This document shows positions 1 through 64,000 of a stretch of DNA of 64,000 nt, piece after piece. The DNA is taken from positions 25,304 through 89,303 of the forward strand of contig CAZSLS010000002.1 of assembly GCA_964607575.1 (NCBI GenBank), read 5' to 3'. Within the stretch, counting starts at the first letter, position 1. Every line of letters begins with the position of its first letter. Position numbers and translations under genes: made by a program. The notes under the pieces are model-generated. The model saw nothing but the letters and a program-made list of their open reading frames with translations, ran no database searches and was not told the origin of the DNA. This DNA comes from an uncultured Planctomycetaceae bacterium. Lineage in GTDB: Bacteria; Planctomycetota; Phycisphaerae; SM23-33.

Positions 1-1807
1 CAACATCACCACCGTACACGGCCTGTGGACAACAAACCCCGACGGGACCGGCGTGGAGCATTTCTACGGTAACAACACAATCGATCCGAACGTGGTCGTC
101 GAGGCTCGCGCGATTCCAGGCTCGCGGAAGGTGGTGGCCTCTGCCGTCGCGCACCACCGCTACTTCTCGGGGACCGTTATCGTCATAGATCCGTCCAAGG
201 GCGCCGACGGTCTGAAACCGCTGACACGAGTGACGCCCGAGGTCGCCTTCCCCGAGCGGCGCGCACACAGCTACAAGGGCAAACCGCTCAAGCCCGACGA
301 AAACGGTATCTATCCGTACGGTCTGCCCTACAACCTCAGCGACAAGACGCTATTCGCCGCCGGGCCTCACGAGCCCAAGAAAGCATCGGGCCCCTTCGCC
401 ATGCCATTCCCGCTGACAGAAGACCTCTTCCTGGTCGCCCGCATGGAGAAGAAGACCAGGAAGTTCGCGATATACCTGATCGACACGCTCGGCGGGCGAG
501 AACTGATCTACAGCGATCCGAAGAGTTCATGCTGGGCGCCGATCCCGATCCGCCCGCGCAAGAAACCGCCCGTGCGAGCGTCGCTGGTATCGCCCGATCC
601 GAGCGTAAAGGATGGAACGTTCTTCATCCAGGACGTCTACCAAAACCGCTTCGACTCACGCGGCGTGATAAAACGCGGCTCGGTCAAAGCAATGCGAATC
701 ATCCAACTGCTCGACCAACCGGCAGAGCGGGCAATACCGCGAGGACGCGTGCTGTTCGAACTGCCCAAGCGGATCCTCGGCACGGTCCCGGTCGACGCGA
801 ACGGGTCGGTCGCGTTTCGGGCGCCGGCCGGCGTTCCAATGCAACTGCAACTCATAGACGAAAACGCGATGGCTGTGATGACCATGCGATCGTTCGTCTA
901 CCTACATCCGGGCGAGACCGCCAGTTGCGTCGGCTGCCACGAACCAAAGACCACCGCCCCGCCGCCAGCACTGCGCGGCAAGGCCAAAATCCACGACATC
1001 ACCCCCCCGGCGTGGCGGACGTACGAAAAGGGCATGAGTTATAGTCGCACAATCCAACCCGTATTCGACCAATACTGCATCCGCTGCCACGGACTGGATA
1101 AAAATAATCCCATGTCGCTGATCGGCACGCCGCTGACGAAAACCTACAAGCAGACGGGCATATCGACCGATTGGCCCGGAAAGATCACCGTGCCCGCGAC
1201 GCATGGGTACCACAACCTTCTCGCCCGCCCGGGCGCCGTCGTCATCGCGCAAGCGTACAACGAGAACCTCACCAGCAAACCCAAAGACTACTTCGCCCAC
1301 GCGGGCAAACTCGCGAAAATGCTGCTGACCGGACACCCGGACAAGAAGGGCGCCAGTAAAGTTAAACTCGATCCGGCCTCGATGAGGCGGATCATCGACT
1401 GGCTCGACCTCAACGCGCCGTTTGCGGGCATGTATTCCTTCAACCGCCCGGAGAACCGGACCATCGACCCAGCCGGCGAAAAGGCGCTGCGGAAGCACAT
1501 CAAGAAGACGTTCAGCGAAAAACTCGCCGCCCAGCCGATCGCAGCCCTGGTAAACGTCGCCGAACCCGACGCCAGCCGGATACTCATGGCGCCTCTGGCG
1601 AAATCCGCCGGCGGATGGGAGCAGCTCGATCGCGCTTGGGCCTCGGCGGACTCATCCGGCTACAAGACCATGAAGAAGCTGGTCCGCAGCGCGATCGTAT
1701 TCGGCAAGTACAAGGACATCGCCGGCACATGCGGGCGCGGATCCAAAAACAACTGCCTCTGCAAAGCCTGCTGGATCCGCGAAGCGACAACGGCGAAGGG
1801 TAAGTAA
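1..1807 (+). CDS. Secreted beta-propeller/PSCyt-like CxxCH protein, C-terminal part (5' end outside window)
   Basis: The reading frame is open back to nt 2 with no stop. The sequence aligns by eye with the paralogue at 27760..30612 (…WTTNPDGT…EARAIPGSR…IDPSKG… vs …WTMNPDGT…EARAIPGSR…IDPAKG…). It has two CxxCH motifs (CVGCHEPK, CIRCHGLDK). Confidence 0.6.
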   Translation, partial: NITTVHGLWTTNPDGTGVEHFYGNNTIDPNVVVEARAIPGSRKVVASAVAHHRYFSGTVIVIDPSKGADGLKPLTRVTPEVAFPERRAHSYKGKPLKPDENGIYPYGLPYNLSDKTLFAAGPHEPKKASGPFAMPFPLTEDLFLVARMEKKTRKFAIYLIDTLGGRELIYSDPKSSCWAPIPIRPRKKPPVRASLVSPDPSVKDGTFFIQDVYQNRFDSRGVIKRGSVKAMRIIQLLDQPAERAIPRGRVLFELPKRILGTVPVDANGSVAFRAPAGVPMQLQLIDENAMAVMTMRSFVYLHPGETASCVGCHEPKTTAPPPALRGKAKIHDITPPAWRTYEKGMSYSRTIQPVFDQYCIRCHGLDKNNPMSLIGTPLTKTYKQTGISTDWPGKITVPATHGYHNLLARPGAVVIAQAYNENLTSKPKDYFAHAGKLAKMLLTGHPDKKGASKVKLDPASMRRIIDWLDLNAPFAGMYSFNRPENRTIDPAGEKALRKHIKKTFSEKLAAQPIAALVNVAEPDASRILMAPLAKSAGGWEQLDRAWASADSSGYKTMKKLVRSAIVFGKYKDIAGTCGRGSKNNCLCKACWIREATTAKGK

Positions 1808-1877
1808 AGCACCCAAAAACAATTGCAACTCGGCCACAAGCCCGTGTAGCAAGTTTTGTCGCAAGTTTGTCGCAAGT

Positions 1878-2924
1878 TCAAACCTTCCCCTTTCTGCGAG
1901 CTTTGCGGATACCCTCACGCGCCTCGTCGGCGGTTCTGCTTTTGGGGTCGATGGCAATGGCTTTTTCGAACGCGGTTATCGCCAGGGCATGCTGCTTGAG
2001 CCTCGAGTGGGCCAGACCAATGTTGAGGTGCGCCCGGGCATGATCGGGTCCGATGGCGATAGCCTTCTTCCAAGCGGCGATGGCAAGGGCGTATTGCCCA
2101 AGATTGCCATAGGCCGAGCCCGTGTTGTAGTGCGCCCGGGCAAAATCCGGCTTGAGGGCGATAGCCTTCCTGTAGGCGGTGATGGCGTCGGTGTATCGCT
2201 GGAGATTGCCCAGCGCTACCCCCAAGTTGTAGTGCGCCTCGGCGAGATCCGGATCCAGGGCGATCGCCTTCATGGCGGCCGCTCTGGATTCTCCATGCCG
2301 CCCTAACTCGCCGTAGGCCAGCGACATGTTGTTGTACGCCTCAACGTAGTCGGGCTTGAGGGCGATCGCCTTCCGGCAGGCGGCGACGGCTTGGGCATGT
2401 CGCTTCAGCCTGCAGTAAGCGAACGCCATGCTGCAGTGGGCCTCGGCGAAATCCGGATCGAGGGCGAGGGCCTTCTTGTAGGCGGCGATGGCGTCGGTGT
2501 ATCGCCCGAGCTTGCCGGAGGCGCGGCCGATGTTGTAGTGGGCCCTGACGTAATCCGGTTTGAGGGCGACAGCCTTCCTGAAGGCCGCCAGCGCATCGGC
2601 GTATCGCCCCAGACGATCGTAGGCGCAGCCCATGTTGTTGTGCGCCTCGGCGAAATCCGGTTTGAGGGCAACCGCCTTCCGGAGAGCGGTGACGGCCTCG
2701 GCGTATTGACGGTGCTGCAGGTAGGCGACGCCCCTGTTGTAATACGTTCTGGCGTTACCGGCGTTAATGACGATGGGCTCGACGCGCCGGGGCCCGCCCG
2801 AAGGGTCGTAATCCCCATCGACGTTCACACGGGCATCACAAGCGCATAATAAGGCAGACAGCATAACAACCGCCAGACCGGCCGCAATATACAGAATCCG
2901 CAATTGTCTCAGTTTCCGGAACAT
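1878..2924 (-). CDS. Tetratricopeptide (TPR) repeat protein with an N-terminal membrane anchor
   Basis: There are about nine tandem 34-aa TPR units (…AEAHNNMGCAYDRLGRYADALAAFRKAVALKPDY… repeated). An N-terminal hydrophobic segment is present. The start was chosen at MFRKL because a GGAGGAG Shine-Dalgarno sits 9 nt upstream; the ORF-track start at 3077 lies further upstream. Confidence 0.8.
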   Translation of the reverse strand: MFRKLRQLRILYIAAGLAVVMLSALLCACDARVNVDGDYDPSGGPRRVEPIVINAGNARTYYNRGVAYLQHRQYAEAVTALRKAVALKPDFAEAHNNMGCAYDRLGRYADALAAFRKAVALKPDYVRAHYNIGRASGKLGRYTDAIAAYKKALALDPDFAEAHCSMAFAYCRLKRHAQAVAACRKAIALKPDYVEAYNNMSLAYGELGRHGESRAAAMKAIALDPDLAEAHYNLGVALGNLQRYTDAITAYRKAIALKPDFARAHYNTGSAYGNLGQYALAIAAWKKAIAIGPDHARAHLNIGLAHSRLKQHALAITAFEKAIAIDPKSRTADEAREGIRKARRKGKV

Positions 2925-3006
2925 ACCGTACCTCTCCTCCTGGTGTTCGCCGGAGGGCTTGTCAATCATTGCCCTGGCGCGGGAATCAAGTATGGAATAC
3001 AAAGCG

Positions 3007-4320
3007 CTACTGCCCGAAGATTCCCATGATCGCGCTGAGGGGATCGCTGCGGGGTTTGGCGCCGGTTGAGGGCCCACCGCTCGTCATCGCCACCATAACC
3101 TTGGCGAACTTCTCCTTGACCAGGATAATGTCATCACCGGCGAGGCTCGCATCGGCGAGCACGTCGCTGCCGTCCTGCCTTATCTTGACAGCATCGAGGG
3201 TCTTGGCAACGACTCCCAGGACGGACTTGACATCACTGTCCTTGGCGTCGGCGACGATCCCCTTGATCGTGAGGAGCCCCATAGCCTTGAAGCCGTCGAC
3301 CAACTTGAGGGCCGTCTCAGCATCGTTGTCTGTCGCAAAGGCCGCCGCGACCTTCAACTCCACACCGGAGGCGATCGAGAATCCCAGCCCGCCGCCCTTC
3401 ATCGAGGAGAAGATGGGAGGACCCTTGGCGATCTCGTCTTTCAGGGCATCGGGCATATACATCGCCACGAAGCTGGCCTCGCCGGATACCCGGTCCATCG
3501 CCGAACGCAGGGAATCGTTGAGCGCCTCGGTATTGCCCCCCTTGACGCGCGAGATGGTTTTCGTCAGCGCCTCGACGCCGCCGGTCTGGATCATGCAGAC
3601 AGTGGCGGTATCGGTCTTGGCCAGCACGCCCCGCCGTCCGAGAGGGACGTACTCGACACCTTCATGCTCTTTGACCATCGCCGCCATCCTCGGGTCCAGC
3701 ATTTCCTTGAACGGTATGTCTTTGGTCGTGCGGACTACGATCGTGGGCGCCGGCCTGAATCTCTTACCGGGCGGAGGCTTGTCCAGGAGAACCACAAACG
3801 CCGAGACATCCTCGGGCTTGAGCGTTATCGGAGCGTCCTTCATCCCTTTGCTGACGAATTCCTCCAGGCCGAGCTTTTCGTACAGATCGCTCTTGATGAT
3901 GTTCTGGATATCGATGCTCGCGACGGCAAACGTATCTGCCGACGCGTACTGCCCGATGACCGACGAGGAAGAACCACCAAACATATTCGGAACGAAGACT
4001 ACCAGAAGAAGCACAAGCACGATCGCCGCGGCGCCTATCGAACCGAAAACTATCAGGTTCTTCTTCCCGCCTCCATCCGGACCGGTCGACCGGACCTTGC
4101 GCACCGGCGCCTTTGCGGGCGATTTCGGGCGAGCAGGCGGCTGCGGCTGGGGCGCCGGTTGGGGAGCGGCCTGGGGAGCAGCGGGCTGCGTACCAGCGGC
4201 GGAGGGTAACTGGGGAAACTGGAAGACAGTCTGGCACTTACCGCACTTGACCTTCTTTCCAGCCACGTTTTCCGGGCCGCGGACCGTTACCTGGCAGGAG
4301 GGACACTTCGCTGTAATCAT
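3007..4320 (-). CDS. MJ0042-type zinc-ribbon membrane protein (zinc ribbon, Pro-rich linker, TM, large C-terminal domain of unknown function)
   Basis: The N-terminus MITAKCPSCQVTV…KVKCGKCQTVFQF is a CPxC…CxxC zinc ribbon. It is followed by a PAAPQAAPQPAPQP linker and one hydrophobic helix (IVFGSIGAAAIVLVLLLVVFV). The start was set at MITAK; the longer ORF-track N-terminus has poor coding character. Confidence 0.55.
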   Translation of the reverse strand: MITAKCPSCQVTVRGPENVAGKKVKCGKCQTVFQFPQLPSAAGTQPAAPQAAPQPAPQPQPPARPKSPAKAPVRKVRSTGPDGGGKKNLIVFGSIGAAAIVLVLLLVVFVPNMFGGSSSSVIGQYASADTFAVASIDIQNIIKSDLYEKLGLEEFVSKGMKDAPITLKPEDVSAFVVLLDKPPPGKRFRPAPTIVVRTTKDIPFKEMLDPRMAAMVKEHEGVEYVPLGRRGVLAKTDTATVCMIQTGGVEALTKTISRVKGGNTEALNDSLRSAMDRVSGEASFVAMYMPDALKDEIAKGPPIFSSMKGGGLGFSIASGVELKVAAAFATDNDAETALKLVDGFKAMGLLTIKGIVADAKDSDVKSVLGVVAKTLDAVKIRQDGSDVLADASLAGDDIILVKEKFAKVMVAMTSGGPSTGAKPRSDPLSAIMGIFGQ

Positions 4321-4524
4321 CGTTCTCGCTCTATGTAATCGACATTTCGCTTCGCGGCGCCTATGGCGTCCCCGACAGCCTCTCTCCCCGCAACTTCCGC
4401 AGGGCTCCTGCAGTGATTGTATCCAATACAGCGCGTCAGGCAAGCGCCTTCGTCACTAACATCTAACTGCGCTCTTACCCCATTTGCACCGTAAGCGGTG
4501 TCGTCCGATCATTTCCGGCTTGAC

Positions 4525-5760
4525 TTACTCCGGGGATTTGGTCATTGCCCTTGCCTTGGCTACCCAGTCCATCAGAATCTGCGGTAACTGATCCAAGTCT
4601 GAAGCACTCAACGTGTCGAGCGCCACCTCCAGGTGCCTGGTGAATGATTCCCGGCTTTCCTCCACGGAATCCCACTCTTCGAGCCATGTTCCATCGGGCC
4701 GGTATCGCTTGGGGGAAACACTGGTCCGGTGCCCCTCCTCGATATGAACAACATAGCGGTAAACGCCCAAGACCTTCTGAATGAGTTCTGGAGGGAGATT
4801 CTCCAACTCAGGAGTATATATTTCCTCAGGAAAGTCGCGGGGAACGGGGGACGGTATCGCCATGGTTTGTCGGCAGATTTGCTCTGGTAAACGTTGTGGG
4901 CTTCTCAGCAGTGCCTTGGGCACAGACAGCATCGCGCTGACCATCTGACGATCTTCGGGTATGGTTGCGATAGTACTTCCATCCGGCGAGAGCAACTTAC
5001 CCGGGCCTTCAGCGCAGCTATCCACAGAAACGAGATTCCCGCGCCATGATGCGACGGTATCGCCGGAGTCGACGAGTTGGCCTTCATGGACAAGAAGGGT
5101 TTTGATCCTGGCGGAGGAACCATCAGGGTCCGTCCTTGTTGTGACGCAGCGATTAGCGAATGTCTGATAGACTGCCCCATAGTCTCCTGCGTCGTAGAGT
5201 TCTCCGTTGAAAGATTCCAGTGCCCACACGAGGCCCGATCGAGTGGCGACTTCTCTTCCCGTGAAGGTATCGAAGACCGAATTGTAATCACCTCCATCGT
5301 ATAGGCTGCTCAGATGAGAACACAGTGAGTGGACCTGCCCCTTTCTTCTGGCGACAATCTGACCTGAGAATGTATCATAGATTTCCCCCGAAAGGCCCGC
5401 GTCGTACAGCTTGGCGTCGTGTTCGCACATCACGTGGATGGTGGTGCCCTTCCGGGTGAGCGCCAGCTCGCCGCCGACAGTCTCGTGCAAGTAGCCAACA
5501 CCGGAACTGAAGTTCGAATAGTAGTCCCACACAATATCATTGAAGATAACGAAGCCCTTGGCGTCGCCTTCGCGCTCGCCCAGGCATTTCATCACGCGAC
5601 CGTCGTACGCGTAGATTTTACCGGTGCCCGAAAACCAGTCGGTTCCAATGAGCAGGATGTCATCAGATCTCCAGGATCGCCCGCCTGTGCGCAAGTTGGC
5701 TGAGATGGACGCTCGCGAACCCCCGGTGACCTTTGAGAGTATCCCGTGAAAAAATCCCAT
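4525..5760 (-). CDS. Hypothetical repeat protein (Kelch/propeller-like 'LYDxG…TFxG' repeats)
   Basis: This is a 411-aa ORF with no signal peptide. Internal repeats include …KLYDAGLSGEIYDTFSGQ…, …SLYDGGDYNSVFDTFTGR… and …ELYDAGDYGAVYQTF…. Confidence 0.45.
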   Translation of the reverse strand: MGFFHGILSKVTGGSRASISANLRTGGRSWRSDDILLIGTDWFSGTGKIYAYDGRVMKCLGEREGDAKGFVIFNDIVWDYYSNFSSGVGYLHETVGGELALTRKGTTIHVMCEHDAKLYDAGLSGEIYDTFSGQIVARRKGQVHSLCSHLSSLYDGGDYNSVFDTFTGREVATRSGLVWALESFNGELYDAGDYGAVYQTFANRCVTTRTDPDGSSARIKTLLVHEGQLVDSGDTVASWRGNLVSVDSCAEGPGKLLSPDGSTIATIPEDRQMVSAMLSVPKALLRSPQRLPEQICRQTMAIPSPVPRDFPEEIYTPELENLPPELIQKVLGVYRYVVHIEEGHRTSVSPKRYRPDGTWLEEWDSVEESRESFTRHLEVALDTLSASDLDQLPQILMDWVAKARAMTKSPE

Positions 5761-6202
5761 TTCCCGACTCCTTTCTCAGTCTATTCCCTGCCAACAAATC
5801 ACGGAATATATCTCGCGGTCGCCGGCACAGGATTTCGATATATTCTTGGGACTATTTCCCTGGCGCAACTTGGCGGTGAGCATTTTTTCATAACCCTGTT
5901 TCACCATTTATAGAACCTTCTTTCTCCCATAACAAGGGTGCATTGGGATTCTCCGGATCCAGGCAACGGCGAACCAGCAATCCCGACTTCACTCTTCGCT
6001 TACAGCTTCCGTCGTAACAGGCAAGCCCGACCCACCGTCGGGTACGTGTTGAGCGGGCGAAGACGCCGAGCCGTTCGTAGACGCGGCGTCTACGATTACG
6101 GCTTGGCGCCTGCTAGAACATCACTGTTTTCGCGACATGAGCGCCCCATTGCACGGCTCGATGGGCATTGAATGCGTCATTGGGATCAGGCCCGATCATG
6201 TT

Positions 6203-7861
6203 TTAACGGTCGATGCGGATTACGATGTCGTTGCGGTCCTCGTCATCGCCGCCGTCGTCCTTGAGATTCTTGCCAACGCTGTAAACCACGTAACCATCGC
6301 CCTTGCGAGCGTATTTCAGCGGTTTCCCCGTGAAGCGGTCGCCGGGCACTACTTTTAGATACTTCGGCCACAAGGCCGCCAGCGTTTCGGGGTATTGGGC
6401 CTTGTCGGCTTTGTATGCAATCATCGCAAACGATATCCGCGTAAGGTCCGCCCTGACATGAATGTCGTACCAGATTCCGAGGGTCATATCGACCTGTTGC
6501 TTCGGGTATGCCACATCCTGCGCAAAAGCCCGGCTGAGTTCCCTGACGTTTTCGATACCGATCCTGTCCACAGCCTTATCGAAGCGCTGAACCATGTGCT
6601 CTATCGCCGCTTTCATCTCATCAGGGTCACTATGGTCGAGCTTCACCGCCTCGACGTCCACCAGGCCTTCGTCGATGATCTGCTTCCGGATCTTCTCCAA
6701 CCCGGACCTGGCCGCCGCGAGAGTCGGCTGCCGAAGCGCCTTGACCCATTCGTCCAGCAGTTGGTTGTACGTCGTAAGAAGCAGATCCCAGTCCACATCG
6801 ACCGGCACCCGCGTCTTACCGTCTTCTTCAAATACGGGCAGCCCCTCACGGCCGCTCATCATCCAGAATTCGAGCATCTGCATACGCTCGCCAACGTTGA
6901 TGACGTCGGCGAGGGCGGGCAGTGCTTTGAGTTGCTGAAGTTGCTTCGAATACTCTCTCGCCTGAGATGCCGAAAGCTTCCCACTGGCGATCAGCGCCGA
7001 GTCGCCGTCATACGCACTCTTGTCAACCGCTATTGCGATCAGAAGGTGGACCATCATAAGATCGTCACCCAACAACCTCGCCAGCCGGTGGACAGTCAGC
7101 AGATCCGCCAGGGCCTGATCGATATCGCCATCGCCGGCCTCGAGCATGGCCCGGGTCACCAGCGTCCGCGCCAAGCCCACGCATCGCCTCATCAGATCCA
7201 GCGGCCCGGGCAGACTATCGAGGATAGACGGAGGATCGGACCATGATACTGCCGGAACGAAATAGCGAGGGCGTTTGCTTGCCTTCGTAACCAACTCCAA
7301 CGGTCCGCGATTCATCTCGAGCCATTTCGCGTATCCCGGATGATCCTCGCTCCTGGCCGGAACGGGGCTCTCAGTGAGTTTATCCCTACTCTTGAAGAAC
7401 CGCTCCTCAAACCCGGCGGCCTCGTCGCTGTCGGGAGCATCCGGAAAGACCTTGCTGACATAATCGTTAGCACTAACGAAGTAATTCCCCTTCTCGGGCC
7501 ACTGGTCTATTTCGAGCAGTTCGAGCATTCTTTTCTCGATTGCATCGACCTTCGGATCATTCTCTCCGCATCGCATGGCCTCCGGCCCGATCGCCCGGAG
7601 CAGCAGCACCGCCGCGTTATTATCTCGCGTCACCCCCTTGCCGTTTGCGATGTTATATGCAGCCACGTAGTTGACCGTACCATCTTCATTGAGCGGTCCG
7701 GTAAAACACGTAGTTGCCTTGGAGATGGTGACCTTCATTTCCGGAATCTCAACGACATCCTCGCGTGGCCGCCTCCTGCACCCCGGTGGACACACCCACA
7801 CCACCGCCACGACCAGCCCCGCGACGATCAACTGCATCCAATGCGTACGATCTTTTCTCAT
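6203..7861 (-). CDS. Hypothetical secreted protein
   Basis: This is a 552-aa ORF. The N-terminus has a hydrophobic signal-like segment (MRKDRTHWMQLIVAGLVVAVVWVCPPGC). I recognise no domain. Confidence 0.45.
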   Translation of the reverse strand: MRKDRTHWMQLIVAGLVVAVVWVCPPGCRRRPREDVVEIPEMKVTISKATTCFTGPLNEDGTVNYVAAYNIANGKGVTRDNNAAVLLLRAIGPEAMRCGENDPKVDAIEKRMLELLEIDQWPEKGNYFVSANDYVSKVFPDAPDSDEAAGFEERFFKSRDKLTESPVPARSEDHPGYAKWLEMNRGPLELVTKASKRPRYFVPAVSWSDPPSILDSLPGPLDLMRRCVGLARTLVTRAMLEAGDGDIDQALADLLTVHRLARLLGDDLMMVHLLIAIAVDKSAYDGDSALIASGKLSASQAREYSKQLQQLKALPALADVINVGERMQMLEFWMMSGREGLPVFEEDGKTRVPVDVDWDLLLTTYNQLLDEWVKALRQPTLAAARSGLEKIRKQIIDEGLVDVEAVKLDHSDPDEMKAAIEHMVQRFDKAVDRIGIENVRELSRAFAQDVAYPKQQVDMTLGIWYDIHVRADLTRISFAMIAYKADKAQYPETLAALWPKYLKVVPGDRFTGKPLKYARKGDGYVVYSVGKNLKDDGGDDEDRNDIVIRIDR

Positions 7862-7923
7862 CTACCCATACCCCAAATTGACAGACCAAAGTATACCACA
7901 TTCCACACCGCGCCGCATCTACG

Positions 7924-10900
7924 TCAGTCCATACAGACGACCTTCCCGTTCTTCAGCGAGATGAAGAGTTGCCCGTAGGCTGCCGCTGCGCCGTCGAATA
8001 CCGGGTCGGATTCGAGTTTGTATTGGCCTGTGCGCTTGCCGTCGTCCACGGAATATACCTGCAGGACCGACTCGTGCGGGTCGGGGTCGCCGGGGCTCTT
8101 GGGTCGGCCGGTTTTTAGCTCTATCGCCATCGAATCGAGCCAGCCGGCCAGGAATAACTTCTTCCCGGCCAGGACCATTGCGCGGGGTTGGATCATCTCT
8201 TCGATTGACCATGATGTGGCTGCCGGTCCCCTGGCGGATTTCTTTTTCCCGACGGCTGATATCTTCGAGCCGAATACGAAGAAGTCCTTCTCGTAGCGCG
8301 TGAATTTCTGGTGGAGGTGCCCGTCCTGCTTGTACTTCTCAGCCTGGGATTTACGGATGTGCTTCAGCCTCGTGTAGGGATTGCCCACGCCGACGGTGAC
8401 GCCGTCGTTGTAGGCGACGAGTTGTCCGGCGACCTTCCGGTACTTCCAGCCCTTGCGATGGAACCACGTGCTGTCGAGCAGTCCGGTAGATGAGACAATC
8501 GTCCCACCTCCCTTCCCGCCGGGGCGAAGAGTCTTGCTCATGCGCATCTCGCGCATCGCAATCGTGTTTCCATCCGATATTAGAACATCGACCAAGGCGC
8601 CCTTGCCCTTGCGATCCTTGCCCCAATAGCCTGACGCCACGATGCGACTATACTTCTGCTCGCCCGTCCAGACGTCCAGGCCGTACAGGCGAATACCGCC
8701 GTCGAGGAACGATGAGCGCCCCGCGGCGAAATAGGCGACGTCTTCCATTATCAGCACGCTTCCGCTGACGGCCAGCGGAGATTCGAGCCGATTGCCCGAA
8801 CCCACGCGGCGCTCCACGGCGGAAACTTTGAACCGCCAGCCGAGCCGCCCGTCGGCCGCATTGAGGCAGTAGACCGATCCATCACTACACCCGACAATAC
8901 ACAGGCCCTTGTATATGGTGGGCGGGGAATCGATCGGACCGGCGGCCAGGAATTTCCATTTCACTTTACCGTCTGCTCGGGCGAGGCAGTGGACGGTGTA
9001 AGCATCCTTTTGGGCGACGAATACCTTGTCGCCGGCGATCACCGGGGCGGTGAGGTTGTCGCCGAGTTTGGCCTCCCATTTCCGCTTGAGCTTGTCGCCC
9101 AGTTCGCACTTGGCTGACCCGCTGCGCGAGATACCGCCCCGATAGGTCGGCCAGCCGTCTTTTGAAAACAGGACATCGGGCGATGGAGAGTCTTTTCGCC
9201 CTGACACATCTGTCCAGGCGGAGCCCTTCTCCAACGCCGGGACAATCTTGACCTCGTCGGCGGAACTGCTCTCCATGAGTGCGAAGAAACCGTTGATCCG
9301 CATGCTGTTGTAGCATTGGCAGGGGTCCGGCGGCACGTAGATGTAACCGTTGGCGGGCATGATTCCGTATTGGCAAATTCCGCGGACCCACTGGTTCGTC
9401 GCATTCTTTTTGGTCTTCACATCGACCAGTTGTATACCGCTATGCCCGATCAGAACGTACTTTTCGGTGGCCTTGTTGCGGTAGCAGCGATGGTGATGCT
9501 GGTTGCGGACGAATGGCAGTTCGTCGGTGATCTCCCCGGTGTTGATATCGACACCGACGCCGGTCTTGGCCTGCTTGAGGAAGTTCTCGCCGGGTATGTT
9601 AATGCCCGTGGTGACCATGCCCTTCTTGTTGGTCCTGCTCTTTCGCCAGATGCTCTTTCGCATCGGGGCGGTCCAGGCCTTGTCGCCAATGACGAACAGG
9701 TCGCCGGGCGAGCCGAAGCCGATCGACCCCTTGTTTTCCCAGAGTTTCTTCCCATCCTTGACCGCAAACCCGTGCAGGCGATTCCAGGTCAGGCACATGA
9801 TAACGTCGTCGCGGACGACAACCGTCGGGGCGTAGCTGCGGATGAACTGGCCTTCGGTTTTGAACTCAGAGGCCCATTGCTGCTTGCCGCTTTCGGCGCT
9901 GAGGCAGTGGAGCTGCTCGCTGTCCAGATAGAACACTTTGTCGCCCCGGGCACACAGCGACAGCGGGGTAATACGTTTGAGATTCTCACCGTCGGCGGAC
10001 CAGAGTTTCTTACCGGTCTTGGCGTCGTATGCGACTATCGACTTGTCGATGAGGGCCTTTTCGTGGACGGCCAGTTGCCAGTATCCGAAGCATTTGTCGG
10101 ACTTGGCGATCAGTATGTTCGGATCGCCTTTGACCACGAGTAGCATACCGTCGTGGTAGATGAGCTCTTCGGCCTTGTCCGAGCCGGGGTAGGTCGCCAG
10201 CGTCTTGCCCGTCGCGGCGTCGAGCTTCACTGCAGGGGCGGTCAAGCCGAGCGTCACGTAGACACTGTCGCCGACGGAGACTAAGCGGCGCGGGAGCTGC
10301 TTGGGCCCGGCGCGAAAGTTGTACAGGTGCGTCATCCAGGTTGGAATATCGCGCTTCCAGAGCAGTTTCCCGTTGAAAGCGTCGCGGGCGATGAGCTTCC
10401 AGTCCGGCGGGCGGTGGACCACGGAGATCGATCCTTCATCGTAGATGTAGAACAGTCGCCCGTTGCTGGAGGTCATGGCGCTGAGGCTGGCCAGCGCGTC
10501 GTGATGACGGGCGTGTTTGGGCGGGGCCCACCATTGCAGGCGGCGGGGATGCCCGACCTTCCTGTCCCTGCTGACCGCGTTGCCCGAGGCGTCGTAGAGG
10601 AAATGCGTCCACTGGTCGATATCCTCGGGCCAGGGCTTTGTGTACTCGGTCCATCCGCCGATCTGCCCGGTCTTCTTTAGGCCGGATGTTTTCAGCAGCG
10701 CCGAATCAGACTTGATCAGCACCACGCCCCGGGGAGTGAGTACTCGCTCGATTTCCTTGGCGGTCAGCTTCGCGGGGGCTTCGATCAGGAGCAGGTTGAC
10801 GATATTGTCGCCGTGCGGCAGGTTCTTACCATCGTACCGCTCGGCGGAAACCTTACCGTACAGACCGAGCGAGTCAATGTGCTTTTGGGCTCTTGCGACG

Positions 10901-11115
10901 TCGGCGGGATCGGTGTCGAGACCGTGGACTAGCAGTCTGTCGCTGGTGTGCAGAGCGGCGGTGAGCTTGCCGCCCCCGCAGCCGACGTGTACGGCGATAC
11001 CACCGGATACGCCGGACTCGCCGAGCAGCTCAGCGGCGGGCGGGGCGGCGTGGGCCGAACTGAACGCAATCAGGAGCAGCGAAATCGAGGCAAGTGCGAT
11101 CTTCCAGTTATTCAT
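7924..11115 (-). CDS. Secreted fusion of a class-I methyltransferase-like Rossmann domain with PQQ-like (BamB-like) beta-propeller repeats
   Basis: The start is placed at MNNWKIALASISLLLIAFSSAHA (signal peptide); the ORF-track extension to 11634 is untranslated-looking. VHVGCGGGKLTAAL…LDTDPADV resembles SAM-MTase motifs I/II. Multiple …DGKLLWKRD… and …TGKKLWSAD… PQQ-type blades follow. Confidence 0.6.
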   Translation of the reverse strand: MNNWKIALASISLLLIAFSSAHAAPPAAELLGESGVSGGIAVHVGCGGGKLTAALHTSDRLLVHGLDTDPADVARAQKHIDSLGLYGKVSAERYDGKNLPHGDNIVNLLLIEAPAKLTAKEIERVLTPRGVVLIKSDSALLKTSGLKKTGQIGGWTEYTKPWPEDIDQWTHFLYDASGNAVSRDRKVGHPRRLQWWAPPKHARHHDALASLSAMTSSNGRLFYIYDEGSISVVHRPPDWKLIARDAFNGKLLWKRDIPTWMTHLYNFRAGPKQLPRRLVSVGDSVYVTLGLTAPAVKLDAATGKTLATYPGSDKAEELIYHDGMLLVVKGDPNILIAKSDKCFGYWQLAVHEKALIDKSIVAYDAKTGKKLWSADGENLKRITPLSLCARGDKVFYLDSEQLHCLSAESGKQQWASEFKTEGQFIRSYAPTVVVRDDVIMCLTWNRLHGFAVKDGKKLWENKGSIGFGSPGDLFVIGDKAWTAPMRKSIWRKSRTNKKGMVTTGINIPGENFLKQAKTGVGVDINTGEITDELPFVRNQHHHRCYRNKATEKYVLIGHSGIQLVDVKTKKNATNQWVRGICQYGIMPANGYIYVPPDPCQCYNSMRINGFFALMESSSADEVKIVPALEKGSAWTDVSGRKDSPSPDVLFSKDGWPTYRGGISRSGSAKCELGDKLKRKWEAKLGDNLTAPVIAGDKVFVAQKDAYTVHCLARADGKVKWKFLAAGPIDSPPTIYKGLCIVGCSDGSVYCLNAADGRLGWRFKVSAVERRVGSGNRLESPLAVSGSVLIMEDVAYFAAGRSSFLDGGIRLYGLDVWTGEQKYSRIVASGYWGKDRKGKGALVDVLISDGNTIAMREMRMSKTLRPGGKGGGTIVSSTGLLDSTWFHRKGWKYRKVAGQLVAYNDGVTVGVGNPYTRLKHIRKSQAEKYKQDGHLHQKFTRYEKDFFVFGSKISAVGKKKSARGPAATSWSIEEMIQPRAMVLAGKKLFLAGWLDSMAIELKTGRPKSPGDPDPHESVLQVYSVDDGKRTGQYKLESDPVFDGAAAAYGQLFISLKNGKVVCMD

Positions 11116-11316
11116 CTCGTGTCTCCAGGACCGATGAGGGCATCTGCGGGAGGTAATTTCCAGTTCAAGAATACCAACAACCGCACCGCTAAAACAAGCA
11201 CCGAAACGCGCCGCCGGCCGGTCCGTTGGCGGTTGCGTGCGGATGGAGGGTGTGGTACTTTGCCCGTCGAGGCGCGGCGTGTGAGGCGCCACCGCCACTG
11301 CTATCGGAGAATTGCG

Positions 11317-12324
11317 ATGAGATTGCGAATTGTTGGTCGAATCTGTGTTGTCGCCGCCGTGCTGGCCGCACTTGCGGGCGGATATATGGCTGCCGGCGGA
11401 CCGGAGGCGAATCGCAAGACGCCCCCCGGCGAATCGCTTTACACCAGGCTGCAGCGGACGTCGGTCGAGATCCTGATCGACGGGCGGATGAGCGGCTCGG
11501 GATGCTTCGTCAGTTCCGACGGTGTGATCCTGACTGCATGTCACGTGGTCAAGGACAATGGCAAGCACATCGAGATCGTCTCGCCGGTGGCCGGTCGCCT
11601 GACAGCCAAACGGATCGCGACCGACCGCGGGCACGATCTGGCGCTGCTTCGCGTAGTCGGTAGGAAACGAAAATACCCGTATCGCGAGGTAGCCCCCCGC
11701 ATACCGGATGCGTTATCGGAAGTAACGCTCTTCTGCTCGCCGATGTGGCGTCACGGTCTGGTACTCAAGGGTTCGGTGGCCAGGGAAGCACCGTCGTACT
11801 GCTGGCAGACGGCGCTTAACTGCTACGTTCGATGCATCTACATAGACGGTGCCTCGCCGGTCGGATCGTCCGGCGGATGCTGGACCGACTCGCGCGGGCG
11901 GATCGTGGGCGTCCAGAGCGGGTACCTCAACAACACCGACAAGTCGCCGGTGGGCATCGCCTTCGCGGCGCCGCCAGATGCGATAGCAAAGCTGCTGGCT
12001 GACAAGGGCGACCGTGAGGTGGCCACGATAGGCGCGGCGATAGAAGAACTCTGGACCCAAAGCCAGGGATTCATCGCCCGCCTTCCAAAGGGCACGCAAG
12101 GTATTGTCACGCCGCGCATAGACAAGGGCGGACCGCTGGACAGGGCGGGCATGACACACGAGACGCTGATCCTGGAAATCGACGGAAAATCGGTGACATA
12201 TCTCGATGAGTTTCTGAAGATCATACAATCGAAGAAACCCGGCGATCAGGTCACGCTGAAGGTGATCGAACCGATCGGTAAACCGCCTCGAGAGGTCAAA
12301 ATCCGCCTGGCGAAGGTCAAGTGA
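11317..12324 (+). CDS. Trypsin-like serine protease with C-terminal PDZ domain (HtrA/DegP-like, S1C)
   Basis: Catalytic histidine context GSGCFVSSDGVILTACHVV and serine context GSSGGCW are present. The C-terminus has a PDZ-like …ILEIDGKSVTYLDEF…KKPGDQVTLKVIE. An N-terminal TM/signal MRLRIVGRICVVAAVLAALAGG is present. The start was set at the internal ATG (11317). Confidence 0.65.
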   Translation: MRLRIVGRICVVAAVLAALAGGYMAAGGPEANRKTPPGESLYTRLQRTSVEILIDGRMSGSGCFVSSDGVILTACHVVKDNGKHIEIVSPVAGRLTAKRIATDRGHDLALLRVVGRKRKYPYREVAPRIPDALSEVTLFCSPMWRHGLVLKGSVAREAPSYCWQTALNCYVRCIYIDGASPVGSSGGCWTDSRGRIVGVQSGYLNNTDKSPVGIAFAAPPDAIAKLLADKGDREVATIGAAIEELWTQSQGFIARLPKGTQGIVTPRIDKGGPLDRAGMTHETLILEIDGKSVTYLDEFLKIIQSKKPGDQVTLKVIEPIGKPPREVKIRLAKVK

Positions 12325-12416
12325 CGGATCGCCCGGTATCAGAGACTGATAAGATCCAGCCGCGAAATAGCCGATTGTGTTATTAACCCAGCTCCCTTCC
12401 AGCGAGCACAGTCAAC

Positions 12417-13019
12417 ATGATCAAACGCACCTTCGACATACTGGTCTCGATCCTGATCCTTATCTTTCTACTGGTGCCGATGCTCTTGGTTGCCCTGATG
12501 ATTCGCCTCGGGTCGCCGGGCAATCCTATCTTCGCCCAGCGGCGGGCGGGGAAGGGCGGAAAGGGATTTACCATACTGAAATTTCGCACCATGCGCATCG
12601 ACGCCGATCCGTACGGTAGTTCTCCGCATTCCGGCGAGGACCCCAGGCTCACGCGGTTGGGCAGGTTTCTCCGCGAAACGAGCCTCGACGAACTGCCACA
12701 GGTGTTCAACGTGATCGTCGGCCAGATGAGCCTCGTCGGCCCGAGACCGCTGTACGAGCGTCATGCCGCCCAGTGGAATCCGCACCAGCGCCGGCGTCTG
12801 GAGGTCCTCCCGGGAGTCACCGGATACGCCCAGGCCTACGGGCGGGGTCAACTTACTATCGAAGAGAAGATTGAAATGGACGTCCACTATGTGGATAATC
12901 GTAGTTTCTGGTTCGATCTGCGAATCATTCTGCGAACGGCTGGCAATATCTTTCGCCGCAGGGGCGAAGTTTACGAGAAGCAGTACAGTAGTGACAGGGA
13001 GTACGAGAACGATCGCTAG
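12417..13019 (+). CDS. Bacterial sugar transferase (small monotopic phosphoglycosyl transferase, WbaP/PglC-like C-terminal domain)
   Basis: The gene starts at ATG 12417. The N-terminus has a re-entrant helix, and the protein carries the characteristic …GKGGKGFTILKFRTM…DELPQ…NVIVGQMSLVGPRP… motifs. Confidence 0.85.
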   Translation: MIKRTFDILVSILILIFLLVPMLLVALMIRLGSPGNPIFAQRRAGKGGKGFTILKFRTMRIDADPYGSSPHSGEDPRLTRLGRFLRETSLDELPQVFNVIVGQMSLVGPRPLYERHAAQWNPHQRRRLEVLPGVTGYAQAYGRGQLTIEEKIEMDVHYVDNRSFWFDLRIILRTAGNIFRRRGEVYEKQYSSDREYENDR

Positions 13020-14028
13020 ACAAGAGGTCAATATCCTGTTCACGTGTGCCGGACGCCGCGTGGCGCTGATGGAAGCATTTCGAAAGGCCATCGCGAGTCT
13101 CGGTCTGAAAGGCAAGCTGATCGCCGCGGACCTTTCTGCCGCTTCACCGGCATGTCACGTAGCCGACGCCGCGGAAATCGTCCCGCGCGCCGGTTGCATC
13201 GAGTATATCCCCGGACTGCTGGATATCGTCAAGAAGTACAACATTTCGCTCGTGCTTCCCATGACGGATCTGGACATTCGCTCCCTTGCCCGCCAGCGGG
13301 CGAAATTCGACGCGGTCGGTTGCTCGGTCATGATCGGTAGCGAAGAGTCGATCAAACTCTGCCGCGACAAAGCCGCATTCCAGGACGTTCTTTCATCGGC
13401 CGGACTGGCAACCATAAGGACCATGACCCTCGAAGATTTCCGCGCGGACCAGTTCTACCCGTGCTTTGTCAAGCCGCTGAGGGGCTCGGCTTCGGTCGGT
13501 ACCGGCGTAATAAACAACGATAAAGAACTCAAGGCACACGTCGCCACTTTCGGAGAACTGCTGGTTGTCCAGGAATACGTCCCCGGTCAGGAGTTCACGG
13601 TGGATGTTTTCCGAGGCCGCGACGGAACCGTCCACTGCATCGTACCGCGCCTTCGGATGGTCGTTCGCAGCGGAGAGGTCGAAAAGGGCATCACCATCAG
13701 GGACAAGCGAGTCATGGAAGACTCCGCTAAACTCGCCGGTCTGCTCGGTGACCTATGGGGCGTTTTCTGCTGCCAGTGCAAAATCGAGACCGGCGGGCGA
13801 CCGCGCTTCTTCGAGGTCAATCCACGCTTCGGTGGCGGATCGCCGCTGTCGATAGCCGCCGGAGCAAACCTGCCACGCTACGTCCTGCAGGAAATCCTGG
13901 GCAAACCGATCGACAAGGATATCGATTTCCAGGAGAATATGATGATGCTGCGATACGATCAGGCCGTCTTCACCGTGGAGAAGAACCCCGAATCTCTACC
14001 GGGTTTCGACTCGCCAATTTCAAAATAG
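12991..14028 (+). CDS. ATP-grasp domain protein (carbamoyl-phosphate-synthase-like ligase fold), likely sugar/polymer modifying
   Basis: …NILFTCAGRRVAL… is a pre-ATP-grasp Rossmann region, followed by …FVKPLRGSASVGTGVI…ELLVVQEYVPGQEFTVDVF…FFEVNPRFGG…. The start is uncertain. The ORF-track start at 12763 overlaps the upstream gene, so I chose an in-frame GTG at 12991 after the upstream stop. Confidence 0.55.
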   Translation: MTGSTRTIARQEVNILFTCAGRRVALMEAFRKAIASLGLKGKLIAADLSAASPACHVADAAEIVPRAGCIEYIPGLLDIVKKYNISLVLPMTDLDIRSLARQRAKFDAVGCSVMIGSEESIKLCRDKAAFQDVLSSAGLATIRTMTLEDFRADQFYPCFVKPLRGSASVGTGVINNDKELKAHVATFGELLVVQEYVPGQEFTVDVFRGRDGTVHCIVPRLRMVVRSGEVEKGITIRDKRVMEDSAKLAGLLGDLWGVFCCQCKIETGGRPRFFEVNPRFGGGSPLSIAAGANLPRYVLQEILGKPIDKDIDFQENMMMLRYDQAVFTVEKNPESLPGFDSPISK

Positions 14029-14053
14029 CCGCCCCACCGCCTTACCATATAAC

Positions 14054-14743
14054 ATGCCAGGCAATCCGGCGAGAAACCATGCCGTCGTCTTCGACCTCGA
14101 CGATACGCTCTATGCCGAACGCGACTACGTCCTTAGCGGTTACGGGGCTGTAGCTGAGCATTTGAGCGACAACCCCGCCCGCGCCGACGAGTTGTGCAGG
14201 TGGCTCTGGGAGCGTTTTCTCGGCGGACAGTCTACCGGCGCATTCGACGCGCTCAACGGGAATTTCTCACTGGGTCTGGGAGAGCGGCAAGTCGTCGAAC
14301 TCGTGGAGGTCTACCGGAATCACCGCCCGCGTATCGCCCCGCGCCAGGGCGTACCGCGCCTCCTGGAAAAACTTCAACGCATCCGCATGCTGGGGATCAT
14401 CTCCGACGGTTTCCTTCCGGCACAGAAGCTCAAGCTCGACGCGCTTGGTATTGCGGGGTATTTCGACGCGGTCATCTTCACCGAGGCGCTCGGGCGGGAC
14501 TCGTGGAAGCCCTCGCCGGTCGGCTTCGAAGCTCTCTGCGGACAACTGCAACTCGACGCCGACCACTGCACGTACGTCGCGGACAATCCATCGAAGGACT
14601 TCGCGGCGCCCAACGCGCTTGGATGGCGAACGATCCAATTGCTCCTGGACGGGCAGATCCACTCCCACAAACCCGCTCCCGGGGGGGGTGAAGCTCAACT
14701 GGTCGTCAACTCGATCGATGAATTGGACGGCGCGGTCACATGA
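14054..14743 (+). CDS. HAD-superfamily hydrolase
   Basis: Motif I is VVFDLDDTLY (DxDxT). A downstream …GIISDG… and the lysine and aspartate contexts are present. The protein is 229 aa. Confidence 0.7.
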   Translation: MPGNPARNHAVVFDLDDTLYAERDYVLSGYGAVAEHLSDNPARADELCRWLWERFLGGQSTGAFDALNGNFSLGLGERQVVELVEVYRNHRPRIAPRQGVPRLLEKLQRIRMLGIISDGFLPAQKLKLDALGIAGYFDAVIFTEALGRDSWKPSPVGFEALCGQLQLDADHCTYVADNPSKDFAAPNALGWRTIQLLLDGQIHSHKPAPGGGEAQLVVNSIDELDGAVT

Positions 14744-14749
14744 CGCCCA

Positions 14750-16255
14750 TCAGTCGCGCAGCCGACGTGTCGAGGACGGAGGCCTCCTCGAGGGCCTCGA
14801 ACTTGCCTTGCGGCGCGGCGTGTCGGTCCCGAACGGGGATACCGCTTTACCCGCGGTGCAGTGCGTACACATGGCGGTTTTCGCTCCCCTGCAGGTACTG
14901 CACGTCCCGGACCCGCCCCTACCGTTGCAATATGGACAGACGGAGGTCCCCCTCAACTCGGCTTTCTGCTTGCTGCAAGTGGAACACGGGCCCGAACGCG
15001 ACGAGCCGTATCGCGAGCGATGCATTATACCACTACCACTGCACGTGCGACATTTCGAGTATTTCTTGTAGTAAACACCGCCGCGCCGCACCTTCCCGCT
15101 GGCAACCTTACCGCGACCCGAGCAGCGCGAACATTTGAGACGCCACGTGCCCCCGCACGAGCGACACTTGCCCCGCCCGGCGCCCTTACAGTAATGGCAT
15201 TTGCGCAATCCGGTGGCCTGACCGTTGGTTGTGCAGCCCTTACAGGGCATCTTCCCGGTTCCAAAACAATACGAACATACCAGCGGGTCCACATTCCCCA
15301 ACTTGGCGAGGTCCGACTTGATCTGGGACAAGCTGAGCTTCAACGCTGCGGACATGACGTCAGCTCCGGTATGCAATTTCAGCGTACGTTCATAGTAGAC
15401 TTTGGCGCGCCCGAGCATTCTGTATTTCACCACCGCCACCGGACTCTTGGACAACTCCTTGTAGTACCAGTCGCCCAGATTCTTGCAAGCATCAACGCTC
15501 TGTTCGGAGATGTCCTTGACCGCCATCGGGACAAATATCCGAAACCTCTCGTCGACATCCTCGTTGACGTACTTCATCGCTTCAACCGGATCGTTCATCG
15601 CCGTCACCAGCATCGTCACCAGATTCGAGCGGGCATCGAGATCGTCGGGGGTTTTCTCGAGAGTCTCGATATTACCGGCGATCTTGTCCTGGACCCTGGA
15701 GAGATACGACGATGAGCGTATGTAGCCCGCAAGCCTGTTGGGATTTGGCAGCCTGTAGGCCACCATCACCACCTTGGCCTCGTTGAACAGACTCGATGCC
15801 TTCTTCCATTGACCCTTGGCTGCACTGGCGCCGCCCGCCTCGGTCAGCGCCGCGACGGCTGCTTCGGCCAGTTGCCGTTTCTCGGTCGAAGACTTCGACA
15901 GGGTACACCATCGGCGGTAGACGGCGGCCTTGCGGGACAGCCAATGAGCCTTCCTGCCGGGATCGGACCTTGCCAGATCGGTCAGGATACCCTGGAACTT
16001 CCTGCAGTCATCGACGGTCCTGAGGCTCTTTATTCCGTATTGCACGGCCCGTTCCAGCAGGGCGATCTTCAATTTGCTGTTGCCCTCCGCCAGGGAGACG
16101 GCCCCCATTAGCAGGGTGGATCGCTGGCTGTCGGTGCGTGCGTCCTTGATAATTTCCTGGACAAACGCTTCGATTTCGTCATCGGACTCCGCCGAAAGCG
16201 TTCCGGCGACCACCAGCAACGCAATGAGGACAAGTGTGATTTCTCTCAATTTCAT
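14750..16255 (-). CDS. Secreted protein with C-terminal DnaJ-CR-like CxxCxGxG zinc-finger repeats (paralogue A)
   Basis: The start is set at MKLREITLVLIALLVVAGTLSA (signal peptide). The C-terminal ~150 aa has more than eight CxxC pairs (CSYCFGTGKMPCKGC…CHYCKGAGRGKCRSCGG…CSRCSGRGK…). It is paralogous to 16417..17817 over its whole length. Confidence 0.55.
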   Translation of the reverse strand: MKLREITLVLIALLVVAGTLSAESDDEIEAFVQEIIKDARTDSQRSTLLMGAVSLAEGNSKLKIALLERAVQYGIKSLRTVDDCRKFQGILTDLARSDPGRKAHWLSRKAAVYRRWCTLSKSSTEKRQLAEAAVAALTEAGGASAAKGQWKKASSLFNEAKVVMVAYRLPNPNRLAGYIRSSSYLSRVQDKIAGNIETLEKTPDDLDARSNLVTMLVTAMNDPVEAMKYVNEDVDERFRIFVPMAVKDISEQSVDACKNLGDWYYKELSKSPVAVVKYRMLGRAKVYYERTLKLHTGADVMSAALKLSLSQIKSDLAKLGNVDPLVCSYCFGTGKMPCKGCTTNGQATGLRKCHYCKGAGRGKCRSCGGTWRLKCSRCSGRGKVASGKVRRGGVYYKKYSKCRTCSGSGIMHRSRYGSSRSGPCSTCSKQKAELRGTSVCPYCNGRGGSGTCSTCRGAKTAMCTHCTAGKAVSPFGTDTPRRKASSRPSRRPPSSTRRLRD

Positions 16256-16416
16256 CTGTAGTTTTCCCTTGCCCGTCGCAAGAGGGGCAGGCAAGTGATC
16301 CGAGGCGACTACCTCCGACCACGAGTAGCACTTGGAATTGTATACCACGGGAGGGGCGAACAGCAACCTTTTTGCAGTTGATCGAGATGCGGGACCCGGA
16401 CTGTACACCGCTGGTC

Positions 16417-17817
16417 TTACGGGCAATTCGTGCAGCGCAGAGTCTTCTCCCCGTCGCATTTCGAGCACGCCTTGGATCCCCCGCCACCCTCGCAATCAGT
16501 GCAGGTATCGCTTCCTTTGGGGCGATGATAGCTGCAATTCGAACACGTACCGGAACGATAGCGTTTGTACCTGACGCTATAGTGAATATTGCCCCTTCCC
16601 GAGCAGGGCGAACAAGTCCTCGATGAACGCTGCTTACCGTAGTAGGTTTTCACCATCACGTACACGACGCCCCTACCGCCACAGGTCTTGCACTTGAGAC
16701 CGTATTTCCCGTTGCAACTGGCGCACTTCATCCGCCCGGTACTCTTGCACTTGGCACACTGTAGTTTTCCGGTACTCTTACCGCCGACCATGCATGGCGA
16801 ACAGTCCGTCTTACCGGCCGCAAAACAGTACACGCATATCAAAGGATCGACCTTGCGCAGCTTGGCCAGTTCAGCTTCGATCTGAGAGATCTGGTGTTTC
16901 ATCGCCGCGCTTGCGATGTCGGACTTGTCGTGAAGCGACAGTGCCTGCTGGTGGTAGGCCCTGGCCTTGCTCAACATCTTGTACTTGACCAGCGAGACCA
17001 TACTTTTCGACAGTTCCTTGTAGTACCAGTCGCCCAGGCTCTTGCAGCCTTCAAACGGTACTTCGGAAATACTTTTTGCCGCCAGGGGAACGTATGCCTG
17101 GTATTTCTGGTCGACGTCGTCGTTGATGTACTTGGCTGCGCTAACCGGATCGTCGAGCGTAACCAGGAGCGTCTTGACAAGATTCGACCGCAGATCGGCA
17201 TCATCGGGTGTTTTGGCCAGTGTCGCGGTGTATTTGGCGGCCTGTTCCTGGGCCTTGCTGAGACTGGCAACGGTACGCAGGCGAATCGACAGGTTGCTCT
17301 TCACAAGCTGCTTGTAGAGAATCGCGGCAGATCTGGCGTCGCTGTAGGCGGACATGGACGTTTTCCAGTCGCCCTTTACCGCGGCGCTGTGCCCGGCCCG
17401 TACGAGCAGGGCAACGATCTTAGCCCCAATCTGGTCCTTCTCGTCCCTGGATTTTGTCAGGGTGTAAATGCGACGATATATCAGCGCCTGCTGAGAGAGC
17501 CAGTGTGATTCCCTCTCGGGTACCTTTTCGGCAAGTATGCCCACCGCCTTCTCGATCCTGCTGCACTCATCGGCAGTCCGAAGGCTCTTCATCCCGTACT
17601 CGACGGATTTTTCCAACAGAGCGATCTGCAGCTTCTTGTTGCCTTCGGTCAGAGAAACCGCTTCCATGAGCTTGAGCGACCGCTGGCTGTCGGTGCGCGC
17701 GCCCTGGATGATCTCTTTGATGAAATCTTCGGTCTCGTTACCGCACAGCAACCCCGCGAAAAAACCCACGACCGCCAGAGTAACTACGACCCGTGATTTG
17801 ACTGCTCTAGATTGCAT
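16417..17817 (-). CDS. Secreted protein with C-terminal DnaJ-CR-like CxxCxGxG zinc-finger repeats (paralogue B)
   Basis: N-terminal signal/TM (VVVTLAVVGFFAGLLCG) is present. The C-terminus has CVYCFAAGKTDCSPC…CAKCKSTGRMKCASCNGK…CKTCGGRG…. The N-terminal domain is about 50% identical to paralogue A (…ARTDSQRS…AVSL.EGN.KL.IALLE…SLGDWYYKELSKS…). Confidence 0.55.
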   Translation of the reverse strand: MQSRAVKSRVVVTLAVVGFFAGLLCGNETEDFIKEIIQGARTDSQRSLKLMEAVSLTEGNKKLQIALLEKSVEYGMKSLRTADECSRIEKAVGILAEKVPERESHWLSQQALIYRRIYTLTKSRDEKDQIGAKIVALLVRAGHSAAVKGDWKTSMSAYSDARSAAILYKQLVKSNLSIRLRTVASLSKAQEQAAKYTATLAKTPDDADLRSNLVKTLLVTLDDPVSAAKYINDDVDQKYQAYVPLAAKSISEVPFEGCKSLGDWYYKELSKSMVSLVKYKMLSKARAYHQQALSLHDKSDIASAAMKHQISQIEAELAKLRKVDPLICVYCFAAGKTDCSPCMVGGKSTGKLQCAKCKSTGRMKCASCNGKYGLKCKTCGGRGVVYVMVKTYYGKQRSSRTCSPCSGRGNIHYSVRYKRYRSGTCSNCSYHRPKGSDTCTDCEGGGGSKACSKCDGEKTLRCTNCP

Positions 17818-18068
17818 ATCGCCACATTCTTATTTATACGCACAGCACACCGGGAAGGTTACAAATAACCTCACCGACCACGATCATATCCTGAAAGTCA
17901 CAGTAATTCGCAGGATTCAACCCACAAGTCTATACCATACCATACGTTCGTTTAGAACGCATATCAAGCGACTTTGTTGCAAAACAACAAGGGCGCCATC
18001 CAGACCTCAAACGCTCAGCATACCTATCAGACGCCTCGTTTGCCAGTTTGGTTCCCCGGAAATATCGT

Positions 18069-19100
18069 TCAGGCTTCTTTTGCGAAGAATTCCCCGATCG
18101 CAGCCACCAGGGTATCGATGTTTTCGCCGGTAACGTCCAGATGGGTCACGATGCGAATCATCGGTCCCCCGAGCATTTTCCCGCCGAGGATCAGAATGTC
18201 CCGCTCGGCGAGAAAGCCCACCAGGCGGTCCACTACGTCGTGAGACATTGACGCGAACACCATGTTTGTCTGGACGGCGTCGTGATCGACAGATATTCCG
18301 TCGATGTCGCTCAAACCCTCAGCCAGTCTGGCGGCGTTGGCATGATCTTCGGCGAGACGCTCGACGTGCTGCTGAAGTGCGATGATACCGGCCGCGGCCA
18401 ATATACCCGCCTGACGCATACCGCCCCCAAGCACTTTCCGCCATCTGCGAGCCTCCTTGGCAAGCGGTTTGGTCGTACACAGCAGCGAACCGACCGGGGC
18501 GCCGAGCCCTTTCGACAGGCAGATCGAGACCGAGTCGAAGTGGCGTGCAATGTCGGCAACCGGGGCGGCAAGTTTGACCGCCGCGTTGAACACCCGCGCC
18601 CCGTCGAGGTGTATCGCCAGTCCGCGGTCCCGCGTGAAGGCTTCGGCCCGGGCGAGATACTCCATCGGCAGCGCGATCCCCCTGTGCGTGTTCTCGAGGC
18701 AGAGCAGTCGCGTGCGCGCGAAATGGAAATCGTCGGGCTTGACGACATGGGCAACCTTGTCGAGGTCCAGCGTACCGTCGGGCTCGAATCCCAGCGGTTG
18801 TGGCTGGATGCTTCCCAGTACAGCCGCCCCACCGCCTTCGTATTTATAGGTGTGAGCGTGCTGTCCGACGATGTACTCATCGCCCCTCTGGCAGTGCGCC
18901 AGTACGCCGATAAGGTTGCTCTGCGTACCGCTGGGCGCGAAGACGGCGGCTTCTTTGCCCAGCATCTCAGCCGCCAGAGATTCCAGGCGGTTGACCGTCG
19001 GGTCTTCGCCGTAAACGTCGTCGCCAACTTCAGCCCGGGCCATCGCATCTCGCATCGCCGCGGTGGGCTTGGTTACCGTGTCGCTTCGCAGATCAATCAT
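18069..19100 (-). CDS. ltaE: Low-specificity L-threonine aldolase (PLP-dependent)
   Basis: MIDLRSDTVTKPT… is the canonical N-terminus. …GTQSNL…, the lysine context …ICLSKGLGAPVGS… and overall colinearity support the call. The start is set at MIDLRS rather than the longer ORF. Confidence 0.8.
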   Translation of the reverse strand: MIDLRSDTVTKPTAAMRDAMARAEVGDDVYGEDPTVNRLESLAAEMLGKEAAVFAPSGTQSNLIGVLAHCQRGDEYIVGQHAHTYKYEGGGAAVLGSIQPQPLGFEPDGTLDLDKVAHVVKPDDFHFARTRLLCLENTHRGIALPMEYLARAEAFTRDRGLAIHLDGARVFNAAVKLAAPVADIARHFDSVSICLSKGLGAPVGSLLCTTKPLAKEARRWRKVLGGGMRQAGILAAAGIIALQQHVERLAEDHANAARLAEGLSDIDGISVDHDAVQTNMVFASMSHDVVDRLVGFLAERDILILGGKMLGGPMIRIVTHLDVTGENIDTLVAAIGEFFAKEA

Positions 19101-19109
19101 TGTTTTTTT

Positions 19110-19220
19110 AGCCACGGATGAACACGGATAAACGGCAGGATTTTTTGTAACGGCAACGACCGGCATGTCGTAGCCCTTACAAAGAATCTTATCCGTGTTC
19201 ATCCGTGTTCATCCGTGGCT
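19110..19220. repeat. Perfect 20-bp inverted repeat (AGCCACGGATGAACACGGAT / ATCCGTGTTCATCCGTGGCT) with a 71-nt spacer, plus a tandem ATCCGTGTTC direct repeat
   Basis: The arms at 19110-19129 and 19201-19220 are exact reverse complements. The right arm is preceded by a direct duplication of ATCCGTGTTC (19191-19210). The element lies between the ltaE start (19100) and the stop of the upstream gene (19235). Confidence 0.7.
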
Positions 19221-19234
19221 AATCCTTTTGAGAG

Positions 19235-22159
19235 CTAGTAAACCCTTCCGAAGTTTCGCTGCTGGGGGATCGCCTTTGCGCCTGGCATGTCGATTCTCGG
19301 ATAGGCGAGGAGGGAGGCTTTCGCTTCCTTGAGGACTTTGAGTATGGCCTGATAATCGGGATCTTTGGTGGATTTGAATCTTGCCTTGTCGTTTTCGGCC
19401 GCGCCGCCTGCCGATTTGGCCAGCAGGCCCACGAAGCCCGGTGTCCACTGCGGATTGGTGAAGTTCAGGTTTCTTGCGTCTATGCGCACCTTTTTCTCGG
19501 CGCAGATCTTCTTCAGCCTGTTGACCCATGGAGCGGGTTTGGGGCGTCCCTTTCCGTCGGGCGGTGGAACGGTAGTCGCATCCCGCCCGCCCACCGAATA
19601 CGGACGCGACATGTCCCACGTGCTGTAGTAAGGCACGTTGGCGTCGATCCAGGCGTAGATGCGGCGACGGCCTTGGTCGTCAACATTCACCAACTCGTGC
19701 TTCTCGCTGGTGGACCGGTGTTTCGACTCGATGATCTTCGTCAGCCTGCTGACCCACGAACCGGTCCCGAACGCCGGGAAGTTGCCCGTCGGTCCGGGAT
19801 TGATGTAGTAGTATGCGACGTAATTCCTGAACACCAGCGACTGGTACGACATCGAGTAGAACTGCGTCTTGTCGCCCGACAGGTCGATACCCTTGGCGGG
19901 CGTCGCGCCCGAATGACACTTGATGCAGTGCTTGTCCAGAACGGGCTGGACCTGCTTAACGTAGTCGACCGGTCCGGCGCCCCATGCCGGCGGTGTGATC
20001 TTGTCCGGCGGTTTGGACATGCGTTTCATGTTCGTCGGATTCACCGGTGAGGGCTTGAGGCGATCTTCGTGACATCCGATGCAGGATGCCTGCTCGCCGG
20101 TTGTGATCTGGGTGACCGAACCCATCCTGATTATCTCTTTACCGTTTTCGTCGAGAGCCTCGAAGTAGATCTCCGTGTTCGAGGGCACTTTGAAGAAGGC
20201 AGCCCCGCTTTCGGCGACCGGAACGGTACCGAGATTGATCTTCACGTAATAGCTGCCCTGCCCGATGATCGGGTAATGGTCGTGGTAGCGAGGCCCCTCG
20301 GTGTTGTATTTCTTGGGCGATTGGGCCAGGATCCTCAGGCGCTTGACCTGCCCGCGTTTGACGCCCTGGCGCAGCAGGCCCTGGTAGACGTCCTGGACGA
20401 AGAACGTGCCCTCGCCGGGCTCCTGGGGACACTGTCCGGGGATGATATTGGGCACGGGGCGCTTGCTAAGGGGTACGGCGTTGAAGCACTGCAGGGTCAG
20501 GTCCTTGTACAGGGGCACGACCAAACCGTCGTGCTTGAGAAACGCGATATGATACCGACCCGTTCGCCCGTCAGACACCAGTGAGTAATCCGTGGTTACC
20601 GGATACGGGTCGGTGAACGAGTTGCGATACAACCGATCGCCCGGAGCCCAGTTCGTATGCTTCCAGTCCCTACCGACGGTGACCCTGTATGGCGTGGCGT
20701 TGGTGATCTTGGTCATGCCCTTGGGGTTCTCCACGCCCAGTGATCGGTCGACGATTGCAATGTCGCCCAGTGGCGGGTGGTGGTGGGCGGCCATCGTCAG
20801 GATCACCTTCTTCGTACCCGGTATCTCCTTGGCGCCGTAAACGGAATTGGGCACGGTCAGTGTATTACCGTGATACAGTTTGAGCTGGCGACCGTTGGGG
20901 TTGATCGTCCAGAGACCTTCCCACATGAAGATGTTCTTGTCCTGATACTCCCACCGCGTGCAGAGGATCGAACCGTCAGCCAGGACCGCTGGCGAGAGCG
21001 TACACAGGGTAGTCCAGTCGAACCGGCGCATGTTGGACCCGTCAGCGTTGATAACGTACAGGGCACATGCCAGGAAATTCTGGCAGAGCGAGAATGATTC
21101 GACGCGCGAGGAGGTGAATATGATCCGCCCGTCGCCGTAGTAGACCGGGCTCACATCGTGGAACGGGCCCTTGGTCAGTTGGCGCATACCCGTACCGTCG
21201 ACGTTGATCTCCCAGATATGGAACGGGAGGTTTGTCTTCTCCTTGTACGAGAACACGAGCTTCTTACCGTCAAACGACGGGTTCATGTCGAAGATGAAGC
21301 CCTCCTTGGTTTCAAAGATGACTTTCGGCGCAATGTCCGGTCTGGCTGGATTATACGTGCAGATCGCCGCCCCTTTCCCTGTTCTGCGGGCAAACATCGT
21401 GGCGTTCGTACCGCTCATTCCGTAATTCTGCCGCTTGATGAACGCGATCGGCGGGCAATCCCTGGCGAGTTTGGCGGCTGCGACCCGCTCGGCGGCGATC
21501 TTGGCTTTCTCGGCGGGCGTAAGCCCCGCCTCGATGAATAACTTCATATCAGGGCTGTGGTTTACGCGCTTGGTGCGGTACAACATTTTACCCTCGGGCG
21601 TAGTTACCCGGATGTTTTTGAACTGCACCTGCGTGGACCAACTGCCCAGACCGATACCGCCGGTCTTGTGGCGATGATTCGTAGCAGTATGGATGAGTTT
21701 CCCGTTGAGGTAGCACTTGATGGACGATCCGGCGACCTTGACGCCAATGCGATACCACGTTCCATTCTTGATCGAACCCCTGACCCTCGGGAATCCGCCC
21801 CTGCTCCGCCCGCGCTCGATCGACTCGATTGCATGACCGGTGTTACGCCATCCGCCGACGTTCCACCAGTAGAAGTTGTTCTTGTCTTCCGCTCGGAAGA
21901 TGACAAGGAAACCTTCGGTCCCGCTGATCCTGCGGGCCTCGAGTTCGTAGGTGTAGTCGGTCCACTTGGTGAATTTAGCAAAGGAGCGACAGTCCATTGC
22001 CTTTTCGAGTTGTGCGAAGACATTGTCTATGTGGACCCACCGCCCCTTGGTGGGAGTCCAGTCCTTAAACGACTGGTTGACATCCGCGGCTGATACTACC
22101 GAAGCGGTCGACACAAGCGCGACCGCCATTATCACTACACGTCGCAAACTACTGAACAT
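19235..22159 (-). CDS. Secreted paralogue: DUF1080-like jelly-roll N-domain, PD40/TolB-like beta-propeller, two CxxCH (PSCyt-like) motifs
   Basis: Signal peptide MFSSLRRVVIMAVALVSTASVVSA is present, with GAGGA 8 nt upstream. The N-terminus …FYWWNVGGW…IRV is DUF1080/LamG-like. The C-terminus has CIGCHEDRL and CIKCHSG. The protein aligns with 27760..30612. Confidence 0.6.
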   Translation of the reverse strand: MFSSLRRVVIMAVALVSTASVVSAADVNQSFKDWTPTKGRWVHIDNVFAQLEKAMDCRSFAKFTKWTDYTYELEARRISGTEGFLVIFRAEDKNNFYWWNVGGWRNTGHAIESIERGRSRGGFPRVRGSIKNGTWYRIGVKVAGSSIKCYLNGKLIHTATNHRHKTGGIGLGSWSTQVQFKNIRVTTPEGKMLYRTKRVNHSPDMKLFIEAGLTPAEKAKIAAERVAAAKLARDCPPIAFIKRQNYGMSGTNATMFARRTGKGAAICTYNPARPDIAPKVIFETKEGFIFDMNPSFDGKKLVFSYKEKTNLPFHIWEINVDGTGMRQLTKGPFHDVSPVYYGDGRIIFTSSRVESFSLCQNFLACALYVINADGSNMRRFDWTTLCTLSPAVLADGSILCTRWEYQDKNIFMWEGLWTINPNGRQLKLYHGNTLTVPNSVYGAKEIPGTKKVILTMAAHHHPPLGDIAIVDRSLGVENPKGMTKITNATPYRVTVGRDWKHTNWAPGDRLYRNSFTDPYPVTTDYSLVSDGRTGRYHIAFLKHDGLVVPLYKDLTLQCFNAVPLSKRPVPNIIPGQCPQEPGEGTFFVQDVYQGLLRQGVKRGQVKRLRILAQSPKKYNTEGPRYHDHYPIIGQGSYYVKINLGTVPVAESGAAFFKVPSNTEIYFEALDENGKEIIRMGSVTQITTGEQASCIGCHEDRLKPSPVNPTNMKRMSKPPDKITPPAWGAGPVDYVKQVQPVLDKHCIKCHSGATPAKGIDLSGDKTQFYSMSYQSLVFRNYVAYYYINPGPTGNFPAFGTGSWVSRLTKIIESKHRSTSEKHELVNVDDQGRRRIYAWIDANVPYYSTWDMSRPYSVGGRDATTVPPPDGKGRPKPAPWVNRLKKICAEKKVRIDARNLNFTNPQWTPGFVGLLAKSAGGAAENDKARFKSTKDPDYQAILKVLKEAKASLLAYPRIDMPGAKAIPQQRNFGRVY

Positions 22160-22205
22160 ATACCTTTCCTCAATAGTGTTCCAAAATTTCCGTCCATCCG
22201 TCCAG

Positions 22206-23129
22206 CTACCTTAACGCGGGACCGGGCAGGGGCTTGCCTTTTTCGTCAAGAAGCTGGACGCCCATCATGTGTCTGTCTCCCGCCACATAACGCCATACAA
22301 GTTTCTTATCGCGGGTGATCTCGAGCAGGCTGGCGCCATCGACGCCCTTTACGGCGGCGTAGATGCCCATCACGATATTACCGTTGGGCTGCACGTGAAT
22401 ACCGCATATCATACCGATCTTGACGTCCTTGAACTCTTTCCTGTCGAACTGCCAGACCACTTTGCCTTTGGGGTCAAATTCGGTGATGAAGTTGATATGC
22501 CCGACAACGGTATTCCCGTTGGGCAGGCGGACGGCGGAAAATGCGATCGGCTTGGTCTTGACCTCGAAGACCACCTTGCCCGTCGGGGTATACTCGCGGA
22601 CCATCGCTTTGGCTTTGTAGGCGACCAGGTAGTTTCCGTTGGCCAGTTTGCGAACGTGTCGCAGGTTGTTGTGGCTTCCAGGCTTGCAGTCTGGGAGTTT
22701 CAGTTCAAATACGATCTTGCCCTTGGGGTCGACCTCGACGATCCTGCCGGCGGAGTTCTCGCCGACCATCGTGTTCCCGTTTTTCAGACGCTGGCAGGCG
22801 AACGTACCGCCGCCCTTCTGCATCTCAGGCTTGTAGCTCCAGACGACCTTGTCGCTCTTCGGGTCGACCTCGATAACGTTATTGTCGGCCAGCAGGATAT
22901 TCCCGTTCTTCAGCATCCAGATATCCGAGCAATTTCCGCCCTTGTGCTTCCAGAGTATCTTCCCGGTATTGTCCAGCAGCACCATCCTACCGGTACCGGT
23001 CGCCAGGACTTGGCCTTTAAGGGTTCCGTGGATGGCCTTGCTCTCAACCGCCTCGGCGCCGTTGAGCGACGTCAGGGCGACAATCGACAACAGAACCGCC
23101 GGCAGGACGACAAAAGCTGGTTTCCGCAT
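22206..23129 (-). CDS. Secreted six-bladed-type beta-propeller protein (repeated 'NGN-hydrophobic … KGK(I/V)VW' blades)
   Basis: The start is set at MRKPAFVVLPAVLLSIVALTSLNGAEA, with GGAG 7 nt upstream. Repeats include NGNILLADNN…KVVWSY, NGNTMVGEN…KIVFEL, NGNYLVAY…KVVFEV, NGNTVVGH…KVVWQF and NGNIVMG. Confidence 0.5.
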   Translation of the reverse strand: MRKPAFVVLPAVLLSIVALTSLNGAEAVESKAIHGTLKGQVLATGTGRMVLLDNTGKILWKHKGGNCSDIWMLKNGNILLADNNVIEVDPKSDKVVWSYKPEMQKGGGTFACQRLKNGNTMVGENSAGRIVEVDPKGKIVFELKLPDCKPGSHNNLRHVRKLANGNYLVAYKAKAMVREYTPTGKVVFEVKTKPIAFSAVRLPNGNTVVGHINFITEFDPKGKVVWQFDRKEFKDVKIGMICGIHVQPNGNIVMGIYAAVKGVDGASLLEITRDKKLVWRYVAGDRHMMGVQLLDEKGKPLPGPALR

Positions 23130-23299
23130 TGTTTTACTCCATGGGTATGACGGACCACCGATCTCCGTGCTCTGCACATTTCGAGCAATCCGCATCGGCC
23201 GTCGACTCGTACTCCTATTTTCCCGTCCATCCTCCGTGATAGCAAGAACGATCATTTGGAACGCGGGAACATGAACCAAATACGACTTGTCACGACGGG

Positions 23300-23390
23300 A
23301 ACGACACGCGAAACCGCAAGCGGTTTGGTAGTAGATGCACACGCATTTGTTCGCACGTCATGGAACCGCTTGCGGTTTCGCGCGTCGTTG
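23300..23390. repeat. Perfect 19-bp inverted repeat (CGCGAAACCGCAAGCGGTT / AACCGCTTGCGGTTTCGCG) with a 38-nt spacer; each arm is itself near-palindromic
   Basis: The arms lie at 23307-23325 and 23364-23382, in the divergent intergenic region between 22206..23129 (-) and the sulfatase (+). Confidence 0.7.
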
Positions 23391-23496
23391 GTTTTGTGTC
23401 GGTTCGGTCATACTCGATGCTCAACTCAATTCGCTGTTTGTATTAGAAGTCCCGAATCATCTCGCATATGATGCGTTCAACCAATGAGGCAGATTA

Positions 23497-25026
23497 ATGA
23501 ATAGAACCGGAAGACGTGATTTTCTCAGGACGGCGGCTGTGGGGGCGGCTGTGTTGGCGACCGGTCGGGTGGCGGGCGCGGCGGCGAAAAGTAAACGTCC
23601 GCCTAACGTCATCCTGATAATGGTCGACGATATGGGGTTTTCGGATCTGGGATGCTACGGCAGCGCGATCAAGACGCCTAATATTGACAAGCTTGCGGAT
23701 GGCGGCTTGAAGTTCACGCAATTCTACAACACTGCCAAATGCGGACCTACACGGGCGAGCCTGCTTACCGGATGCTACCACAGAGAGGTCGGTCAGAAGG
23801 CGTTGCGAAACTGCATGACGCTGGGGCAGGCTATGAAGCGAGCTGGATATCGGACGCTCATGACGGGGAAATGGCATCTGCAGTCCAACCCGATCGCCAA
23901 GGGGTTCGACCGCTACTTCGGGCACCTCAGCGGGGCTACGAATTTTTTCACGGGCGACAACTCGTTCCGCCTCGACAAAGAGAAATTCACCGTCCCGAAA
24001 GAAGGCTTCTACACCACCGACGCCAACACCGACTACGCGATACAGTTCCTCGACGAGGCCGCAAAAAAACACGCCGACAAACCGTTCTTCCTGTACATCG
24101 CCTACAACGCGCCGCACTACCCACTGCACGCCTGGCCCGAAGATATCGCCAGGTACAAGGGCAAATTCATGAAGGGATGGGACGCCCTGCGCCTCGAGCG
24201 TCACGAGCGACAGTTGAAGATGGGCCTGCTCAAAGCCAAGTGGAAACTCTCGCCGCGAGACCCCAAGGTGCCCGCGTGGGATACGCTCACCGACGAGCAG
24301 AAAGAAACCGAAGACCTCACGATGGCGGTATTCGCGGCCATGATCGATCGCGTAGACCAGAACATCGGTAAGCTGCTGGGCAAGCTCAAAACGCTCGGCG
24401 CCGACGACAACACGCTGCTGCTGTTCCTCAGCGATAATGGCGGATGCCCGTTCCAGCGGACCAGGACGCCGAACATCCCGCCCGGACCAGCCAACTCGTA
24501 CTGGACATATCACGAAGGCTGGGCCCAGGTATCCAACACCCCCTTCCGACTCTACAAGCAGAACCAGCACGAGGGCGGGGTTTCGACCCCGCTGATCGCG
24601 CACTGGCCCGGAGTCGTAAAACCGGGCACGATGACCGACCAGAGCGGGCACCTGATCGACATAATGGCCACACTTCTGGACATCACGTCCACCAAATACC
24701 CCGACCAACTCGATGGGACAAAACTCCGCCCGCTGCGGGGCAAGAGCCTCCTGCCGATACTCGAGGGCCGACGGCGCGAACCGCACGAAGAAATATTCTT
24801 CGAGTTCGCGAAGTATAAGGCCCTGCGCGCCGGTAAATGGAAAATCTCGTGGCGATACGGGCCGTGGGAACTGTACGATATCGAAGCTGACCGCACCGAG
24901 CTGAACAACCTCGCGGCCGAGATGCCCGAGAAGGTCAAACAACTCGCCGCACGCCACGACGCATGGTTGAAGGAACTCGGCGGCGGGCAGGCGAAGAAAC
25001 AACGGACGCGAAAAAAGAAAAAATGA
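23497..25026 (+). CDS. Arylsulfatase (formylglycine-dependent sulfatase), Tat-secreted
   Basis: RRDFLRTAAVGAAVLA is a twin-arginine signal. The sulfatase signature C-x-P-x-R appears in …TAKCGPTRASLLTGCY…. …MVDDMGFSDLGCYGS… and …GKWHLQ… are also present. Confidence 0.9.
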   Translation: MNRTGRRDFLRTAAVGAAVLATGRVAGAAAKSKRPPNVILIMVDDMGFSDLGCYGSAIKTPNIDKLADGGLKFTQFYNTAKCGPTRASLLTGCYHREVGQKALRNCMTLGQAMKRAGYRTLMTGKWHLQSNPIAKGFDRYFGHLSGATNFFTGDNSFRLDKEKFTVPKEGFYTTDANTDYAIQFLDEAAKKHADKPFFLYIAYNAPHYPLHAWPEDIARYKGKFMKGWDALRLERHERQLKMGLLKAKWKLSPRDPKVPAWDTLTDEQKETEDLTMAVFAAMIDRVDQNIGKLLGKLKTLGADDNTLLLFLSDNGGCPFQRTRTPNIPPGPANSYWTYHEGWAQVSNTPFRLYKQNQHEGGVSTPLIAHWPGVVKPGTMTDQSGHLIDIMATLLDITSTKYPDQLDGTKLRPLRGKSLLPILEGRRREPHEEIFFEFAKYKALRAGKWKISWRYGPWELYDIEADRTELNNLAAEMPEKVKQLAARHDAWLKELGGGQAKKQRTRKKKK

Positions 25027-25033
25027 AAAGGAT

Positions 25034-26275
25034 ATGGTCATGAAACGTACTCACAATGTCGCCAAATGCGTGCTGATCGCCGTTATTGCCCTGATCGGAG
25101 TATGCGCCTCTCTGACCTCCGGCGCCAAAGAAGCCCCGCCGAAAAAGGCAGCGCCCCGGGCAGAGGCTAAACGCACAAAAGTCACCTTCAAGATGAAACG
25201 CGTGGGGAAGTACCGCTCGGAGGCCTGCGAGGTCGGAGATTTTAACGGCGATGGGAAACTCGACATTGTGGCCGGTCCGTACTGGTACGAGGCCCCAACC
25301 TGGAAACCGCACAAGTACCGCAAACTCCGCGGAAAGGTCGACGACAAGGGCAAGGGTTACTTCGACGACTTCGCCAATCTCCCGCTGGACGTCGACGGTG
25401 ACGGGAAACTCGACGTGGTCACCTGCTGCTGGTTCGCCAAGCAGATCGACTGGTACCGCAACACCGGAGCCGAGGGCGATTGGCCTATGAAGGTCATCGA
25501 AAAGAGCGGAAACCACGAGTGCGGTGAACTTTGGGATATCGACGGCGATGGAAAAGCCCTCGAGATACTGCCCGCGACCCGGTCGACTCACTGGTACGAA
25601 GTCGCCAAGAAGGCCGACGGGACCACGGGCCTGATCAAGCATGTAGTCTCAACGAAGAAACACACGTATGGCGGTGGTGTAGGTGATGTAAACGGAGACG
25701 GGCGCCCCGACATCCTTCGACCCGGCGCATGGTACGAAGCGCCGGCCGATCTGCGCAAAGGCAAGTGGAAAGAACATCCGCTGGCGGTCGGGCACATCAA
25801 AGAAGGCAAAGCCGATCACACCCCGCAGATCCACGTATACGACGTCAACTGCGACGGCGCCAACGATATCATCACCAGTTCCGCCCACAAGTACGGGATA
25901 TTCTGGTATCAGCAAATCGGCAGTGGCAAAGAAGTTACGTGGAAACAACACGTGATCGACAAGTCCTGGACGCAGGCACACGCAATTGCCATGGGCGACG
26001 TCGACGGTGACGGCGACATGGACCTGGTGATCGGAAAACGGGTACTCGCACACAACGGCGGCGACCCGGGCGCCAAAGACCCGCCGTGCCTCTACTGGTA
26101 CGAACTGGAGCGCGACGCGACGCCCAAATGGACCAGGCACGTAATAAGCGAAAAAGAAGGTATCGGAGCCGGCTTGAGCATCCCGCTGGTAGACCTCGAC
26201 GGCGACGGAGACCTCGATGTCGTCGTAACGGGCAAGTTCGGCGGACCGGTCATCTTCGAGAACCTCAGGAAATAG
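25034..26275 (+). CDS. FG-GAP / VCBS-like repeat protein (integrin-alpha-type propeller)
   Basis: Repeats include …GDFNGDGKLDIVAG…, …DVDGDGKLDVVTC…, …DIDGDGKALE…, …DVNGDGRPDIL…, …DVDGDGDMDLVIG… and …DLDGDGDLDVVVTG…. An N-terminal signal peptide is present. Confidence 0.7.
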   Translation: MVMKRTHNVAKCVLIAVIALIGVCASLTSGAKEAPPKKAAPRAEAKRTKVTFKMKRVGKYRSEACEVGDFNGDGKLDIVAGPYWYEAPTWKPHKYRKLRGKVDDKGKGYFDDFANLPLDVDGDGKLDVVTCCWFAKQIDWYRNTGAEGDWPMKVIEKSGNHECGELWDIDGDGKALEILPATRSTHWYEVAKKADGTTGLIKHVVSTKKHTYGGGVGDVNGDGRPDILRPGAWYEAPADLRKGKWKEHPLAVGHIKEGKADHTPQIHVYDVNCDGANDIITSSAHKYGIFWYQQIGSGKEVTWKQHVIDKSWTQAHAIAMGDVDGDGDMDLVIGKRVLAHNGGDPGAKDPPCLYWYELERDATPKWTRHVISEKEGIGAGLSIPLVDLDGDGDLDVVVTGKFGGPVIFENLRK

Positions 26276-26329
26276 CCCTCTCCCGGCCGATAGCTGACAG
26301 GTACGTAAAACTAAGGGAGAACCGCAACG

Positions 26330-27649
26330 GTGAAACAACACATCACACTTGCTGTGTGCATCGCTCTGGTATTGCCTGCGGCCATCGGGTGCAATAACAG
26401 ACCATTGATGCCCACGCCGAACCTCTACCTCGGGCAAAAAGAAGATCCGTTCGCCGACGTTCCGACCCGCCTGCAGAACAACAAGGTCGATGTGCTATAC
26501 GTGACCGACCGCGAACCGAGAGAAACGAAAAACGGTTCGGTGAAATATGGCCACAAGCGGTCAACCTCGATGGCGTTCGGCTCGTGTATCGTCGAGATCG
26601 GAAAGGACGTCGAGTGGTCGGAGCTGGTCAAGAACAGTCGGACCAAGAGGCGGTCTGTCTCGCTACCGCTGAGAATAAACCAGACAACCGAGCATGCCAG
26701 ATTCCCCTCGACTCCCCTGTCGGTGATCTCCGTGGGCACCGGTATCGAGTTGAAGCCTGAAGAGGTGAAACTGGAAAAGGAAATCTCCGCCAGGCTCGAC
26801 AATGAGATCAAGAAGCGCCTCGGACCTGCGAAATACAAAGAGGCCTTTGTGTACATTCACGGTTTCAACAACACCTTCGAAGACAGTGTTTTTGTGGCTG
26901 CGGAGTTGTGGCATTTCATGGGACGCCGCGGGGTTCCGATCGTCTATTCCTGGCCGTCCAAGGAAAGCTTATTCGGCTACGGGTACGACCGCGAATCGAG
27001 CGAATTCACGGTATTTCATTTCAAGCAATTCCTGAGGTCGATCGCAGGATGCGAGGACCTTCAAGAGATACATATCCTTGCCCACAGCCGCGGTACGGGC
27101 GTAGTGGCTTCGGGATTCCGAGAACTGGTGATCGCCGCCAATGCCTGGCGTGAAAAAGATGACCGGACCGCCGAATCACCAGGCCAAACCGCCCGGAGCG
27201 TGTTGAACAAGACCGGTAACGTCGTCCTGGCCGCCGCCGATATCGACATGGAAGTAGCCTCCCAGCGACTCAGCGCCGAACTGGCGTTCATGGGCGCCGA
27301 AAGGGTCACGATCTATCTTTCCAAAGAGGACAAAGCCCTCAACCTGGCTGTCTGGTTGTTCGAGAGCATCGGGCGGCTTGGGGAGCTGTCGCTGAGAATA
27401 ATTTCTCCCGCCCGCATGAAGGATCTCGAGGTAATCGACCGGATAGATTTCATCGACGCCCGAGTAACCTCCGGTTTTCTCGGACACGCGTACTTCCATT
27501 CCAGTCCCGCCGTCAGTTCCGACCTGATTCTGCTGCTCCGCGACAACCTGTCTCCAGGCGCAGAGCACGGAAGACCGCTGACCCCCGACAAGCGGAGTAC
27601 ACGCTACTGGTCGATCGGAAAGGGATATCCATATGCAAACAAGAAGTGA
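26330..27649 (+). CDS. Lipoprotein alpha/beta-hydrolase, DUF900-like
   Basis: GTG start with AAGGGAG 11 nt upstream. Lipobox …LPAAIGC. …AFVYIHGFNN…, …ILAHSRGTG… (nucleophile elbow GxSxG-like) and …LAAADID… are present. Confidence 0.55.
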   Translation: MKQHITLAVCIALVLPAAIGCNNRPLMPTPNLYLGQKEDPFADVPTRLQNNKVDVLYVTDREPRETKNGSVKYGHKRSTSMAFGSCIVEIGKDVEWSELVKNSRTKRRSVSLPLRINQTTEHARFPSTPLSVISVGTGIELKPEEVKLEKEISARLDNEIKKRLGPAKYKEAFVYIHGFNNTFEDSVFVAAELWHFMGRRGVPIVYSWPSKESLFGYGYDRESSEFTVFHFKQFLRSIAGCEDLQEIHILAHSRGTGVVASGFRELVIAANAWREKDDRTAESPGQTARSVLNKTGNVVLAAADIDMEVASQRLSAELAFMGAERVTIYLSKEDKALNLAVWLFESIGRLGELSLRIISPARMKDLEVIDRIDFIDARVTSGFLGHAYFHSSPAVSSDLILLLRDNLSPGAEHGRPLTPDKRSTRYWSIGKGYPYANKK

Positions 27650-27759
27650 TCGTTCCGAGGCCGGATGTTTCGTAGTTGACTCAACCGGTCCCGGGAAAAT
27701 AGAATACGGGGACGAGAAGATCGTAAACCCGCCTGGAACCTGTAACGGAGATTAGTTTA

Positions 27760-30612
27760 ATGAGAAATGCTACAAGACTATGGCTCTTGGTATTGATCCT
27801 GTGCGCCATGAGCTTTACCGCCCTGCCGGCTGCATACGCCGCCGAGGCCATCACGCCCGAAGGCCAAGCCCTCCTCGAAGCCGATTGGCTCACGCAGTGC
27901 GGTAAGAAACCGTCGGCAAAGCTCATAACCGACGAGATCAAATGGGCTCGCGAACTGGCTGTACGCATCTTGAAGATCAAGGGCGCTCAGTCGCTGAAGG
28001 TTCATCTCGACAAGCTCACGCAACTCGAGAAGAAAGTCGCCGGAGCCAAGACCGCCGAGGCGATCAAGAAACTCTACTTCGAGGTCCGAACCGCCAAGCG
28101 GGCGATCATGTTCGCCAATCCGCTCGTCAATTTCGATAAAATCGTCCTGATCGACAACCCGTTTCCCAACGGTAAACCGGGCGACGCGACGAACGAATGG
28201 CGACACGAAGCGCGACACCGCAACGGTTATATGGCCGTCATGGGCGGAAAGCTCATCTCGGTCGGTCTCAATCCGGGCGGTAAGGTCAAGAGCCTCTTCG
28301 GCGATCGCGTCGGGAGTTTCTGGCGCCCCGACGTCCACTTCGATGGAAAGAAGATCGTCGTCAGCTTCCAACCGCGAGGACACAAGTCTTTCCATCTTTA
28401 CCAGGTCGACTCGGAAGGCAAAGAAGTCAAGCAGCTCACGTTCGGCGATTATGACGATCTCGATCCGGTCTACACGCCGGACAATCACATTACCTTCTGC
28501 TCGTCGCGAGCGCACACCTACGTCCGCTGCATGCCGATGACCCATGCCTACGCCGTCTCCCGCTGCGACGCCGACGGAAAGAACATCTACGTCGTTTCGC
28601 GAAACGGCGAGGCCGAGTACATGGCCTCGGTCCTGAACGACGGTCGCGTGATCTACACCCGCTGGGAGTACACCGAAAAAGCGCTCTGGCGAATCCAGAG
28701 CCTCTGGACGATGAACCCCGACGGTACAAACGTGCAGACGTTCTGGGGCAACCAGTCCCGCTGGCCTGACGTGCTGACCGAAGCGCGGGCGATCCCCGGT
28801 TCGCGTCGCATTATGTTCACCGGACTGGGGCACCATGACTGGTTCAACGGGGCGCTGGGGATCATCGACCCGGCCAAGGGCCTGAACTACCCCAACGGGC
28901 TTACGAAGGTCACCCCGGATGTCCGCTGGACGGAAGTAGGCGACGGACCGGCGGAGAAAACCGAATCGAAAACCTACCACAGTTGCAAGGCCTTCCGCGC
29001 CTACAAGACGCCCTACCCGCTTAGCGAGGAGGATTTCCTCTGCTCGGCGATCGTCAGCGGTGGGAACCGGTTCCAGCTTTACCTGATGGACGTTCACGGA
29101 AACCGCGAGCTGATCCACAAAGGCACGCACAACGCCTACTACGCCATGCCGTTGAAGGCCCGAAAGGCCCCGCCGGCGATCCCCGACCGGGTCAAGTGGC
29201 CGAAGATCGGATCGAACGAAACGCCCGCCCCCGGCGTCCTGTACAGTAACGACGTGTTCAACAACGCCCCGGAGATACTCAAGGGCAAGGGCAAGTACAT
29301 CCGAACGCTGGTGATGGACCCGAAGAACTACACGACATGGCACAAGACGGTCCAGCACGACGGACCGGCGATCAGCGTATTCCAGGCCGACGGCGTCAAG
29401 CGGATACTCGGAACCACGCCGATCGAAAAAGACGGTAGCATCTGCATGGAAATCCCGCCGGGCATCGCCGTGTTCTTCCAGATGCTCGACGAGAAGAAGC
29501 AGTGCATCCACGTCATGCGTTCGTTCACCGGCGTTATGCCCGGCGAGATGCGAGGCTGCTTCGGATGTCATGAGTCCAAGCTCTCAACACGCGGAAACCC
29601 GAGCGCCGGTTCCAACAGCATCGCGATGCGCAAGGGCCCCAAAAAGCCGGTCCCGCCGCCCTGGGGCGCCAACACGACTATCAGCTACGCTCGCTTCGTC
29701 CAGCCCGTACTCGACAAGCACTGCGCCAAGTGCCACCAGGACCCCAAGCACAAAGCGTTCAAGAAGCTGAACATGACCTACCGCCCGTCGAAGCATCGCT
29801 TCCGCAGCCGAGTGCATACCCGCCCCGGCGAGACCAGCCCGTTCACTGAACCGTACTACACGCTCGTGGGCGGCGGATGCGGCTGGGGTAACGGCCGCAA
29901 GAAGAAGACGCTGTCCGGCGTATACATCGTCGAGTCGTACAACGACAGGAAGGGCAAAGGAACGGATATGAAAACGCTTCCGCCCTACTCGGCGTTCTCG
30001 CCGATCAGCACACTGATCAAGAACGCCTCGAGCGGCAAGCATAACAAGATGAAGATCCCCGCCGCTGATCTCGAAAAACTTGTCGCCTGGGTCGACTCCA
30101 ACGGTCCGTACCTCGGCGACGAAGAGATTCGCAAGATGTACGATCCGTTCTCGTTCGCCGCGGAGAACATCTCAGCCGTCCGCCCGCGAGTGGCCACGGC
30201 GCCCGTCATCAACCGCTTCAACATTCGCCAGGACGGCGACTCGATGAAGGTATCTGGTCCGCTCAAGCTGTCCAAGAGCATCGAGGCCGACAGGAAGAAA
30301 ATGGCCGAGAAGAAGAAAGCCCAGATCGAAGCCGCCAAGCGTCGCGCCGAGGCGATGAAAGACCTGAAAGTCGGAAAGGTCGAGATCATCAGCGCCAAAT
30401 ACGGCGCCGGGTCGACCTGGAAAGATGTGACCAAACTGGTCCAGGCCCGCGCCGGTAAGAGTCGCCTGGTCCCGATCGGCGGGTACAACGCAGCGTTCGG
30501 CGACCCGGTCAGCGGCACGAAGAAAACCCTGAAGATCGAGTACAAGATCGACGGCAAGAGCGGCAAGGACGAGTTCGCCGAAGACGCCGAGGTCATCCTC
30601 ACGACGAAATAA
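27760..30612 (+). CDS. Secreted paralogue: PD40/TolB-like beta-propeller with two CxxCH (PSCyt-like) motifs
   Basis: Signal MRNATRLWLLVLILCAMSFTALPAAYA is present. …GKKIVVSFQ…YQVD.EGK…, CFGCHESKL and CAKCHQDPK are present. A C-terminal …AKYGAGSTWKDVT…FGDP.SGTKKTLKIEY… mini-domain follows. Confidence 0.6.
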   Translation: MRNATRLWLLVLILCAMSFTALPAAYAAEAITPEGQALLEADWLTQCGKKPSAKLITDEIKWARELAVRILKIKGAQSLKVHLDKLTQLEKKVAGAKTAEAIKKLYFEVRTAKRAIMFANPLVNFDKIVLIDNPFPNGKPGDATNEWRHEARHRNGYMAVMGGKLISVGLNPGGKVKSLFGDRVGSFWRPDVHFDGKKIVVSFQPRGHKSFHLYQVDSEGKEVKQLTFGDYDDLDPVYTPDNHITFCSSRAHTYVRCMPMTHAYAVSRCDADGKNIYVVSRNGEAEYMASVLNDGRVIYTRWEYTEKALWRIQSLWTMNPDGTNVQTFWGNQSRWPDVLTEARAIPGSRRIMFTGLGHHDWFNGALGIIDPAKGLNYPNGLTKVTPDVRWTEVGDGPAEKTESKTYHSCKAFRAYKTPYPLSEEDFLCSAIVSGGNRFQLYLMDVHGNRELIHKGTHNAYYAMPLKARKAPPAIPDRVKWPKIGSNETPAPGVLYSNDVFNNAPEILKGKGKYIRTLVMDPKNYTTWHKTVQHDGPAISVFQADGVKRILGTTPIEKDGSICMEIPPGIAVFFQMLDEKKQCIHVMRSFTGVMPGEMRGCFGCHESKLSTRGNPSAGSNSIAMRKGPKKPVPPPWGANTTISYARFVQPVLDKHCAKCHQDPKHKAFKKLNMTYRPSKHRFRSRVHTRPGETSPFTEPYYTLVGGGCGWGNGRKKKTLSGVYIVESYNDRKGKGTDMKTLPPYSAFSPISTLIKNASSGKHNKMKIPAADLEKLVAWVDSNGPYLGDEEIRKMYDPFSFAAENISAVRPRVATAPVINRFNIRQDGDSMKVSGPLKLSKSIEADRKKMAEKKKAQIEAAKRRAEAMKDLKVGKVEIISAKYGAGSTWKDVTKLVQARAGKSRLVPIGGYNAAFGDPVSGTKKTLKIEYKIDGKSGKDEFAEDAEVILTTK

Positions 30613-30742
30613 GGGCCTGCCGAGCCCTCCCGAAACGCCGAGTAAGCCCCCCCGACTGCGGGGGGGCTTCTTGGGTTTTCTGCACCGATTGAACCGGCTT
30701 GATGTTCCATAAGAATCCGCATTGACCGAAAGAAGAAGGCAG

Positions 30743-33700
30743 ATGAAGAATTCATCAAAGTTCGTAATAATCGCCGTCACCCTGCTGATGCTGCTTGCCG
30801 CCGGTACGGTCTCCGCCGCCGCGAAACCGCCGACCTTCAGCGGAGCCAACTGGATATGGCACAAGGGCGTCGGCCAGGCCGCGGGCACGTGGTATTTCCA
30901 GAAGGGTATGGCGTTCCCCGCCGGTCAGAAGCCCAAGAAGGCTCATGTTCTCATCACCTGCGACAACCTATGGACGCTGCATGTCAACGGCAAGCAGGTC
31001 GGGCGGAACGACTCGACCGCCGATTCATGGCAGCGCCCCCAAAGCCTCGATGTCGCCAAGCATCTGGTGATCGAGAAGAACGCGATTGCGATTGCAGGCA
31101 CAAACACTGCCCCCGGGCCGTCGGGGCTTCTGGTCAAGCTGGTCGTTGAATTCGAAGACGTCAAGAAGACGTTCGAACTTGTCAGCGACAAGACCTGGAT
31201 CAGCTCATCGAAACCGACCACAGGTTGGAAGGACAACGGTTTTACCGCCGGGCCCGACTGGACGCCTGTCACCGTTGTCGGCGCTTACGGTTCGGCGCCC
31301 TGGGGCAAGCTGGACGGTTCGGCTCGCAGACCGCGAGGCGCTCGGAAACCCGCTCCTTTGCCCGCCGTTCTAGCCGACAAAGAGGAACTCAAGAAACCGA
31401 TCTACAAAGACGGCGTGGTTTTTGTCGGTAGTGCAGTCGGTCTGAACGTGAACCGTCAACCGATCTATCATCAGAACATACGCGGCACGCGCGCATATTT
31501 TGAAATGGACCCGATGACCCCCGCGGCTTTGGGGCGCCAGCTTTGGAGCCTTATACCGCTCGGGCCCGACGGCAAGAAGACGTTGCTGTGCGACGCCGGT
31601 CAGGGAACGGTGGGCTCGCCGAGCGTTTCCTTTGACGGTAAGACGGTCTACTTCACGAAGGTCAAGCCCGGCGAAGCCTTCTTCCATATCTACAAGATCG
31701 ACATGACCGCAAAGGGCGATGCCGCCCCGGGCGGCGAAAAAAGCGTCGTGCAGCTCACCGACGGACCGTTCCACGATTACGATCCGATGGAACTGCCCGA
31801 CGGGCGCATCGCCTTCAGTTCCACTCGCATCGGAAGCCGCGAGGAGTACCATGGGAAATATGCCTCCTCACTCTGGACATACGATCCGAAGAGTAAGAAG
31901 ATTCGTCCGCTGACTTACCACATTGTCGCCGACCGCGAACCGCGCGTCACGTCCGACGGGCAGTTGGCGTTTATTCGGTCCGACAATTTCCTCGAGCGTG
32001 CAAAAGTCGAAGCACATCTGCACCAGACGCGAATGGACGGTACGGCGGGGCAGGTCATTATCGGGCCTGGGCGCAAAGGCGTTCGGCTCGATCGCGATGT
32101 CGCCGCTGAGCCCGCGATGAACTGGCTCCGCAGATACGGTATTGGCAGCCCGGCGCCGATGCCTGACGGGCGGGTGGCCGCAATCAACCAGAGAGGTCTC
32201 GTCACGTCGGCGACGGCTACGGGACTGGATGTCGGAGGCGGATTCCTGCCGTTCGACCTGTCGCCTTTGCCCGACAGTCGGTTGTTATGCACCGCCAGAG
32301 CAAAGAATCAGATCATAGTTTTCGACCCGAAGGACAAGAGTCAAAAGGGTGTCTTCTCGATGAACGGTATTCATTCGGTGGTTCACCTCGGCGCTCGCAA
32401 GAAACCGTCGGTCATGCCCTCAATGGTGGACCCCGCGATCGAACGCAGCATTAGCAAGACGGGTTTTCTGTACTGTCAGAACGTCCTGAACACCCAGCAC
32501 ACTTCCGCCGACACAAAACGCATCAAGGCTATCCGAGTTTACGAAGGGCGACCGTTTACGATCGAGCCGACCAAGGCCATCTATGTCCACATCGGAACCG
32601 TCGGTATTGAGTTGGGGACCGTACCGCTGGCGAGCGACGGTTCGTTCTATATTGAAGTCCCCGCAGACCGCCCGCTGGCACTGCAGGCGATCGACGGCGA
32701 GGGACGAGCGGTCATCAACGAGCTGTCGTGGATTTACACCCGCCCGGGCGAACAGAGGGCGTGCGTGGGTTGTCACGCCCCGGTCGACGCCGCTCCGAGC
32801 ATGACGCCGGCCAAGGCGATGAGAAGCAGACCGCTGAAGCTGACCGGGCAGGGCGCCCCGCACCGCTTCAGGGCCAACAACGGCGCCAACGGCGGAATCG
32901 TAAACCTGCAACTGGACAAGTTCCGCGAGGTTGTCGGGATAAACCTCAATACCGTTCCGAATGATGCGAGCCTCTCGACGATTCGTCGACTGGGAATACT
33001 CCGCAACCGATCGTCGATCCCGATTCTGGTAAAGGCGCTGGGCGACAAGAGCCCCGAGATGCGCTGCGCCGCGGCGCTTTCGCTTTCGGCGTGCGGTAAT
33101 CGCGATGCGATCAAGCCGCTTATGATATCGCTGAAAGACACAAATCCCACCGTGGCACGCGCCGCGGCCTGTGCGCTGGAGCATCTGACGGGCAACCCCG
33201 CCGGCGGGACCGATTTCTACGCGATTGAAAAGGCCCTGATTGGCAAGATCTCGCCGGAGAATCAGCTTACCGGGACGGCGGCGCCGGTCAAAAAGAGAGC
33301 TCCGAAGATCATTATCAAGTCGGCGCTTTACGGCGTCAAGGGCAAGCCCTCCAGGCAGGTTGATCTGACAAAGAAGATCAGCAAGCGGGTTGCCGCCGGG
33401 AAGTTCACGTTTAGCGCGAGTCACAAGTTCGCAGGCAAGGATCCCGCCCCGGGTATCAACAAGACAACGGAGCTTGAATATTCCATCAACGGGAAGCTCA
33501 AGAAAGCCTCGCTCAGAGAGGGCGCCGAGTTTGATCTGGTCCTGGGCAACATAGCGGGGCCCGGCTCGGTCAGCAGCAAAAGCGGGCAGGAAATCCACAT
33601 GGCGATTGAGGCTCTGGGTCACGTGGGCGGTAATGCGGGCAAGAAGGCAATTCGTGATTGGCTGGCGAGCAATCCCAAGGGCGAACTCCGGATGCTGATG

Positions 33701-34795
33701 GCGGCGATACGCTCACTCGGTTATCTGCAGGACCGCCAGGCGATACCCGACCTCGTGGCGATCATGAATGCTAATCTGAATAAGCGCGGAAAGGGCGGTT
33801 GGAATGAAGGGGGTTTCAACCAGAAGCCGACGTATCTGTGCGCTACGGCCGCCGAGGCACTCGGCAGGATCGGCGGAGCCGAAGTGGAAAAAGCGATTCT
33901 GGCGGCGCTGGCGAAACTGGGCAATTTCGAGTTGCAGGTAATGCGCACCGGCGAGCACGGATGGTTGAGAAGCGCCCAGGCCTCGCCGGGCTACTTCCGG
34001 ATGCTCGAGGCGCTGGAACGCATGGGAAGCAAAGCCGGCGGCGAATTGGCCGGGCCGATCGTGATCTCGATTCCGGTGGACAAGGACCGCGGACTGCTGT
34101 ACGAACTGGACAGTTATGAAAAGCTGGTCGGGCGGACGGTCAAACGCATCGGGCAGATGGACAACGTTGTTGAAGCGTGTTTCGCGGTACTGGACAAGAC
34201 GTCGAAAGCGGCGGTCGACCCCAAGTTGAAGGCCGCGGTATCAAAAGCCCCGCACAACGAGCGCCATATCAGGAGGCTTTCGGCCCAGTCGCGGGCGGCG
34301 CAGGTTATGTCGGTTGTGTGCATGGACCTGAAGTACGCCGACAGGATCAGAAAAGTGCTGAAGACCTACCGGGCCGACAAACCGTCGGAAACCCGCGCAT
34401 GGACTTGCTTCATGCTGACGCGAACCCTCGGGCGGATCGGCGATACCGGATCGATCGACCTGTTCGTAGAGATGCTGACAAAGGATCCTACGGAAACCGC
34501 GCTGGGCCTGAACCCGCCGCCAACCCACATTATCTACAAGGCCTGGCGACCATTCTATCGCCCCGCCGCCGCATGGTCTCTCGGACGGCTCAAAGCCAAG
34601 AAGGCTACCGGCGCTTTGCTCAAGGCGGTGCAGGAATTGGAAAATGCGTCGAGCACGCGCCAGGAATCCGCGATAGCACTCGGGATGATCGCCGACAAGA
34701 CCACCCTGGCCGAACTGAAGAAGATCGCCGAAGAATACCCCGAACTCATGACCAGACGATCGCTCCTGGAGGCAATCGCGAAGATGTCGAAGTAG
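30743..34795 (+). CDS. Secreted paralogue: N-terminal jelly-roll-like domain, PD40-type propeller, one CxxCH motif, then HEAT/armadillo repeats
   Basis: The start is set at MKNSSKFVIIAV…, with GAAGGCAG upstream. CVGCHAPVD is present. HEAT-like repeats run …SIPILVKALGDKSPEMRCAAALSL…AIKPLMISLKDTNPTVARAAACAL… onward. It shares the …LYGVKGK…DLTKK…ELEYSINGK… mini-domain with 27760..30612. Confidence 0.6.
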   Translation: MKNSSKFVIIAVTLLMLLAAGTVSAAAKPPTFSGANWIWHKGVGQAAGTWYFQKGMAFPAGQKPKKAHVLITCDNLWTLHVNGKQVGRNDSTADSWQRPQSLDVAKHLVIEKNAIAIAGTNTAPGPSGLLVKLVVEFEDVKKTFELVSDKTWISSSKPTTGWKDNGFTAGPDWTPVTVVGAYGSAPWGKLDGSARRPRGARKPAPLPAVLADKEELKKPIYKDGVVFVGSAVGLNVNRQPIYHQNIRGTRAYFEMDPMTPAALGRQLWSLIPLGPDGKKTLLCDAGQGTVGSPSVSFDGKTVYFTKVKPGEAFFHIYKIDMTAKGDAAPGGEKSVVQLTDGPFHDYDPMELPDGRIAFSSTRIGSREEYHGKYASSLWTYDPKSKKIRPLTYHIVADREPRVTSDGQLAFIRSDNFLERAKVEAHLHQTRMDGTAGQVIIGPGRKGVRLDRDVAAEPAMNWLRRYGIGSPAPMPDGRVAAINQRGLVTSATATGLDVGGGFLPFDLSPLPDSRLLCTARAKNQIIVFDPKDKSQKGVFSMNGIHSVVHLGARKKPSVMPSMVDPAIERSISKTGFLYCQNVLNTQHTSADTKRIKAIRVYEGRPFTIEPTKAIYVHIGTVGIELGTVPLASDGSFYIEVPADRPLALQAIDGEGRAVINELSWIYTRPGEQRACVGCHAPVDAAPSMTPAKAMRSRPLKLTGQGAPHRFRANNGANGGIVNLQLDKFREVVGINLNTVPNDASLSTIRRLGILRNRSSIPILVKALGDKSPEMRCAAALSLSACGNRDAIKPLMISLKDTNPTVARAAACALEHLTGNPAGGTDFYAIEKALIGKISPENQLTGTAAPVKKRAPKIIIKSALYGVKGKPSRQVDLTKKISKRVAAGKFTFSASHKFAGKDPAPGINKTTELEYSINGKLKKASLREGAEFDLVLGNIAGPGSVSSKSGQEIHMAIEALGHVGGNAGKKAIRDWLASNPKGELRMLMAAIRSLGYLQDRQAIPDLVAIMNANLNKRGKGGWNEGGFNQKPTYLCATAAEALGRIGGAEVEKAILAALAKLGNFELQVMRTGEHGWLRSAQASPGYFRMLEALERMGSKAGGELAGPIVISIPVDKDRGLLYELDSYEKLVGRTVKRIGQMDNVVEACFAVLDKTSKAAVDPKLKAAVSKAPHNERHIRRLSAQSRAAQVMSVVCMDLKYADRIRKVLKTYRADKPSETRAWTCFMLTRTLGRIGDTGSIDLFVEMLTKDPTETALGLNPPPTHIIYKAWRPFYRPAAAWSLGRLKAKKATGALLKAVQELENASSTRQESAIALGMIADKTTLAELKKIAEEYPELMTRRSLLEAIAKMSK

Positions 34796-34845
34796 GTTTA
34801 GTCCGACAGTATTTGCAGATAACCCATTATTCAAAGGAACGCATA

Positions 34846-36216
34846 ATGAAAAGGCGCGAATTCATAAAGACGTCAGCCGCCGCCGCAGCCGCCGGCGCTT
34901 TCGTCGCACCAAGCTTCAGCATTGGTAAAGAAGGCCCTTCCGCCAACAGCAAGATCAACATCGCCATGGTCGGTAACGGCGGTATCGCCGGGATGGCATA
35001 CGGCGGCGTTCGCGGTGAGAATATTGTCGCGGTTTGCGATATTGACGAGGGCAGACTCAAACGCGGAGGCGCCCGAGAATTCACTGACTACCGCAAAATG
35101 TACGACAAGATGGGCAAGGGGATAGACGCCGTCTGCGTCAATGCTCCCGACCACACCCATTTCGGCGCAACAATCGAAGCCATGCGCCGCGGATACCATG
35201 TCTGCACCCAGAAACCGCTGACACACGACCTGTGGCAGGCCCGCACGCTGCTGAAGGCCGCCAAAAAGTATCCCAAACTCGTCACCAACATGGGCAACCA
35301 GGGGCACACCTACAACGGTATTCGCGATATGGCTGAGCTCTACCAGCACGGGCTGCTCGGCGACGTCACTGAAGTTCATTGCGGGTTTCCCGGTCCCAAC
35401 CTCGGGTCGCACTACTTTGCCAAGGCCCCAAAATCATTACCGTATCCCGCCCAGAAGGCTCCCGACCATATCAAGTGGGACCTGTGGCTCGGCCCGGCGC
35501 CGAAGGCGCCTTTCAACAAGGAGTATCATCCGCTGAAGTGGCGCAGTTTCTGGGACTATGGCACGGGCATGCTCGGCGACTGGTTCTGCCACATCGGCGA
35601 CGGTCCAGTGTGGGTTCTGGATCTCTACGATGCGATCAGTTGCGAGCGGATCGAATGCAAAGAGAACATCAAGGGCGTCATTCCGAACAGTTGTGTCGTC
35701 AAGTGGGAATTCGCCCAGCGCGGCGACAAGAAGCCCTGCACCATGTACTGGTACGATGGTATCAAGAATGGCGGGACTCCGATCAAGAAGCCCAAGGATT
35801 GGTCGTACGGCGGTAAGTGGGACAAGGGCACGTTCTTTTTCGGGAGCAAGAACAACGCCTACCTGGACGAGCGATCCAACCACCCGCGAATTTCCGACAA
35901 GAAAGCCATGCTGGAATACAAGGCGCTCAAGAAAGCCGGCAAGGTTCCGCAGAAGTACCCTCGCGTCCAGGGCGGAAGCCCTCACCGCGAATGGGTCCGC
36001 GCCATCAAGGGCGGTCCCAAGCCCGGTTCGAGCTTCGAATACTCCGCTCGCCTGACCGAAACCTGTCTGCTGGGCGTTCTGGCCGAACGGTTCGGCGGAA
36101 AGATCGAGTGGGACGCCAAGAACTGCAAAGTCACCAACCGCAAGGAACTAAACGCATTCGTAAAAGAACCGGTCCGCAACGGTTGGGAAGACTACGGCGT
36201 CGAACTCTGGACGTAA
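34846..36216 (+). CDS. Gfo/Idh/MocA-family oxidoreductase, Tat-secreted
   Basis: MKRREFIKTSAAAAAAGAFVAP is a Tat signal. …INIAMVGNGGIAG… is the Rossmann GxGxxG, and …VCTQKPL… is the EKP motif. The ORF-track N-terminal extension (34177) is rejected because ATG 34846 has AAAGGAAC upstream. Confidence 0.85.
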   Translation: MKRREFIKTSAAAAAAGAFVAPSFSIGKEGPSANSKINIAMVGNGGIAGMAYGGVRGENIVAVCDIDEGRLKRGGAREFTDYRKMYDKMGKGIDAVCVNAPDHTHFGATIEAMRRGYHVCTQKPLTHDLWQARTLLKAAKKYPKLVTNMGNQGHTYNGIRDMAELYQHGLLGDVTEVHCGFPGPNLGSHYFAKAPKSLPYPAQKAPDHIKWDLWLGPAPKAPFNKEYHPLKWRSFWDYGTGMLGDWFCHIGDGPVWVLDLYDAISCERIECKENIKGVIPNSCVVKWEFAQRGDKKPCTMYWYDGIKNGGTPIKKPKDWSYGGKWDKGTFFFGSKNNAYLDERSNHPRISDKKAMLEYKALKKAGKVPQKYPRVQGGSPHREWVRAIKGGPKPGSSFEYSARLTETCLLGVLAERFGGKIEWDAKNCKVTNRKELNAFVKEPVRNGWEDYGVELWT

Positions 36217-36276
36217 AAACAAAGGGAAACAAAGGGGTCGGGATTCGTTTAATTAAACGAGTCCCGACCCCTTTTG

Positions 36277-37680
36277 TCATTTCCTCTTGACGTCATAACA
36301 ATACAGTTTGTTGAAGTGACGCAGATATAGTTTACCGCCGGCGACGACGGGGTGGGCCCAACTGGTGCCCATGGTGCGTTTGTATTCTTTAGTCCATCCG
36401 GATTTATCGGCAAAACCTTCGGCGAAGAAACGCCCTTTGATCTTGAAGCCCTTGGGGGTGCATTCGCACAGGAGCGTTTCGCCGGCTTCTTCGGCGAAGA
36501 CATAGAACATACCGTCTGCCCAGCAGACCGAACCCTTCGGAATATTCTCGACGTCTTCGTCCAGGTCGTTGGAGTCCCACATGGTCTTGCCCGTTTTGAA
36601 ATCGATACAGGCGAAACCTCTCTTGTTGTTACCGTATAGATAACCCTTGTGCAGGATCATACCGCCGTGATGACAGTCGGCGTCTTTGGTCTCCCATGCC
36701 TTCTTTGCGAAGACCTTTTGACCTTTGGCCTTCATTTTCAGGCAGATCCCGCCCTTACCGTATCCGCATGCCCAGAAGACGTGCCCATCGGAGTAGATCG
36801 GTGTATTGCAGTTGGCCATGTTGCCTTTGGCGAATTCATATTTCCAGAGTCCCTTGCCTGTTTCAGCGTGAACGCCCATGAGTCCCTCGCGGCTGCCGTT
36901 GACGAGCATGGGAACGCCGTCGACATCGCCAAGAATGGTCGAACCGTATTGGCTTTGCCCGTTCGGAGGCGATTTCCACAGCGTCTTGCCCGTCATCTTG
37001 TCTAATGCGACCATAAAGGTCTTCTCGCCGCCGGTGCAGTAGATGGCTTTGTCTTTATAGATCAGGACCGATTCGGCGTAGCCCCAACCGTGTCCGACAA
37101 CACCGCTGTCGAATTCTTTTTCCTGAACCTTGCGCGTCCAGATGCGCTGGAAGGTATCCTTCTTCAGGCACATGATTTCGCCCAGACCGGTGGTGACGTA
37201 CAGGCGATCTTTCTCGATAGTGATGCTGGCGCGCGTGCCCTTGTAGGAGAGGTTTTCGTGGCGGCCGTCGGGATGGATCTTTTCGTAATACGCATTGGCG
37301 ACGTCTTTCGATTGCTTCACTTTGCCCGTGGCGTAGTCGATAGTGGTGACGTAAAAGCCCTGGCCCTTGATCTGCCAAATGTGCTTCGGAGGCGTTTTGT
37401 ATTCGATCTTCTCGTCCGCGTGCGGTTTGCGACCGGTGATGTAGGCCAACCCGCCATCAAGCGTGACGCTCGAGTAGCCATTGCCGATACCTTTGACTTC
37501 CCACAGTTTTTTCGGACCGCCTTTGGGCCAGCTCTTGAGCAGACCGGTATCGGTCGATTTGCTATCGCGGTTCGGACCGCGCCATTGTTTCCAATCGCCC
37601 TCGGCGCCCGGAGACCTGCCGGCGATCAGAACAGCAAACACAACAACCGCCAACGGCGACAACAGACGTACTGACTTCAT
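36277..37680 (-). CDS. Secreted PQQ-like (BamB-like) beta-propeller repeat protein
   Basis: Signal MKSVRLLSPLAVVVFAVLIAG is present. …WKQWRGPNRDS… is the typical opening. Repeated …TGK.LWK… and …TGKTMWDS… blades follow. The start is set at ATG 37680 with GAGGTG 9 nt upstream. Confidence 0.7.
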   Translation of the reverse strand: MKSVRLLSPLAVVVFAVLIAGRSPGAEGDWKQWRGPNRDSKSTDTGLLKSWPKGGPKKLWEVKGIGNGYSSVTLDGGLAYITGRKPHADEKIEYKTPPKHIWQIKGQGFYVTTIDYATGKVKQSKDVANAYYEKIHPDGRHENLSYKGTRASITIEKDRLYVTTGLGEIMCLKKDTFQRIWTRKVQEKEFDSGVVGHGWGYAESVLIYKDKAIYCTGGEKTFMVALDKMTGKTLWKSPPNGQSQYGSTILGDVDGVPMLVNGSREGLMGVHAETGKGLWKYEFAKGNMANCNTPIYSDGHVFWACGYGKGGICLKMKAKGQKVFAKKAWETKDADCHHGGMILHKGYLYGNNKRGFACIDFKTGKTMWDSNDLDEDVENIPKGSVCWADGMFYVFAEEAGETLLCECTPKGFKIKGRFFAEGFADKSGWTKEYKRTMGTSWAHPVVAGGKLYLRHFNKLYCYDVKRK

Positions 37681-37893
37681 AACATACACCTCGTAATAAT
37701 AATACTAGCACAAAACGGACACCTTAATCCACCAAACGCACGGGGCGGTCGGCTCGGTCCCTACCTTAGGGATTCAGTTCGTCGGTACAATGCTTAATTA
37801 TTGGATTGCGGCTACACTGTACGTGATGCTAAGCTGTCTTCATGCTGAGAATAGCGAGAAAGGAGACTCCGGATCAACGGACTTGAACGATAT

Positions 37894-38874
37894 TTGGGTG
37901 TACTGGGCGGTGAGGCGGTGGACTTCCTGCCGCGCACGCCGATACTCATGCAGTTTGCGGCTGAGTATATCGGCTCGAACTACGCGCAGTTCGCCTCGGA
38001 CTTCCGCGTCCTGGTCCGGGCCAACGAGCAGTGCGCCGTCGATTTCGGTATCGACCAGCTCAGCACCATCTCCGATCCGTATCGAGAGACGCAGGGGTTC
38101 GGCTCGGAAATAACCTACCGCACCGACGCAACCCCGCTCAGCACGCACCCGCTGGCTGAGACCAAGGACCTATCGACTCTGGCCCGCCCTGATCCGCTGG
38201 TTTCCGAGCGAATGAAAGACCGTGTCGATGCGGTCGCGGCGTACAAGGAGCAGTTCGGCGGTCGTTACTCGATTCTCGGCTGGGTCGAGGGACCTGCCGC
38301 CGAAGCTGCCGACCTGCGCGACGTGGCGGCGTTCATGATCGACACCGTCACCGACGAACCGTTCGCTTGCGATCTGATGGACCTCTGCCTGGAAAACGCC
38401 ATCGAATTCGCCGAAGCGCAAATCCGCACCGGGGCCGACACCATCGGCGTCGGCGATGCGGTGGCGTCCCTGGTCTCGCCGCAGACATACGAATCGCTGA
38501 TCCTGCCCAGAGAAAAACGCCTCGTCGACGCCATCCAAGCCGCCGGAGCGTACGTAAAACTGCACATCTGCGGAAATATCACGCACTTGCTGGACGGTAT
38601 CGCGGAGCTGGGGGTGGACATTCTGGACATCGACCACATGGTCGATATTTCGACGGTGCGCCGGAAGGTCGGACCGGGAGTGGTGATCGGGGGTAATATA
38701 GACCCCGCCGAAGGCGTCTACCGCGGAACATCTGAATCGATCAGGGAAATAACCATGCACGCGTATCAACAGGCGGGCAATCCATTTATGGTTAATGCCG
38801 GCTGCGAAATCCCTTCGGGGACTCCGCCGGAGAATCTCAAGGCGCTGTGCGAACCGATCGAGCAGCTCTCTTAG
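37894..38874 (+). CDS. Uroporphyrinogen-decarboxylase (URO-D) family protein (MtaA/CmuA-like methyltransferase type); start codon uncertain
   Basis: …LGGEAVDFLPRTPILMQFAAEYIGSNY… matches the URO-D-family N-terminal 'GE.vDR.PvW.MRQAGRY' region and the fold continues to the end. An in-frame TAG at 37852 leaves only TTG (37894) or non-canonical codons as starts. Confidence 0.6.
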   Translation: MGVLGGEAVDFLPRTPILMQFAAEYIGSNYAQFASDFRVLVRANEQCAVDFGIDQLSTISDPYRETQGFGSEITYRTDATPLSTHPLAETKDLSTLARPDPLVSERMKDRVDAVAAYKEQFGGRYSILGWVEGPAAEAADLRDVAAFMIDTVTDEPFACDLMDLCLENAIEFAEAQIRTGADTIGVGDAVASLVSPQTYESLILPREKRLVDAIQAAGAYVKLHICGNITHLLDGIAELGVDILDIDHMVDISTVRRKVGPGVVIGGNIDPAEGVYRGTSESIREITMHAYQQAGNPFMVNAGCEIPSGTPPENLKALCEPIEQLS

Positions 38875-39082
38875 TCCAAACTGACCACCCGTTCGGTATT
38901 TATGTTCGACTTATAATCAACTTAGAGCAATTCATGGTCGATACTTACCTTTAGATTCATCGCTTGCCAGGCCCGGAGCGATCGGCAGCGGCGCAAGAAA
39001 ACTCTTGCTTCGGGCATCAGACCGCCGGATACTCACTGGAGTACTCAGCGCGGGAAGGACCAACCGTAACCGGAAGCTCAAC

Positions 39083-40027
39083 ATGACCAGAAAACTAGTA
39101 ATATTCATAGTGTTATTGTCCGCCGCCTTGCTCGGAAGGGCTGCGGACGTACCGAAAAAACAAGTATCCCAATTCAAATCCATCGCAAGAGCCAGCGAGG
39201 ACATTACCGTATCCTCCACCATGCCGGTTCGGGTCTCGAAAGTCTTTGTCAAAGATGGAGACACCGTAAAGCCCGGACAAACACTGGTGCAACTCGACGA
39301 CAAGGCCGAACGCGTTCAGATGGAACAACTGAAAGCACAGGCCGAAGACGAAACGCACCTGGAGGCCGCGGAAGCACAACTCGCCCAGAAGAAAGTCGAT
39401 TACAAACGAATCCAAAATGCCCGGGCCAAGAACGCCGCAACCGCACTGGAACTGGAGCACGCGCGCCTGGAGGTCACGATCTCAGATCTGTCCCTGACGC
39501 TGGCGCGGTTCGAACACACCCAGGACAAACGGAAGTACCTGCAGGCCGAGGCCCAGGTCGATCGATTGAGACTGCGCGTACCTACTTCCGAAAACGATTT
39601 GCCCGGGGACACGTTCAAGGTCTTCAAAGTCTTCGTTTCTCGCGGCGAGTCCGTCGATCGCCTGAAGGAAGTTATCCGGGTCATCAAGATCGATCCGCTC
39701 TGGATCGACGTCCCGGTCCCCGAAGAGATCGTCGGTGCACTGAAACTCAAGGTCGCCCAGAAAGCACGCGTGATCTTCCTCAAGACCAAGACCCTCCCGA
39801 CCGAGGGCAAGATCATCTACATTGCGGATGAGATCGATGCGGCCAGCGGAAAGCAAACGATACGTGTTGAGGTCCCAAATCCCAGCGGAATACCCGCCGG
39901 TAAGAAAGTATTCGTAGAATTTTTACCAAAGGCCCGGTCGACAACCAGACCTGCCGACAAGAAGCAGGCCGCCAATCCCACGGCAGACCGGACAGAAATA
40001 TCGATTAACAGGAAAGGAACGAGTTGA
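39083..40027 (+). CDS. HlyD-family periplasmic adaptor (membrane fusion protein), signal-anchored
   Basis: MTRKLVIFIVLLSAALLGRA is a signal. …VKPGQTLVQLDD… is a biotin-lipoyl hairpin, followed by a long coiled coil (…QMEQLKAQAEDETHLEAAEAQLAQKKVDYKR…) and a beta-barrel-type C-terminus. Confidence 0.75.
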   Translation: MTRKLVIFIVLLSAALLGRAADVPKKQVSQFKSIARASEDITVSSTMPVRVSKVFVKDGDTVKPGQTLVQLDDKAERVQMEQLKAQAEDETHLEAAEAQLAQKKVDYKRIQNARAKNAATALELEHARLEVTISDLSLTLARFEHTQDKRKYLQAEAQVDRLRLRVPTSENDLPGDTFKVFKVFVSRGESVDRLKEVIRVIKIDPLWIDVPVPEEIVGALKLKVAQKARVIFLKTKTLPTEGKIIYIADEIDAASGKQTIRVEVPNPSGIPAGKKVFVEFLPKARSTTRPADKKQAANPTADRTEISINRKGTS

Positions 40028-40398
40028 TGGCCAAAGACACCCCCGAACCGGCACAAGACGCCCCACAGGCGGCGCCTGAAGCAGCACCCGAAGGTCAGGA
40101 ACAGCAGACGATCCGAGTTCGCATGGACCAGCGGGATGTAAAAACCAGCTACGCAAACGCGTTCAACACGCACGGGCTTATCAACGAGGTCATCCTTGAC
40201 TTCGGACTGAACACGCCCGTTCCACCCCAACCCGATCAACCGCCGGAAATCATGCTGCAGATCACCGACCGGATCATCCTGAACTACTACTCCGCCAAAC
40301 GCCTCGCCCTTACGCTCGGGCAGTTGGTCAGGCGACATGAAGAACGATTCGGAGAACTGGAACTGGATGACAGCAAGCGGGTCAAGAGCGACCAGTAG
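40027..40398 (+). CDS. DUF3467-like small protein
   Basis: This is a 123-aa protein. …YANAFNTHGLINEVILDFGLN… matches the DUF3467 core motif. It has a Pro/Ala-rich acidic N-terminus. Its start overlaps the upstream stop (TGATG). Confidence 0.55.
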   Translation: MAKDTPEPAQDAPQAAPEAAPEGQEQQTIRVRMDQRDVKTSYANAFNTHGLINEVILDFGLNTPVPPQPDQPPEIMLQITDRIILNYYSAKRLALTLGQLVRRHEERFGELELDDSKRVKSDQ

Positions 40399-40424
40399 CC
40401 TTCCGAACCGGAGACTCATCCCTG

Positions 40425-42452
40425 ATGCCCCCAGACAACGTGGAAAGCTCCAGACCGCAGCCACAGCCGCATGACGGTCAACTGCCTACATTGGCTGAAC
40501 TCTTCGAACAGCTAAGCCGCTATGACGGCCCGGTGGAGGGTTTTCTTGCGCACCTCGTGCAAACCCAATGCCAGGCCGCCGACGCCAGGGGCGGTGCGAT
40601 ACTGCGAATCTCCCCGGACGGGCGCCCACAGGTTCTGGCGGTATACCCCCCCGCCGAGCCGGGATCAACGCCTCCGGTCTGGTTGGCGCGCGCCGCTGAG
40701 ATCGCGCCGCAGGTAGCGGCGGGAGGCGCCACCGATGTCAGGGCGCTGCACGATCCCGACGATCTCTACGGCCAGCCCGCGCGGAGCCACCTGGCGCTGG
40801 TGCCTTTGACCGGCGGGCAGGGAGCCAGGGGATTGGCTGCGTACGTACTCGAAAAAGGCGACGATGAAGCCGTTTTCGCCGCACGAATCGAACGCCTCGA
40901 GCTTACCATCGTCCTGATGGGGCTCCACGAAATGCGCCTCTCGCTGCAAAGACGAAATAACGATCTTGCGAGGCTCAGGGTCTCCATGGACACCCTGGCA
41001 GCAACTAACGAACACGAGAAGTTCACCGCCTCGGTCATGTCGCTCTGCAACGAAATGGCGTCAACCTGGAAGTGCGAGAGAGTCAGCCTCGGAGTACTGA
41101 AGGGGCGATACGTTCAGGTCAGCGCCGTCAGCGGTACCGAAAAAATCAACCGCAAGATGAAACTGGTCCAGGACATCGAAGCGACTATGGAAGAGGCGCT
41201 GGACCAGGATATCGAAGTGATCCTGCCCGCATCTCCAGAGGCGACCTATGTCAGCCGCGGCGCATCGGAACTCTCCCGCAGGCACGGGCCCTCGGCAATC
41301 GTCTCGCTACCGCTCAGGCGAGAGGGCAAGGGCGTCGGTGTAGTCACGCTGGAGAAGTCCGCCGACAATCCGTTTACCGCCGAACAGATCGAAGCTCTGC
41401 GATTGACCTGCGAACTGGCCACCCCCAGGATTATGGACCTGTTCAAGACCGACCGCTGGTTCGGGGCTAAGGCCGCCCGGACCGTGCGCGGCGGACTGGG
41501 CGTAGTTGTTGGCGCCAAACACACGTGGCTGAAGATGATCGCCATACTCGTATCCGCTTTCCTGGTATTTGCGATCCTGTTCAAGGGAGACTACACCGCC
41601 GGCGGTAGCATGACCCTCCAGGTGAGAACCCAGCACGTTATTCCCGCACCGTTCGAAGGGGTCCTCAAGAGTGTACACGTGGAAGTCAACGAGAGGATCG
41701 TCGGCGAAGGGGCGCCAGGCGTGACGATCCTGGCGGAAATGGACACCGCCGAACTGCGGGAGCGCCTCGCTGCAGCGCAAGCCGAACGCAGCCGGGCGAG
41801 AAATCAGGCGGAGCAGGCCAGGAATGAAGGCAAACAGGTTCAGGTCCAGATTGCAGAGAATGACGTCCAGAAAGCCGACGCCAATATCCGCCTCCTCCAG
41901 CAGCGTATTGCCCTGGCTTCGATCAAGTCGCCCATATCCGGTACGGTCATCAGCGGAGACCTCAAGAGGCATCTTGGGCGGCGCTACGAACTGGGTAAGG
42001 AGCTTTTCCAGATCGCCAAGATCGAGAACATGCGCGCCGAAGTGCTCGTGGGCGAAGACCAGATCGCCGAAGTAATAGAGAAATATGGTCCCAGTTGCAG
42101 GAAACGCAACAAAATCCAACAGGAACTCGACAATCTTGGCAACGAAAATCCCGACAGACGCCGGAAACTCGAAAACCAGATCGCCGAACTCGACAAGGAC
42201 GTAGGAGGCCGCCTAGCCGCGCTGGGGCACGCGGGGAGGCATTTTGATTTTGTAGTCGAACGAATCACACCGGTCGCCAGACCCTCGGAAGGGAAAAACG
42301 TCTTTCCGATTCGCGTCAAACTGCTCCAGACCTCCCAGTGGATGCGACCGGGCATGACCGGCGTGGCGGAGGTAGATATCGATCGCCGCCCGTACGCCTA
42401 CATCTGGACGCGCCGGTTGGTTAACTGGATCCGGATGAAGTTGTGGTTGTAG
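40425..42452 (+). CDS. GAF-GAF-TM-HlyD fusion: cytoplasmic tandem GAF-like sensor domains joined by one TM helix to a periplasmic membrane-fusion (HlyD-family) domain
   Basis: The first ~350 aa carry two GAF-like units (…GGAILRISPDGRPQVLAVYP…LALVPL…GLAAYVLEKG… and …CERVSLGVLKGRYVQVSAVSG…AIVSLPLRREGKGVGVVTLEK…). The TM is HTWLKMIAILVSAFLVFAILF. Then comes …VLKSVHVEVNERIVGEG…, a coiled coil (…ELRERLAAAQAERSRARNQAEQARNEGKQ…) and …IKSPISGTVISGDLK…. Confidence 0.65.
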   Translation: MPPDNVESSRPQPQPHDGQLPTLAELFEQLSRYDGPVEGFLAHLVQTQCQAADARGGAILRISPDGRPQVLAVYPPAEPGSTPPVWLARAAEIAPQVAAGGATDVRALHDPDDLYGQPARSHLALVPLTGGQGARGLAAYVLEKGDDEAVFAARIERLELTIVLMGLHEMRLSLQRRNNDLARLRVSMDTLAATNEHEKFTASVMSLCNEMASTWKCERVSLGVLKGRYVQVSAVSGTEKINRKMKLVQDIEATMEEALDQDIEVILPASPEATYVSRGASELSRRHGPSAIVSLPLRREGKGVGVVTLEKSADNPFTAEQIEALRLTCELATPRIMDLFKTDRWFGAKAARTVRGGLGVVVGAKHTWLKMIAILVSAFLVFAILFKGDYTAGGSMTLQVRTQHVIPAPFEGVLKSVHVEVNERIVGEGAPGVTILAEMDTAELRERLAAAQAERSRARNQAEQARNEGKQVQVQIAENDVQKADANIRLLQQRIALASIKSPISGTVISGDLKRHLGRRYELGKELFQIAKIENMRAEVLVGEDQIAEVIEKYGPSCRKRNKIQQELDNLGNENPDRRRKLENQIAELDKDVGGRLAALGHAGRHFDFVVERITPVARPSEGKNVFPIRVKLLQTSQWMRPGMTGVAEVDIDRRPYAYIWTRRLVNWIRMKLWL

Positions 42453-42464
42453 GAGACGCATATC

Positions 42465-44729
42465 ATGCCAATCGACCGCCCCACATTCAGTGAATCGTGG
42501 TATCGCGTCGCTTCGTTGCGACCGCGCCTGCGGTCGTCGGTCCAGGTATTCCGCCAGCACTTCCGCGGGCAGATGTGGCATGTCCTGCAGGACCCGGGAT
42601 CCAACCAGTTCTTCCGACTGAACGACACGGGCTATCATTTTGTCGGTCTGCTCGACGGGCGGCGAACGGTTGCGGAAGTCTGGAACGTGTGCAACGAACA
42701 ACTCGGCGACGCGGCGCCGACCCAGGGCGAAGCGATCGCACTGCTGGGGCAGTTGTACACCTCCAACCTGCTCCAGGCGGATGTACCACCGGATGCCCAG
42801 GGCCTGTTTCGGCGTTACCGACAGCGAGTGGGACGGGAAGTAAGGGGATACCTCACGAACCTCCTGTTCATCCGGATACCCCTGATCGACCCCGACAGAT
42901 TCCTCGAACGATGGGTTGGTGTATTCGGCGCGATATTCAGCATAGTCGGCTTGATATGCTGGTTGATCCTGATGTCGGTAGGCGCCTACTTCCTGCTCGG
43001 GCGGACCAGCGAACTGGGCAACCAGGCCATGGGCGTCCTGATGACCGCAAACCTGCCCCTGCTGGCGATAAGTTTCTGGATTGTCAAGATCATCCACGAA
43101 TTCGGGCATGGTTTTGCGTGCAAGAAGTTCGGGCTACAGGCCGGCGGAGGTGAGGTCCATACGATGGGCATCATGTTCCTGATCTTCATGCCCCTGCCCT
43201 ACGTCGACGCGTCAAGCGCCTGGGCGTTTCGGAGCAAGTGGCATCGCGTGGCGGTCGGAGGCGCCGGGATGTTCTGCGAACTGGCGATCGCGGCGGTTGC
43301 GGCGATTGTGTGGGCAAGTGTCGGTGAGGGCATGGTCCAGGCGCTGGCGTATAACTGCATGTTCATCGCCTCGGTGACAACGCTTCTGTTCAACGCCAAT
43401 CCGCTGCTGAGGTATGACGGGTACTACATCCTCTCGGATCTGCTGGAGATACCCAACTTCGCCCAGCGGTCCAAAAGCTACCTGTACTACCTGGTCAAGC
43501 GATACATATGGGCCGTACGCAATCCCAGGAACCCCGCAAACACTTCCGGCGAAAAAGCATGGTTCGTATTCTACGGGATCGCCTCGACTATCTACCGCCT
43601 GTTCATCCTGGTCGTGATCCTGATGTTCCTGTCCGACCGCCTTCCGGAGGAACTCAAGTTCATAGCCACCATCGCCGCGGCGGTATCCGGAGCCGTCTGG
43701 TTGTGTACTCCGATATTCAAGTTCCTCAAGTACCTGGCGACCAGCGGCGAACTTTCCCGCGTTCGAGGCCGCGCGGTAACCTCAACGCTGCTGACGGTGA
43801 CAAGCATCATCCTGCTCGTTGGCGTCATACCCTGGCCCGACCGCGTACGCGCCGAAGGTGTTGTCGAACCGCTCGGACTGGTAGTCGTGTACACTCGAAC
43901 CGACGGATACGTTGCAAACTTCCTCCCCTCGGGAACGCCGGTGGGCGCCCGGGACGTGCTCATAAACGCCGTACCGCCTACCGACGACCCGCGGCAGCGA
44001 AACCGGTTCTTCGATAGTCTGAACACTGAACTGACCGCCACACAGCAGATCCTGGAAGCCGAATACGCCAAGATAAAATGGCAGGAAGATTGGGCTCTCG
44101 CCGAAAACGAACACGCAATCGTAGCCTCGAGAATCGAAGAGGCAAAAGCCAAAGCAGAGCAGATCCATCGGGTCAGGAACGATATCAGAAACCTGACGAT
44201 CCGATCGCCGATAAAGGGTGTGTGGATATCCCCCGACGTTGACCGCCTCAAGGGCAATTTCGTGCAAAAGGGTCAGCAAATCGGACTGGTCGCCAACCGG
44301 GAACCCGAAAACCTGGTTGTCCGGGCGGTAGCATCGCAGGAGATCGGGGCGCTTCTTTACGAACTTCACAACAGGAAAAACCACACGATCCCCGTCGAAA
44401 TCCGCATACAAGGACGTCCCGCCCCGGCATTCACGGGCAAGATAATCAAGATCCTCGACTCCGCACAGGACGTCCTGCCCTCCCCGGCGCTGGGATACGC
44501 CGTAGGCGGACCGATTGTCACTCGCTCCGACGACCGCCAGGGCCTGATGGCCGCCGAGGGCTTCTTCGAAATACACGTTACCCCACAGACCGATGATTCC
44601 GGCGACCCGGACGGAGGGGTCCTGCTGCTCCCGGGACAGCGAGTGGTGGTGCGTTTCGACATGCCGTCAAAACCGCTCGTCGCCCAGTGGTGGCGGTCAC
44701 TACTGCAACTGCTTCAGAGAAAACAATAA
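42465..44729 (+). CDS. RRE/PqqD-like N-domain + M50-type (site-2-protease-like) intramembrane zinc metalloprotease + C-terminal HlyD-like domain
   Basis: GGAG sits 10 nt upstream. The N-terminus …VQVFRQHFRGQMWHVLQDPGSNQFFRLNDTGYHFVGLLDGRRTVAEVW… is PqqD/RRE-like. HEFGH lies in a TM helix (…FWIVKIIHEFGHGFACKKFG…). At least five more helices follow. The C-terminus …IRSPIKGVWISPD…KGQQIGLV… is a membrane-fusion beta-barrel/lipoyl region. Confidence 0.7.
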   Translation: MPIDRPTFSESWYRVASLRPRLRSSVQVFRQHFRGQMWHVLQDPGSNQFFRLNDTGYHFVGLLDGRRTVAEVWNVCNEQLGDAAPTQGEAIALLGQLYTSNLLQADVPPDAQGLFRRYRQRVGREVRGYLTNLLFIRIPLIDPDRFLERWVGVFGAIFSIVGLICWLILMSVGAYFLLGRTSELGNQAMGVLMTANLPLLAISFWIVKIIHEFGHGFACKKFGLQAGGGEVHTMGIMFLIFMPLPYVDASSAWAFRSKWHRVAVGGAGMFCELAIAAVAAIVWASVGEGMVQALAYNCMFIASVTTLLFNANPLLRYDGYYILSDLLEIPNFAQRSKSYLYYLVKRYIWAVRNPRNPANTSGEKAWFVFYGIASTIYRLFILVVILMFLSDRLPEELKFIATIAAAVSGAVWLCTPIFKFLKYLATSGELSRVRGRAVTSTLLTVTSIILLVGVIPWPDRVRAEGVVEPLGLVVVYTRTDGYVANFLPSGTPVGARDVLINAVPPTDDPRQRNRFFDSLNTELTATQQILEAEYAKIKWQEDWALAENEHAIVASRIEEAKAKAEQIHRVRNDIRNLTIRSPIKGVWISPDVDRLKGNFVQKGQQIGLVANREPENLVVRAVASQEIGALLYELHNRKNHTIPVEIRIQGRPAPAFTGKIIKILDSAQDVLPSPALGYAVGGPIVTRSDDRQGLMAAEGFFEIHVTPQTDDSGDPDGGVLLLPGQRVVVRFDMPSKPLVAQWWRSLLQLLQRKQ

Positions 44730-44772
44730 CCGGAGTCCGCAATTGAACGAGGTCGCCAGCACAACCTGGCGG

Positions 44773-46743
44773 ATGTTGGCGCAGCGAACGGGCGGTCGAG
44801 AACTGCCTCGCGGACTCGATGCGGCATGGGACGCCGCGGCGGGTATGGCCCAGAAACTCCTTCCGCGAACCGCAAGATTCCTCCGCCAGGCCGACGTGGT
44901 ATTGGGCTACGAGAAGCATTTCGCAATGATGACCGCGGCGAAACTCCGCACCCATGCCGCGGAGTTCCGCGACCTCTTCCGACTGGGACGCAATACATCT
45001 GACGATCTCCTGAAGGCCTTCGCACTCGTCCGCGAGGTCGCCGCCAGGCAGATCGGCCTGAAAGCTTACAGGGTACAGGTCGCCGGGGCACTTGCCCTGT
45101 ACGCAGGATGCATTGTCGAAATGGCCACCGGCGAGGGAAAGACACTCGCCGCAACCATGCCCGCAACCGTTGCCGGATGGTGTGGAAAAGGATGCCACGT
45201 CATCACCGTAAACGACTATCTCGCCAAACGAGACGCCGAGGAAATGGGCCCGATCTACCGCTTCTGCGGACTGAAGGTCAACCATATCGATCAGGAAACA
45301 CCGCCCCCGCAGCGCCGCGAAGCATACCACGCCGACATCACATACTGCACCAACAAGGAAGTCACCGCCGATTACCTGCGAGATCGCCTGGCCATGGGAC
45401 GCTTGAGGGGGCTTTCGTCGGCGTTGCTGGCACGCATCGCCGAGGGCACCCAGAGCGGGACCGATCGAGTAGTACAACGCGGTCTGAACTACGCGATCAT
45501 CGATGAAGCCGACTCGGTGCTGATAGACGAAGGCGTCACGCCGCTGATCATCTCGGGAGAGGCGCCCAATACCGAGCAGGTACAAGCATTTCAGCAGGCG
45601 GCGGGCATCGCCGGGCAAATGCAGGATGGCGTCCACTACCGGGTTAACTTCAAGTATCGCGAGGTCAACCTCACCAAGGACGGAAAAGCCTTCGCAGCCG
45701 AACTGACCGCCGAACTGGGAGGCATATGGGCCGGACAGCGGAGAAGCGAGGAATTGATCGTCCAGGCACTGACGGCACGGGAAATGTTCCTGATCGACAA
45801 GCAGTACGTTATCCAGGAAGACAAGGTCGTGATCGTCGACGACTTCACCGGGCGGCTCATGCCCGACCGCGAATGGCGAGACGGGCTGCACCAGGCGGTA
45901 TCCGCCAAAGAAAACGTCGAAGTACAACCGCCAAAAGACACCTACGCGCGGATGAGTTTCCAGAGATTCTTCAGGATGTATCGACGCCTGTCAGGCATGA
46001 CCGGAACCGCGGTCGAAGCCACTGGAGAATTCTGGCAGTTCTACCACACGCCGGTGGTGGTCGTTCCGACCAACGAACCCTGCATACGCAAGCAACTGCC
46101 CTCCCGCGTCTACGCCTCCCAAACCGCCAAGTGGCACGCCGTCATCGATGAAATCACGCGCGTCCACGAGAAAGGCCAGCCCATTCTCGTCGGCACGCGC
46201 AGCGTCCGCGACAGCGAAAAAATCTCCGCACTGCTCACGGAACTCGAACTGGAACATGAAGTACTCAACGCCGTCAGGCACGCTGAAGAAGCCCAAATCG
46301 TAGCCCAGGCCGGGCAAGGCGGACGAATTACCGTGGCGACCAACATGGCCGGACGCGGTACCGACATCAAACTCGGTCGCGGTGTGGCCGATCTCGGCGG
46401 CTTGTACGTCCTGGCCACCGACCGCCAGGAGTCCGGGCGGATCGACAGACAACTCGCCGGACGGTCCGGACGGATGGGCGACCCGGGCCTGGCGCGCAGA
46501 TTCGTGAGCCTCGAAGACGATCTGCCCAAGCGCTACGCGTTGAAGATGGCGAAATTCCTGCGCAAACGCCACCGCGATGGCGATGAGAGAATCGCCCGAG
46601 ACATCGCCGGACCGCTAACCAGACGCCTCTTCAACCGCGCGCAGCGACGAGCCGAACATACCGCTTTCAAGCAGCGGCGCGCCGTCCTGCGCACCGACCA
46701 CTGGCTCGACGAGTACCTGGGCTTCGCCGGAATCGAGCGATAA
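44773..46743 (+). CDS. SecA-like motor ATPase lacking the C-terminal third (NBD1-PPXD-NBD2 retained; most of HSD and all of HWD/CTL absent)
   Basis: …MATGEGKTLAATMPA… is Walker A. …HVITVNDYLAKRDAEEMGPIYRFCGLKV… is the SecA signature. …ITYCTNKEVTADYLRD… and …AIIDEADSVLIDE… (DEAD) are present. …MTGTAVEATGEFWQFYH…VVVPTNEPCIRKQLPSRVY…GQPILVGTRSV…TVATNMAGRGTDIKLG…LATDRQESGRIDRQLAGRSGRMGDPG… follows. The protein ends about 60 aa after motif VI. An alternative in-frame TTG start lies at 44743. Confidence 0.75.
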   Translation: MLAQRTGGRELPRGLDAAWDAAAGMAQKLLPRTARFLRQADVVLGYEKHFAMMTAAKLRTHAAEFRDLFRLGRNTSDDLLKAFALVREVAARQIGLKAYRVQVAGALALYAGCIVEMATGEGKTLAATMPATVAGWCGKGCHVITVNDYLAKRDAEEMGPIYRFCGLKVNHIDQETPPPQRREAYHADITYCTNKEVTADYLRDRLAMGRLRGLSSALLARIAEGTQSGTDRVVQRGLNYAIIDEADSVLIDEGVTPLIISGEAPNTEQVQAFQQAAGIAGQMQDGVHYRVNFKYREVNLTKDGKAFAAELTAELGGIWAGQRRSEELIVQALTAREMFLIDKQYVIQEDKVVIVDDFTGRLMPDREWRDGLHQAVSAKENVEVQPPKDTYARMSFQRFFRMYRRLSGMTGTAVEATGEFWQFYHTPVVVVPTNEPCIRKQLPSRVYASQTAKWHAVIDEITRVHEKGQPILVGTRSVRDSEKISALLTELELEHEVLNAVRHAEEAQIVAQAGQGGRITVATNMAGRGTDIKLGRGVADLGGLYVLATDRQESGRIDRQLAGRSGRMGDPGLARRFVSLEDDLPKRYALKMAKFLRKRHRDGDERIARDIAGPLTRRLFNRAQRRAEHTAFKQRRAVLRTDHWLDEYLGFAGIER

Positions 46744-47330
46744 TGGCCCCGGCACGCCCATTTGAGCTGGTCATCTTCGACATGGATGGAACGCTGATCG
46801 AGCAGATGCTCGACTTTGAGGGTATACGTAAGCACCTTGGGATCCGCCCGAACGAGGGCATACTCGAAGGAATCGCAAACATGCCGCCCGATCGGCGGAC
46901 CCAGGCCGAACACTGGCTCGTGCGAACCGAACACCTGATCGCCCAAAACGCTCGTCTCATGCCCGGAGCCATTGAAACTCTGGCGGCGATCCGCAACGCG
47001 AATATCCAAACCGCCCTGTTGACCAGAAACACGCGAGCATCGATGCAAACGGTCCTAGAGAAGTTCGACCTCCGGTTCGACCTGGCCTGGTCGCGAGAAG
47101 ACGGACCGATCAAGCCCGAGCCCGACAGCGTCCTGAAGGCGTGCGAGACGCTCGGCGTCGCCCCGGGACAAACCGCGTGCATAGGCGATTTTGAATACGA
47201 TATCGTCGCCGCCAACGCCGCCGGCGCCGTTAGCATCCTCCTGGTCCCGGACTCCAGACCCCCATTCGCCGATACCGCCGATCGCGTCATAATCAAACTG
47301 TCTGAACTACCCGCCCTGCTGGGAATCTGA
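46743..47330 (+). CDS. HAD-superfamily hydrolase (phosphatase-like, subfamily IA type)
   Basis: Motif I is VIFDMDGTLIE. …LLTRNT… and …CIGDFEYDIVAANAAGA… are motifs II-IV. The start overlaps the SecA-like stop (TAATG). Confidence 0.7.
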   Translation: MAPARPFELVIFDMDGTLIEQMLDFEGIRKHLGIRPNEGILEGIANMPPDRRTQAEHWLVRTEHLIAQNARLMPGAIETLAAIRNANIQTALLTRNTRASMQTVLEKFDLRFDLAWSREDGPIKPEPDSVLKACETLGVAPGQTACIGDFEYDIVAANAAGAVSILLVPDSRPPFADTADRVIIKLSELPALLGI

Positions 47331-47430
47331 GCAAACCAAAGGCGAACGCGGGGCGATGCCCCGCCGCTATTCAGGGTGATAGGTGAGAGTCGGTGTTGTG
47401 TAATCTGGCGGATCGGGTATTCTATGGGGT

Positions 47431-49005
47431 ATGAAATCCGCTTTCATATTTGCTGCCCTTGTCGCACTGCTTTCGTCGGCCCGCGCCGGGGAAAACGACT
47501 GGCCTCAATGGGGGCGAACCGACGACCGCAATATGGTCTCAGACCAGAAGAACCTCCCCGATCTCGGTAAGGGGAAAATCGCTTTCAAGAACGCTAAATG
47601 GGACATTCGCTGGACCGTCAAGCTCGGATCGCTGTGCTACGGGAACCCGACCGTCTCAGGCGGAAAAGTTTTCATCGGCACAAACGATCGGTTCTGGTCC
47701 GATCCTCGCGCCAAGCGAAACCGAGGCGGGCTGCTGCTGTGCATTGACGACGTCACGGGCAAAGTGCTGTGGCGCCTGCTCGTACCGCGATACAAGAAGA
47801 AGGTCTACGGCAGCGGATTCGACGACCTGAATGTCGGGGTCTGCTCGGCGGTAACCGTCGAGGGCGACAAGGCGTACGTTGTAAGCAACCGCGCCGAAGT
47901 ACTCTGCCTCGATGTCAACGGGCAGGCCAACGGTAATGACGGGCCGTATCGCGGCGAAGGTAAGTATATCGCCGGGCCCGCCAAGCCGCCGGTAAAACTC
48001 TACCGCGGCGACGGCGATATCATCTGGCGATTCGACATGATCGGCGGCCTGGAAAACGCACCGCACGATGCGACGAACTGCAACATCCTGATCCACGGAG
48101 ACCTGCTGTACGTCAACACGGGCAACGGCGTCCATCGCATGCCCGACGAGCCCATGCCCAAACCCGATGCGCCAACTCTGATCGTGCTGAACAAGAAGAC
48201 CGGCAAGCTGGTGGCCCAGGACGGATGCAGAATCGGTCACCGAACGTTCCACGGTAACTGGTCGTCGCCGTCGCTGGGCAAGGTCGGAGGCAAGGAGCAG
48301 ATCTTCTTCGGCGGCGGAGACGGCGTCCTCTACGCATTTGCGCCCCCGAAGGTGAATCCCAAAGCCGACAAGCCGGTGGTCTTTAAATCCGTCTGGAAGT
48401 ACGACTGCAATCCCAAGGGCTACAAAGTCGACGCCGACGGTGAGGAACTCGACTATTGGGACGGTGACGCATCCCGCGCCGAGGTGACCAAGAGCTACAA
48501 GGGGCAGAGCGAAATAATCGCCACGCCCGTCTTCTACAAGAACCGCGTTTACGTGGCCATCGGACGTGATCCCGAACACGGAATCGCACGGGGAATGCTC
48601 CACTGCATCGACGCGACGAAAACCGGCGACGTAACCAAGGCCGCTCGCATCTGGTCGTACGACAAGATAGCACGCACAATGTCGACGGTCGCCATCGCCG
48701 ACGGGCTGCTCTACATCTCCGACTACGCGGGGTTAGTCCACTGTCTCGACGCCGAAACGGGCAAGGTCTGCTGGGTCCACAACACCGGCGAGCGGATATG
48801 GAGTTCGACCCTGGTCGCCGACGGGAAGGTGTACGTAGGCACGGAGAAGAAGCACCTCTTCATATTCAAGGCCGGCCGCAAAAAGCAGCTCGTCGCGACG
48901 ATCAGGATGCCATACAAAATCTCGACCACGCCGATAGTGGCCAATGGATGTATCTACGTTCCCACCGCCCGGTGCCTCTACGCGGTCGGCAAGCTGAAGA
49001 AGTAA
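47431..49005 (+). CDS. Secreted PQQ-like (BamB-like) beta-propeller repeat protein
   Basis: Signal MKSAFIFAALVALLSSARAG is present. …DWPQWGRTDDRNM…, …TGKVLWRL…, …TGKLVAQD… and …TGKVCWVH… blades follow. Confidence 0.7.
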   Translation: MKSAFIFAALVALLSSARAGENDWPQWGRTDDRNMVSDQKNLPDLGKGKIAFKNAKWDIRWTVKLGSLCYGNPTVSGGKVFIGTNDRFWSDPRAKRNRGGLLLCIDDVTGKVLWRLLVPRYKKKVYGSGFDDLNVGVCSAVTVEGDKAYVVSNRAEVLCLDVNGQANGNDGPYRGEGKYIAGPAKPPVKLYRGDGDIIWRFDMIGGLENAPHDATNCNILIHGDLLYVNTGNGVHRMPDEPMPKPDAPTLIVLNKKTGKLVAQDGCRIGHRTFHGNWSSPSLGKVGGKEQIFFGGGDGVLYAFAPPKVNPKADKPVVFKSVWKYDCNPKGYKVDADGEELDYWDGDASRAEVTKSYKGQSEIIATPVFYKNRVYVAIGRDPEHGIARGMLHCIDATKTGDVTKAARIWSYDKIARTMSTVAIADGLLYISDYAGLVHCLDAETGKVCWVHNTGERIWSSTLVADGKVYVGTEKKHLFIFKAGRKKQLVATIRMPYKISTTPIVANGCIYVPTARCLYAVGKLKK

Positions 49006-49023
49006 CGCCAAAGGAGCAAGCTG

Positions 49024-50811
49024 ATGCGGCTGACTATTGCAACGATCGTTCTGGGGATCACTCTGAGCGCTTGCAGCGCCGCGGACGTCGATCCGTCAAC
49101 CGTGCTGTCAACGCTCGACAAATCTCACCCGCGCCTGATGCTCAAGGACGCCGACTTGCAGAAGCTCAAGATCCGCTGCAAGTCGGATCCGATCCTGCAA
49201 AAGTGCGTCGCCGACGTTATCAAATACGCCGACGCATGCCTGAGAAAACGCCCGCTGGTCTACAAGAAGATCGGCCCGCGCCTGCTGAACGTCTCGCGCG
49301 ATTGCCTGAGGCGAACGTACGCGTTGGCGCTAACGTGGCGGTGGACCGGCGAGAAGAAGTACGCCGACCAGGCGATAAAGAACATCGTAACTGTATGCGC
49401 ATTCAAGGACTGGAACCCGTCGCACTTCCTCGACACCGCCGAAATGTCGCACGCTGTGGGCATCGGGTACGATTGGCTTTATTCACACCTCGACGAAGCG
49501 ACTCGCAAGAAGATCCGCGAGGGCTTGATAAAGAACGGACTGGCCGTCGGAGTCGCCGGTTACGAGAAGAAACACTGGTGGTCCAGGTCCTCGCACAACT
49601 GGAACCAGGTCTGCAACGGCGGCCTGGTGACCGGCGCGTTGGCGATCGCGGAGACCGATCCGAAGTACGCCCGGGCGATAATCCCAGCCGCCGTCAAGTC
49701 ACTCCCGCGTGCGATCAAGACGTACGGGCCGGACGGAGGATGGTCCGAGGGTCCGGCGTATTGGCATTACGCGACGCGATACACCGCATACGGGCTGGCG
49801 GCGATGGACTCGGCGCTGGGCACGGACTTCGGCCTGTCGAAGATCTCCGGGCTGTCCGAGGCCGGACTGTTTCCGGTCTACACCACCGGGCCGACGGGGA
49901 TGTACGTCAACTTCGCCGACTCCGGTACGCGGGCGCGCCGAGGGCCCATGGGATGCATGTTTTACCTGGCCCGCAAGTTCAAGCGCCCTTTCATCTCCGA
50001 TGCCGAGCACGCCATGATCGCCAAACGCTCAGCGACGGCGGAACACGTGATGTGGTACGTTCCGCCCTCGGGCAAGAAGGAGACCCGCGACCTCGACCGC
50101 CTGTTCCGCGGACCGGTTCCCGTCGCACTATTCCGCAGCTCCTGGGGAGACCCGAACGAACTGTTCGTCAGCATCAAGGCCGGATACAACCAGGTGAACC
50201 ACGGACACCTCGATCTGGGCGCCTTCGAACTCGACGCGCTCGGCGTGAGATGGGCTCGCGACCTGGGCTCGGACAACTACAATCTGCGCGGCTACTGGGA
50301 CAGCCGCCGCGACACCAGCAGACGATGGAAATACTATCGCCTGAACTCGCTGAGTCACAGCGTACCGCTCATAAACGGAGCCAATCAATCCGCGGCGGGA
50401 ACGTCGTCGATCCTGAAGTTCGAACCGGGCAGGGTCGTAATCGACTTCACCAGCGCCTACAAGAAGGCGGCATCCAAAGCGACTCGCGAGTTGAAGATTA
50501 CGGACAATCGCAAGAGTGTGATCGTCCGGGACGACTTCGAACTGATCGGCGACAAGGGCGTCGAGATCACCTGGGCGATGACAACCGACGCGAAGATCAC
50601 CGTCAAGAGCAAGACCATCGCGGAACTCACCCTCGACGGTAAGAAACTGTCAGCCGAATTACTCTCACCGTCCGGCGCGGAGTTCTCCGTCGAATCGGCA
50701 GAGCAGAAACCGCCCCAAAAGGCCAACAAAGGCGTATCGCGCCTACTGGCGAAAGTAAAGAACGCCAAGGGCAAGGTTCGGATATCAATCCGCCTGGCGC
50801 CGAAATGGTAG
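49024..50811 (+). CDS. Heparinase II/III-like (polysaccharide-lyase-like) lipoprotein
   Basis: Lipobox …LGITLSACS. …HPRLMLKDADLQKLK…, …WNQVCNGGLVTGALAIAE…, …GGWSEGPAYWHYATRY… and …NHGHLDLGAFELDALGVRWARDLG… are typical of the alginate-lyase/heparinase II/III fold. Confidence 0.6.
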   Translation: MRLTIATIVLGITLSACSAADVDPSTVLSTLDKSHPRLMLKDADLQKLKIRCKSDPILQKCVADVIKYADACLRKRPLVYKKIGPRLLNVSRDCLRRTYALALTWRWTGEKKYADQAIKNIVTVCAFKDWNPSHFLDTAEMSHAVGIGYDWLYSHLDEATRKKIREGLIKNGLAVGVAGYEKKHWWSRSSHNWNQVCNGGLVTGALAIAETDPKYARAIIPAAVKSLPRAIKTYGPDGGWSEGPAYWHYATRYTAYGLAAMDSALGTDFGLSKISGLSEAGLFPVYTTGPTGMYVNFADSGTRARRGPMGCMFYLARKFKRPFISDAEHAMIAKRSATAEHVMWYVPPSGKKETRDLDRLFRGPVPVALFRSSWGDPNELFVSIKAGYNQVNHGHLDLGAFELDALGVRWARDLGSDNYNLRGYWDSRRDTSRRWKYYRLNSLSHSVPLINGANQSAAGTSSILKFEPGRVVIDFTSAYKKAASKATRELKITDNRKSVIVRDDFELIGDKGVEITWAMTTDAKITVKSKTIAELTLDGKKLSAELLSPSGAEFSVESAEQKPPQKANKGVSRLLAKVKNAKGKVRISIRLAPKW

Positions 50812-50815
50812 ACCG

Positions 50816-51244
50816 ATGATCCGCATAACGCCCGATATCTCGATCGAGGCGAACCTGATCACCATGGACTTCGTCCGCGCCTCGGGTCCGGGCGGGCAGA
50901 ACGTTAACAAGGTCGCCACCGCCGTCCAACTCCGCTTCGACGCCGCCAATTGCGCCGCCCTGACCGCCGCGGTCCGCACACGCCTGAAAAAACTCGCCGG
51001 ACGAAGAATGACCGCCGCCGGTATCCTCATAATAGACGCCCGCCGCCACGCCAACCAGGAACGCAACCGCACCGACGCGATGGCGAGACTAACCGAACTC
51101 ATCGCCAAAGCCGCCGTCAGACCCAAACCCCGCCGCAAAACCAGACCAACGCTGGCCTCCAAGAAACGCCGCCTCGAATCCAAACGTCAAAGAGGCGAAA
51201 CAAAAAAACTCCGCCGCTCCATCCGCCGAGACGAACAGTCCTGA
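50816..51244 (+). CDS. arfB: Alternative ribosome-rescue factor B (peptidyl-tRNA hydrolase ArfB/YaeJ)
   Basis: This is a 142-aa protein with …RASGPGGQNVNKVATAV… (GGQ motif) and a Lys/Arg-rich C-terminal tail. Confidence 0.85.
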   Translation: MIRITPDISIEANLITMDFVRASGPGGQNVNKVATAVQLRFDAANCAALTAAVRTRLKKLAGRRMTAAGILIIDARRHANQERNRTDAMARLTELIAKAAVRPKPRRKTRPTLASKKRRLESKRQRGETKKLRRSIRRDEQS

Positions 51245-51497
51245 CGGGCGTGGTGTTGGTGGAATTCTAAAATGCCTCCGATTTACACCACCTTCCAAGT
51301 CGCCGTCTGTTGCGACTTATAGCCTAATTCCTGAAATAACTCGCCGTATATTGCGAATAACGCCAACCGGTATCACGGGCATTGTCGCTTGTGTCGGCAA
51401 GTGTCCGATGTTCCTCTCGCAAAGAGCAGACCCTCAAAATCCCGTTTATTATGCAGCGGAATTACATTTTACCCGATATTACTTCTATATTCGTCCG

Positions 51498-51545
51498 ATT
51501 TGCGTGTATAATGCATTATGATTGCATAATACACGGAGTCTTGCC
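51498..51545 (+). promoter_or_regulatory. TATAAT box embedded in a near-palindrome (GTGTATAATGCA…TGCATAATACAC) immediately upstream of the AAA-ATPase gene
   Basis: TATAAT sits at 51507-51512. There are 12-bp imperfect inverted arms (one mismatch) flanking a 7-bp core. The surrounding 300 bp is conspicuously AT-rich. Confidence 0.25.
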
Positions 51546-52757
51546 ATGTACGTCAAACGAACTATTACGAATATCCTGCGTAAGGCCAGCGCCCAGTTCC
51601 CGGTTTTGCTGATTACCGGGCCCAGGCAGGTGGGGAAGACTACTTGTCTCCGCCATTCGGCCGATCCGAACCGGACATACGTGACACTCGACGATCCGCA
51701 GGCGCGGATGCTGGCGAGGGAGGACCCAGGGCTGTTCCTGCAGCGGTTCGCTGCGCCTGTGTTGATCGACGAGATTCAATACGCACCGCAGCTGCTGCCG
51801 CTAATCAAGATCGCCGTCGATTCTCGTGCCAATAAGGGCGATTACTGGCTGACCGGATCGCAGCAGTTTCACCTGATGGCAAATGTGTCGGAATCACTGG
51901 CCGGGCGGGTGTGTATTCTGCAACTGCTTGGATTCTCTACAAACGAGCTGGCAGACAAGGCCGATGGCGCCACCGCCTTCTCGCCGCAAACCTTCAACCC
52001 CGCCGGCGACGAGCCTCTGGGGCTGATGGCGCTTTACGAGCGGATATGGCGAGGCGCTTTTCCCGCCATCGCAATCGACGACACAATAGACCGCGACCTG
52101 TTTTACGGTTCGTACGTGCAGACCTACCTGCAACGGGATGTCAAGTCACTGATGAATGTTGGTGATGAGACAGCGTTCATGAAATTCCTGCGGGCTGCGG
52201 CCGCTCGGACAGGGCAGATGCTCAACATGGCCGACATCGCCCGCGATGTGGATATCTCGCCGAACACCGCAAAGAAATGGCTGAGCGTTCTGGAAGCCTC
52301 CGGGATCATTTTCCTGCTCGAACCGTATCACAACAATCTTACCAAGCGGTTAGTCAAAGCCCCGAAGCTCTATTTCCTCGATACGGGCCTGGCGGCGTAC
52401 CTGACGCGATGGTCGAGCCCGCAAACCATCGAGGCCGGCGCGATGAGCGGAGCGTTCTTTGAAACGTGGACCGTCGCCGAAATAATCAAGAGCTACCGGC
52501 ACGCGGGCAGGTCAGCTCCGATCTACTACTACCGCGATGCTGATCAAAAGGAGATCGACCTGCTTATCGTCCAGGACGGAACCATCTATCCGGTAGAGAT
52601 CAAGAAAGCCACCGCCCCGACAAAAAGGGATGTGCGTCATTTTTCGGTATTGAAGAAGCTCAAAACGCCCATCGGCCCTGGCGCGGTATTATGCATGAGT
52701 CACTCGCAGATACCGATTACCGAAACAGTCCAGGCGTGGCCCGCGAGCCAAATCTAA
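51546..52757 (+). CDS. AAA-family ATP-binding protein with DUF4143-type C-terminal domain
   Basis: …VLLITGPRQVGKTT… is Walker A and …PVLIDEIQYAP… is Walker B. The C-terminal …IDLLIVQDGTIYPVEIKKAT… is the DUF4143 restriction-endonuclease-like fold. The start is set at MYVKRT (GGAG 7 nt upstream), not the ORF-track ATG. Confidence 0.8.
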   Translation: MYVKRTITNILRKASAQFPVLLITGPRQVGKTTCLRHSADPNRTYVTLDDPQARMLAREDPGLFLQRFAAPVLIDEIQYAPQLLPLIKIAVDSRANKGDYWLTGSQQFHLMANVSESLAGRVCILQLLGFSTNELADKADGATAFSPQTFNPAGDEPLGLMALYERIWRGAFPAIAIDDTIDRDLFYGSYVQTYLQRDVKSLMNVGDETAFMKFLRAAAARTGQMLNMADIARDVDISPNTAKKWLSVLEASGIIFLLEPYHNNLTKRLVKAPKLYFLDTGLAAYLTRWSSPQTIEAGAMSGAFFETWTVAEIIKSYRHAGRSAPIYYYRDADQKEIDLLIVQDGTIYPVEIKKATAPTKRDVRHFSVLKKLKTPIGPGAVLCMSHSQIPITETVQAWPASQI

Positions 52758-52868
52758 CCACTTCAGTACAAACGAAGATTTGCGCATTTGCGCGCCAGGA
52801 TGAACTTTCATAGCGGTTGTGCGTCCAATATAATGTTCGCGAAACCTCAACCACCGGGAGATGCTGCT

Positions 52869-55800
52869 ATGCACTGTGCAATCAGGCGCGGGGTGTTCGT
52901 CGGGATCGTTCTTTTCCTTGCCGCGGCCGCTGGCGCACAGAATGTTGTCCCGGTCATGCTCGTTCGGCCCAAGGCCGGTAAACCGCTGGAGCCTATTACT
53001 TTAGCGGCCGTTGACACGAAGGTTCGGATCATCGGGCGGGTGGCTGAGACTTCGACGACCATGACGTTCCACAACCCGCACAACCGCGTGCTCGAAGGCG
53101 AACTGTACTTCCCCCTACCGCAAGGCGCGACCGTCAGCGGATATGCACTCGACATCAAGGGCAAGATGATCGACGGAGTGGCGATCGAGAAAAGTCGCGG
53201 GCGCGAGGTTTTTGAAAGAATAGTCCGCCGGGGAATCGACCCGGGCCTGGTCGAGTGGGCCAAGGGCAACAACTTCAAGACACGAGTGTTCCCCATACCG
53301 TCAGGGGGCAGCAGGACCATCCGCGTTTCTTACGTCAGCGAGATTACCGGCCCGTCCGACAAGCAAACTTACCACCTCCCGCTGGGCTACAAACGCAAGG
53401 TCGCCAAATTCGCCCTTCGCGTCGAAGTGATCAGGGCGATCAACGCGCCGCAAGTAACCTCCGGCGCGCCGGCGAACTTCACGTTCTGCAAGTCGCGCGA
53501 CGGTTTCGTCGCCGAAACACGGTTGACCAACGCGACGCTGACCAAAGACCTGGTGATCGCCCTGCCCGAGACGACCTCCGCCAACGTCACAATCGAAAAG
53601 GCGGATGACGGAAAGTACTACTTCGCGATCAACGACATGGTGCCCGTACCGGAGCGCAAGAGCAGACCACCGACGCCCAAGCGGGTGTGCGTGTTGTGGG
53701 ATGCATCCGCATCGCGGGCAAACGCCGACCACAAACGCGAGATAGCATTGCTGAAGAAATGCCTCAACAGCATGCTGCCGGCCAGCACCAGATCACAAGC
53801 GAAAGGATTCGCGGTGAATCTGATAATCTTCCGCAACAAATGCGCTGAACCCAAGGCGTTCAAGTGGGGCAAAAGCAAGAAATGGATACGGAAGGGGGAC
53901 AAATGGGTGGACCACACTCCGCTACTCAACGCCATCAGAGAAATCCAATACGACGGCGGGACGCAGATGGGCACCATCACGCCCTGGCCCGATGCGAAAA
54001 CGCCGGACATGTACCTGCTGTTCACTGACGGGGTATCGAATTTCGGTCGGGAGACCCCCGGCGCGATGGGCGCCCCGGTCTATGCATTCTCAGGCGCCGC
54101 AACCACCAACCACGCGATGCTGACCGCACTGACGATGAAAACCGGCGGGCGATACTTCAACCTCAAGCGCACCACTGACGATCAGGTTGTCTCATCGATC
54201 GGCAGGAGCGTTTTTTCGTTCCTGTCGGCCGGTGCGGTCGAAGCACAGGCCGGCCAGTTGTATCCGTCACTGCCGCAACCCGTCCGCGAGCGCACACCTT
54301 TTACGCTGGTCGGCAGGCTCAACGCAGATGCGGCCACCATCACGCTGAACTACGGGTTCGCGGGCAAGGCGTCGGTGTCCAATCCGCTGAAGCTCGCGGT
54401 CCGCGACGCGGTAGCGGGCAATCTGCTGCGGAAGCTGTGGGCCCAGAAGAAACTCGCGGACCTGATGGTATTCCAGGAGAACAACGAGAAGAAGATTCTC
54501 GCACTCGGTAAGAAGTATGGGCTGGTCACGCCCTACACGTCGCTGATTGTCCTGGACTCACTCGCCCAGTATATCGAGCACCGCATCGCCCCACCGCGGT
54601 CCCTTCCGAAAATGCGAAGCGAGTACATGAAGGCCATCGACACCGTCGAAGCCCAGGCCAAAAAGGTCGAGCAGGACAAGCTGGCGACCGTTCGGAAGAT
54701 GTGGAAGAAACGCGTCGCATGGTGGACCAAAGAGTTCAAGTACCCCAAAAACTTCAAGTACGCCCCAAAGAAGGCAACCGCCCAGTCGGGTCAGAACGAG
54801 GGCGCTGGTCTCGACGCCGCCCCCGCACGCGGCCCAATGGTTGAGGCGACGATTCTCTCTGCACGTCTCGGCGCAGGAAACAACTTGGGAGTGAACTTTG
54901 AGGCAGGCCGAAGCCAAACGGGGGAGGGCAGAAGTCAACGTCGCGGCCGGCCCGGGATTGTCATCAAACCGTGGGATCCAAAGACGCCATACCTGGCCCG
55001 ATTGAAGGCCGCAAAACCGTCAGAGGCATTCGCTGTCTACATGGCCAACCGCAGAAAGTACGGCGCCTCGCCGGCATTCTTCCTGGACTGTGCGGACTTC
55101 TTCTACAAGAAACACAATCTCGACCTGTCGCTGCAGATTCTCTCAAACATCGCCGAGATGGAGTTGGAGAACCCGGCGTTGCTGCGCATCCTGGGGCACA
55201 AACTCGTCCAGCAGCGGCGCTTCGACCTGGCCGTCCTGGTCTTCGAGCAGGTGCTCAAGCTCCGCCCCGAAGAGCCCCAGTCATATCGCGATCTGGCGTT
55301 GGCGCTGGAACGCCGGGCATTCGAACTTTCCTGCACGCAACTCCTCAGCCGCCTCAGTATCTCCGACAAGGTAATCCGCCTTACCCCGGACCAGGAAGCA
55401 GCCCTCAAAGCCGCAGCCGCCAAGGGCAATGCCCGGACTGCGCCGCTCCCACTTCCCAAACCACCAGCCAAGAAACCCCGCAACGTCAAGCACATGAACG
55501 TTAAGGATGCATGGGCAATCTACGCCAAAATCGACGCCGACAACATTCGCGCAATCGAGCTGCTCTACAAGGTCGTTACCGGTAAGTGGGACGGGCGGTT
55601 CGCGGAAATCGAAGCGATCGCCCTGACCGAGATGAACCGCATACTGAAGCGAGTAAAGCCCGCGCAGATCAAGCACATCAAGATCGACAAGGCCCTGCAA
55701 GACCTCCTGGACGTCGATGTCAGGATCGTAATGACGTGGGACGCCGACAACACCGATATCGACCTGCACGTTGTCGAGCCTTCCGGCGAGGAAACCTTCT

Positions 55801-56075
55801 ACGGGCATAATTTGAGCACGATCGGCGGGACCGTCAGCAGGGACCTGACACGCGGCTATGGGCCCGAGGAGTATATGGTCCACAAAGCGATGCACGGCGT
55901 CTACACGATCAAGGCCAAGTATTACGGTAGCAGTTCGGTGAAGATCGCCGGCGCCGTCACCGTCCAGGTCGACATATACGCAAACTTCGGACGCGCAAAC
56001 GAAGACCGCAAGTCGATCACCGTCCAATTGAAGGGCGCAAAAGAAATGATCACCATCGGCCAGATCGAATTCTGA
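52869..56075 (+). CDS. Secreted VIT-domain + von Willebrand factor A (vWA) protein with C-terminal DUF2135/YfaP-like domain
   Basis: The N-terminal VIT is …VRIIGRVAETSTTMTFHNPHNRVLEGELYFPLPQGATVSGYALDIKGKMIDG…DPGLVEW…FKTRVFPIPSGGSRTIRVSY…. The vWA is …VCVLWDASASR…. The C-terminus …MTWDADNTDIDLHVVEPSGEETFY…DLTRGYGPEEY…GVYTIKAKYYGS is YfaP-type. Confidence 0.75.
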   Translation: MHCAIRRGVFVGIVLFLAAAAGAQNVVPVMLVRPKAGKPLEPITLAAVDTKVRIIGRVAETSTTMTFHNPHNRVLEGELYFPLPQGATVSGYALDIKGKMIDGVAIEKSRGREVFERIVRRGIDPGLVEWAKGNNFKTRVFPIPSGGSRTIRVSYVSEITGPSDKQTYHLPLGYKRKVAKFALRVEVIRAINAPQVTSGAPANFTFCKSRDGFVAETRLTNATLTKDLVIALPETTSANVTIEKADDGKYYFAINDMVPVPERKSRPPTPKRVCVLWDASASRANADHKREIALLKKCLNSMLPASTRSQAKGFAVNLIIFRNKCAEPKAFKWGKSKKWIRKGDKWVDHTPLLNAIREIQYDGGTQMGTITPWPDAKTPDMYLLFTDGVSNFGRETPGAMGAPVYAFSGAATTNHAMLTALTMKTGGRYFNLKRTTDDQVVSSIGRSVFSFLSAGAVEAQAGQLYPSLPQPVRERTPFTLVGRLNADAATITLNYGFAGKASVSNPLKLAVRDAVAGNLLRKLWAQKKLADLMVFQENNEKKILALGKKYGLVTPYTSLIVLDSLAQYIEHRIAPPRSLPKMRSEYMKAIDTVEAQAKKVEQDKLATVRKMWKKRVAWWTKEFKYPKNFKYAPKKATAQSGQNEGAGLDAAPARGPMVEATILSARLGAGNNLGVNFEAGRSQTGEGRSQRRGRPGIVIKPWDPKTPYLARLKAAKPSEAFAVYMANRRKYGASPAFFLDCADFFYKKHNLDLSLQILSNIAEMELENPALLRILGHKLVQQRRFDLAVLVFEQVLKLRPEEPQSYRDLALALERRAFELSCTQLLSRLSISDKVIRLTPDQEAALKAAAAKGNARTAPLPLPKPPAKKPRNVKHMNVKDAWAIYAKIDADNIRAIELLYKVVTGKWDGRFAEIEAIALTEMNRILKRVKPAQIKHIKIDKALQDLLDVDVRIVMTWDADNTDIDLHVVEPSGEETFYGHNLSTIGGTVSRDLTRGYGPEEYMVHKAMHGVYTIKAKYYGSSSVKIAGAVTVQVDIYANFGRANEDRKSITVQLKGAKEMITIGQIEF

Positions 56076-56087
56076 CCATGTGACAAA

Positions 56088-57932
56088 TTACTCCACGGTC
56101 ACGCTTTTTGCGAGGTTGCGCGGTTTGTCTACGTTGCATCCCCTGGCCACCGCCGCATGATACGCCAGCAACTGCAGCGGGATAACCGTCAGGAGCGGTT
56201 GGAGGGCTTCGGGGCACTCGGGGACGTACAGCACGTGGTCGCAGCATTTGTGGATCTGGTCGTCGCCTTCGGTGGCTATGGCGATTACCGAACCTTTGCG
56301 GGCCCTTACTTCCTCGATATTTCCGATGATCTTCTCGTAGGTGCTGCATCGTGTCGCGATGAATACAACGGGCATGCCCTCGTGGATCAGGGCGATCGGA
56401 CCGTGTTTCATCTCGGCGGCGGGCAGGCCTTCGGCATGGATGTAGCTGATTTCCTTGAGCTTCAAGGCGCCTTCGAGGGCGATCGGGAAATTGTATCCGC
56501 GTCCCAGGAACAACCAGTTCTCGCGGTCGACGTATTTGGCGACCATGTCCTTGATCTCGTCGGACTGTTTGAGGACTTCGGTAATCTGATCGGGAATGGT
56601 CTGCAGCGCTTTGAGATAGCTCGCCATCAGCGGGACGGACATGAACCGACGCCGACCGAGATTAAGCGCCATGAGCGTTTCGACGACTATCTGGCAGGTG
56701 AAGGCCTTGGTCGACGCGACGCCGATTTCCGGACCGGCGTGGAGGTATATCCCCGCATCGGTTTCGCGTGCGATTGTCGAGCCGACAGTGTTTACGATCC
56801 CGATAGTCAGCGCGCCTTTTTCGCGAGCCTCTCGAAGCGCCGCGAGCGTATCGGCCGTCTCGCCGGACTGGCTTATCGCGATCACCGTCGTGTCGGCGTC
56901 GATTATCGGGTTGCGATACCGGAACTCGCTGGCGTATTCGACTTCCGTGGGAATCCTGGCGAGATCCTCAAAGAGATATTCCCCCACCAGGCCCGCATAG
57001 GAAGCCGTTCCGCACGCGGTTAGTATTATCTTCCGCGTCTTCACCAACTCGCGCTCGACATCTTTCAGCCCGCCAAGGATTATTCGCGTGTCCCGAATGT
57101 CAATCCGCCCGCTGATGCATGTTCGGATGCTCTCGGGCTGCTCGAATATCTCCTTGAGCATGAAGTGGTCGTATCCGCCCTTGGCGATCTCCTCGAGGGT
57201 CATCTCGATTTCGACAATTTCACTGGTGACCGGAACGTTGTCGAGCGTGAAGGTTCGCATGCTTTCGGAGGTGATGACGGCGACCTCGTTGTCGTGCAGG
57301 TAGACCACGTTGGCGGTATGCTCGATTATCGCCGACGCGTCCGAAGCGACAACGTACTCGTCCTTACCCACTCCGACGATCAGCGGGCTGCCCTTGCGTG
57401 CGGCTACCAGTTTGTCCGGTTCGCCGGCGCACATTACGACCATTCCATACGTACCGGAGACTTCCTGCAGGGCGGCCAGCACCGCCTCTTCGAGAGTGTT
57501 GCATCCATCGTTGTAGAACTCGCCGATGAGTTGGACGAGCACTTCGGTGTCCGTCTCGGAGACAAAGGTGTGTCCTCGATCGATGAGAAACTGCTTGAGC
57601 GTGGCGTAGTTTTCGATGATCCCGTTATGGACCAGCGATATTTTGCCCGAATCGTCGCAGTGCGGGTGAGCGTTTACTTCATTGGGCTCCCCGTGAGTCG
57701 CCCATCGCGTGTGGGCTATTCCCGCCCGAGCCGACTGCATCCGTGGATCTGCAATGGCTTGAGCCTCGACCGCGGCGACCCGCCCGGGGGCCTTGTGGAT
57801 GCGCAGTTCGCCATCGTGCCAGACGCACAGACCGGCTGAATCATATCCACGATACTCCAGGCGTCTAAGCCCTTCGATCAACACCTCGCAAGCCTTGTCG
57901 CCATTACCAATATACCCGACTATTCCGCACAT
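56088..57932 (-). CDS. glmS: Glutamine--fructose-6-phosphate aminotransferase (isomerizing)
   Basis: MCGIVGYIG… is the N-terminal nucleophile. Two SIS domains are present and the C-terminus is …KPRNLAKSVTVE. The start is set at MCGIV, not the upstream extension. Confidence 0.9.
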   Translation of the reverse strand: MCGIVGYIGNGDKACEVLIEGLRRLEYRGYDSAGLCVWHDGELRIHKAPGRVAAVEAQAIADPRMQSARAGIAHTRWATHGEPNEVNAHPHCDDSGKISLVHNGIIENYATLKQFLIDRGHTFVSETDTEVLVQLIGEFYNDGCNTLEEAVLAALQEVSGTYGMVVMCAGEPDKLVAARKGSPLIVGVGKDEYVVASDASAIIEHTANVVYLHDNEVAVITSESMRTFTLDNVPVTSEIVEIEMTLEEIAKGGYDHFMLKEIFEQPESIRTCISGRIDIRDTRIILGGLKDVERELVKTRKIILTACGTASYAGLVGEYLFEDLARIPTEVEYASEFRYRNPIIDADTTVIAISQSGETADTLAALREAREKGALTIGIVNTVGSTIARETDAGIYLHAGPEIGVASTKAFTCQIVVETLMALNLGRRRFMSVPLMASYLKALQTIPDQITEVLKQSDEIKDMVAKYVDRENWLFLGRGYNFPIALEGALKLKEISYIHAEGLPAAEMKHGPIALIHEGMPVVFIATRCSTYEKIIGNIEEVRARKGSVIAIATEGDDQIHKCCDHVLYVPECPEALQPLLTVIPLQLLAYHAAVARGCNVDKPRNLAKSVTVE

Positions 57933-58016
57933 ATGTTTCTGTTCCTGAGTGTCAGCTATGCTTGCATTATCGGCCCGAAAGACCGTTGACATTCGTTTGA
58001 ATTTACATCGCGCAAC

Positions 58017-58907
58017 TCACCGCGTCCCAGCGGCGGTGTAGACGATCTTGACCGCAAGCATCGCCGCGACGCCCAGCACCAGCAGGGCGAAATACCTGCG
58101 GACTTTTCTCGCGTGCAACCGATTGCACAACCACGAACCGAACTGCACGCCGATTGCGCTACCGGTAAGTATGCTCAGGGATATCCACAGGCTCACCTGG
58201 TCCTTGAACCCGTACCTCACCACCGCAACGGCCGTCGAGCAGAGCACCACGCCCAGGGACGTTCCGACCGCCTGGTGAACGGACATGCCCACAACCATCA
58301 CCAGCAGAGGCATGAACAGCACTCCGCCACCAACGCCCATCAGGCCGACCAGCACGCCCACGCCCAGGCCCATGCCGATGATCCCGGGCAGGCTGACATG
58401 CATGATGCCGGCACGGGGCAGGTCGACGTACGGGCCTATCGGCAGGCGCTGCAACGGGCTCTTACCGTGGGTGGTCTCTTTGGGCCCCCTCCAGACCAAC
58501 CACGCAGCGACGAGCATCAGCGCGACAAACAGGCACCTCATCAACTGCCTGAAACCGTCGCCCGCCAGTTCGTAAAGCCACTGGTGCATTTCCGCCCCGA
58601 GCAGCGCGCCGGGCACGCTGCCCAACGCCAGCAGTATCACGGTCCGGGGCTCTACGTTGCCCAACCTCCCGTGCCTCGCCGTGCCGGCGGCGCTCGTGCC
58701 GACCGACGCGGCAAGGTTGCTACCGACGGAAATCGTAAAATTGAACCCGAACAGCGATTCGAGTATCGGGACAGTCAGGAACCCCCCGCCAACGCCGAAC
58801 AGACCGGCCAGGGTCCCGATGCACAGCCCGACGGCGAGAAGACACCCGATCAGCATCGCCGGATTGGCGAAGTAGCTTCCGCTCAGCAGTTCGTCCAGTG
58901 CAATCAT
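58017..58907 (-). CDS. TauE/SafE-family (DUF81) sulfite/anion exporter-type membrane protein
   Basis: This is a multi-TM protein. …GTLAGLFGVGGGFLTVPIL… and the second-half repeat …GLMGVGGGVLFMPLL… are TauE/SafE hallmarks. Confidence 0.75.
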   Translation of the reverse strand: MIALDELLSGSYFANPAMLIGCLLAVGLCIGTLAGLFGVGGGFLTVPILESLFGFNFTISVGSNLAASVGTSAAGTARHGRLGNVEPRTVILLALGSVPGALLGAEMHQWLYELAGDGFRQLMRCLFVALMLVAAWLVWRGPKETTHGKSPLQRLPIGPYVDLPRAGIMHVSLPGIIGMGLGVGVLVGLMGVGGGVLFMPLLVMVVGMSVHQAVGTSLGVVLCSTAVAVVRYGFKDQVSLWISLSILTGSAIGVQFGSWLCNRLHARKVRRYFALLVLGVAAMLAVKIVYTAAGTR

Positions 58908-59096
58908 GATGCATCGCCCTCGACACTGTCGCCTGTCGGGCCGCGGCGGGCGGGGCGGTTGCGGAGGATCTCGAAAACAAAGTTGATCGACAACCCCCAT
59001 GCAAGAGGGATAACAACCAACAGGATTACTTCAAGAATCTTCGGCATGGCGGTACACTACTGTAACAAATCGACCGGACCGGACTCTGTCTGATTC

Positions 59097-61010
59097 TCAG
59101 CCGATTATACCTTTCGCTCGGAGCAGTGCGATAATTCGTTCGGTGCTCTCTTCAAGGTCGATTTCGTGTGTTGGAATTGTCAGGTCAGCGGTCCGGGGCG
59201 TTTCGTAAGGCGCCGTCACGCCGGAAAACTCGCTGATCTCGCCGCTGTCGGCCAGTTCGTACAACTCAGCGTCTCGTTGTCGGCAGGCGTCGACCGGGGC
59301 GGAGAGATATACCTCCATGTAGCGGTCGGGACCGAGTATTTCGCGGGTCTGGTCACGGCTTGTCTGGTACGGCGAAACGAACGCACAAATACAGATCATT
59401 CCCGCGTCGTTGAGCAGGCGCGCGACTTCGGCGGACCGGCGGAGGTTTTCGTTGCGGTCATCGGCGCTGAAACCGAGGTCCTTGCTGAACCCCAGGCGCG
59501 CATTCTCGCCGTCGAGGACCGAGCAATTACAGCCCGCGGCGAACAGTTTGCGTTCCAGTTCGTATGCGATGGTGCTCTTGCCCGATCTCGGAAGCCCGGT
59601 CAGCCAAATCGTCGCAGGCCTGTGTCCCATGCGCTCGGTCCGCGACTCCTGGGGTATCCCGCTGGCGTGAGAGTGGACGTGCCCGCTCTTGCTGGTGCGA
59701 ATTTGCTTTTCGGGCGATACGGTAAGTTTGTTCGGATCGCGGTCGAGGATCATACCGGCGCCTACCGTGGAGTTGGTCAGGCGGTCGATTACGATAAACG
59801 ATCCGGTCTCGCGGTTGCGGGTGTAGGGATCGTATGTAATCGGGCGGGTAAGCGACACGACACACCGTCCGATCTCGTTGAGGGCGAGGCTGTCGGCCTG
59901 GGACCGGTGCAGTGTGTTGACGTCCACCCGGAATCTCAGGTTGGAAATCTGACCGGGCACCATTTGCGTTGAATGTTTGATCAGGTACTGCTTGCCCGGT
60001 TGCATCGGTTCTTCGGACATCCAGACGATCATGGAGTCAAGCTCCCGATCGACCCTCGGGACGTTGTTGACGTGTACGATGGTGTCGCCGCGGCTGACGT
60101 CGATATCGTCTTCCAGCGTCACCCCGATCGCCAGAGGCGGGAACGCTTCGTCGAGGTCGCCGTCGGGCCCGAAGACGGTCTTGATACGGCTTCGCATACC
60201 GGCGGGCAGGACCATGACATCGTCGCCCGGCTTGATCGTGCCCGAGGCGACCGTTCCCAGGTAGCCCCTGAACGTCCTGTCCGGGCGGAGAACGTACTGC
60301 ACGGGAAGACGCAGATCGATCAGGTTTCGATCGGAAGCGATATGGACGGTCTCGAGATGATTCAGCAGCGCACTGCCCTTGTACCAGCCCATCGCATCGC
60401 TGCGCTCGACCACATTGTCGCCTTCCAGGGCGCTTACGGGTATGAACGTCAGATCGTGGACTTCGAGCTTTGCGGCAAACTCGGTGAACTCCCTGCAGAT
60501 CGACTCGTAGACTTCGCGGGAGTAGTCGACGAGATCCATCTTGTTAATCGCCACCACGACATGCGGGATACCCAGAAGCGCAGCGATAAACGCATGTCGT
60601 TTGGACTGCGTGACGACCCCGCTCTTGGCGTCGATGAGTATGATCACCAAGCTGGCGGTCGATGCTCCGGTGGCCATATTGCGGGTGTACTGCTCGTGCC
60701 CCGGGGTGTCGGCGATGATGAACTTCCGGCGAGGTGTCGAGAAGTATCTATATGCCACATCGATAGTTATGCCCTGCTCGCGTTCGGCCCGCAGACCGTC
60801 GGTGACTAAGGCGAGGTCCAAATCGCCACCGGTGGAGCCCACGCGGGCCGACGCCTCGACAACCGAAGACAACTGGTCCTCGTATATACCCTTGGATTCG
60901 TACAGAAGGCGCCCGATCAGCGTGCTCTTGCCATCGTCGACGCTGCCGGCGGTTACGAACCGCAGCAGGTCCTTGCTCTCGTCTTCCTGTAGTGTCTTTA
61001 TCGCGTCCAC
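59097..61010 (-). CDS. cysNC: Bifunctional sulfate adenylyltransferase subunit 1 / adenylylsulfate kinase (CysN-CysC fusion)
   Basis: GTG start with AAGGAGG 9 nt upstream, overlapping the cysD stop (TAGTG). The GTPase part is …[22 protein letters not shown]…DTPGHEQY…. The C-terminal APS-kinase part is …[17 protein letters not shown]…[10 protein letters not shown]…. Confidence 0.9.
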
Positions 61011-61915
61011 TAGAAGTACCCCTCCTTTTTCTTCTCTTCCATTGAGCCTTCCCGGTCCTGGTCGACGGCCCGATTCTCCCGCTCGGAGTTTCTTGCTATC
61101 GTGGTTTCGGCGATGATCTCCTCGATCGTTGTGGCGGTAGACTCCACCGCCCCGCTGCACAACTGGCAGCCAAGCGTTCTGAAGCGGACTGTCATTTCGA
61201 CGACTTCCTCGCCCTCGGCGGGCTTGTTGAGATCGCCGGCGAGAAGGAGCATCCCGTCCCGCTTGATCACCGGATGGGTCCTGGCGAAGTACAATGGCAC
61301 GATCGGTATATCTTCGACGTGTATGTAATGCCACACATCCAACTCCGTCCAGTTCGACAGCGGGAATACCCTGAACGACTCGCCCTTGGCGTGACGCGTG
61401 TTGTAGAGGCTCCACAACTCGGGACGCTGGTTCTTGGGGTCCCACTGCATGAACTCGTCGCGGAACGAGAATATCCGCTCCTTGGCGCGCGATTTCTCTT
61501 CGTCGCGGCGCGCCCCCCCGAATGCCGCGTCGAACCCGCCGTCCTGAAGCGCTTTGACTACCGCCTCGCGCTTGAGAATGTCGGCGCACATCGTACACGT
61601 CCAGTTCTCGACCGGACCTATCCGGTCCAACGCTTCCCGGTTAATGTGAACTATCAGTTCGGCGCCGATGTCGCGGGCAAACTTGTCGCGAAACTCGATC
61701 ATCTCGCGGAACTTGAATGTCGTATCCACGTGAAGCAATGGGAACGGAAGTCCTCCGGGTGCGAAGGCCTTGCGGGCAAGGCGAACCATCACCGAGGAAT
61801 CCTTGCCCATCGAATACAGCATCACCGGGCGATCGCACTCGGCGACCACCTCGCGGATGATGTGGATGCTCTCGGCCTCCAACTGCTTCAAATGCGTTAA
61901 ATTATATGAACTCAC
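61010..61915 (-). CDS. cysD: Sulfate adenylyltransferase subunit 2
   Basis: …[18 protein letters not shown]… is the PP-loop SGGKDS-type. …[11 protein letters not shown]… is present. The protein is 301 aa with a GTG start. Confidence 0.9.
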
Positions 61916-61963
61916 GTCTTGCTCCTGCCGAGGGCGGGGCGCCCGCGCGGTGTTTGTCTTATC

Positions 61964-62569
61964 TCACTGGCCCGAGAGGAATCGCTTCTCGTCCAGGTAC
62001 TCCATAATCTTCCCAGCCGCATCGGTCGGCGTTGCCTGGGCGCTGGTAATCCTGATTTCAGGATGCTCCGGTTGTTCGTAAGGCGCGTCAATACCGGTAA
62101 AGTCGGCGATCTCGCCGGCACGCGCCCGCTTGTAGAGACCCTTGGGATCTCGCCTTTCACACTCGTCAAGAGGTACATCGATGTACGTCTCGATGAACCG
62201 CTCGGGACCAACGATCCGGCGGGCATGCCCGCGCCCGGTCCGGTACGGCGAGATAAACGCCGCTATAGTAATAATACCCGCGTCGGCGAAGAGTCGCGCC
62301 AATTCGCTGATTCGGCGTATATTTTCTTCGCGGTCTGCAGGGGAGAACCCCAGATCCGAGTTAAGCCCGTAGCGGACATTGTCGCCGTCGAGAACGTACG
62401 CCAGATGCCCCAACCCTACAAGCCGCGACTCCAGGCTCCGTGCGATAGTACTCTTGCCCGAACCGCTCAAACCGGTCAACCAGACCACGCATCCGCGCTG
62501 GTCGAGAAGCGCGCCGCGGTCTTCGGGCCTGACTTCCCCTCCATGCCATGTTATGTTCGTCGATTTCAT
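61964..62569 (-). CDS. cysC: Adenylylsulfate (APS) kinase, standalone second copy
   Basis: …VVWLTGLSGSGKSTIARSLE… is the P-loop. …YVLDGDNVRYGLNSDLGFS… and …ISPYRTGR… are present. The start is set at MKSTNITW. Confidence 0.85.
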   Translation of the reverse strand: MKSTNITWHGGEVRPEDRGALLDQRGCVVWLTGLSGSGKSTIARSLESRLVGLGHLAYVLDGDNVRYGLNSDLGFSPADREENIRRISELARLFADAGIITIAAFISPYRTGRGHARRIVGPERFIETYIDVPLDECERRDPKGLYKRARAGEIADFTGIDAPYEQPEHPEIRITSAQATPTDAAGKIMEYLDEKRFLSGQ

Positions 62570-62621
62570 TTTTCTGTCAGTTCCACTGTGAAGTACCGGA
62601 TATCGGTCGACCGCCTCCCCG

Positions 62622-62656
62622 TCTTGCACAATCCCGAGCGTTGCGGTAGTATAATA
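62622..62656 (+). promoter_or_regulatory. Candidate sigma70-type promoter for cysQ (TTGCAC … 20 nt … TATAAT)
   Basis: A perfect TATAAT sits at 62651-62656, about 65 nt upstream of the cysQ GTG. The nearest -35-like hexamer TTGCAC has non-optimal 20-nt spacing. Confidence 0.25.
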
Positions 62657-62719
62657 GGAGATTACCGCCGGAGTCAAGCAAATGACCGGCCACTCCGCAA
62701 TAACAAGGAAACCTCGCCC

Positions 62720-63514
62720 GTGGATCAACAACTTCTCAACGCGTTCCTCGATAAGGTCCGTCCGCTTGCGCAGGCGGCGGGAAGAGCCATTCTACAGATC
62801 GCCGGCGAAGATATCGGCGTTACGGAGAAGTCCGACGGATCGCCGCTCACGCGCGCCGACATGGCGGCTCATCGGACAATCCAGGACGGTTTGAGCAAGC
62901 TCGAGCCCGTATTCCCGATACTCTCGGAAGAAGGCGACCTCGATAACCTCCAGGAACATAAATGGGGGACCTACTGGTGCGTGGATCCGCTCGACGGGAC
63001 CAAGGAGTTCGTCAAAGGCCTGGCGGACTACACCGTAAACATCGCTCTGGTCATCGACAGCAAACCCGTCCTCGGCGCGATCGACATACCCGCGGTCGGC
63101 GTGACTTACACCGCGGCGAGGGGACTGGGCGCCTGGAAATACCAACGCGACGCACCGCCGGAGCAGATCGCCCCCAGCACGCGGACCAAACCGGAATCGG
63201 CCGTCGTCAGCCGCTCCCACCTCGACGACGAAACCAGGCAGTTCCTCGAGGCGCTCGGAATCACCAACGTAATACCCCACGGTAGTTCGCTGAAGATATG
63301 CGCAGTGGCCGACGGAACCGCGGATATCTATCCGCGATTCGGACCGACGTGCCTGTGGGACACCGCCGCCGGGGCCGCAATAGCCATCGAAGCGGGATGC
63401 AAAGTAGTTGACCTCGCCGGCGATGATCTGGTGTACGACCCCGGGCAAAACATCAAACACGCCGGATTCATAGTCTCCCCGGAAGGGGTCCAACTGCCCG
63501 TCGCGAGGGAATAA
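62720..63514 (+). CDS. cysQ: 3'(2'),5'-bisphosphate nucleotidase (PAP phosphatase, inositol-monophosphatase fold)
   Basis: GTG start with AAGGA 10 nt upstream. …ILSEEGD… is motif A. …WCVDPLDGTKEF… is the WxDPLDGT motif. …WDTAAG… is present. Confidence 0.8.
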   Translation: MDQQLLNAFLDKVRPLAQAAGRAILQIAGEDIGVTEKSDGSPLTRADMAAHRTIQDGLSKLEPVFPILSEEGDLDNLQEHKWGTYWCVDPLDGTKEFVKGLADYTVNIALVIDSKPVLGAIDIPAVGVTYTAARGLGAWKYQRDAPPEQIAPSTRTKPESAVVSRSHLDDETRQFLEALGITNVIPHGSSLKICAVADGTADIYPRFGPTCLWDTAAGAAIAIEAGCKVVDLAGDDLVYDPGQNIKHAGFIVSPEGVQLPVARE

Positions 63515-63645
63515 CGACGACGGTTCAAGCCCGCCGCGGTCCACCTCCTGTCATTAATGCGCCACAGAAACCATAAACACGTTATACTGATAGCGGCGTT
63601 CGAGACAGAATATCCGGTAGAGTTGTCGGGATCGGGAGAAAGACT

Positions 63646-64000
63646 ATGCGCAACATGTGGAGTCTTATGGCGGCGGCGGTCATCTGTGCGGGCCTGCAGG
63701 CGGGATGTGGAGGCGGAGAGGAAGAAGCCCCACCCCCACCCTCCGGACCAAAAGGGGTCGCCCTGACCATGTTGAAAGCGATCGCCGCGGGAGATGGGGA
63801 TGTGGTGGTGGCATGTTATGACTGTTCCATCGAAGACAAAGAGTACATGATCAAGACGATGTCCTTTCGCCGGTCGCTCATGAATCTGGGCAACGCCGGA
63901 GCCAAGGCATACGGCTCGGAGGCCTGGGGAGCAGCCACAGAGAAAGCCGGCATGAACGCACTTGTACCCGACATGACCAATACCGAAAAGAACATGCAAT
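63646..64000 (+). CDS. Lipoprotein of unknown function (3' end beyond window)
   Basis: ATG 63646 has GGGAGAA 7 nt upstream. MRNMWSLMAAAVICAGLQAGCGG carries the lipobox LQAG-C. Coding character is good through the window end. The track's minus-strand ORF 63328..63999 overlapping it looks like an antisense artefact. Confidence 0.45.
   Translation, partial: MRNMWSLMAAAVICAGLQAGCGGGEEEAPPPPSGPKGVALTMLKAIAAGDGDVVVACYDCSIEDKEYMIKTMSFRRSLMNLGNAGAKAYGSEAWGAATEKAGMNALVPDMTNTEKNMQ

Follow-up and report, generated by a model that had tools for sequence, protein, structure and literature searches.

A predicted tandem-GAF membrane fusion protein in a planctomycete SecA-like/M50 module and its possible role in the export of giant proteins

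The locus and its genes

The window analysed here, a 64,000-nucleotide stretch of DNA from an uncultured Planctomycetaceae bacterium, carries a module of five plus-strand genes lying 12-43 nt apart or overlapping. In order, these encode a small periplasmic adaptor of the membrane fusion protein (MFP) type, a DUF3467 protein, a GAF-adaptor protein (hereafter GAF-MFP), a fusion of PqqD-like, M50 protease and MFP-like domains (hereafter the M50 fusion), and a SecA-like ATPase. No terminator-like site was detected on the plus strand of the scanned interval 37700-47600, where promoter and terminator counts did not exceed those of shuffled sequence, a result compatible with one operon.

The small MFP (39005..40027, +) is an ORF of 340 aa that matches Pfam HlyD_D23 (2.5e-13) and HlyD_3 (4e-10), while the NCBIfam model RND_mfp scores 83.5 bits, under its cutoff of 94.9. 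Its true start is likely M27 at 39083, after which comes a segment resembling a signal peptide or anchor (MTRKLVIFIVLLSAALLG; hydrophobic aa 25-43). The DUF3467 protein (40024..40398, +) is small and soluble (124 aa; Pfam DUF3467 2.1e-13, 50.5 bits against a cutoff of 25), and a profile search returned no relative in the PDB. The idea that it might be a SecB-like chaperone found no support, as hhalign against an approximate E. coli SecB sequence gave a probability of 0.1%. GAF-MFP occupies 40425..42452 (+) and has an ATG start and 675 aa.

The M50 fusion (42465..44729, +; 754 aa) begins with a PqqD-like peptide-recognition domain (aa 39-103; Pfam PqqD 31.5 bits, cutoff 23.4), continues with an M50/S2P-type HExxH membrane metalloprotease and ends in an MFP-like domain. 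It has at least 6 transmembrane (TM) segments, and the C-terminal MFP-like domain is placed in the periplasm. The NCBIfam model daptide_HExxH matches with 160.6 bits (E 6e-47), below its cutoff of 300. The motifs HEFGH (at aa 211) and NANPLLRYDG (at aa 310) are present, and H211, E212, H215, N310, N312, P313 and D318 are invariant in 16 homologues, 13 of which match PqqD, 12 M50 and 8 HlyD_D23. Since the HExxH and NxxPxxxxD motifs are invariant and the PqqD domain is found in 13 of these 16 proteins, the protease is probably active and directed at peptides.

The SecA-like ORF (44593..46743, +) overlaps the M50-fusion gene by 137 nt, and its likely start is M61 at 44773. Pfam identifies a DEAD motor and a preprotein cross-linking domain (SecA_DEAD 2.9e-100, SecA_PP_bind 1e-25, P-loop_SecA 1e-56), and the Walker A (MATGEGKT) and IIDEAD motifs and the PPXD are all present. 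SecA_SW reaches only 14.8 bits, over 35 residues that correspond to profile positions 2-36 of 200, so the protein lacks the wing and most of the scaffold; all NCBIfam SecA models fall under their cutoffs.

Architecture and topology of GAF-MFP

The product of ORF 40425-42452 is a bitopic inner-membrane adaptor that joins a PDE/CyaB2-like tandem GAF region, a TM helix and a MacA/AcrA-like adaptor. At least 480 homologues were recovered, with E values down to 0 and one sequence 100% identical, and the gene is therefore real. When the cytoplasmic region alone was used as query, 233 clusters at 50% identity were obtained at E<=1e-30; nearly all complete matches are proteins of 600-750 aa in which the match is N-terminal. 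The first-pass annotation of this DNA had called for a search for other HlyD proteins with N-terminal GAF/PAS domains, and such relatives proved to be present in 385 species genomes by pattern scan, with the neighbours tabulated for 80 loci.

That annotation had also read the protein as two GAF-like units followed by a single TM helix and an HlyD-type domain, and Pfam, AF2 and Foldseek agree on this order. GAF2 (aa 199-342; 41019..41450, +) is recognised by Pfam at aa 206-332 (GAF_2 33 bits, cutoff 28.6; GAF 26 bits, cutoff 22.4), and both units are recovered by AF2 and Foldseek. No Pfam family matched aa 1-200 of the window protein, and in 3 of 16 homologues the GAF1 region matched GAF_2 or GAF_3 at about 3e-5. 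The AF2 model of aa 1-366 (pLDDT 85.5, pTM 0.66) contains two alpha/beta GAF folds, at aa 23-147 and 199-342, with a long helix between them. GAF1 (aa 23-147; 40491..40865, +) is a divergent GAF fold, predicted to be cytoplasmic, with the secondary-structure order H-H-E-E-H-E-E-E at pLDDT 82-94. The connecting region (aa 148-198; 40866..41018, +) is modelled as a helix at 148-195, and the tandem module as a whole covers aa 23-342. Foldseek against the PDB aligned 350-450 columns over both GAFs with the tandem GAF-A/B regions of PDE6C, PDE2A and PDE5A, with CyaB2 and with phytochrome GAF-PHY structures, at E values of 2e-11 to 1e-9; for the tandem-GAF entries 9cxi, 6x88, 1mc0, 3lfv, 3ibj and 1ykd the alignments span 350-430 columns. 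The tandem GAFs of PDE2/5/6 and CyaB2 likewise have a helix between their domains. GAF1 and GAF2 were not recognisable as an internal duplication (hhalign probability 1.6%), and the tandem assignment thus rests on fold, not on sequence.

The two GAF units differ in conservation. Across 108 sequences mean conservation is 0.35 for GAF1, 0.575 for GAF2 and 0.454 for the MFP domain, which makes GAF2 the best-conserved part of the protein, with 17 positions conserved in at least 90%. Only six GAF2 residues (G223, S236, M255, E257, P296 and E310) are invariant out to Alphaproteobacteria; the last five sit on beta2, alpha3, beta4 and beta5. GAF1 shows no conservation across phyla. The NKFDE motif of PDE-type cNMP-binding domains is absent from GAF-MFP (regex NK.{5,24}F.{3}DE).

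A juxtamembrane helix (aa 343-366) and the single TM helix (aa 367-386) follow (41451..41582, +). The only strongly hydrophobic segment, WLKMIAILVSAFLVFAILF (aa 368-386, Kyte-Doolittle 2.48), is the one quoted in the first-pass annotation as the TM helix, and 366 residues precede the helix. The full-length AF2 model (pLDDT 82) has helices at 346-362 and 367-385, and across the AF2 models near-continuous helices join GAF2 to the TM segment. GAF-MFP lacks an N-terminal signal peptide and its TM helix directly precedes the MFP domain. Within 30 residues of this helix there are 6 K+R on the N-terminal side and 3 on the C-terminal side, a positive-inside bias; among 108 family members the N-terminal side is richer in 69, equal in 25 and poorer in 14. 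In characterised proteins GAF domains are cytoplasmic and MFP domains periplasmic. Given the missing signal peptide, the K/R bias and these usual compartments, we infer an N-in/C-out topology with cytoplasmic GAFs and a periplasmic adaptor domain, which fits the orientation first proposed.

The adaptor half comprises the predicted periplasmic MFP domain (aa 387-656) and a C-terminal helix (aa 657-675; together 41583..42449, +). The domain is made up of a lipoyl domain, an alpha-hairpin at 442-496 (AF2 helices 442-468 and 471-496), a beta-barrel and an extra coiled coil at 544-590, and the C-terminal helix is a conserved, Trp-rich, amphipathic one in which W668, R670 and W674 are conserved in at least 90%. 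Pfam HlyD_3 (32.7 bits, cutoff 22.2) and HlyD_D23 (31.4 bits, cutoff 30) both match. A PDB profile search returned MacA (E 1.9e-12) and EmrA, and Foldseek returned MacA, AcrA, MexA and EmrA at E 1e-12 to 1e-9; MFP hexamers of the MacAB, EmrAB and AcrAB pumps are among the PDB profile matches. The NCBIfam adaptor models score below their cutoffs against GAF-MFP (RND_mfp 33.3 of 94.9, DevB 28.2 of 129, EmrA 27.4 of 390.8), CzcB likewise stays short of its cutoff, and type_I_hlyD does not match it.

Conservation of the module and its 2015 description

GAF proteins with HlyD and biotin_lipoyl domains were described in a locus encoding a secondary SecA_DEAD protein, exemplified by M. extorquens AM1 META1p2402, and a “regulatory and sensory role” was proposed for the GAF-HlyD protein (Kamneva, Poudel and Ward, 2015; PLoS One, PMC4452313). 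The protein from the window is the “GAF” subunit of this conserved module. The first-pass annotation had called the design unusual; this stands against textbook adaptors, but as something new or rare it does not, since the GAF-adaptor design was already reported in 2015 and extends over the 233 clusters and 385 species genomes noted above. The 2015 locus shares the GAF and HlyD domains and has as neighbours an M50-like/HlyD protein, a SecA_DEAD protein without wing and scaffold, a small HlyD protein and sometimes an OEP gene. By term search, that paper holds no mention of tandem GAFs, topology, DUF3467, a PqqD domain in the protease, or cargo. Relative to it, the predicted tandem arrangement of the GAF region is new, as are the PqqD-type domain and invariant catalytic motifs of the protease.

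Gene order is well kept. In 77 of 80 related loci the M50 fusion follows GAF-MFP, and the other three end at a contig edge. A SecA-like gene is found in 67 of the 80, nearly all others again ending at a contig edge; DUF3467 is found in 59, and also in alphaproteobacterial clusters, and a small MFP gene adjoins that of GAF-MFP in 55. The order persists around a homologue of 32% identity, and also in replicons of Alphaproteobacteria, where identity is 23-28%. As a new observation, 15 of the 80 loci have an OEP/TolC gene alongside, and the Methylosinus and Thalassospira clusters include an annotated TolC; in the window, a scan of 10 large ORFs near the cluster yielded no TolC-family gene. None of the five cluster proteins of the window matches an ABC transporter, nor is that family a recurrent one around the 80 loci; Kamneva et al. 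(PMC4452313) also found no ABC transporter partner for the locus. No RND, MFS or SecY-like gene occurs in the cluster, and the locus flanks show no conserved sigma or anti-sigma gene. A literature search covering the 2015 locus, GAF-HlyD proteins, SecA-like/S2P secretion and LEPR-XLL function returned only the 2015 paper and two preprints that concern parts of the subject.

Giant LEPR-XLL proteins beside the module

In 10 Planctomycetota loci the cluster has giant ORFs beside it, the longest exceeding 3,100 aa within the flanks retrieved. An N-terminal LE.R.LL motif occurs in 10 flank ORFs, and each of them is an immediate neighbour of the cluster; flank sequence that close makes up only 20% of the total (P about 1e-7, uncorrected for relatedness). 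NF012209 (LEPR-XLL) scores above cutoff in five of these 10 ORFs. A LEPR-XLL protein of 4,000-12,900 aa lies directly upstream in all five alphaproteobacterial replicons with visible upstream annotation. The giant neighbours with complete N-termini have no hydrophobic signal peptide, and Pfam found no domains at E<=0.001 in those of Planctomycetota. This association of the module with giant, Sec-signal-less LEPR-XLL proteins, seen outside the present window, is a new link; adjacent LEPR-XLL or giant genes occur in only about 17 of the 80 Planctomycetota loci. The window holds no LE.R.LL-type ORF and no cargo candidate, which would place the gene for any cargo in another part of the genome. SecA domains without wing and scaffold have been associated with giant proteins (preprint 10.1101/2023.11.21.568195), and for two LEPR-XLL giant proteins a 2026 preprint calls the export signal and route unknown.

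A proposed role in protein export

With three MFP-type domains, a protease and a SecA-like motor encoded side by side, what does the module do? The anatomy of its proteins and the gene neighbourhoods make it most likely that the module forms a type-1-secretion-like machine which spans the envelope and both exports and processes very large proteins. In the cargo a LEPR-XLL leader at the N-terminus would replace the Sec signal peptide, with the PqqD-like domain binding this leader and the M50 active site cleaving it. Movement of the unfolded chain would be powered by the SecA-like motor, which retains its preprotein clamp, and the link to a TolC-like channel in the outer membrane would be made by the three MFP-type periplasmic domains. 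Against this speak the cluster's lack of an ABC, RND, MFS or SecY-like gene for the inner-membrane path, the absence of cargo and TolC genes beside the module in the window, and the small share of Planctomycetota loci with an adjacent LEPR-XLL or giant gene.

Least certain is the part that GAF-MFP itself would play. The cytoplasmic domain of HlyD is needed for substrate engagement and TolC recruitment, and the tandem GAF may be a larger counterpart of it, serving as the adaptor's cytoplasmic coupling platform. It would dock a protein partner, whether the SecA-like motor, DUF3467 or the cargo leader, and occupancy could be signalled to the periplasmic domain by way of the GAF2 C-terminal, juxtamembrane and TM helices, so that the conduit is assembled or opened only once cargo is engaged. 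Docking is preferred over variable sensing because GAF2 is more conserved than the MFP domain and the gene is strictly linked to the same partners. That GAF-MFP serves a T1SS-like exporter of LEPR-XLL giant proteins as its coupling subunit, facing the cytoplasm, is accordingly put forward tentatively, at somewhat less than an even chance. Tandem GAFs are dimeric, which sits uneasily with hexameric MFPs. Also counting against coupling are the small number of cross-phylum invariant GAF2 residues together with the unconserved GAF1, and the expression of the GAF gene apart from the operon in M. extorquens AM1 (PMC4452313); the high conservation of GAF2 is equally compatible with a universal small ligand.

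Other explanations were weighed against this one. That the ORF is an artefact, in which separate GAF and adaptor genes were joined by an assembly or frame error, can be rejected as vanishingly improbable: the uninterrupted GAF-TM-MFP architecture recurs in hundreds of independent assemblies from several phyla, the modelled helices run from GAF2 towards the TM segment, and nothing was found in favour of such a fusion. Public annotation, with the names “efflux RND transporter periplasmic adaptor subunit” and “AcrA”, instead makes the protein an efflux adaptor of the usual kind, for drugs or metals; its N-terminal part would then be an accessory domain. The C-terminal half does match MacA, AcrA, MexA and EmrA best. 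This reading is very unlikely, as RND, ABC and MFS pump genes are absent from the cluster in the window and in the 80 loci, the NCBIfam adaptor models fall far below cutoff (RND_mfp among them), and the gene is strictly linked to those of the SecA-like ATPase and the M50 fusion.

GAF is classically a ligand-binding fold, and S2P/M50 proteases are best known for regulated intramembrane proteolysis; each fact suggests a further role. On a sensor reading, in line with the first-pass annotation and the proposal of Kamneva et al., a cytoplasmic metabolite or second messenger bound in one or both GAF pockets would allosterically gate the assembly or opening of the conduit. The closest structures are indeed cNMP-regulated tandem GAFs joined by a signalling helix, near-continuous helices lead from GAF2 into the TM segment, and S236, M255, E257, P296 and E310, which survive to 23-28% identity, could mark a pocket. 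However, the cNMP motif is missing, the sequence points to no particular ligand, GAF1 is poorly conserved, and the conservation and strict linkage to fixed protein partners fit docking equally; such a sensor seems possible but rather unlikely. Alternatively, the module might carry out regulated intramembrane proteolysis, with GAF-MFP regulating the S2P-type protease or relaying a signal across the membrane and forming no part of a channel. The cluster does lack a recognisable inner-membrane transporter, but three MFP-type domains, a SecA-like motor with a preprotein clamp, TolC-like neighbours and adjacent signal-peptide-less giant proteins all point to export, and the flanks hold no conserved sigma or anti-sigma gene, which leaves this role improbable. 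In M. extorquens AM1 the GAF gene was expressed while the rest of the operon barely was, and this was read as a separate regulatory role (PMC4452313), which would suit both the sensor and the signalling device.

Returning to the coupling subunit, a wider formulation can be offered, held with still less confidence, in which the module is a distinct pathway for LEPR-XLL giant proteins of thousands to tens of thousands of residues and the tandem-GAF adaptor its inside-out gate, so that the periplasmic tunnel and TolC engage only in the presence of cargo or a cytoplasmic signal. In textbook descriptions adaptors act as passive bridges whose cytoplasmic tail is short, and some 350 residues of folded signalling domains inside the cell suggest that cytoplasmic state is passed to the periplasmic tunnel. 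If the LEPR-XLL link holds, it would give a testable answer to how signal-peptide-less proteins of 4,000 to over 30,000 residues are exported, and a function for the secondary SecA, DUF3467, the LEPR-XLL motif and the GAF-adaptor. The RefSeq names given to genes of the module (“prepilin peptidase”, “DEAD/DEAH box helicase”, “efflux RND adaptor”) are misleading.

Comparison with known systems

The GAF-A/GAF-B regions of PDE2A, PDE5A and PDE6 and the tandem GAF of CyaB2 share with GAF-MFP two GAFs, a long linking helix and a C-terminal helix leading to the output. Identity is 9-15%, however, and the window protein lacks NKFDE; its output is a TM helix and periplasmic adaptor, whereas that of the PDEs and CyaB2 is a catalytic domain. 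MacA (of MacAB-TolC), AcrA, MexA and EmrA are the best sequence and fold matches of aa 387-656, yet at 12-15% identity; they have no folded cytoplasmic domain, and their partners are ABC, RND and MFS pumps, which are absent here. The T1SS adaptors of the HlyD/CvaA type have the same N-in/C-out arrangement of a cytoplasmic N-terminal segment, one TM helix and periplasmic lipoyl, hairpin and barrel domains. In these, the cytoplasmic part is about 60 aa, in contrast to the 366 aa with a folded tandem GAF of the window protein, whose partner is not an ABC transporter and whose hairpin is short by comparison (about 27+26 residues in the AF2 model).

The M50 fusion resembles the M50 proteases of RiPP clusters (daptide NF041824, YydH/LiaK, EpeP) in its daptide_HExxH match and PqqD-like domain, and differs from them in its added periplasmic MFP domain and SecA-like ATPase neighbour. 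Of these, EpeP, a membrane M50 protease, is believed both to cut its peptide and to export it (review PMC10885120). In outline the proposed machine would be similar to PCAT/bacteriocin-type exporters, in which a built-in protease recognises and removes an N-terminal leader and an MFP and TolC complete the conduit (review PMC8277102). The PCAT protease is a C39 cysteine peptidase and the motor an ABC NBD, whereas here these roles would fall to an M50 metalloprotease with a PqqD-type domain and to a SecA-like ATPase, and the presumed cargo is thousands of residues long.

Architecture and Topology of the GAF-MFP

The ORF at 40425..42452 (+) has an ATG start and encodes a 675-aa protein, the GAF-MFP, with a single strong transmembrane (TM) segment at aa 368-386 by hydropathy. 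This is the helix quoted in the first-pass annotation; 366 residues precede it, and hydropathy revealed no hydrophobic signal at the N-terminus. Pfam GAF_2 and GAF match aa 206-332 and HlyD_D23/HlyD_3 match aa 392-551, all above gathering scores, while aa 1-200 have no Pfam match. A full-length AF2 model computed from an alignment of 40 homologues reached pLDDT 82, and the cytoplasmic part modeled alone reached pLDDT 85.5 and pTM 0.66. In both models, alpha/beta GAF folds at aa 23-147 and 199-342 are connected by a helix of ~48 residues, and two more helices lead from GAF2 to the TM segment. In Foldseek searches of the PDB the C-terminal half matches MacA, AcrA, MexA, and EmrA (E ~1e-12), and the N-terminal half resembles, over 350-450 aligned columns, the tandem GAF-A/B modules of PDE6C, PDE2A, and PDE5A as well as CyaB2 and phytochrome GAF-PHY (E 2e-11 to 1e-9). 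The first-pass annotation, which had proposed two GAF units before a single TM helix and a HlyD-type adaptor after it, is thus borne out, by Pfam for GAF2 and the adaptor and by Foldseek for all three domains, with AF2 supporting both GAFs. The predicted models make the first domain a GAF by fold; Pfam GAF models reach this region in only 3 of 16 homologues, and comparing GAF1 with GAF2 profile to profile gave no significant match. Conservation is highest in GAF2 (0.575), followed by the MFP domain (0.454) and GAF1 (0.35), and GAF2 residues G223, S236, M255, E257, P296, and E310 are invariant even at 23-28% identity. An artefactual fusion of GAF and adaptor was considered and rejected.

Characterized GAF domains lie in the cytoplasm and characterized MFP domains in the periplasm. 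Lysine and arginine number 6 in the 30 residues on the N side of the TM helix vs. 3 on the C side, and of 108 family members, 69 have more of these residues on the N side, 25 have equal numbers, and 14 have fewer. Because of this bias, the lack of a signal peptide and the usual domain locations, the N-in/C-out topology claimed at first pass is a well-supported prediction.

At its C-terminus the GAF-MFP has a conserved amphipathic helix rich in Trp (W661, W668, R670, W674; 42393-42449), and the M50 fusion encoded downstream has a similar C-terminus (...AQWWRSLLQLLQRKQ; 44667-44726); the two may be shared membrane-interface or partner-binding elements. In the clade of the window, the periplasmic domain contains an additional ~40-aa coiled-coil insertion (aa 544-590, ~42054-42194), predicted with high confidence and absent from most homologues. 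A subfamily of 760-810 aa (P0041, P0044, P0047, P0076, P0086, P0110) has 120-150 aa inserted at the position of aa ~430, in the periplasmic lipoyl/hairpin region, with conserved motifs including PSWLL and ELNRSLL.

A Conserved Five-Gene Cluster

The GAF-MFP gene lies in a tight same-strand cluster of five genes: a small MFP with a signal-like N-terminus (39005-40027, +), a DUF3467 protein (40024-40398, +), the GAF-GAF-TM-MFP gene itself, a fusion of a PqqD-like domain, an HExxH/NxxPxxxxDG M50-type membrane protease with at least six TM helices and a C-terminal MFP-like domain (42465-44729, +), and a SecA-like ATPase (44593/44773-46743, +). Intergenic distances are 12-43 nt, or the genes overlap, and a scan of 37700-47600 reported no terminator-like sites on the + strand. 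In the ATPase the MATGEGKT and DEAD motifs are intact and a preprotein cross-linking domain is present; the protein stops just past the start of the scaffold helix, and is therefore without the wing and most of the scaffold. Its first ATG (44593) would give a 137-nt overlap with the M50 gene, so the true start is probably 44773 or 44845. The DUF3467 protein was tested as a SecB-like candidate, which was not supported. A HAD-hydrolase gene (46743-47330) overlaps the SecA-like stop with its start, a linkage found only in the four closest relatives. Elsewhere in the window, three large proteins carry HZS_alpha (“hydrazine synthase alpha middle domain”, Pfam 4e-17 to 4e-21; 19235-22159, -; 27760-30612, +; 30722-34795, +), two of them also with PD40 repeats, HEAT repeats or a 3-keto-disaccharide hydrolase domain. 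Three BamB/PQQ_2-type beta-propeller proteins (7924-11634, -; 36277-37689, -; 47431-49005, +) are also encoded; two border the module, and one includes a fused methyltransferase domain.

At least 480 GAF-MFP homologues were found, the closest in Phycisphaerae MAGs (88% identity), and one JGI protein is 100% identical. Relatives occur in 385 genomes (pattern scan, one genome per species), and the neighbors were compared in the best 80 loci. Among these 80, the M50 fusion follows in 77 (a contig edge ends the other three) and the SecA-like gene in 67, nearly all others being truncated; DUF3467 precedes in 59, and the small MFP is adjacent in 55, at times downstream on the opposite strand. The same order surrounds a 32%-identical homologue. 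With the cytoplasmic 366 residues as query, 233 clusters at 50% identity were obtained at E<=1e-30; nearly all complete matches are 600-750 aa long and matched at the N-terminus, which makes GAF-GAF-TM-MFP the standard architecture. Alphaproteobacterial replicons encode the protein at 23-28% identity with the same neighbors, with Pfam GAF at ~aa 190-330 and HlyD after ~aa 390. In Terrarubrum flagellatum it is annotated as two overlapping ORFs (L088:13411-15365) and the gene table lists neither an M50 nor a SecA-like gene downstream, which may reflect decay of this copy of the module or missing entries in the incomplete plasmid table.

In public annotation, members already go by “GAF domain-containing protein” or “HlyD family efflux transporter periplasmic adaptor subunit”. 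RefSeq names the ATPase “prepilin peptidase” or “DEAD/DEAH box helicase” (L084:15596-17512, L087:18443-20467, L089:17572-19533). The L084 and L087 proteins score as SecA (TIGR00963 secA model 594 bits; Pfam SecA_DEAD 8.5e-99), and that of L089 was assigned from cluster position.

The locus itself has been described. Secondary SecA_DEAD domain proteins without wing and scaffold were reported, in a locus that includes an M50-like protein (Kamneva, Poudel & Ward, PLoS One 2015; PMC4452313). Term searches of that paper found no mention of tandem GAFs, topology, DUF3467 or PqqD, and we found no follow-up in the literature. The GAF-MFP joins this family as a further member, and its design is therefore not new: the first-pass annotation was right about the architecture, while the design it called unusual was described in 2015 and is widespread. 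Since that paper had drawn a sensory inference from GAF plus HlyD, the regulatory interpretation repeats a published proposal.

Protease, Candidate Outer-Membrane Partner and Giant Neighbors

In the M50 fusion H211, E212, H215, N310, N312, P313, and D318 are invariant, and 13 of 16 members score for a PqqD-type domain. Among curated families the fusion lies closest to RiPP leader proteases, namely daptide_HExxH (E 6e-47, below cutoff) and YydH/LiaK. On this sequence evidence it is probably active as a protease and directed at peptides. According to a review, the M50 protease EpeP is believed both to cleave and to export its own peptide (PMC10885120).

None of the 10 large ORFs scanned near the cluster in the window is an OEP gene. 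In 15 of the 80 loci (e.g., L075:9309-11342, -) the cluster has as neighbor a gene for a ~600-aa lipoprotein with an OEP domain (Pfam, E 5e-23), and TolC is annotated within two alphaproteobacterial clusters. The Pseudosulfitobacter cluster contains a SapC-family gene (L087:17629-18450; Pfam SapC 1e-72); a 2026 preprint places sapC and tolC beside the LEPRxLL giant genes of Chl. chlorochromatii.

In Planctomycetota, ORFs of up to >3,100 aa, their lengths limited by the fetched flank, lie directly up- or downstream of the cluster in ten loci. All ten flank ORFs with an N-terminal LE.R.LL motif are its immediate neighbors, 240-920 nt away; with 20% of flank sequence that close, this has P ~1e-7 under uniform placement, ignoring relatedness (three loci are close relatives). 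Five of the ten N-termini pass NCBIfam NF012209 (“LEPR-XLL domain”). The window has no LE.R.LL ORF. Each of the five alphaproteobacterial replicons with visible upstream annotation has a giant gene immediately upstream of the cluster: 12.1 kb in Thalassospira, 16.4 kb in Terrarubrum, 26.5 kb in Methylosinus, 31.5 kb in Mesorhizobium, and 38.7 kb in Pseudosulfitobacter. Four pass NF012209 (26.7-34 bits, cutoff 17) and RefSeq names the fifth LEPR-XLL. LEPR-XLL giants beside the cluster are located at L010:14951-20569, L056:16299-21896, and L043:8963-10183, and from L030 6510, L050 16677, L026 6607, L059 10778, and L071 13405 (Planctomycetota), and at L084:1-11001, L087:1-13471, L089:1-12120, L090:952-13053, and L088:1-10386 (Alphaproteobacteria). 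Where the N-terminus is complete, a basic stretch precedes F/L-E-x-L-E-x-R-x-L-L and a hydrophobic signal peptide is lacking. Several Planctomycetota giants (L005, L017, L036, L074; ORFs ending at 8228, 8457, 9358, 9232) have in common a conserved C-terminal region of at least ~90 aa (HELGHxLGLNHQPTD ... GLMAYAP ... LGT..LT..EFP.G.IDT.DLLL.WLA), possibly combining a metzincin-like site with a C-terminal signal for sorting or secretion.

Giant proteins of Omnitrophota contain fused SecA domains without wing and scaffold, proposed to export them (10.1101/2023.11.21.568195). Term searches found no mention of GAF or M50 in that preprint or the 2026 one, nor of HlyD in the former, and we found no published link between the LEPR-XLL motif and the SecA-like/M50/GAF-MFP module.

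A Putative Secretion Route and the Role of the GAF Domains

We infer that the module spans the envelope and, in the manner of a type 1 system, exports and processes leader-bearing giant proteins. The LEPR-XLL leader would be bound by the PqqD-type domain and removed at the M50 site, the SecA-like motor would drive the chain, and the three MFP-type periplasmic domains would join a TolC-like channel. Because LEPR-XLL giants adjoin related loci, they are candidate cargo, and the module is a concrete candidate for a secretion route dedicated to giant proteins.

What, then, do the GAF domains do? An ordinary efflux adaptor is very improbable: a pump gene is absent from the cluster and all curated adaptor models score far below cutoff. 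A regulatory, RIP-type role is suggested by the finding that M. extorquens expresses the GAF gene separately, and we consider it unlikely. A true small-ligand sensor is a strong rival, if a somewhat doubtful one, as the compact invariant set in GAF2 could mark a pocket; it and a docking role fit the present data equally. GAFs are dimeric, whereas MFP rings are hexameric. Our tentative preference is for coupling or docking, because conservation peaks in GAF2, the gene is strictly linked to one set of protein partners, and near-continuous helices run from GAF2 into the TM segment. It also has a precedent, since in classical T1SS the short cytoplasmic domain of HlyD does an analogous job.

Follow-up and report, generated by a model that had tools for sequence, protein, structure and literature searches.

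The window analysed here is a stretch of 64,000 nt from an uncultured Planctomycetaceae bacterium (GTDB Planctomycetota; Phycisphaerae; SM23-33), corresponding to positions 25,304-89,303 on the forward strand of contig CAZSLS010000002.1 in assembly GCA_964607575.1. It contains a compact run of genes, with gaps of at most 26 bp between consecutive genes from position 40024 to 44743, around an open reading frame for a 754-aa fusion protein (Table 1). The boundaries of this reading frame, which starts with ATG, were confirmed exactly, and the sequence quoted in the original prediction was found to cover residues 29-81. The fusion protein is named 'PqqD family peptide modification chaperone' by NCBI and 'putative peptide zinc metalloprotease protein' (KEGG) by JGI.

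Table 1. Genes and domains of the operon, with positions in the window
Feature	Position	Strand	Evidence
Membrane-fusion protein, HlyD/RND_mfp type, 340-aa ORF	39005..40027	+	Pfam, NCBIfam
DUF3467 protein, 123 aa	40027..40398	+	Pfam DUF3467, E 2e-13
GAF-domain protein, 675 aa, one TM helix, C-terminal HlyD domain	40425..42452	+	Pfam
Fusion of RRE (PqqD), M50-like intramembrane metalloprotease and membrane-fusion domain, 754 aa	42465..44729	+	
RRE / PqqD-like winged-helix domain, residues ~20-105, predicted cytoplasmic	42522..42779	+	Pfam, AF2, PDB profile matches
Polytopic M50/site-2-protease-like core, residues ~146-461	42900..43847	+	Hydropathy, AF2, NCBIfam, Pfam in homologues
HEFGH zinc-binding and catalytic motif, residues 211-215	43095..43109	+	H211, E212, H215 invariant (38 sequences)
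NANPLLRYDG, second M50 signature NxxPxxxxDG, residues 310-319	43392..43421	+	Motif and conservation
Putative periplasmic membrane-fusion (HlyD/MacA/MexA-like) domain, residues ~456-754	43830..44726	+	Foldseek, profile, homologues
Truncated SecA-like ATPase (secondary SecA_DEAD protein)	44743..46743	+	Pfam, alignment to SecA

Domain architecture of the fusion protein

Scanning the fusion protein against Pfam revealed a PqqD match (PF05402) at residues 39-103 with 31.5 bits (E 2.2e-7), above the gathering cutoff of 23.4, and a score of 35.0 bits was obtained when the N-terminal 120 aa were scanned alone. The same match was present in 35 of the 38 homologue sequences from which conservation and domain counts were taken. 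In the AlphaFold2 (AF2) model, which is of moderate quality overall (pLDDT 75.7, pTM 0.42), the RRE region forms a block with pLDDT 74-86, in which strands at residues 27-33, 36-43 and 48-52 are followed by helices at 54-61, 69-83 and 87-99. A PDB search with the family profile returned PqqD (3G2B, E 0.016), the lasso-peptide RRE TfuB1 and PqqCD as the top three matches; these are weak (E 0.016-0.55), yet all three are RREs. The assignment of the N-terminal ~110 residues to a PqqD-type RRE, as opposed to something unrelated, was thus borne out by a Pfam score above cutoff and an RRE-type predicted fold. The RRE is preceded by a family-specific motif, RPTFSESWYRV..L(R/K)PRLR. In the RRE alignment, W12, R30, R51 and G65 are invariant from Planctomycetota through Alphaproteobacteria, and Y13, R14, R34, W38 and W73 are conserved to at least 90% between these two groups.

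The central part of the protein comprises seven hydrophobic helices and a probable re-entrant segment at ~232-248, as evident from the hydropathy scan and the AF2 model. HEFGH is located at the end of hydrophobic segment 188-211, which is the second helix, on the cytoplasmic side, and NANPLLRYDG comes after hydrophobic segment 290-311. In this second signature, N310, N312 and D318 are invariant among the 38 sequences and P313 is nearly so; its Asp is predicted to be the third zinc ligand. The HExxH motif is not extramembrane: as originally proposed, HEFGH lies inside a helix of a polytopic M50-like core, and this helix is a transmembrane one. The core is predicted to have its N-terminus inside and its C-terminus outside, and seven helices in this orientation would leave the RRE on the cytoplasmic side and the adaptor domain on the periplasmic side.

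By score, the protease core is not a canonical member of the M50 family. Pfam Peptidase_M50 (PF02163) gave 19.0 bits, below the gathering score of 27.2, with 32 of the 38 homologues matching at E<0.01 (best 1e-6), and the family profile matched the S2P structure 3B4R of M. jannaschii weakly (E 0.8); these sub-cutoff scores indicate a divergent M50-like clade. The best NCBIfam match was the daptide RRE-intramembrane metalloprotease NF041824, with 160.6 bits over residues 20-412 against a cutoff of 300, and the YydH/LiaK model reached 33.9 bits over residues 165-338 against a cutoff of 225. PDZ and CBS regulatory domains were not detected in the fusion protein by Pfam and NCBIfam scans.

The C-terminal part is recognised as a membrane-fusion domain from its modelled structure and not from its sequence. 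Pfam found no HlyD-type domain in the fusion sequence, even at E<=10, and HlyD_D23 in 16 of the 38 homologues. A Foldseek search with residues ~456-754 of the model returned MacA, MexA and AcrA (E 6e-12 to 1e-9, target TM 0.5-0.67), the best PDB match being MacA 3FPP (E 5.9e-12), and MexA 1VF7 aligned over ~300 columns with TMt values of 0.59-0.67. A coiled-coil hairpin was modelled at ~509-575, and the family profile matched EmrA 4TKO (E 1.2e-4). The Foldseek and EmrA profile matches support the membrane-fusion-type periplasmic domain that had been suggested for this region.

Neighbouring genes and their conservation

The 340-aa adaptor matched Pfam HlyD_D23 (E 2.5e-13), HlyD_3 and Biotin_lipoyl_2, and scored 83.5 bits against NCBIfam RND_mfp, under the cutoff of 94.9. 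Its true start is likely the Met of 'MTRKLVIFIVLLSAALLG' at ~39083, which opens an N-terminal signal or anchor. The DUF3467 protein consists of a disordered, acidic, proline- and glutamine-rich N-terminus and a conserved ~95-aa domain, and in its AF2 model a long helix comes after four strands; it had no Foldseek match in the PDB and no similarity to SecB by hhalign. In the GAF-domain protein, GAF_2/GAF was matched at residues 209-332 and HlyD_D23/HlyD_3 at 392-551.

Directly downstream of the fusion gene lies the gene for the SecA-like protein, a neighbour that the original prediction had left unmentioned. Its start is probably TTG at 44743, with GGAG 8 nt upstream; an alternative ATG is located at 44773. 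Pfam revealed SecA_DEAD (E 3e-100), SecA_PP_bind and P-loop_SecA. Its alignment to B. subtilis SecA is confined to residues 28-606 of the latter. The SecA-like protein ends within the first scaffold helix and so has no wing domain, two-helix finger (IRA1) or C-terminal tail, but it retains Walker A, DEAD box and PPXD. Neither an ABC transporter gene in the operon (Pfam, NCBIfam) nor a TolC-like gene anywhere in the 64-kb window was found. Genes for heparinase II/III-like and PQQ-propeller proteins lie downstream in the window (Pfam); the heparinase, propeller and HAD genes of this downstream region are shared by no more than the four closest relatives.

A homologue search with the fusion protein yielded more than 7,000 sequences, with 3,829 clusters (50% identity) at E<=1e-30, of which the best 150 are mostly full length, and matches in 178 species-representative genomes. 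For comparison, 80 related loci were examined. The order GAF-adaptor, fusion protein, SecA-like protein is kept in essentially all of them, at 43-88% identity. Where a locus extends far enough, the GAF-adaptor gene is nearly always directly 5' of the fusion gene and the SecA-like gene nearly always directly 3' of it. Among the proteobacterial loci, those of Burkholderia and Thalassospira have no adjacent SecA-like gene. A homologue of the 340-aa adaptor lies within 10 kb of the fusion gene in ~50 of the 80 loci and is paired in 23 with a gene for a TolC-like OEP protein (Pfam E 7e-22), which also occurs at several proteobacterial loci. DUF3467 was detected by tblastn in ~38 of the 80 loci and is annotated at four alphaproteobacterial loci between a giant gene and the adaptor gene. 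The conserved gene set of the 80 loci contains no ABC, RND or MFS transporter. The system behaves as a core gene set across Phycisphaerae and Planctomycetota and not as a sporadic biosynthetic cluster.

Clustering of open reading frames across the 80 loci revealed no conserved short ORF besides DUF3467 with its folded 95-aa domain; the sole other recurrent small ORF was a translated intergenic repeat from five closely related loci and was discarded as an artefact. Together with the narrow gaps in the operon, this agrees with the initial observation that no short precursor-like ORF is visible. Tailoring enzymes (radical SAM, YcaO, dehydratase, aminotransferase and others) were likewise absent from the 80 related loci, and daptide genes from the window and the related loci. 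Classification of the locus as a RiPP biosynthetic gene cluster was rejected, as neither a precursor gene nor a tailoring enzyme lies near the RRE protein in the 80 loci, and so was that of the fusion protein as a daptide metalloprotease equivalog, given its sub-cutoff NF041824 score and the missing daptide genes.

Relation to described systems

A bioinformatic description of a secondary SecA_DEAD, type-I-secretion-related locus was given by Kamneva, Poudel & Ward (PLoS One 2015; PMC4452313). All four components of their module are present here, contiguously at 39005-46743, namely a SecA_DEAD protein without wing and scaffold, an M50-like protein with HlyD domain, a GAF protein with HlyD domain, and an HlyD/biotin-lipoyl protein; an OEP/TolC gene is sometimes included in their module (PMC4452313). 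These authors suggested the SecA protein to be the ATPase and the M50 protein to be the membrane pore, referred to the biological role of the module as 'completely unknown', and reported that in M. extorquens AM1 the three non-GAF module genes are barely expressed in exponential phase (PMC4452313). PqqD/RRE, DUF3467 or a candidate substrate are not mentioned in that paper (PMC4452313).

Daptide MpaP resembles the fusion protein in that it begins with an RRE, to which an HExxH intramembrane metalloprotease is joined, and RRE-dependent leader removal was assigned to it in the daptide paper. Unlike the fusion protein, MpaP has neither a C-terminal membrane-fusion domain nor SecA-like or adaptor partners, and it acts on short peptides whose genes lie next to those of tailoring enzymes; none of these occur here. 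YydH/LiaK, an M50-like membrane protease maturing an exported peptide, is weakly homologous over residues 165-338, but YydH is without RRE and adaptor domain, and its partners, an ABC transporter and a radical-SAM epimerase, are both absent from the present locus.

As in type I secretion (HlyB-HlyD-TolC), the proposed machine would combine an energised inner-membrane part with membrane-fusion proteins and a TolC-like channel. Peptidase-containing ABC transporters (C39-PCAT bacteriocin exporters) recognise a leader, cleave it and use ATP to drive export, all within a single machine. Compared with these two types of exporter, the present system has a SecA-like ATPase instead of an ABC transporter and a zinc-dependent M50 protease instead of a cysteine C39 protease. 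It further differs from type I secretion in the fusion of a membrane-fusion domain to the protease, in having three different adaptor proteins, and in the N-terminal position of the presumed signal (LEPRxLL, see below), whereas the signal of RTX cargoes is C-terminal.

The accessory SecA2 proteins of Gram-positive bacteria and mycobacteria are comparable as second, specialised SecA paralogues for a subset of cargo, and SecA2 structures were among the PDB matches of the SecA-like protein. However, SecA2 keeps most of the scaffold and works with SecY or SecY2, whereas the SecA-like protein stops where the scaffold helix begins and is accompanied by conserved partners of the adaptor/TolC type. 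Embedded SecA_DEAD and PPXD modules without scaffold and wing were described in giant proteins of Omnitrophota and Actinobacteria and proposed to act in the export of the giant protein itself (West-Roberts et al., 10.1101/2023.11.21.568195). In those cases the SecA-like module is built into the giant polypeptide, whereas the present operon encodes it on its own, as a protein of 660 aa alongside the RRE-M50-adaptor fusion. A text search of that study for LEPR, M50 and HlyD gave no occurrence (10.1101/2023.11.21.568195).

Candidate cargo and alternative explanations

In all eight alphaproteobacterial replicons examined, the operon comes directly after a co-directional gene of at least 12 kb, the longest complete one measuring 38.7 kb. 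LEPRxLL (NCBIfam LEPR-8K) was present in each of the six N-termini checked; in four it was revealed by direct translation, in one of these in frame just 5' of a mis-called start, with two scoring E~5e-8 against LEPR-8K, and the remaining two proteins carry the RefSeq annotation LEPR-XLL. A more distant homologue from Burkholderia (23% identity) is encoded behind a DUF4347 gene of 9.9 kb, and the N-terminal sequence of the DUF4347 product includes '...ALEPRVVYDAS'. The flanks of the Planctomycetota loci contain 12 LEPR-type ORFs, several of them running off the contig at >1,500-2,600 aa, and seven of ten passed the LEPR-8K cutoff. Nine have their start less than 1 kb from a system gene, where 23.6% would be expected from the available DNA (p=2.4e-4, an optimistic value since the loci share phylogeny). 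An adjacent LEPR-type ORF was present in only ~10-13 of the 80 Planctomycetota loci, and there was none in the 64-kb window or at the loci of the four closest relatives. LEPR-tagged large genes thus adjoin the system in other genomes. The motif itself is a short N-terminal sequence that hardly varies between phyla, and the invariance of RRE residues across phyla was counted as matching it. Independent literature on proteins beside sapC and tolC, co-expressed with a horizontally acquired secA, was also counted in favour of export, as were the giant Omnitrophota proteins with their SecA DEAD and preprotein-binding domains.

From this genomic context, we propose that the LEPRxLL leader is bound by the RRE and cut off by the protease, and that the cargo is driven out by the SecA-like motor via the adaptors and TolC, a reading to which we assign a probability of roughly one half. 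Within a tripartite, type-I-like machine for protein export that works without ABC transporter and without SecYEG, the fusion protein would form the inner-membrane core. Its cytoplasmic RRE would be the receptor for a short conserved N-terminal cargo leader, with LEPRxLL as the proposed ligand on the grounds of gene adjacency, and the 7-TM protease domain, with its active site near the cytoplasmic face, may form or line the inner-membrane passage and cut off the leader. Daptide MpaP offers a precedent for an RRE fused N-terminally to a site-2 protease acting as RRE-dependent leader peptidase. The fused membrane-fusion domain, the GAF-adaptor and the 340-aa adaptor would together reach across the periplasm to a TolC-like channel in the outer membrane, and the SecA-like ATPase, keeping the DEAD motor and the preprotein clamp without the SecY-engaging parts, would thread unfolded polypeptide in an ATP-driven manner. 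DUF3467 might serve as an accessory factor or chaperone in the cytoplasm, and the GAF domain might provide regulatory input. As cargo, we envisage very large, repeat-rich, surface or adhesin-like proteins without Sec signal, with an N-terminal motif approximating F-E-x-L-E-P-R-x-L-L-S-A (NCBIfam LEPR-8K / LEPR-XLL), which in the source Phycisphaerae genome would be encoded outside the window.

Alongside the observed domain architecture, catalytic-residue invariance, operon conservation, SecA truncation and adjacency of LEPR-tagged genes in other genomes, we infer RRE-LEPR binding, cleavage by the protease, the stoichiometry, and in which direction and by which route the cargo travels. Several points weigh against the proposed export route: a SecA protein without two-helix finger may be unable to move polypeptide by the conventional mechanism, a 7-TM site-2-protease-like domain may not form a channel for proteins, and LEPRxLL ORFs are missing from the window and the closest relatives' loci and adjoin the system in few of the 80 Planctomycetota loci. 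The Burkholderia and Thalassospira loci without a neighbouring SecA-like gene, the low expression in M. extorquens AM1 and the moderate quality of the AF2 model also count against it. In addition, the RRE could bind a partner protein and not cargo. The same machine would then use the RRE to dock the SecA-like ATPase, DUF3467 or the GAF domain, with cargo being chosen by the SecA-like clamp or DUF3467 and LEPRxLL serving, for instance, in anchoring or folding. Operon conservation and giant-gene adjacency fit this equally well, the additional invariant peptide RPTFSESWYR before the RRE could be a docking element, and the disordered N-terminal tail of DUF3467 could fill the RRE groove. We nevertheless regard it as rather unlikely, as known RREs bind substrate leader peptides, LEPR resembles a leader recognition sequence in its shortness, position and conservation, and the invariant catalytic residues of the fused protease call for a cleavable substrate delivered nearby.

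The original prediction had implied a peptide substrate. A RiPP-type pathway, in which a small precursor encoded elsewhere is recognised by the RRE, cleaved by the M50 protease and exported by the HlyD-type components as in the daptide (MpaP) and epipeptide (YydH/LiaK) systems, would conform with the identity of the best NCBIfam matches, with RRE domains being a hallmark of RiPP pathways and RRE plus site-2 protease constituting the daptide leader peptidase, and with the NCBI product name. Yet both NCBIfam scores are far under the equivalog cutoffs, the 80 loci offer neither a conserved short ORF nor a tailoring enzyme, conservation is core-like and not sporadic, the conserved partner is a SecA-like motor with preprotein clamp, and the proteobacterial neighbour is a gene of 10-39 kb and not a peptide gene, which makes such a pathway improbable. 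The small RiPP-like substrate is not supported, while the fallback that the substrate is a larger protein or encoded elsewhere is favoured by the giant LEPRxLL genes adjoining the system in other genomes and lacking in the window.

M50/site-2 proteases are classically known for cleavage in regulation. Cleavage of a membrane-anchored regulator, in the manner of RseP or SpoIVFB, with the GAF domain sensing a signal and the adaptor and TolC components being structural or unrelated, would account for the GAF sensory domain in the neighbouring protein, for which Kamneva et al. suggested a regulatory role (PMC4452313). It is very unlikely in view of a conserved gene set without sigma factor, anti-sigma factor or transcription factor in the 80 loci, the absence of the PDZ and CBS domains of RseP and SpoIVFB from the fusion protein, and three membrane-fusion domains, a TolC-like gene and a preprotein-clamp ATPase that point to transport. 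Efflux pumps for drugs and metals are the best-known setting of membrane-fusion proteins and TolC. Efflux of a lipid, polysaccharide or small molecule, with the M50-like domain as a catalytically irrelevant scaffold, would agree with MacA, MexA and AcrA as top Foldseek matches and with the heparinase II/III-like and PQQ-propeller genes downstream in the window. We consider it the least credible explanation, because HExxH and NxxPxxxxDG are invariant among the 38 sequences, the ATPase is SecA-like with a preprotein cross-linking domain, the downstream genes are restricted to the four closest relatives, and, to our knowledge, an RRE has no role in small-molecule transport.

Export of large LEPRxLL proteins thus remains our preferred reading. 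The leader-directed cleavage coupled to export that had been deduced from the architecture fits all findings, and we retain it in conditional form. The module itself has been known since 2015, whereas the LEPRxLL link is absent from that description (PMC4452313); the connection of LEPRxLL giant proteins to this module is a new lead.

Domain architecture and gene neighbourhood of the RRE–protease–adaptor protein

The open reading frame (ORF) under study starts with ATG and encodes 754 aa; its boundaries agreed exactly with the original prediction, it lies on the + strand, and the sequence quoted in that prediction corresponds to residues 29–81. The G+C content of the window is ~59%. An identical protein is recorded from a Phycisphaerae metagenome-assembled genome, and the database names are 'PqqD family peptide modification chaperone' (NCBI) and 'putative peptide zinc metalloprotease protein' (JGI).

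The predicted fusion of a RiPP recognition element (RRE), an M50 protease and a HlyD-type membrane-fusion (adaptor) domain was borne out in all three parts. Pfam PqqD was matched at residues 39–103 with 31.5 bits (cutoff 23.4), and with 35.0 bits when the N-terminal 120 aa were scanned by themselves; the same family was matched in 35 of 38 aligned homologues. In an AlphaFold2 model built on 38 sequences (mean pLDDT 75.7), residues 27–99 adopt the RRE topology of three strands and then three helices. Comparison of an RRE-region profile (Planctomycetota and Alphaproteobacteria) with the PDB gave PqqD (3G2B), the lasso-peptide RRE TfuB1 and PqqCD as top matches, all of them weak. The RRE residues W12, R30, R51 and G65 are invariant from Planctomycetota through Alphaproteobacteria, a pattern that, judged from the alignment, would fit a near-invariant ligand.

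For the protease part, HEFGH (211–215) was found to end the second hydrophobic helix and NANPLLRYDG (310–319) to come after the fourth, both motifs being invariant across the homologue alignment. Hydropathy and the model revealed seven hydrophobic helices and a probable re-entrant segment following the HExxH helix, suggesting an N-in, C-out topology. The best curated match was the daptide RRE–intramembrane metalloprotease (160.6 bits, residues 20–412), far under the equivalog cutoff; the protein also scored under the YydH/LiaK cutoffs and that of Pfam Peptidase_M50, which is present in 32 of the 38 homologues. Pfam gave no match in the C-terminal 309 aa. The adaptor fold was evident from the modelled residues ~456–754, which matched MacA, MexA and AcrA (E 6e-12 to 1e-9), from a match of the family profile to EmrA, and from HlyD_D23 in 16 of the 38 homologues.

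The gene lies within a tightly packed, co-directional run (Table). Its downstream neighbour, a SecA-like gene, probably starts at the TTG at 44743, with GGAG 8 nt upstream as judged from the sequence. The SecA-like protein contains a Walker A motif, a DEAD box and the preprotein cross-linking domain. It could be aligned to B. subtilis SecA over residues 28–606 only, ending within the first scaffold helix, and is therefore without wing domain, two-helix finger and C-terminal tail. A TolC-like gene was absent from the 64-kb window. Scanning positions 37600–47600 for promoters and terminators gave counts no higher than the shuffled expectation, so that the limits of the operon were not informed by that scan.

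The stop codon of the SecA-like gene and the start codon of a gene for a HAD-family hydrolase overlap, so that the two genes look translationally coupled; the HAD gene is conserved in the four closest relatives only and is therefore probably no core part of the system. Likewise, the downstream propeller and heparinase genes and an upstream URO-D-like gene are common to these four only. Elsewhere in the window, Pfam HZS_alpha (hydrazine synthase alpha subunit middle domain) was matched by two proteins (E 2e-21 and 2e-18, in table order), one of them with a signal peptide and a 3-keto-disaccharide hydrolase domain in addition; both are probably secreted glycan-active proteins and not anammox enzymes. 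A further ORF of 1,236 aa shows the unusual pairing of a SAM-methyltransferase domain (~216–310) with a PQQ_2 beta-propeller (~850–1000).

Table. Positions of the genes and elements discussed, in the window and in related loci (L numbers)
Feature	Locus	Positions	Strand
Co-directional gene run	window	39005–46743	+
Membrane-fusion protein, 340 aa	window	39005–40027	+
DUF3467 protein	window	40027–40398	+
GAF–transmembrane helix–membrane-fusion protein	window	40425–42452	+
RRE–M50-like protease–adaptor protein	window	42465–44729	+
SecA-like protein	window	44743–46743	+
HAD-family hydrolase	window	46743–47330	
HZS_alpha protein	window	53–1807	+
HZS_alpha protein	window	19235–22159	-
Methyltransferase/PQQ_2 ORF	window	7924–11634	-
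DUF3467	L081 (Methylosinus pMSC49a)	6726–7046	
DUF3467	L086	8784–9089	
DUF3467	L087	9866–10147	
DUF3467	L088	9699–9995	
Truncated SecA-like ATPase (RefSeq 'prepilin peptidase')	L081	11204–13120	
Truncated SecA-like ATPase (RefSeq 'prepilin peptidase')	L082 (Pseudosulfitobacter)	12077–14101	
'SapC family protein'	L082	11263–12084	
'SapC family protein'	L089 (Alisedimentitalea scapharcae plasmid)	858–1655	
Putative SapC-type gene, 277-aa ORF	L091	22247–23077	
LEPRLLL leader	L089	~525–640	-
~110 bp conserved element	L012	2844–2957	
~110 bp conserved element	L020	3106–3219	
~110 bp conserved element	L025	5697–5804	
~110 bp conserved element	L029	9897–10010	
~110 bp conserved element	L059	9897–10010	

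Conservation of the locus and relation to a known module

In the 90% database, scores were obtained for more than 7,000 homologues. At 50% identity, the family comprises 3,829 clusters with E<=1e-30, the best 150 being almost all full length, and matches were obtained in 178 species-representative genomes. Loci were compared for the best 80, nearly all from Phycisphaerae or other Planctomycetota. The order GAF-adaptor, RRE–M50–adaptor, SecA-like was found in essentially every sufficiently long locus, down to 43% identity; the 340-aa adaptor is close by in ~50 loci and DUF3467 in ~38, and in 23 of the 80 this adaptor is paired with a lipoprotein that is a TolC-type outer membrane protein (OEP) by Pfam. 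Neither an ABC, RND or MFS transporter nor a tailoring enzyme or small ORF was conserved in these loci. Six of them (L007, L017, L060, L063, L074 and L077) have a GAF-adaptor homologue alignable over residues ~1–430 only and a ~1 kb gap before the protease gene, with the protease match additionally split or lengthened in L060, L074 and L077; insertions, or a diverged or split adaptor half, may account for this.

For a search for precursor peptides, ORFs of at least 30 aa from the 80 loci were clustered after removal of shadow ORFs. The sole recurrent small ORF (35–37 aa, 'TDYTDYTDF...'), situated between the GAF-adaptor and protease genes in five closely related loci, resembles a translated intergenic repeat and was therefore rejected as a precursor. 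Between the GAF-adaptor gene and the protease gene, five related loci share a conserved element of ~110 bp, the translation of which reads M(V/A)LSRTTDYTDYTDFLFVFS...RIENQEWL; it has the appearance of a repeat or of regulatory DNA, not of a peptide gene.

DUF3467 is a recurrent member in Planctomycetota and Alphaproteobacteria alike. It consists of a variable, disordered N-terminus and a domain of four strands plus a helix with ~22 invariant residues, and no relatives were found in the PDB by structure or sequence. The four strands followed by a long predicted helix had suggested a SecB-like chaperone, a resemblance that was not supported: Foldseek found no PDB match below E=3, the probability by hhalign to SecB of E. 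coli was 0.2%, and PDB sequence and profile searches returned noise only.

The protein is a member of a module noticed by Kamneva, Poudel and Ward in 2015 (PMC4452313), in which a secondary SecA_DEAD protein without wing and scaffold is accompanied by M50-like/HlyD, GAF/HlyD and HlyD/biotin-lipoyl proteins and sometimes an OEP. These authors proposed type-I-like secretion, in which SecA would be the ATPase and the M50 protein the membrane component, and described the module's biological role as 'completely unknown'; PqqD, DUF3467 or a substrate are not mentioned (PMC4452313). They found the module also in Chlorobi, the species not being named in the text supplements (PMC4452313). Work on daptides established that a site-2 protease with an RRE fused to its N-terminus functions as an RRE-dependent leader peptidase. 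The architecture thus joins known parts, within a module that had been noticed but never characterised.

Literature searches for PqqD with M50 and HlyD, or with SecA, returned nothing relevant, and a review of tripartite pumps does not mention the system. In its working, the system resembles a peptidase-containing type I exporter; as the ABC transporter that defines such exporters is lacking, it is nevertheless not one of them. The gene family, the locus and the RRE–site-2 protease fusion were already known. What appears to be undescribed, in the literature searched, is the joining of this fusion to an adaptor domain and a SecA-derived motor and, most of all, the cargo class and signal proposed here.

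Giant LEPRxLL genes beside the system

Searching annotated plasmids and chromids with tblastn revealed full-length alphaproteobacterial homologues (32–36% identity, 91–98% coverage). Eight loci were examined, from Methylosinus, Pseudosulfitobacter, Alisedimentitalea, Mesorhizobium, Pontibrevibacter, Thalassospira, Ensifer and Rhizobium. Each of them has a very large gene directly upstream of the operon on the same strand; six of these genes are complete (26.5, 38.7, 24.4, 31.6, 31.8 and 12.1 kb), and the remaining two, as open frames, extend over at least 18 and 16.7 kb, respectively. The gene order is giant gene, (DUF3467), adaptor, RRE–M50–adaptor, (SapC), SecA-like, adaptor, (TolC), brackets marking optional members. 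When present, DUF3467 always separates the giant gene from the first adaptor gene, and a gene for a 'SapC family protein' is found repeatedly within these loci or next to them. The SecA-like genes are annotated variously as 'prepilin peptidase', 'DEAD/DEAH box helicase' or SecA. An NCBIfam scan of two of them returned a truncated SecA both times (E about 1e-175 to SecA models), and the annotation 'prepilin peptidase' in the Methylosinus and Pseudosulfitobacter loci is therefore wrong.

The N-termini of six giant genes were checked for LEPRxLL, the motif of NCBIfam LEPR-8K (NF012209). Two bear the LEPR-XLL annotation, and in four more the motif was read by our own translation (...FDTLEPRVLLNAD, ...MEALEPRFLLSAD, ...FEALEPRLLLSAD, ...VEQLEPRLLLAAD), the last of them in frame just ahead of a start that was called wrongly. 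Two of the own-translated N-termini matched LEPR-8K at E~5e-8. Examples of the leader are RAVHFEALEPRLLLSADFMP (Mesorhizobium) and PMFERLEPRLLLNAVPY (Planctomycetota). Within the residues read, a hydrophobic Sec-type signal was absent from the giant-gene N-termini. In the Alisedimentitalea scapharcae plasmid, a LEPRLLL leader stands in frame immediately upstream of the annotated Met of the 24.4-kb 'calcium-binding protein' gene, the start of which is probably annotated too far downstream.

A distant relative in Burkholderia anthina (23% identity) lies downstream of a 9.9-kb DUF4347 gene whose N-terminus reads ...LLLALEPRVVYDAS, with TolC and two adaptors coming next. An Azospirillum VCBS gene has no leader at its annotated start and is probably a fragment split from an upstream cadherin-like ORF.

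The flanks of the Planctomycetota loci contain 12 ORFs that have LE[PEDQ]RxLL close to the N-terminus; several of them leave the contig at >1,500–2,600 aa. Nine of the 12 start within 1 kb of a system gene, a distance that takes in only 23.6% of the flank DNA outside the system (binomial p=2.4e-4; the loci are not independent), and the LEPR-8K cutoff was passed by 7 of 10. In the window itself, LEPRxLL gave one chance match in a shadow frame and no real ORF.

In the literature, two matches to LEPR-XLL looked incidental by title and abstract, and a 2026 preprint on Chlorobium chlorochromatii was the single relevant match. There, Cag_663 (36,806 aa) and Cag_665 (20,647 aa) have N-terminal LEPRxLL domains of 24 aa and share a co-expression cluster with a horizontally acquired secA; a SapC-family gene stands beside the giant genes. 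Export of Cag_663 is currently described as proceeding without any known signal. West-Roberts et al. (10.1101/2023.11.21.568195) described SecA DEAD and preprotein-binding domains without scaffold and wing within giant proteins of Omnitrophota and Actinobacteria, and put forward export of the giant protein itself as the function of these domains.

A possible leader-directed export route

The protein is very probably the inner-membrane core of a Kamneva-type export module. For the complete model of LEPRxLL-leader export, to which gene context points, we estimate a probability of about 50%. In this model, the cytoplasmic RRE would capture the LEPRxLL leader as an added strand, and the M50 active site near the cytoplasmic face would remove it. 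The SecA-like motor would thread the unfolded chain and the three adaptor types would assemble under a TolC trimer, so that the cargo would cross both membranes without SecYEG. DUF3467 might hold or deliver the cargo, and the GAF domain might gate activity. More tentatively, the RRE could be the signal receptor of a widespread, uncharacterised secretion system, present at least in PVC bacteria and Proteobacteria and composed of the RRE–site-2 protease–adaptor protein, a wing-less SecA, two adaptors, DUF3467 and TolC. With LEPRxLL giants as cargo, this would be a new type, defined by a protease-removed N-terminal leader and a SecA-derived motor without SecY.

In the same machine, the RRE might dock a subunit instead of the cargo; we consider this rather unlikely, since RREs are known to bind substrate leaders and the LEPR motif resembles a leader recognition sequence. 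RREs have so far been seen as a hallmark of RiPP natural-product pathways, and a peptide substrate had been implied by the original prediction. A RiPP-like small peptide is nevertheless improbable as the substrate, given that precursor and tailoring genes were not found in the 80 loci, that the family is distributed like a core gene and that its partner is a SecA. Regulated intramembrane proteolysis is very improbable, as the conserved gene set is without a regulator, and efflux of a non-protein compound is hardly credible with invariant protease residues and a preprotein clamp.

The names 'PqqD family peptide modification chaperone' and 'HlyD family efflux transporter', and 'prepilin peptidase' for the SecA-like gene, are misleading, and RRE-based genome mining for RiPPs will collect thousands of genes of this family as false leads. 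Cultured Alphaproteobacteria, in which the cargo is encoded next to the machine, allow the export model to be tested directly. If true, the model would provide an orphan gene family, both large (at least 3,800 clusters at 50% identity) and conserved across Phycisphaerae, with a function, and would identify the missing route of export, and the targeting signal, of the LEPRxLL giant proteins, a cargo class that would cover the largest bacterial proteins known, such as Cag_663, and include symbiosis and adhesion factors of tens of thousands of residues. It would further imply that a SecA-derived motor works with an adaptor/TolC conduit and not with SecYEG, and would take the RRE beyond peptide natural products into protein secretion.

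Follow-up and report, generated by a model that had tools for sequence, protein, structure and literature searches.

A five-gene module with a short SecA

The window (the whole stretch of DNA analysed, 64 kb) carries a gene for a short, motor-only SecA, which is the last gene of a tightly packed five-gene module (Table 1). The module runs in the order HlyD adaptor, DUF3467 protein, GAF-HlyD protein, PqqD(RRE)-M50-HlyD protein and short SecA, with neighbouring genes overlapping by 1 nt or lying 12-26 nt apart. An earlier note on this DNA had described an operon of membrane-fusion proteins. Three such proteins are encoded upstream of the short SecA, but the note had overlooked the DUF3467 gene as well as the PqqD-M50 character of the neighbouring protein.

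Table 1. Genes of the short-SecA module and the adjoining hydrolase gene (positions in the window).
Feature	Position	Strand	Remarks
Small HlyD/RND-type membrane-fusion protein	39005..40027	+	HlyD_D23, HlyD_3, Biotin_lipoyl_2; RND_mfp 83.5 bits
DUF3467 protein	40027..40398	+	123 aa; ATG 40027 overlaps HlyD stop as TGATG
GAF-HlyD protein	40425..42452	+	675 aa; HlyD_D23/HlyD_3 matches; GAF domain
PqqD/RRE-M50-HlyD protein	42465..44729	+	754 aa; PqqD 31.5 bits (Pfam); Peptidase_M50 weak
Short (motor-only) SecA	44743..46743	+	preferred start TTG 44743, 666 aa; alternative ATG 44773, 656 aa
HAD-family hydrolase	46743..47330	+	ATG overlaps SecA stop (TAATG)

The ORF of the small HlyD protein opens at TTG 39005. 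The true start is likely the ATG near 39083, giving the anchor MTRKLVIFIVLLSAALL; homologues match only from residues 10-23 on. In the GAF-HlyD protein, a single transmembrane segment (368-386) is predicted to separate a cytoplasmic GAF domain from a periplasmic membrane-fusion domain.

The M50 protein has a PqqD/RRE domain at residues 39-103, followed by an M50/site-2-protease-like polytopic membrane domain with at least six hydrophobic segments over residues 146-455 (hydropathy) and a C-terminal periplasmic coiled-coil/HlyD-like domain of ~300 aa, with homologues annotated as HlyD family. Its protease motifs are intact, with HEFGH (HExxH) at 211-215 and the second site-2-protease motif, NANPLLRYDG (NPxxxDG), further downstream. 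Its best curated matches were the daptide and YydH/LiaK epipeptide metalloproteases. It matched the NCBIfam model for the daptide biosynthesis intramembrane metalloprotease (NF041824) over model positions 1-364 of 379 with 160.6 bits (cut-off, 300). We regard it as a candidate inner-membrane component and a candidate leader peptidase.

The HAD gene is probably co-transcribed with the short SecA here. It is not a member of the conserved module, since neither two other Phycisphaerae loci (L015, L016) nor the proteobacterial loci have it downstream of the short SecA. A scan for promoters and terminators between 37600 and 51500 stayed at chance level (4 versus 4.4 expected; 17 versus 16.5 expected), and the operon limits were therefore drawn from gene spacing.

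End point and classification of the short SecA

The domain layout of the protein is NBD1, PPXD, NBD2 and the long scaffold helix, followed by an invariant C-terminal DxWLDEYLGFAG; the C-terminus reads ...DHWLDEYLGFAGIER. In the numbering of the 656-aa form, the motifs are Walker A GEGKT (120-124), VNDYLAKRD (146-154), DEAD (244-247), TNMAGRGTDI (523-532) and GRSGRMGDPG (563-572). The Pfam search gave matches to SecA_DEAD (35-421; 336 bits), SecA_PP_bind (269-376; 91 bits) and P-loop_SecA (from residue 436; 193 bits), with no match to SecA_SW or SEC-C. All the DEAD-motor hallmarks named in the earlier note were located, the PPXD being matched by Pfam. The Walker A, DEAD and motif VI residues were invariant across 49 family members. 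Judged by sequence, the motor is intact and under selection.

TTG 44743 is probably the start codon rather than ATG 44773, 30 nt downstream, because a GGAG sits 7 nt upstream of the TTG, the ten codons between the two are conserved at the protein level in loci L001-L004, and the short SecA of L016 has an ATG at exactly the position of the TTG.

At the other end, we counted 84 residues after motif VI, not the roughly 60 reported earlier. Most of the scaffold, the wing and the zinc-binding tail had been considered lost. The wing and the zinc tail are indeed absent, but the long scaffold helix is kept, and retention had thus been understated: AQRRAEHTAFKQRRAVLRTD aligns with the canonical AQKRVEGNNFDxRKxLLxYD of this helix, and ~46 of ~210 wing/scaffold residues are retained. 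The truncation point was mapped from local alignments with canonical SecA, which left the long scaffold helix inside and the wing outside; a global MAFFT alignment wrongly put the last residues of the query at the ends of canonical SecA. Homology reached residue 603 of 841 in B. subtilis SecA (local alignment) and about residue 600-614 in an 831-aa canonical SecA, whose SecA_SW spans 569-778. Of the canonical scaffold, the AF2 model (pLDDT 75.7) shows only the first long helix. Its final helix is at 624-658, and the first 39 and last 16 residues are of low confidence. Superposition on SecY-engaged B. subtilis SecA (6itc/5eul) gave a TM score of 0.77-0.78.

The stop codon at 46741-46743 is genuine and relatives have the same end point. 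Every one of at least 120 homologues (among the matches listed, 65-100% identity) was 639-678 aa long. About 130 of the best 150 cluster representatives at 50% identity were 620-700 aa long, and those aligned finish 0-4 residues from the C-terminus of the query. The end point is common to hundreds of independent assemblies, with identity down to 38%. A sequencing or assembly error, a recent nonsense mutation or a decaying pseudogene could in principle yield a short ORF, but we give such an origin a negligible probability: an artefact or a decaying pseudogene is ruled out by the shared end point, the invariant C-terminal motif and the overlap of the downstream HAD gene with the stop codon.

We compared the protein with models of the SecA families. 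Against canonical SecA it scored 636 bits (cut-off, 814; PRK12904) and 631 bits (cut-off, 800; TIGR00963). Against SecA2, the scores and cut-offs were 565 and 1085 (TIGR03714), 536 and 930 (TIGR04221), 461 and 725 (TIGR04397), and 448 and 1100 (NF012136). Of the canonical SecA parts, the motor and PPXD are present, while the complete scaffold with the two-helix finger/IRA1, the wing and the SEC-C linker are absent. As had been suggested earlier, the protein appears to be a specialised ATPase: it is not the housekeeping translocase, because it falls below all SecA and SecA2 cut-offs, lacks the parts with which canonical SecA drives substrate into SecY and contacts SecB, and is locked into a conserved module. 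The gene is neither a housekeeping secA nor a pseudogene. The label 'paralogue', used earlier, presumes a canonical secA elsewhere in the genome, of which the window covers 64 kb; among the ORFs scanned in the window, no second secA was found.

Secondary SecA_DEAD proteins were defined from genomes in 2015 (Kamneva, Poudel, Ward, PLoS One, PMC4452313) as proteins with SecA_DEAD but without SecA_SW, or with a small fragment of it, additional to canonical SecA. In the window, SecA_DEAD is present, SecA_SW is missing or a small fragment, and genes for M50-like/HlyD, HlyD/biotin-lipoyl and GAF/HlyD proteins lie immediately upstream. By its domain content and gene neighbourhood, the short SecA is a secondary SecA_DEAD protein. 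In a rough neighbour-joining tree (no support values), 133 short sequences including the query formed one clade excluding 9 of the 10 canonical-length ones; mean identity barely differed (0.43 within versus 0.41 between).

An accessory, SecA2-like motor working on the general SecYEG channel could also account for some of these features. It would export a few signal-peptide proteins, and the HlyD and M50 proteins would act at a later step or be unrelated. The SecA2 models score nearly as well as the SecA models, the PPXD and the long scaffold helix are present, the AF2 model superimposes best on SecY-bound SecA conformations, and Kamneva et al. (PMC4452313) placed the clade, separate from canonical SecA, next to actinobacterial SecA2. 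However, every SecA2 score is far under its cut-off, the SecY-inserting two-helix finger is absent, and the host lineage is Phycisphaerae, not Gram-positive. No secY2/asp genes were found near the short SecA, the neighbours being HlyD, DUF3467, GAF-HlyD, PqqD-M50 and HAD. The tight, phylum-spanning linkage to M50, GAF-HlyD and HlyD genes (and to TolC in relatives) points to one machine. We consider a SecA2-like role improbable.

The module and LEPR-XLL genes in other genomes

The arrangement HlyD/[DUF3467]/GAF-HlyD/M50/short SecA recurs amid unrelated flanking genes in Phycisphaerae (L015, L016), Alphaproteobacteria (plasmids L006-L011) and a set of metagenome and gammaproteobacterial loci (L021, L022, L024 and L026); DUF3467 is a frequent yet not universal accessory. 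Of 17 related loci for which context was available, 16 had the M50 gene directly upstream of the short SecA, and 15-16 had all three partner types (M50, HlyD and GAF-HlyD) upstream of it. GAF-HlyD was upstream of the M50 gene in every M50-bearing related locus with enough upstream context. The contigs of L020 and L023 were too short to show context. A locus search with the single protein found four Phycisphaerae loci, which are near-identical and syntenic and so uninformative on linkage, and L005, with a canonical 963-aa actinobacterial SecA.

No ABC transporter was found in the module, either in the window or in the related loci. A TolC/OEP gene adjoins the module in five loci (L007, L021, L022, L024 and L026), and SapC genes are often near it in non-planctomycete loci. 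One locus, L012, has the module, TolC and a LEPR-XLL gene but no SecA; the motor may thus be dispensable or encoded elsewhere.

A gene for a giant or large LEPR-XLL protein adjoins the module in 10 of the 11 non-planctomycete loci with context. LEPR-XLL was called by NF012209 (30-34 bits; cut-off, 17), by direct motif reading or from NCBI annotation. These proteins are 2,800 to ~12,900 aa long, with the LEPR-XLL motif at the N-terminus. In L025, the stop codon of a 2818-aa LEPR-XLL gene overlaps the start of the short SecA. The giants carry Ig-like, LamG and calcium-binding adhesin-type domains, which imply that they would be located outside the cell. In the proteobacterial relatives, the large or giant LEPR-XLL protein encoded next to the module would almost certainly be its substrate.

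None of the seven Planctomycetota loci, this window included, has an adjacent LEPR-XLL gene, giant gene or TolC gene, so that for the window the link to a substrate is carried over from other phyla. Among the ORFs scanned in the 64-kb window, no OEP/TolC or SapC gene was found. A LEPR-XLL-like motif was absent near the start of every sizeable ORF there; the largest ORF was at most 1,357 aa and no giant gene was found.

The M50 protein and its neighbours allow two other explanations. One is RiPP-like maturation and export, in which the RRE-M50 protein would cut the leader, the HlyD adaptors would export the product, and the SecA-like ATPase would energise the process or unfold the precursor. 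The fusion of PqqD/RRE with a site-2-type protease (HExxH/NPxxxDG) and its best curated matches fit this explanation, as does the removal of RiPP leaders by RRE-fused intramembrane peptidases (daptide paper). On the other hand, the NF041824 score is about half of the family cut-off, neither a small precursor ORF nor a modifying enzyme was found inside the module of the window, and the neighbouring gene in relatives encodes thousands of residues rather than a peptide. We judge RiPP-like maturation to be rather unlikely.

The other explanation is a signalling or quality-control protease, in which the SecA would serve as an unfoldase feeding membrane or cytoplasmic substrates to the M50 protein under control of the GAF sensor. 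Regulated intramembrane proteolysis and AAA+ protease pairs are analogues, and the intact zinc-protease motifs, the GAF domain and a motor without the channel-inserting finger are consistent with it. Three periplasmic membrane-fusion domains and recurrent TolC in relatives are, however, hallmarks of a trans-envelope conduit, and the adhesin-type domains of the neighbouring giants would place these proteins outside the cell. Such a protease complex seems quite improbable.

A proposed exporter and its comparison with known systems

Our best reading of the module is a TolC-type tripartite exporter in which an M50-like membrane protein and a SecA-type motor take the place of the ABC transporter. 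We lean towards a dedicated exporter that spans the envelope and works outside the general Sec pathway, with the short SecA as its ATP-driven motor. We do so because the motor is intact, the truncation is conserved, and the module is tightly packed and kept amid differing flanks; because TolC and LEPR-XLL genes adjoin it in relatives and the M50 protein resembles a leader peptidase; and because Kamneva et al. (PMC4452313) independently proposed a T1SS-like role, in which a SecA-like ATPase replaces the ABC energiser.

In the exporter that we propose, the PqqD(RRE)-M50-HlyD, GAF-HlyD and small HlyD adaptors would form the inner-membrane platform. Its periplasmic membrane-fusion domains would lead to a TolC-type outer-membrane channel encoded outside the window, as would be the substrate of the Phycisphaerae module. 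With its two RecA-like domains, PPXD clamp and long scaffold helix, the short SecA would bind an unfolded polypeptide and step along it; the SecY-inserting two-helix finger, the wing and the SecB/ribosome-binding tail are missing. The motor would dock onto the platform from the cytoplasmic side, perhaps by way of DxWLDEYLGFAG, and feed the substrate N-terminus first. A leader at the N-terminus would be recognised by the RRE domain and may be cut at the M50 active site. We infer the energising role, the docking, the direction of transport, and the recognition and cleavage of the leader from these features. The use of an M50-type protease as a protein-conducting channel is putative, as no such protease is known to form one. 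The short SecA may also contact SecYEG, because it keeps the PPXD and the scaffold helix, two parts that help canonical SecA to bind SecY.

More tentatively, and with somewhat less confidence than we place in the dedicated motor, the short SecA, RRE-M50-HlyD, GAF-HlyD, HlyD, TolC, DUF3467 and SapC could make up a distinct pathway that exports LEPR-XLL giants N-terminus first. LEPR-XLL would then serve as a leader that the RRE reads and the M50 protein cuts, and a SecA-type motor would have been co-opted in place of the ABC transporter. The window would hold the planctomycete version, with its substrate encoded elsewhere.

To our knowledge, little is understood of how bacteria carry proteins of 10,000-36,000 residues over two membranes. 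We know of no SecA-type motor outside the secondary SecA_DEAD family that seems to have left SecY and joined a TolC-type conduit. If the LEPR-XLL link is true, it gives giant-protein export both a machine and a candidate signal, each testable in culturable Alphaproteobacteria. The annotation of the locus is also corrected: the gene encodes a short SecA, translation probably begins 30 nt upstream of the ATG, and the module has five genes, including a previously unlisted DUF3467 gene.

The closest known counterpart is the T1SS-related locus of Kamneva et al. (PMC4452313). It shares with the window SecA_DEAD with PPXD and the M50-like/HlyD, HlyD/biotin-lipoyl and GAF/HlyD partners; OEP is occasional there, and the phyla overlap, Planctomycetes included. 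The text of that paper does not mention Phycisphaera, so the lineage of the window may be a new record for the family, nor does it mention PqqD/RRE, DUF3467, SapC or the link to LEPR-XLL giants. The link between the module and LEPR-XLL was likewise not found in the LEPR-XLL/LEPR-8K/LEPRxLL literature searched. One LEPRxLL paper reports that the LEPRxLL giants of Chlorobium chlorochromatii are flanked by SapC and TolC, and also a horizontally acquired secA, two facts that it leaves unconnected. The only expression data found were for M. extorquens AM1, where the SecA, M50 and HlyD genes are silent in exponential growth (PMC4452313). The literature searched held no experiment on any member of the short-SecA family and nothing relevant on DUF3467 or as a follow-up on secondary SecA.

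With canonical SecA of E. coli and B. subtilis, the short SecA shares 41-43% identity over NBD1, PPXD, NBD2 and the long scaffold helix, and all the helicase motifs. It lacks ~217 C-terminal residues, comprising the wing, the two-helix finger/IRA1, the last scaffold helix, the linker and the SEC-C zinc motif, and differs further in an extra NBD1 insertion of ~20 aa and in its operon. The two-helix finger is the element that inserts into SecY, and loss of IRA1 raises the basal, preprotein-independent ATPase of SecA (PMC3101351). E. coli SecA-N68 (PDB 5k9t), which matched the short SecA at rank 17 in a fold search, is described (PMC5603524) as an engineered laboratory truncation removing the C-terminal helical domains. 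The short SecA is its natural counterpart, but as an evolved gene product it keeps the long scaffold helix and has its own conserved C-terminal motif and dedicated partners.

T1SS and tripartite pumps (HlyB-HlyD-TolC) have membrane-fusion proteins in common with the module. In the window, the HlyD-type adaptor is present, the ABC energiser is absent, and TolC was not among the ORFs scanned; a TolC-family channel is adjacent only in relatives of the module. Where T1SS have an ABC transporter, the module has, as its candidate inner-membrane part, an M50-like protease with an RRE and an HlyD-like domain fused to it; among curated families, this protein is closest to the RRE-dependent intramembrane leader peptidases (daptide MpaP type). 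The candidate substrates in relatives are huge, repetitive and adhesin-like, as are the giant RTX adhesins of T1SS, but the signal is C-terminal in T1SS, whereas the candidate LEPR-XLL signal is N-terminal.

Giant proteins of Omnitrophota and Actinobacteria contain SecA-like domains that were proposed to act in their own export (bioRxiv 10.1101/2023.11.21.568195). Like the short SecA, these have SecA_DEAD and PPXD, lack the wing and are tied to giant proteins; they also lack the scaffold. There the motor is highly divergent and fused within the giant, whereas the short SecA is a 666-aa protein of its own, encoded in an HlyD/M50 module.

Frame, motor and end point of the short SecA

The open reading frame of the SecA homologue described in the earlier note, here called the short SecA, was confirmed. 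Its longest frame, 44593-46743, overlaps the gene before it, whose stop is at 44729; TTG 44743 and ATG 44773 are the realistic start codons. TTG 44743 is the better choice because GGAG lies 7 nt upstream, the ten codons from TTG to ATG are kept as protein (LNEVASTTWR) in four relatives, an ATG stands exactly at this position in a homologue of 67% identity (MSSVPSTTWRML), and the family consensus includes PSTTWRMLA.

Five SecA motor motifs were located in the 656-aa product from ATG 44773 (Table), and Pfam SecA_DEAD, SecA_PP_bind and P-loop_SecA matched. No Pfam match to SecA_SW or SEC-C was found in the protein. With all the NCBIfam SecA and SecA2 models, the match was confined to the first ~600 model positions and scored far under every cut-off (for example, 636 versus 814 bits).

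The protein had been said to end about 60 residues past motif VI; the actual count is 84. In local alignments, homology reaches residue 603 of 841 in Bacillus subtilis SecA and residue 600 of 831 in P0217, a canonical SecA whose Pfam matches include SecA_SW (569-778) and SEC-C (813-831). The segment AQRRAEHTAFKQRRAVLRTD matches the canonical AQKRVEGNNFDxRKxLLxYD of the long scaffold helix. By these alignments, the first long scaffold helix is kept and the protein ends near the wing-domain junction. The proposed loss of the wing domain and zinc-binding tail stands, but more of the scaffold is kept than the earlier note allowed. About 217 residues are absent: the wing domain, IRA1/two-helix finger, last scaffold helix, linker and zinc motif.

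An AlphaFold2 model (pLDDT 75.7) has a terminal helix of 35 residues at 624-658. It matched SecY-engaged B. subtilis SecA (6itc and 5eul; TM 0.77-0.78, 618 columns), and SecA-N68, an engineered truncation, was also among the fold matches. Canonical SecA has nothing that corresponds to an insertion of ~20 residues in NBD1 (GRLRGLSSALLARIAEGTQSG, residues 219-239 of the 666-aa form); this insertion is kept in the Phycisphaerae-type family consensus and modelled with low confidence.

A premature stop by sequencing error is practically excluded, because homologues share the length, the end point and the C-terminal conservation. At least 120 homologues share 65-100% identity, and all 120 listed are 639-678 aa long; their sources are metagenome assemblies of Phycisphaerae and Planctomycetota. 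When 1.84 billion representatives clustered at 50% identity were searched exhaustively, 130 of the top 150 matches fell into the 625-700 aa bins, an aligned subset ended 0-4 residues from the query C-terminus, and canonical-length SecAs appeared only from ~480 bits down. In a 49-sequence alignment, C-terminal residues V648, L649, D652, W654, L655, D656, L659, G660, F661, A662 and G663 were invariant, as were those of Walker A, DEAD and motif VI.

The module and its conservation

The short SecA is the last gene of a tightly packed plus-strand module (Table). A HAD hydrolase gene that overlaps its stop does not belong to the conserved set. The PqqD-M50-HlyD protein has a PqqD/RRE domain (39-103), at least six hydrophobic segments, HEFGH (211-215) and NANPLLRYDG motifs, and a ~300-residue periplasmic coiled-coil/HlyD-like tail. 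Among curated families, this protein matches the daptide RRE-dependent intramembrane metalloprotease best (160 bits versus a cut-off of 300). The DUF3467 gene, not listed in the earlier note, is also present in modules of Phycisphaerae and Alphaproteobacteria; the predicted fold of its product, four strands and a long helix, had no match in the PDB.

Table. Features of the window and motifs of the short SecA
Feature	Position	Strand	Remark
Small HlyD adaptor	39005/39083-40027	+	
DUF3467 protein	40027-40398	+	123 aa; PF11950, 50.5 bits; start overlaps HlyD stop (TGATG)
GAF-HlyD protein	40425-42452	+	
PqqD-M50-HlyD protein	42465-44729	+	754 aa
Short SecA	44743-46743	+	
GEGKT	120-124		residues, 656-aa product
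VNDYLAKRD	146-154		residues, 656-aa product
DEAD	244-247		residues, 656-aa product
TNMAGRGTDI	523-532		residues, 656-aa product
GRSGRMGDPG	563-572		residues, 656-aa product
PF18582 ORF	53-1807	+	
PF18582 ORF	19235-22159	-	
PF18582 ORF	27760-30612	+	
PF18582 ORF	30722-34795	+	
PQQ-like beta-propeller protein	7924-11634		
PQQ-like beta-propeller protein	36277-37689		
PQQ-like beta-propeller protein	47431-49005		

Four close relatives are syntenic across the whole region and are therefore uninformative on linkage. Two Phycisphaerae-type genomes (67-68% identity) keep HlyD, [DUF3467], GAF-HlyD, PqqD-M50 and short SecA with wholly different flanks; the conserved unit is the module. The core recurs at 38-47% identity on alphaproteobacterial plasmids (Pseudosulfitobacter, with two loci, Methylosinus, Mesorhizobium, Alisedimentitalea and Pontibrevibacter), in the gammaproteobacterium Parendozoicomonas and on metagenome contigs. 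In 16 of the 17 related loci with context, the short SecA is immediately preceded by an M50-type gene.

Genes of this kind were described in 2015 as secondary SecA_DEAD proteins (Kamneva, Poudel and Ward, PLoS One; PMC4452313). They adjoin Peptidase_M50-like/HlyD, HlyD/biotin-lipoyl and GAF/HlyD genes, sometimes OEP; in the authors' proposal, their products are the ATPase that drives a type-I-like system, whose pore may be the M50 protein (PMC4452313). Judged by sequence, the short SecA of the window belongs to this family, whose function is predicted. PqqD, DUF3467, Phycisphaera and giant proteins are absent from the text of PMC4452313, and no experimental follow-up of the family was found in the literature searched.

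Public naming of the family is inconsistent: homologues in loci L007, L008, L010 and L011 and the homologue P0113 are labelled 'prepilin peptidase', 'DEAD/DEAH box helicase', 'translocase' or 'hypothetical protein'. Plasmid proteins H43-H90 (Azospirillum, Cupriavidus, Burkholderia, E. coli and Citrobacter), annotated as HlyD-family adaptors, are more remotely related to the M50-like membrane domain (23-29% identity). As they lie outside the short-SecA matches, M50-HlyD fusions may be a wider family with the SecA-linked members as a subset.

Elsewhere in the window, four large ORFs carry PF18582 ('hydrazine synthase alpha subunit middle domain') together with PD40, HEAT or 3-keto-disaccharide hydrolase domains. 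With several PQQ-like beta-propeller proteins, they look like an expanded paralogous group.

LEPR-XLL genes beside the module

Of the 11 short-SecA loci from outside the planctomycetes that show enough context, 10 have a very large gene adjoining the module, as does a SecA-less version from Thalassospira. In every such locus the large protein carries an N-terminal LEPR-XLL motif (NF012209), recognized by score (27-34 bits versus a cut-off of 17), direct reading or NCBI annotation, depending on the locus (L006-L012, L022 and L024-L026; N-termini in L013, L014 and L017-L019). Complete annotated large CDSs span 12.1-38.8 kb (up to ~12,900 aa); one large gene is complete at 2,818 aa, and another three run off the locus end at >3,400-5,400 aa. 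In L025, the LEPR-XLL gene stop overlaps the short-SecA start. In L019 (Alisedimentitalea scapharcae NZ_CP123586.1, ~183224-183300), the motif lies just upstream of the start of a 24-kb 'calcium-binding protein'; the in-frame upstream extension encodes ...VVEQLEPRLLLAAD, and the annotated start is probably too far downstream.

Six loci have TolC/OEP genes next to the module, and three (L010, L019 and L023) have SapC genes (PF07277) inside or beside it. The SecA-less locus (L012; Thalassospira marina pCSC3H3, NZ_CP024200.1 198067-220028) has a LEPR-XLL gene, DUF3467, GAF-HlyD, M50-HlyD, HlyD and TolC; there, the motor either has its gene elsewhere or is not required in all cases. In the seven Planctomycetota loci, among them that of the window, no LEPR-XLL gene, giant gene or TolC was seen next to the module. 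No second secA, no ORF >1,357 aa and, among the ORFs scanned, no TolC was found in the 64-kb window. The association of LEPR-XLL with the module was not found in PMC4452313 or in the literature searched.

A possible trans-envelope exporter

The sub-cut-off scores, the lost domains and the conserved module support the earlier proposal of a specialised ATPase rather than the housekeeping translocase. We lean towards a trans-envelope exporter, a type-I-like system with the ABC transporter replaced. The replacement would consist of the RRE-M50-HlyD membrane protein with two further adaptors and of a SecA-type polypeptide motor lacking the SecY-inserting finger and the SecB-binding tail.

In SecA, the ATPase is restrained by IRA1 and the finger enters SecY (PMC3101351). 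With both absent, the short SecA should act as a deregulated motor and require another dock. The invariant C-terminal motif, of low confidence in the monomer model, is a candidate for docking. A role in helping SecYEG, in the manner of SecA2, would suit the fold match to SecY-engaged SecA; given the missing finger and the scores below the SecA2 cut-offs, we consider it unlikely.

In daptide biosynthesis, N-terminal leaders are removed by RRE-fused site-2 proteases, a precedent suggesting that LEPR-XLL may be such a leader, recognized and then cleaved. The same precedent would fit an exporter of small RiPP peptides, which the size of the adjacent LEPR-XLL proteins in relatives makes unlikely. 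The HEFGH motif would also suit a regulatory protease fed by the motor; beside the HlyD-type adaptors and the TolC genes of relatives, this is very unlikely. What the analysis shows is the domain content, its conservation and the gene adjacency; docking, transport direction and cleavage are inferred.

According to a 2026 preprint, the two giant proteins of Chlorobium chlorochromatii have LEPRxLL N-termini, SapC and TolC flank them, and the genome carries a horizontally acquired secA; its authors left these points unconnected (bioRxiv 10.64898/2026.03.19.712371). Scaffold-less SecA domains also occur fused within giant Omnitrophota and actinobacterial proteins (bioRxiv 10.1101/2023.11.21.568195).
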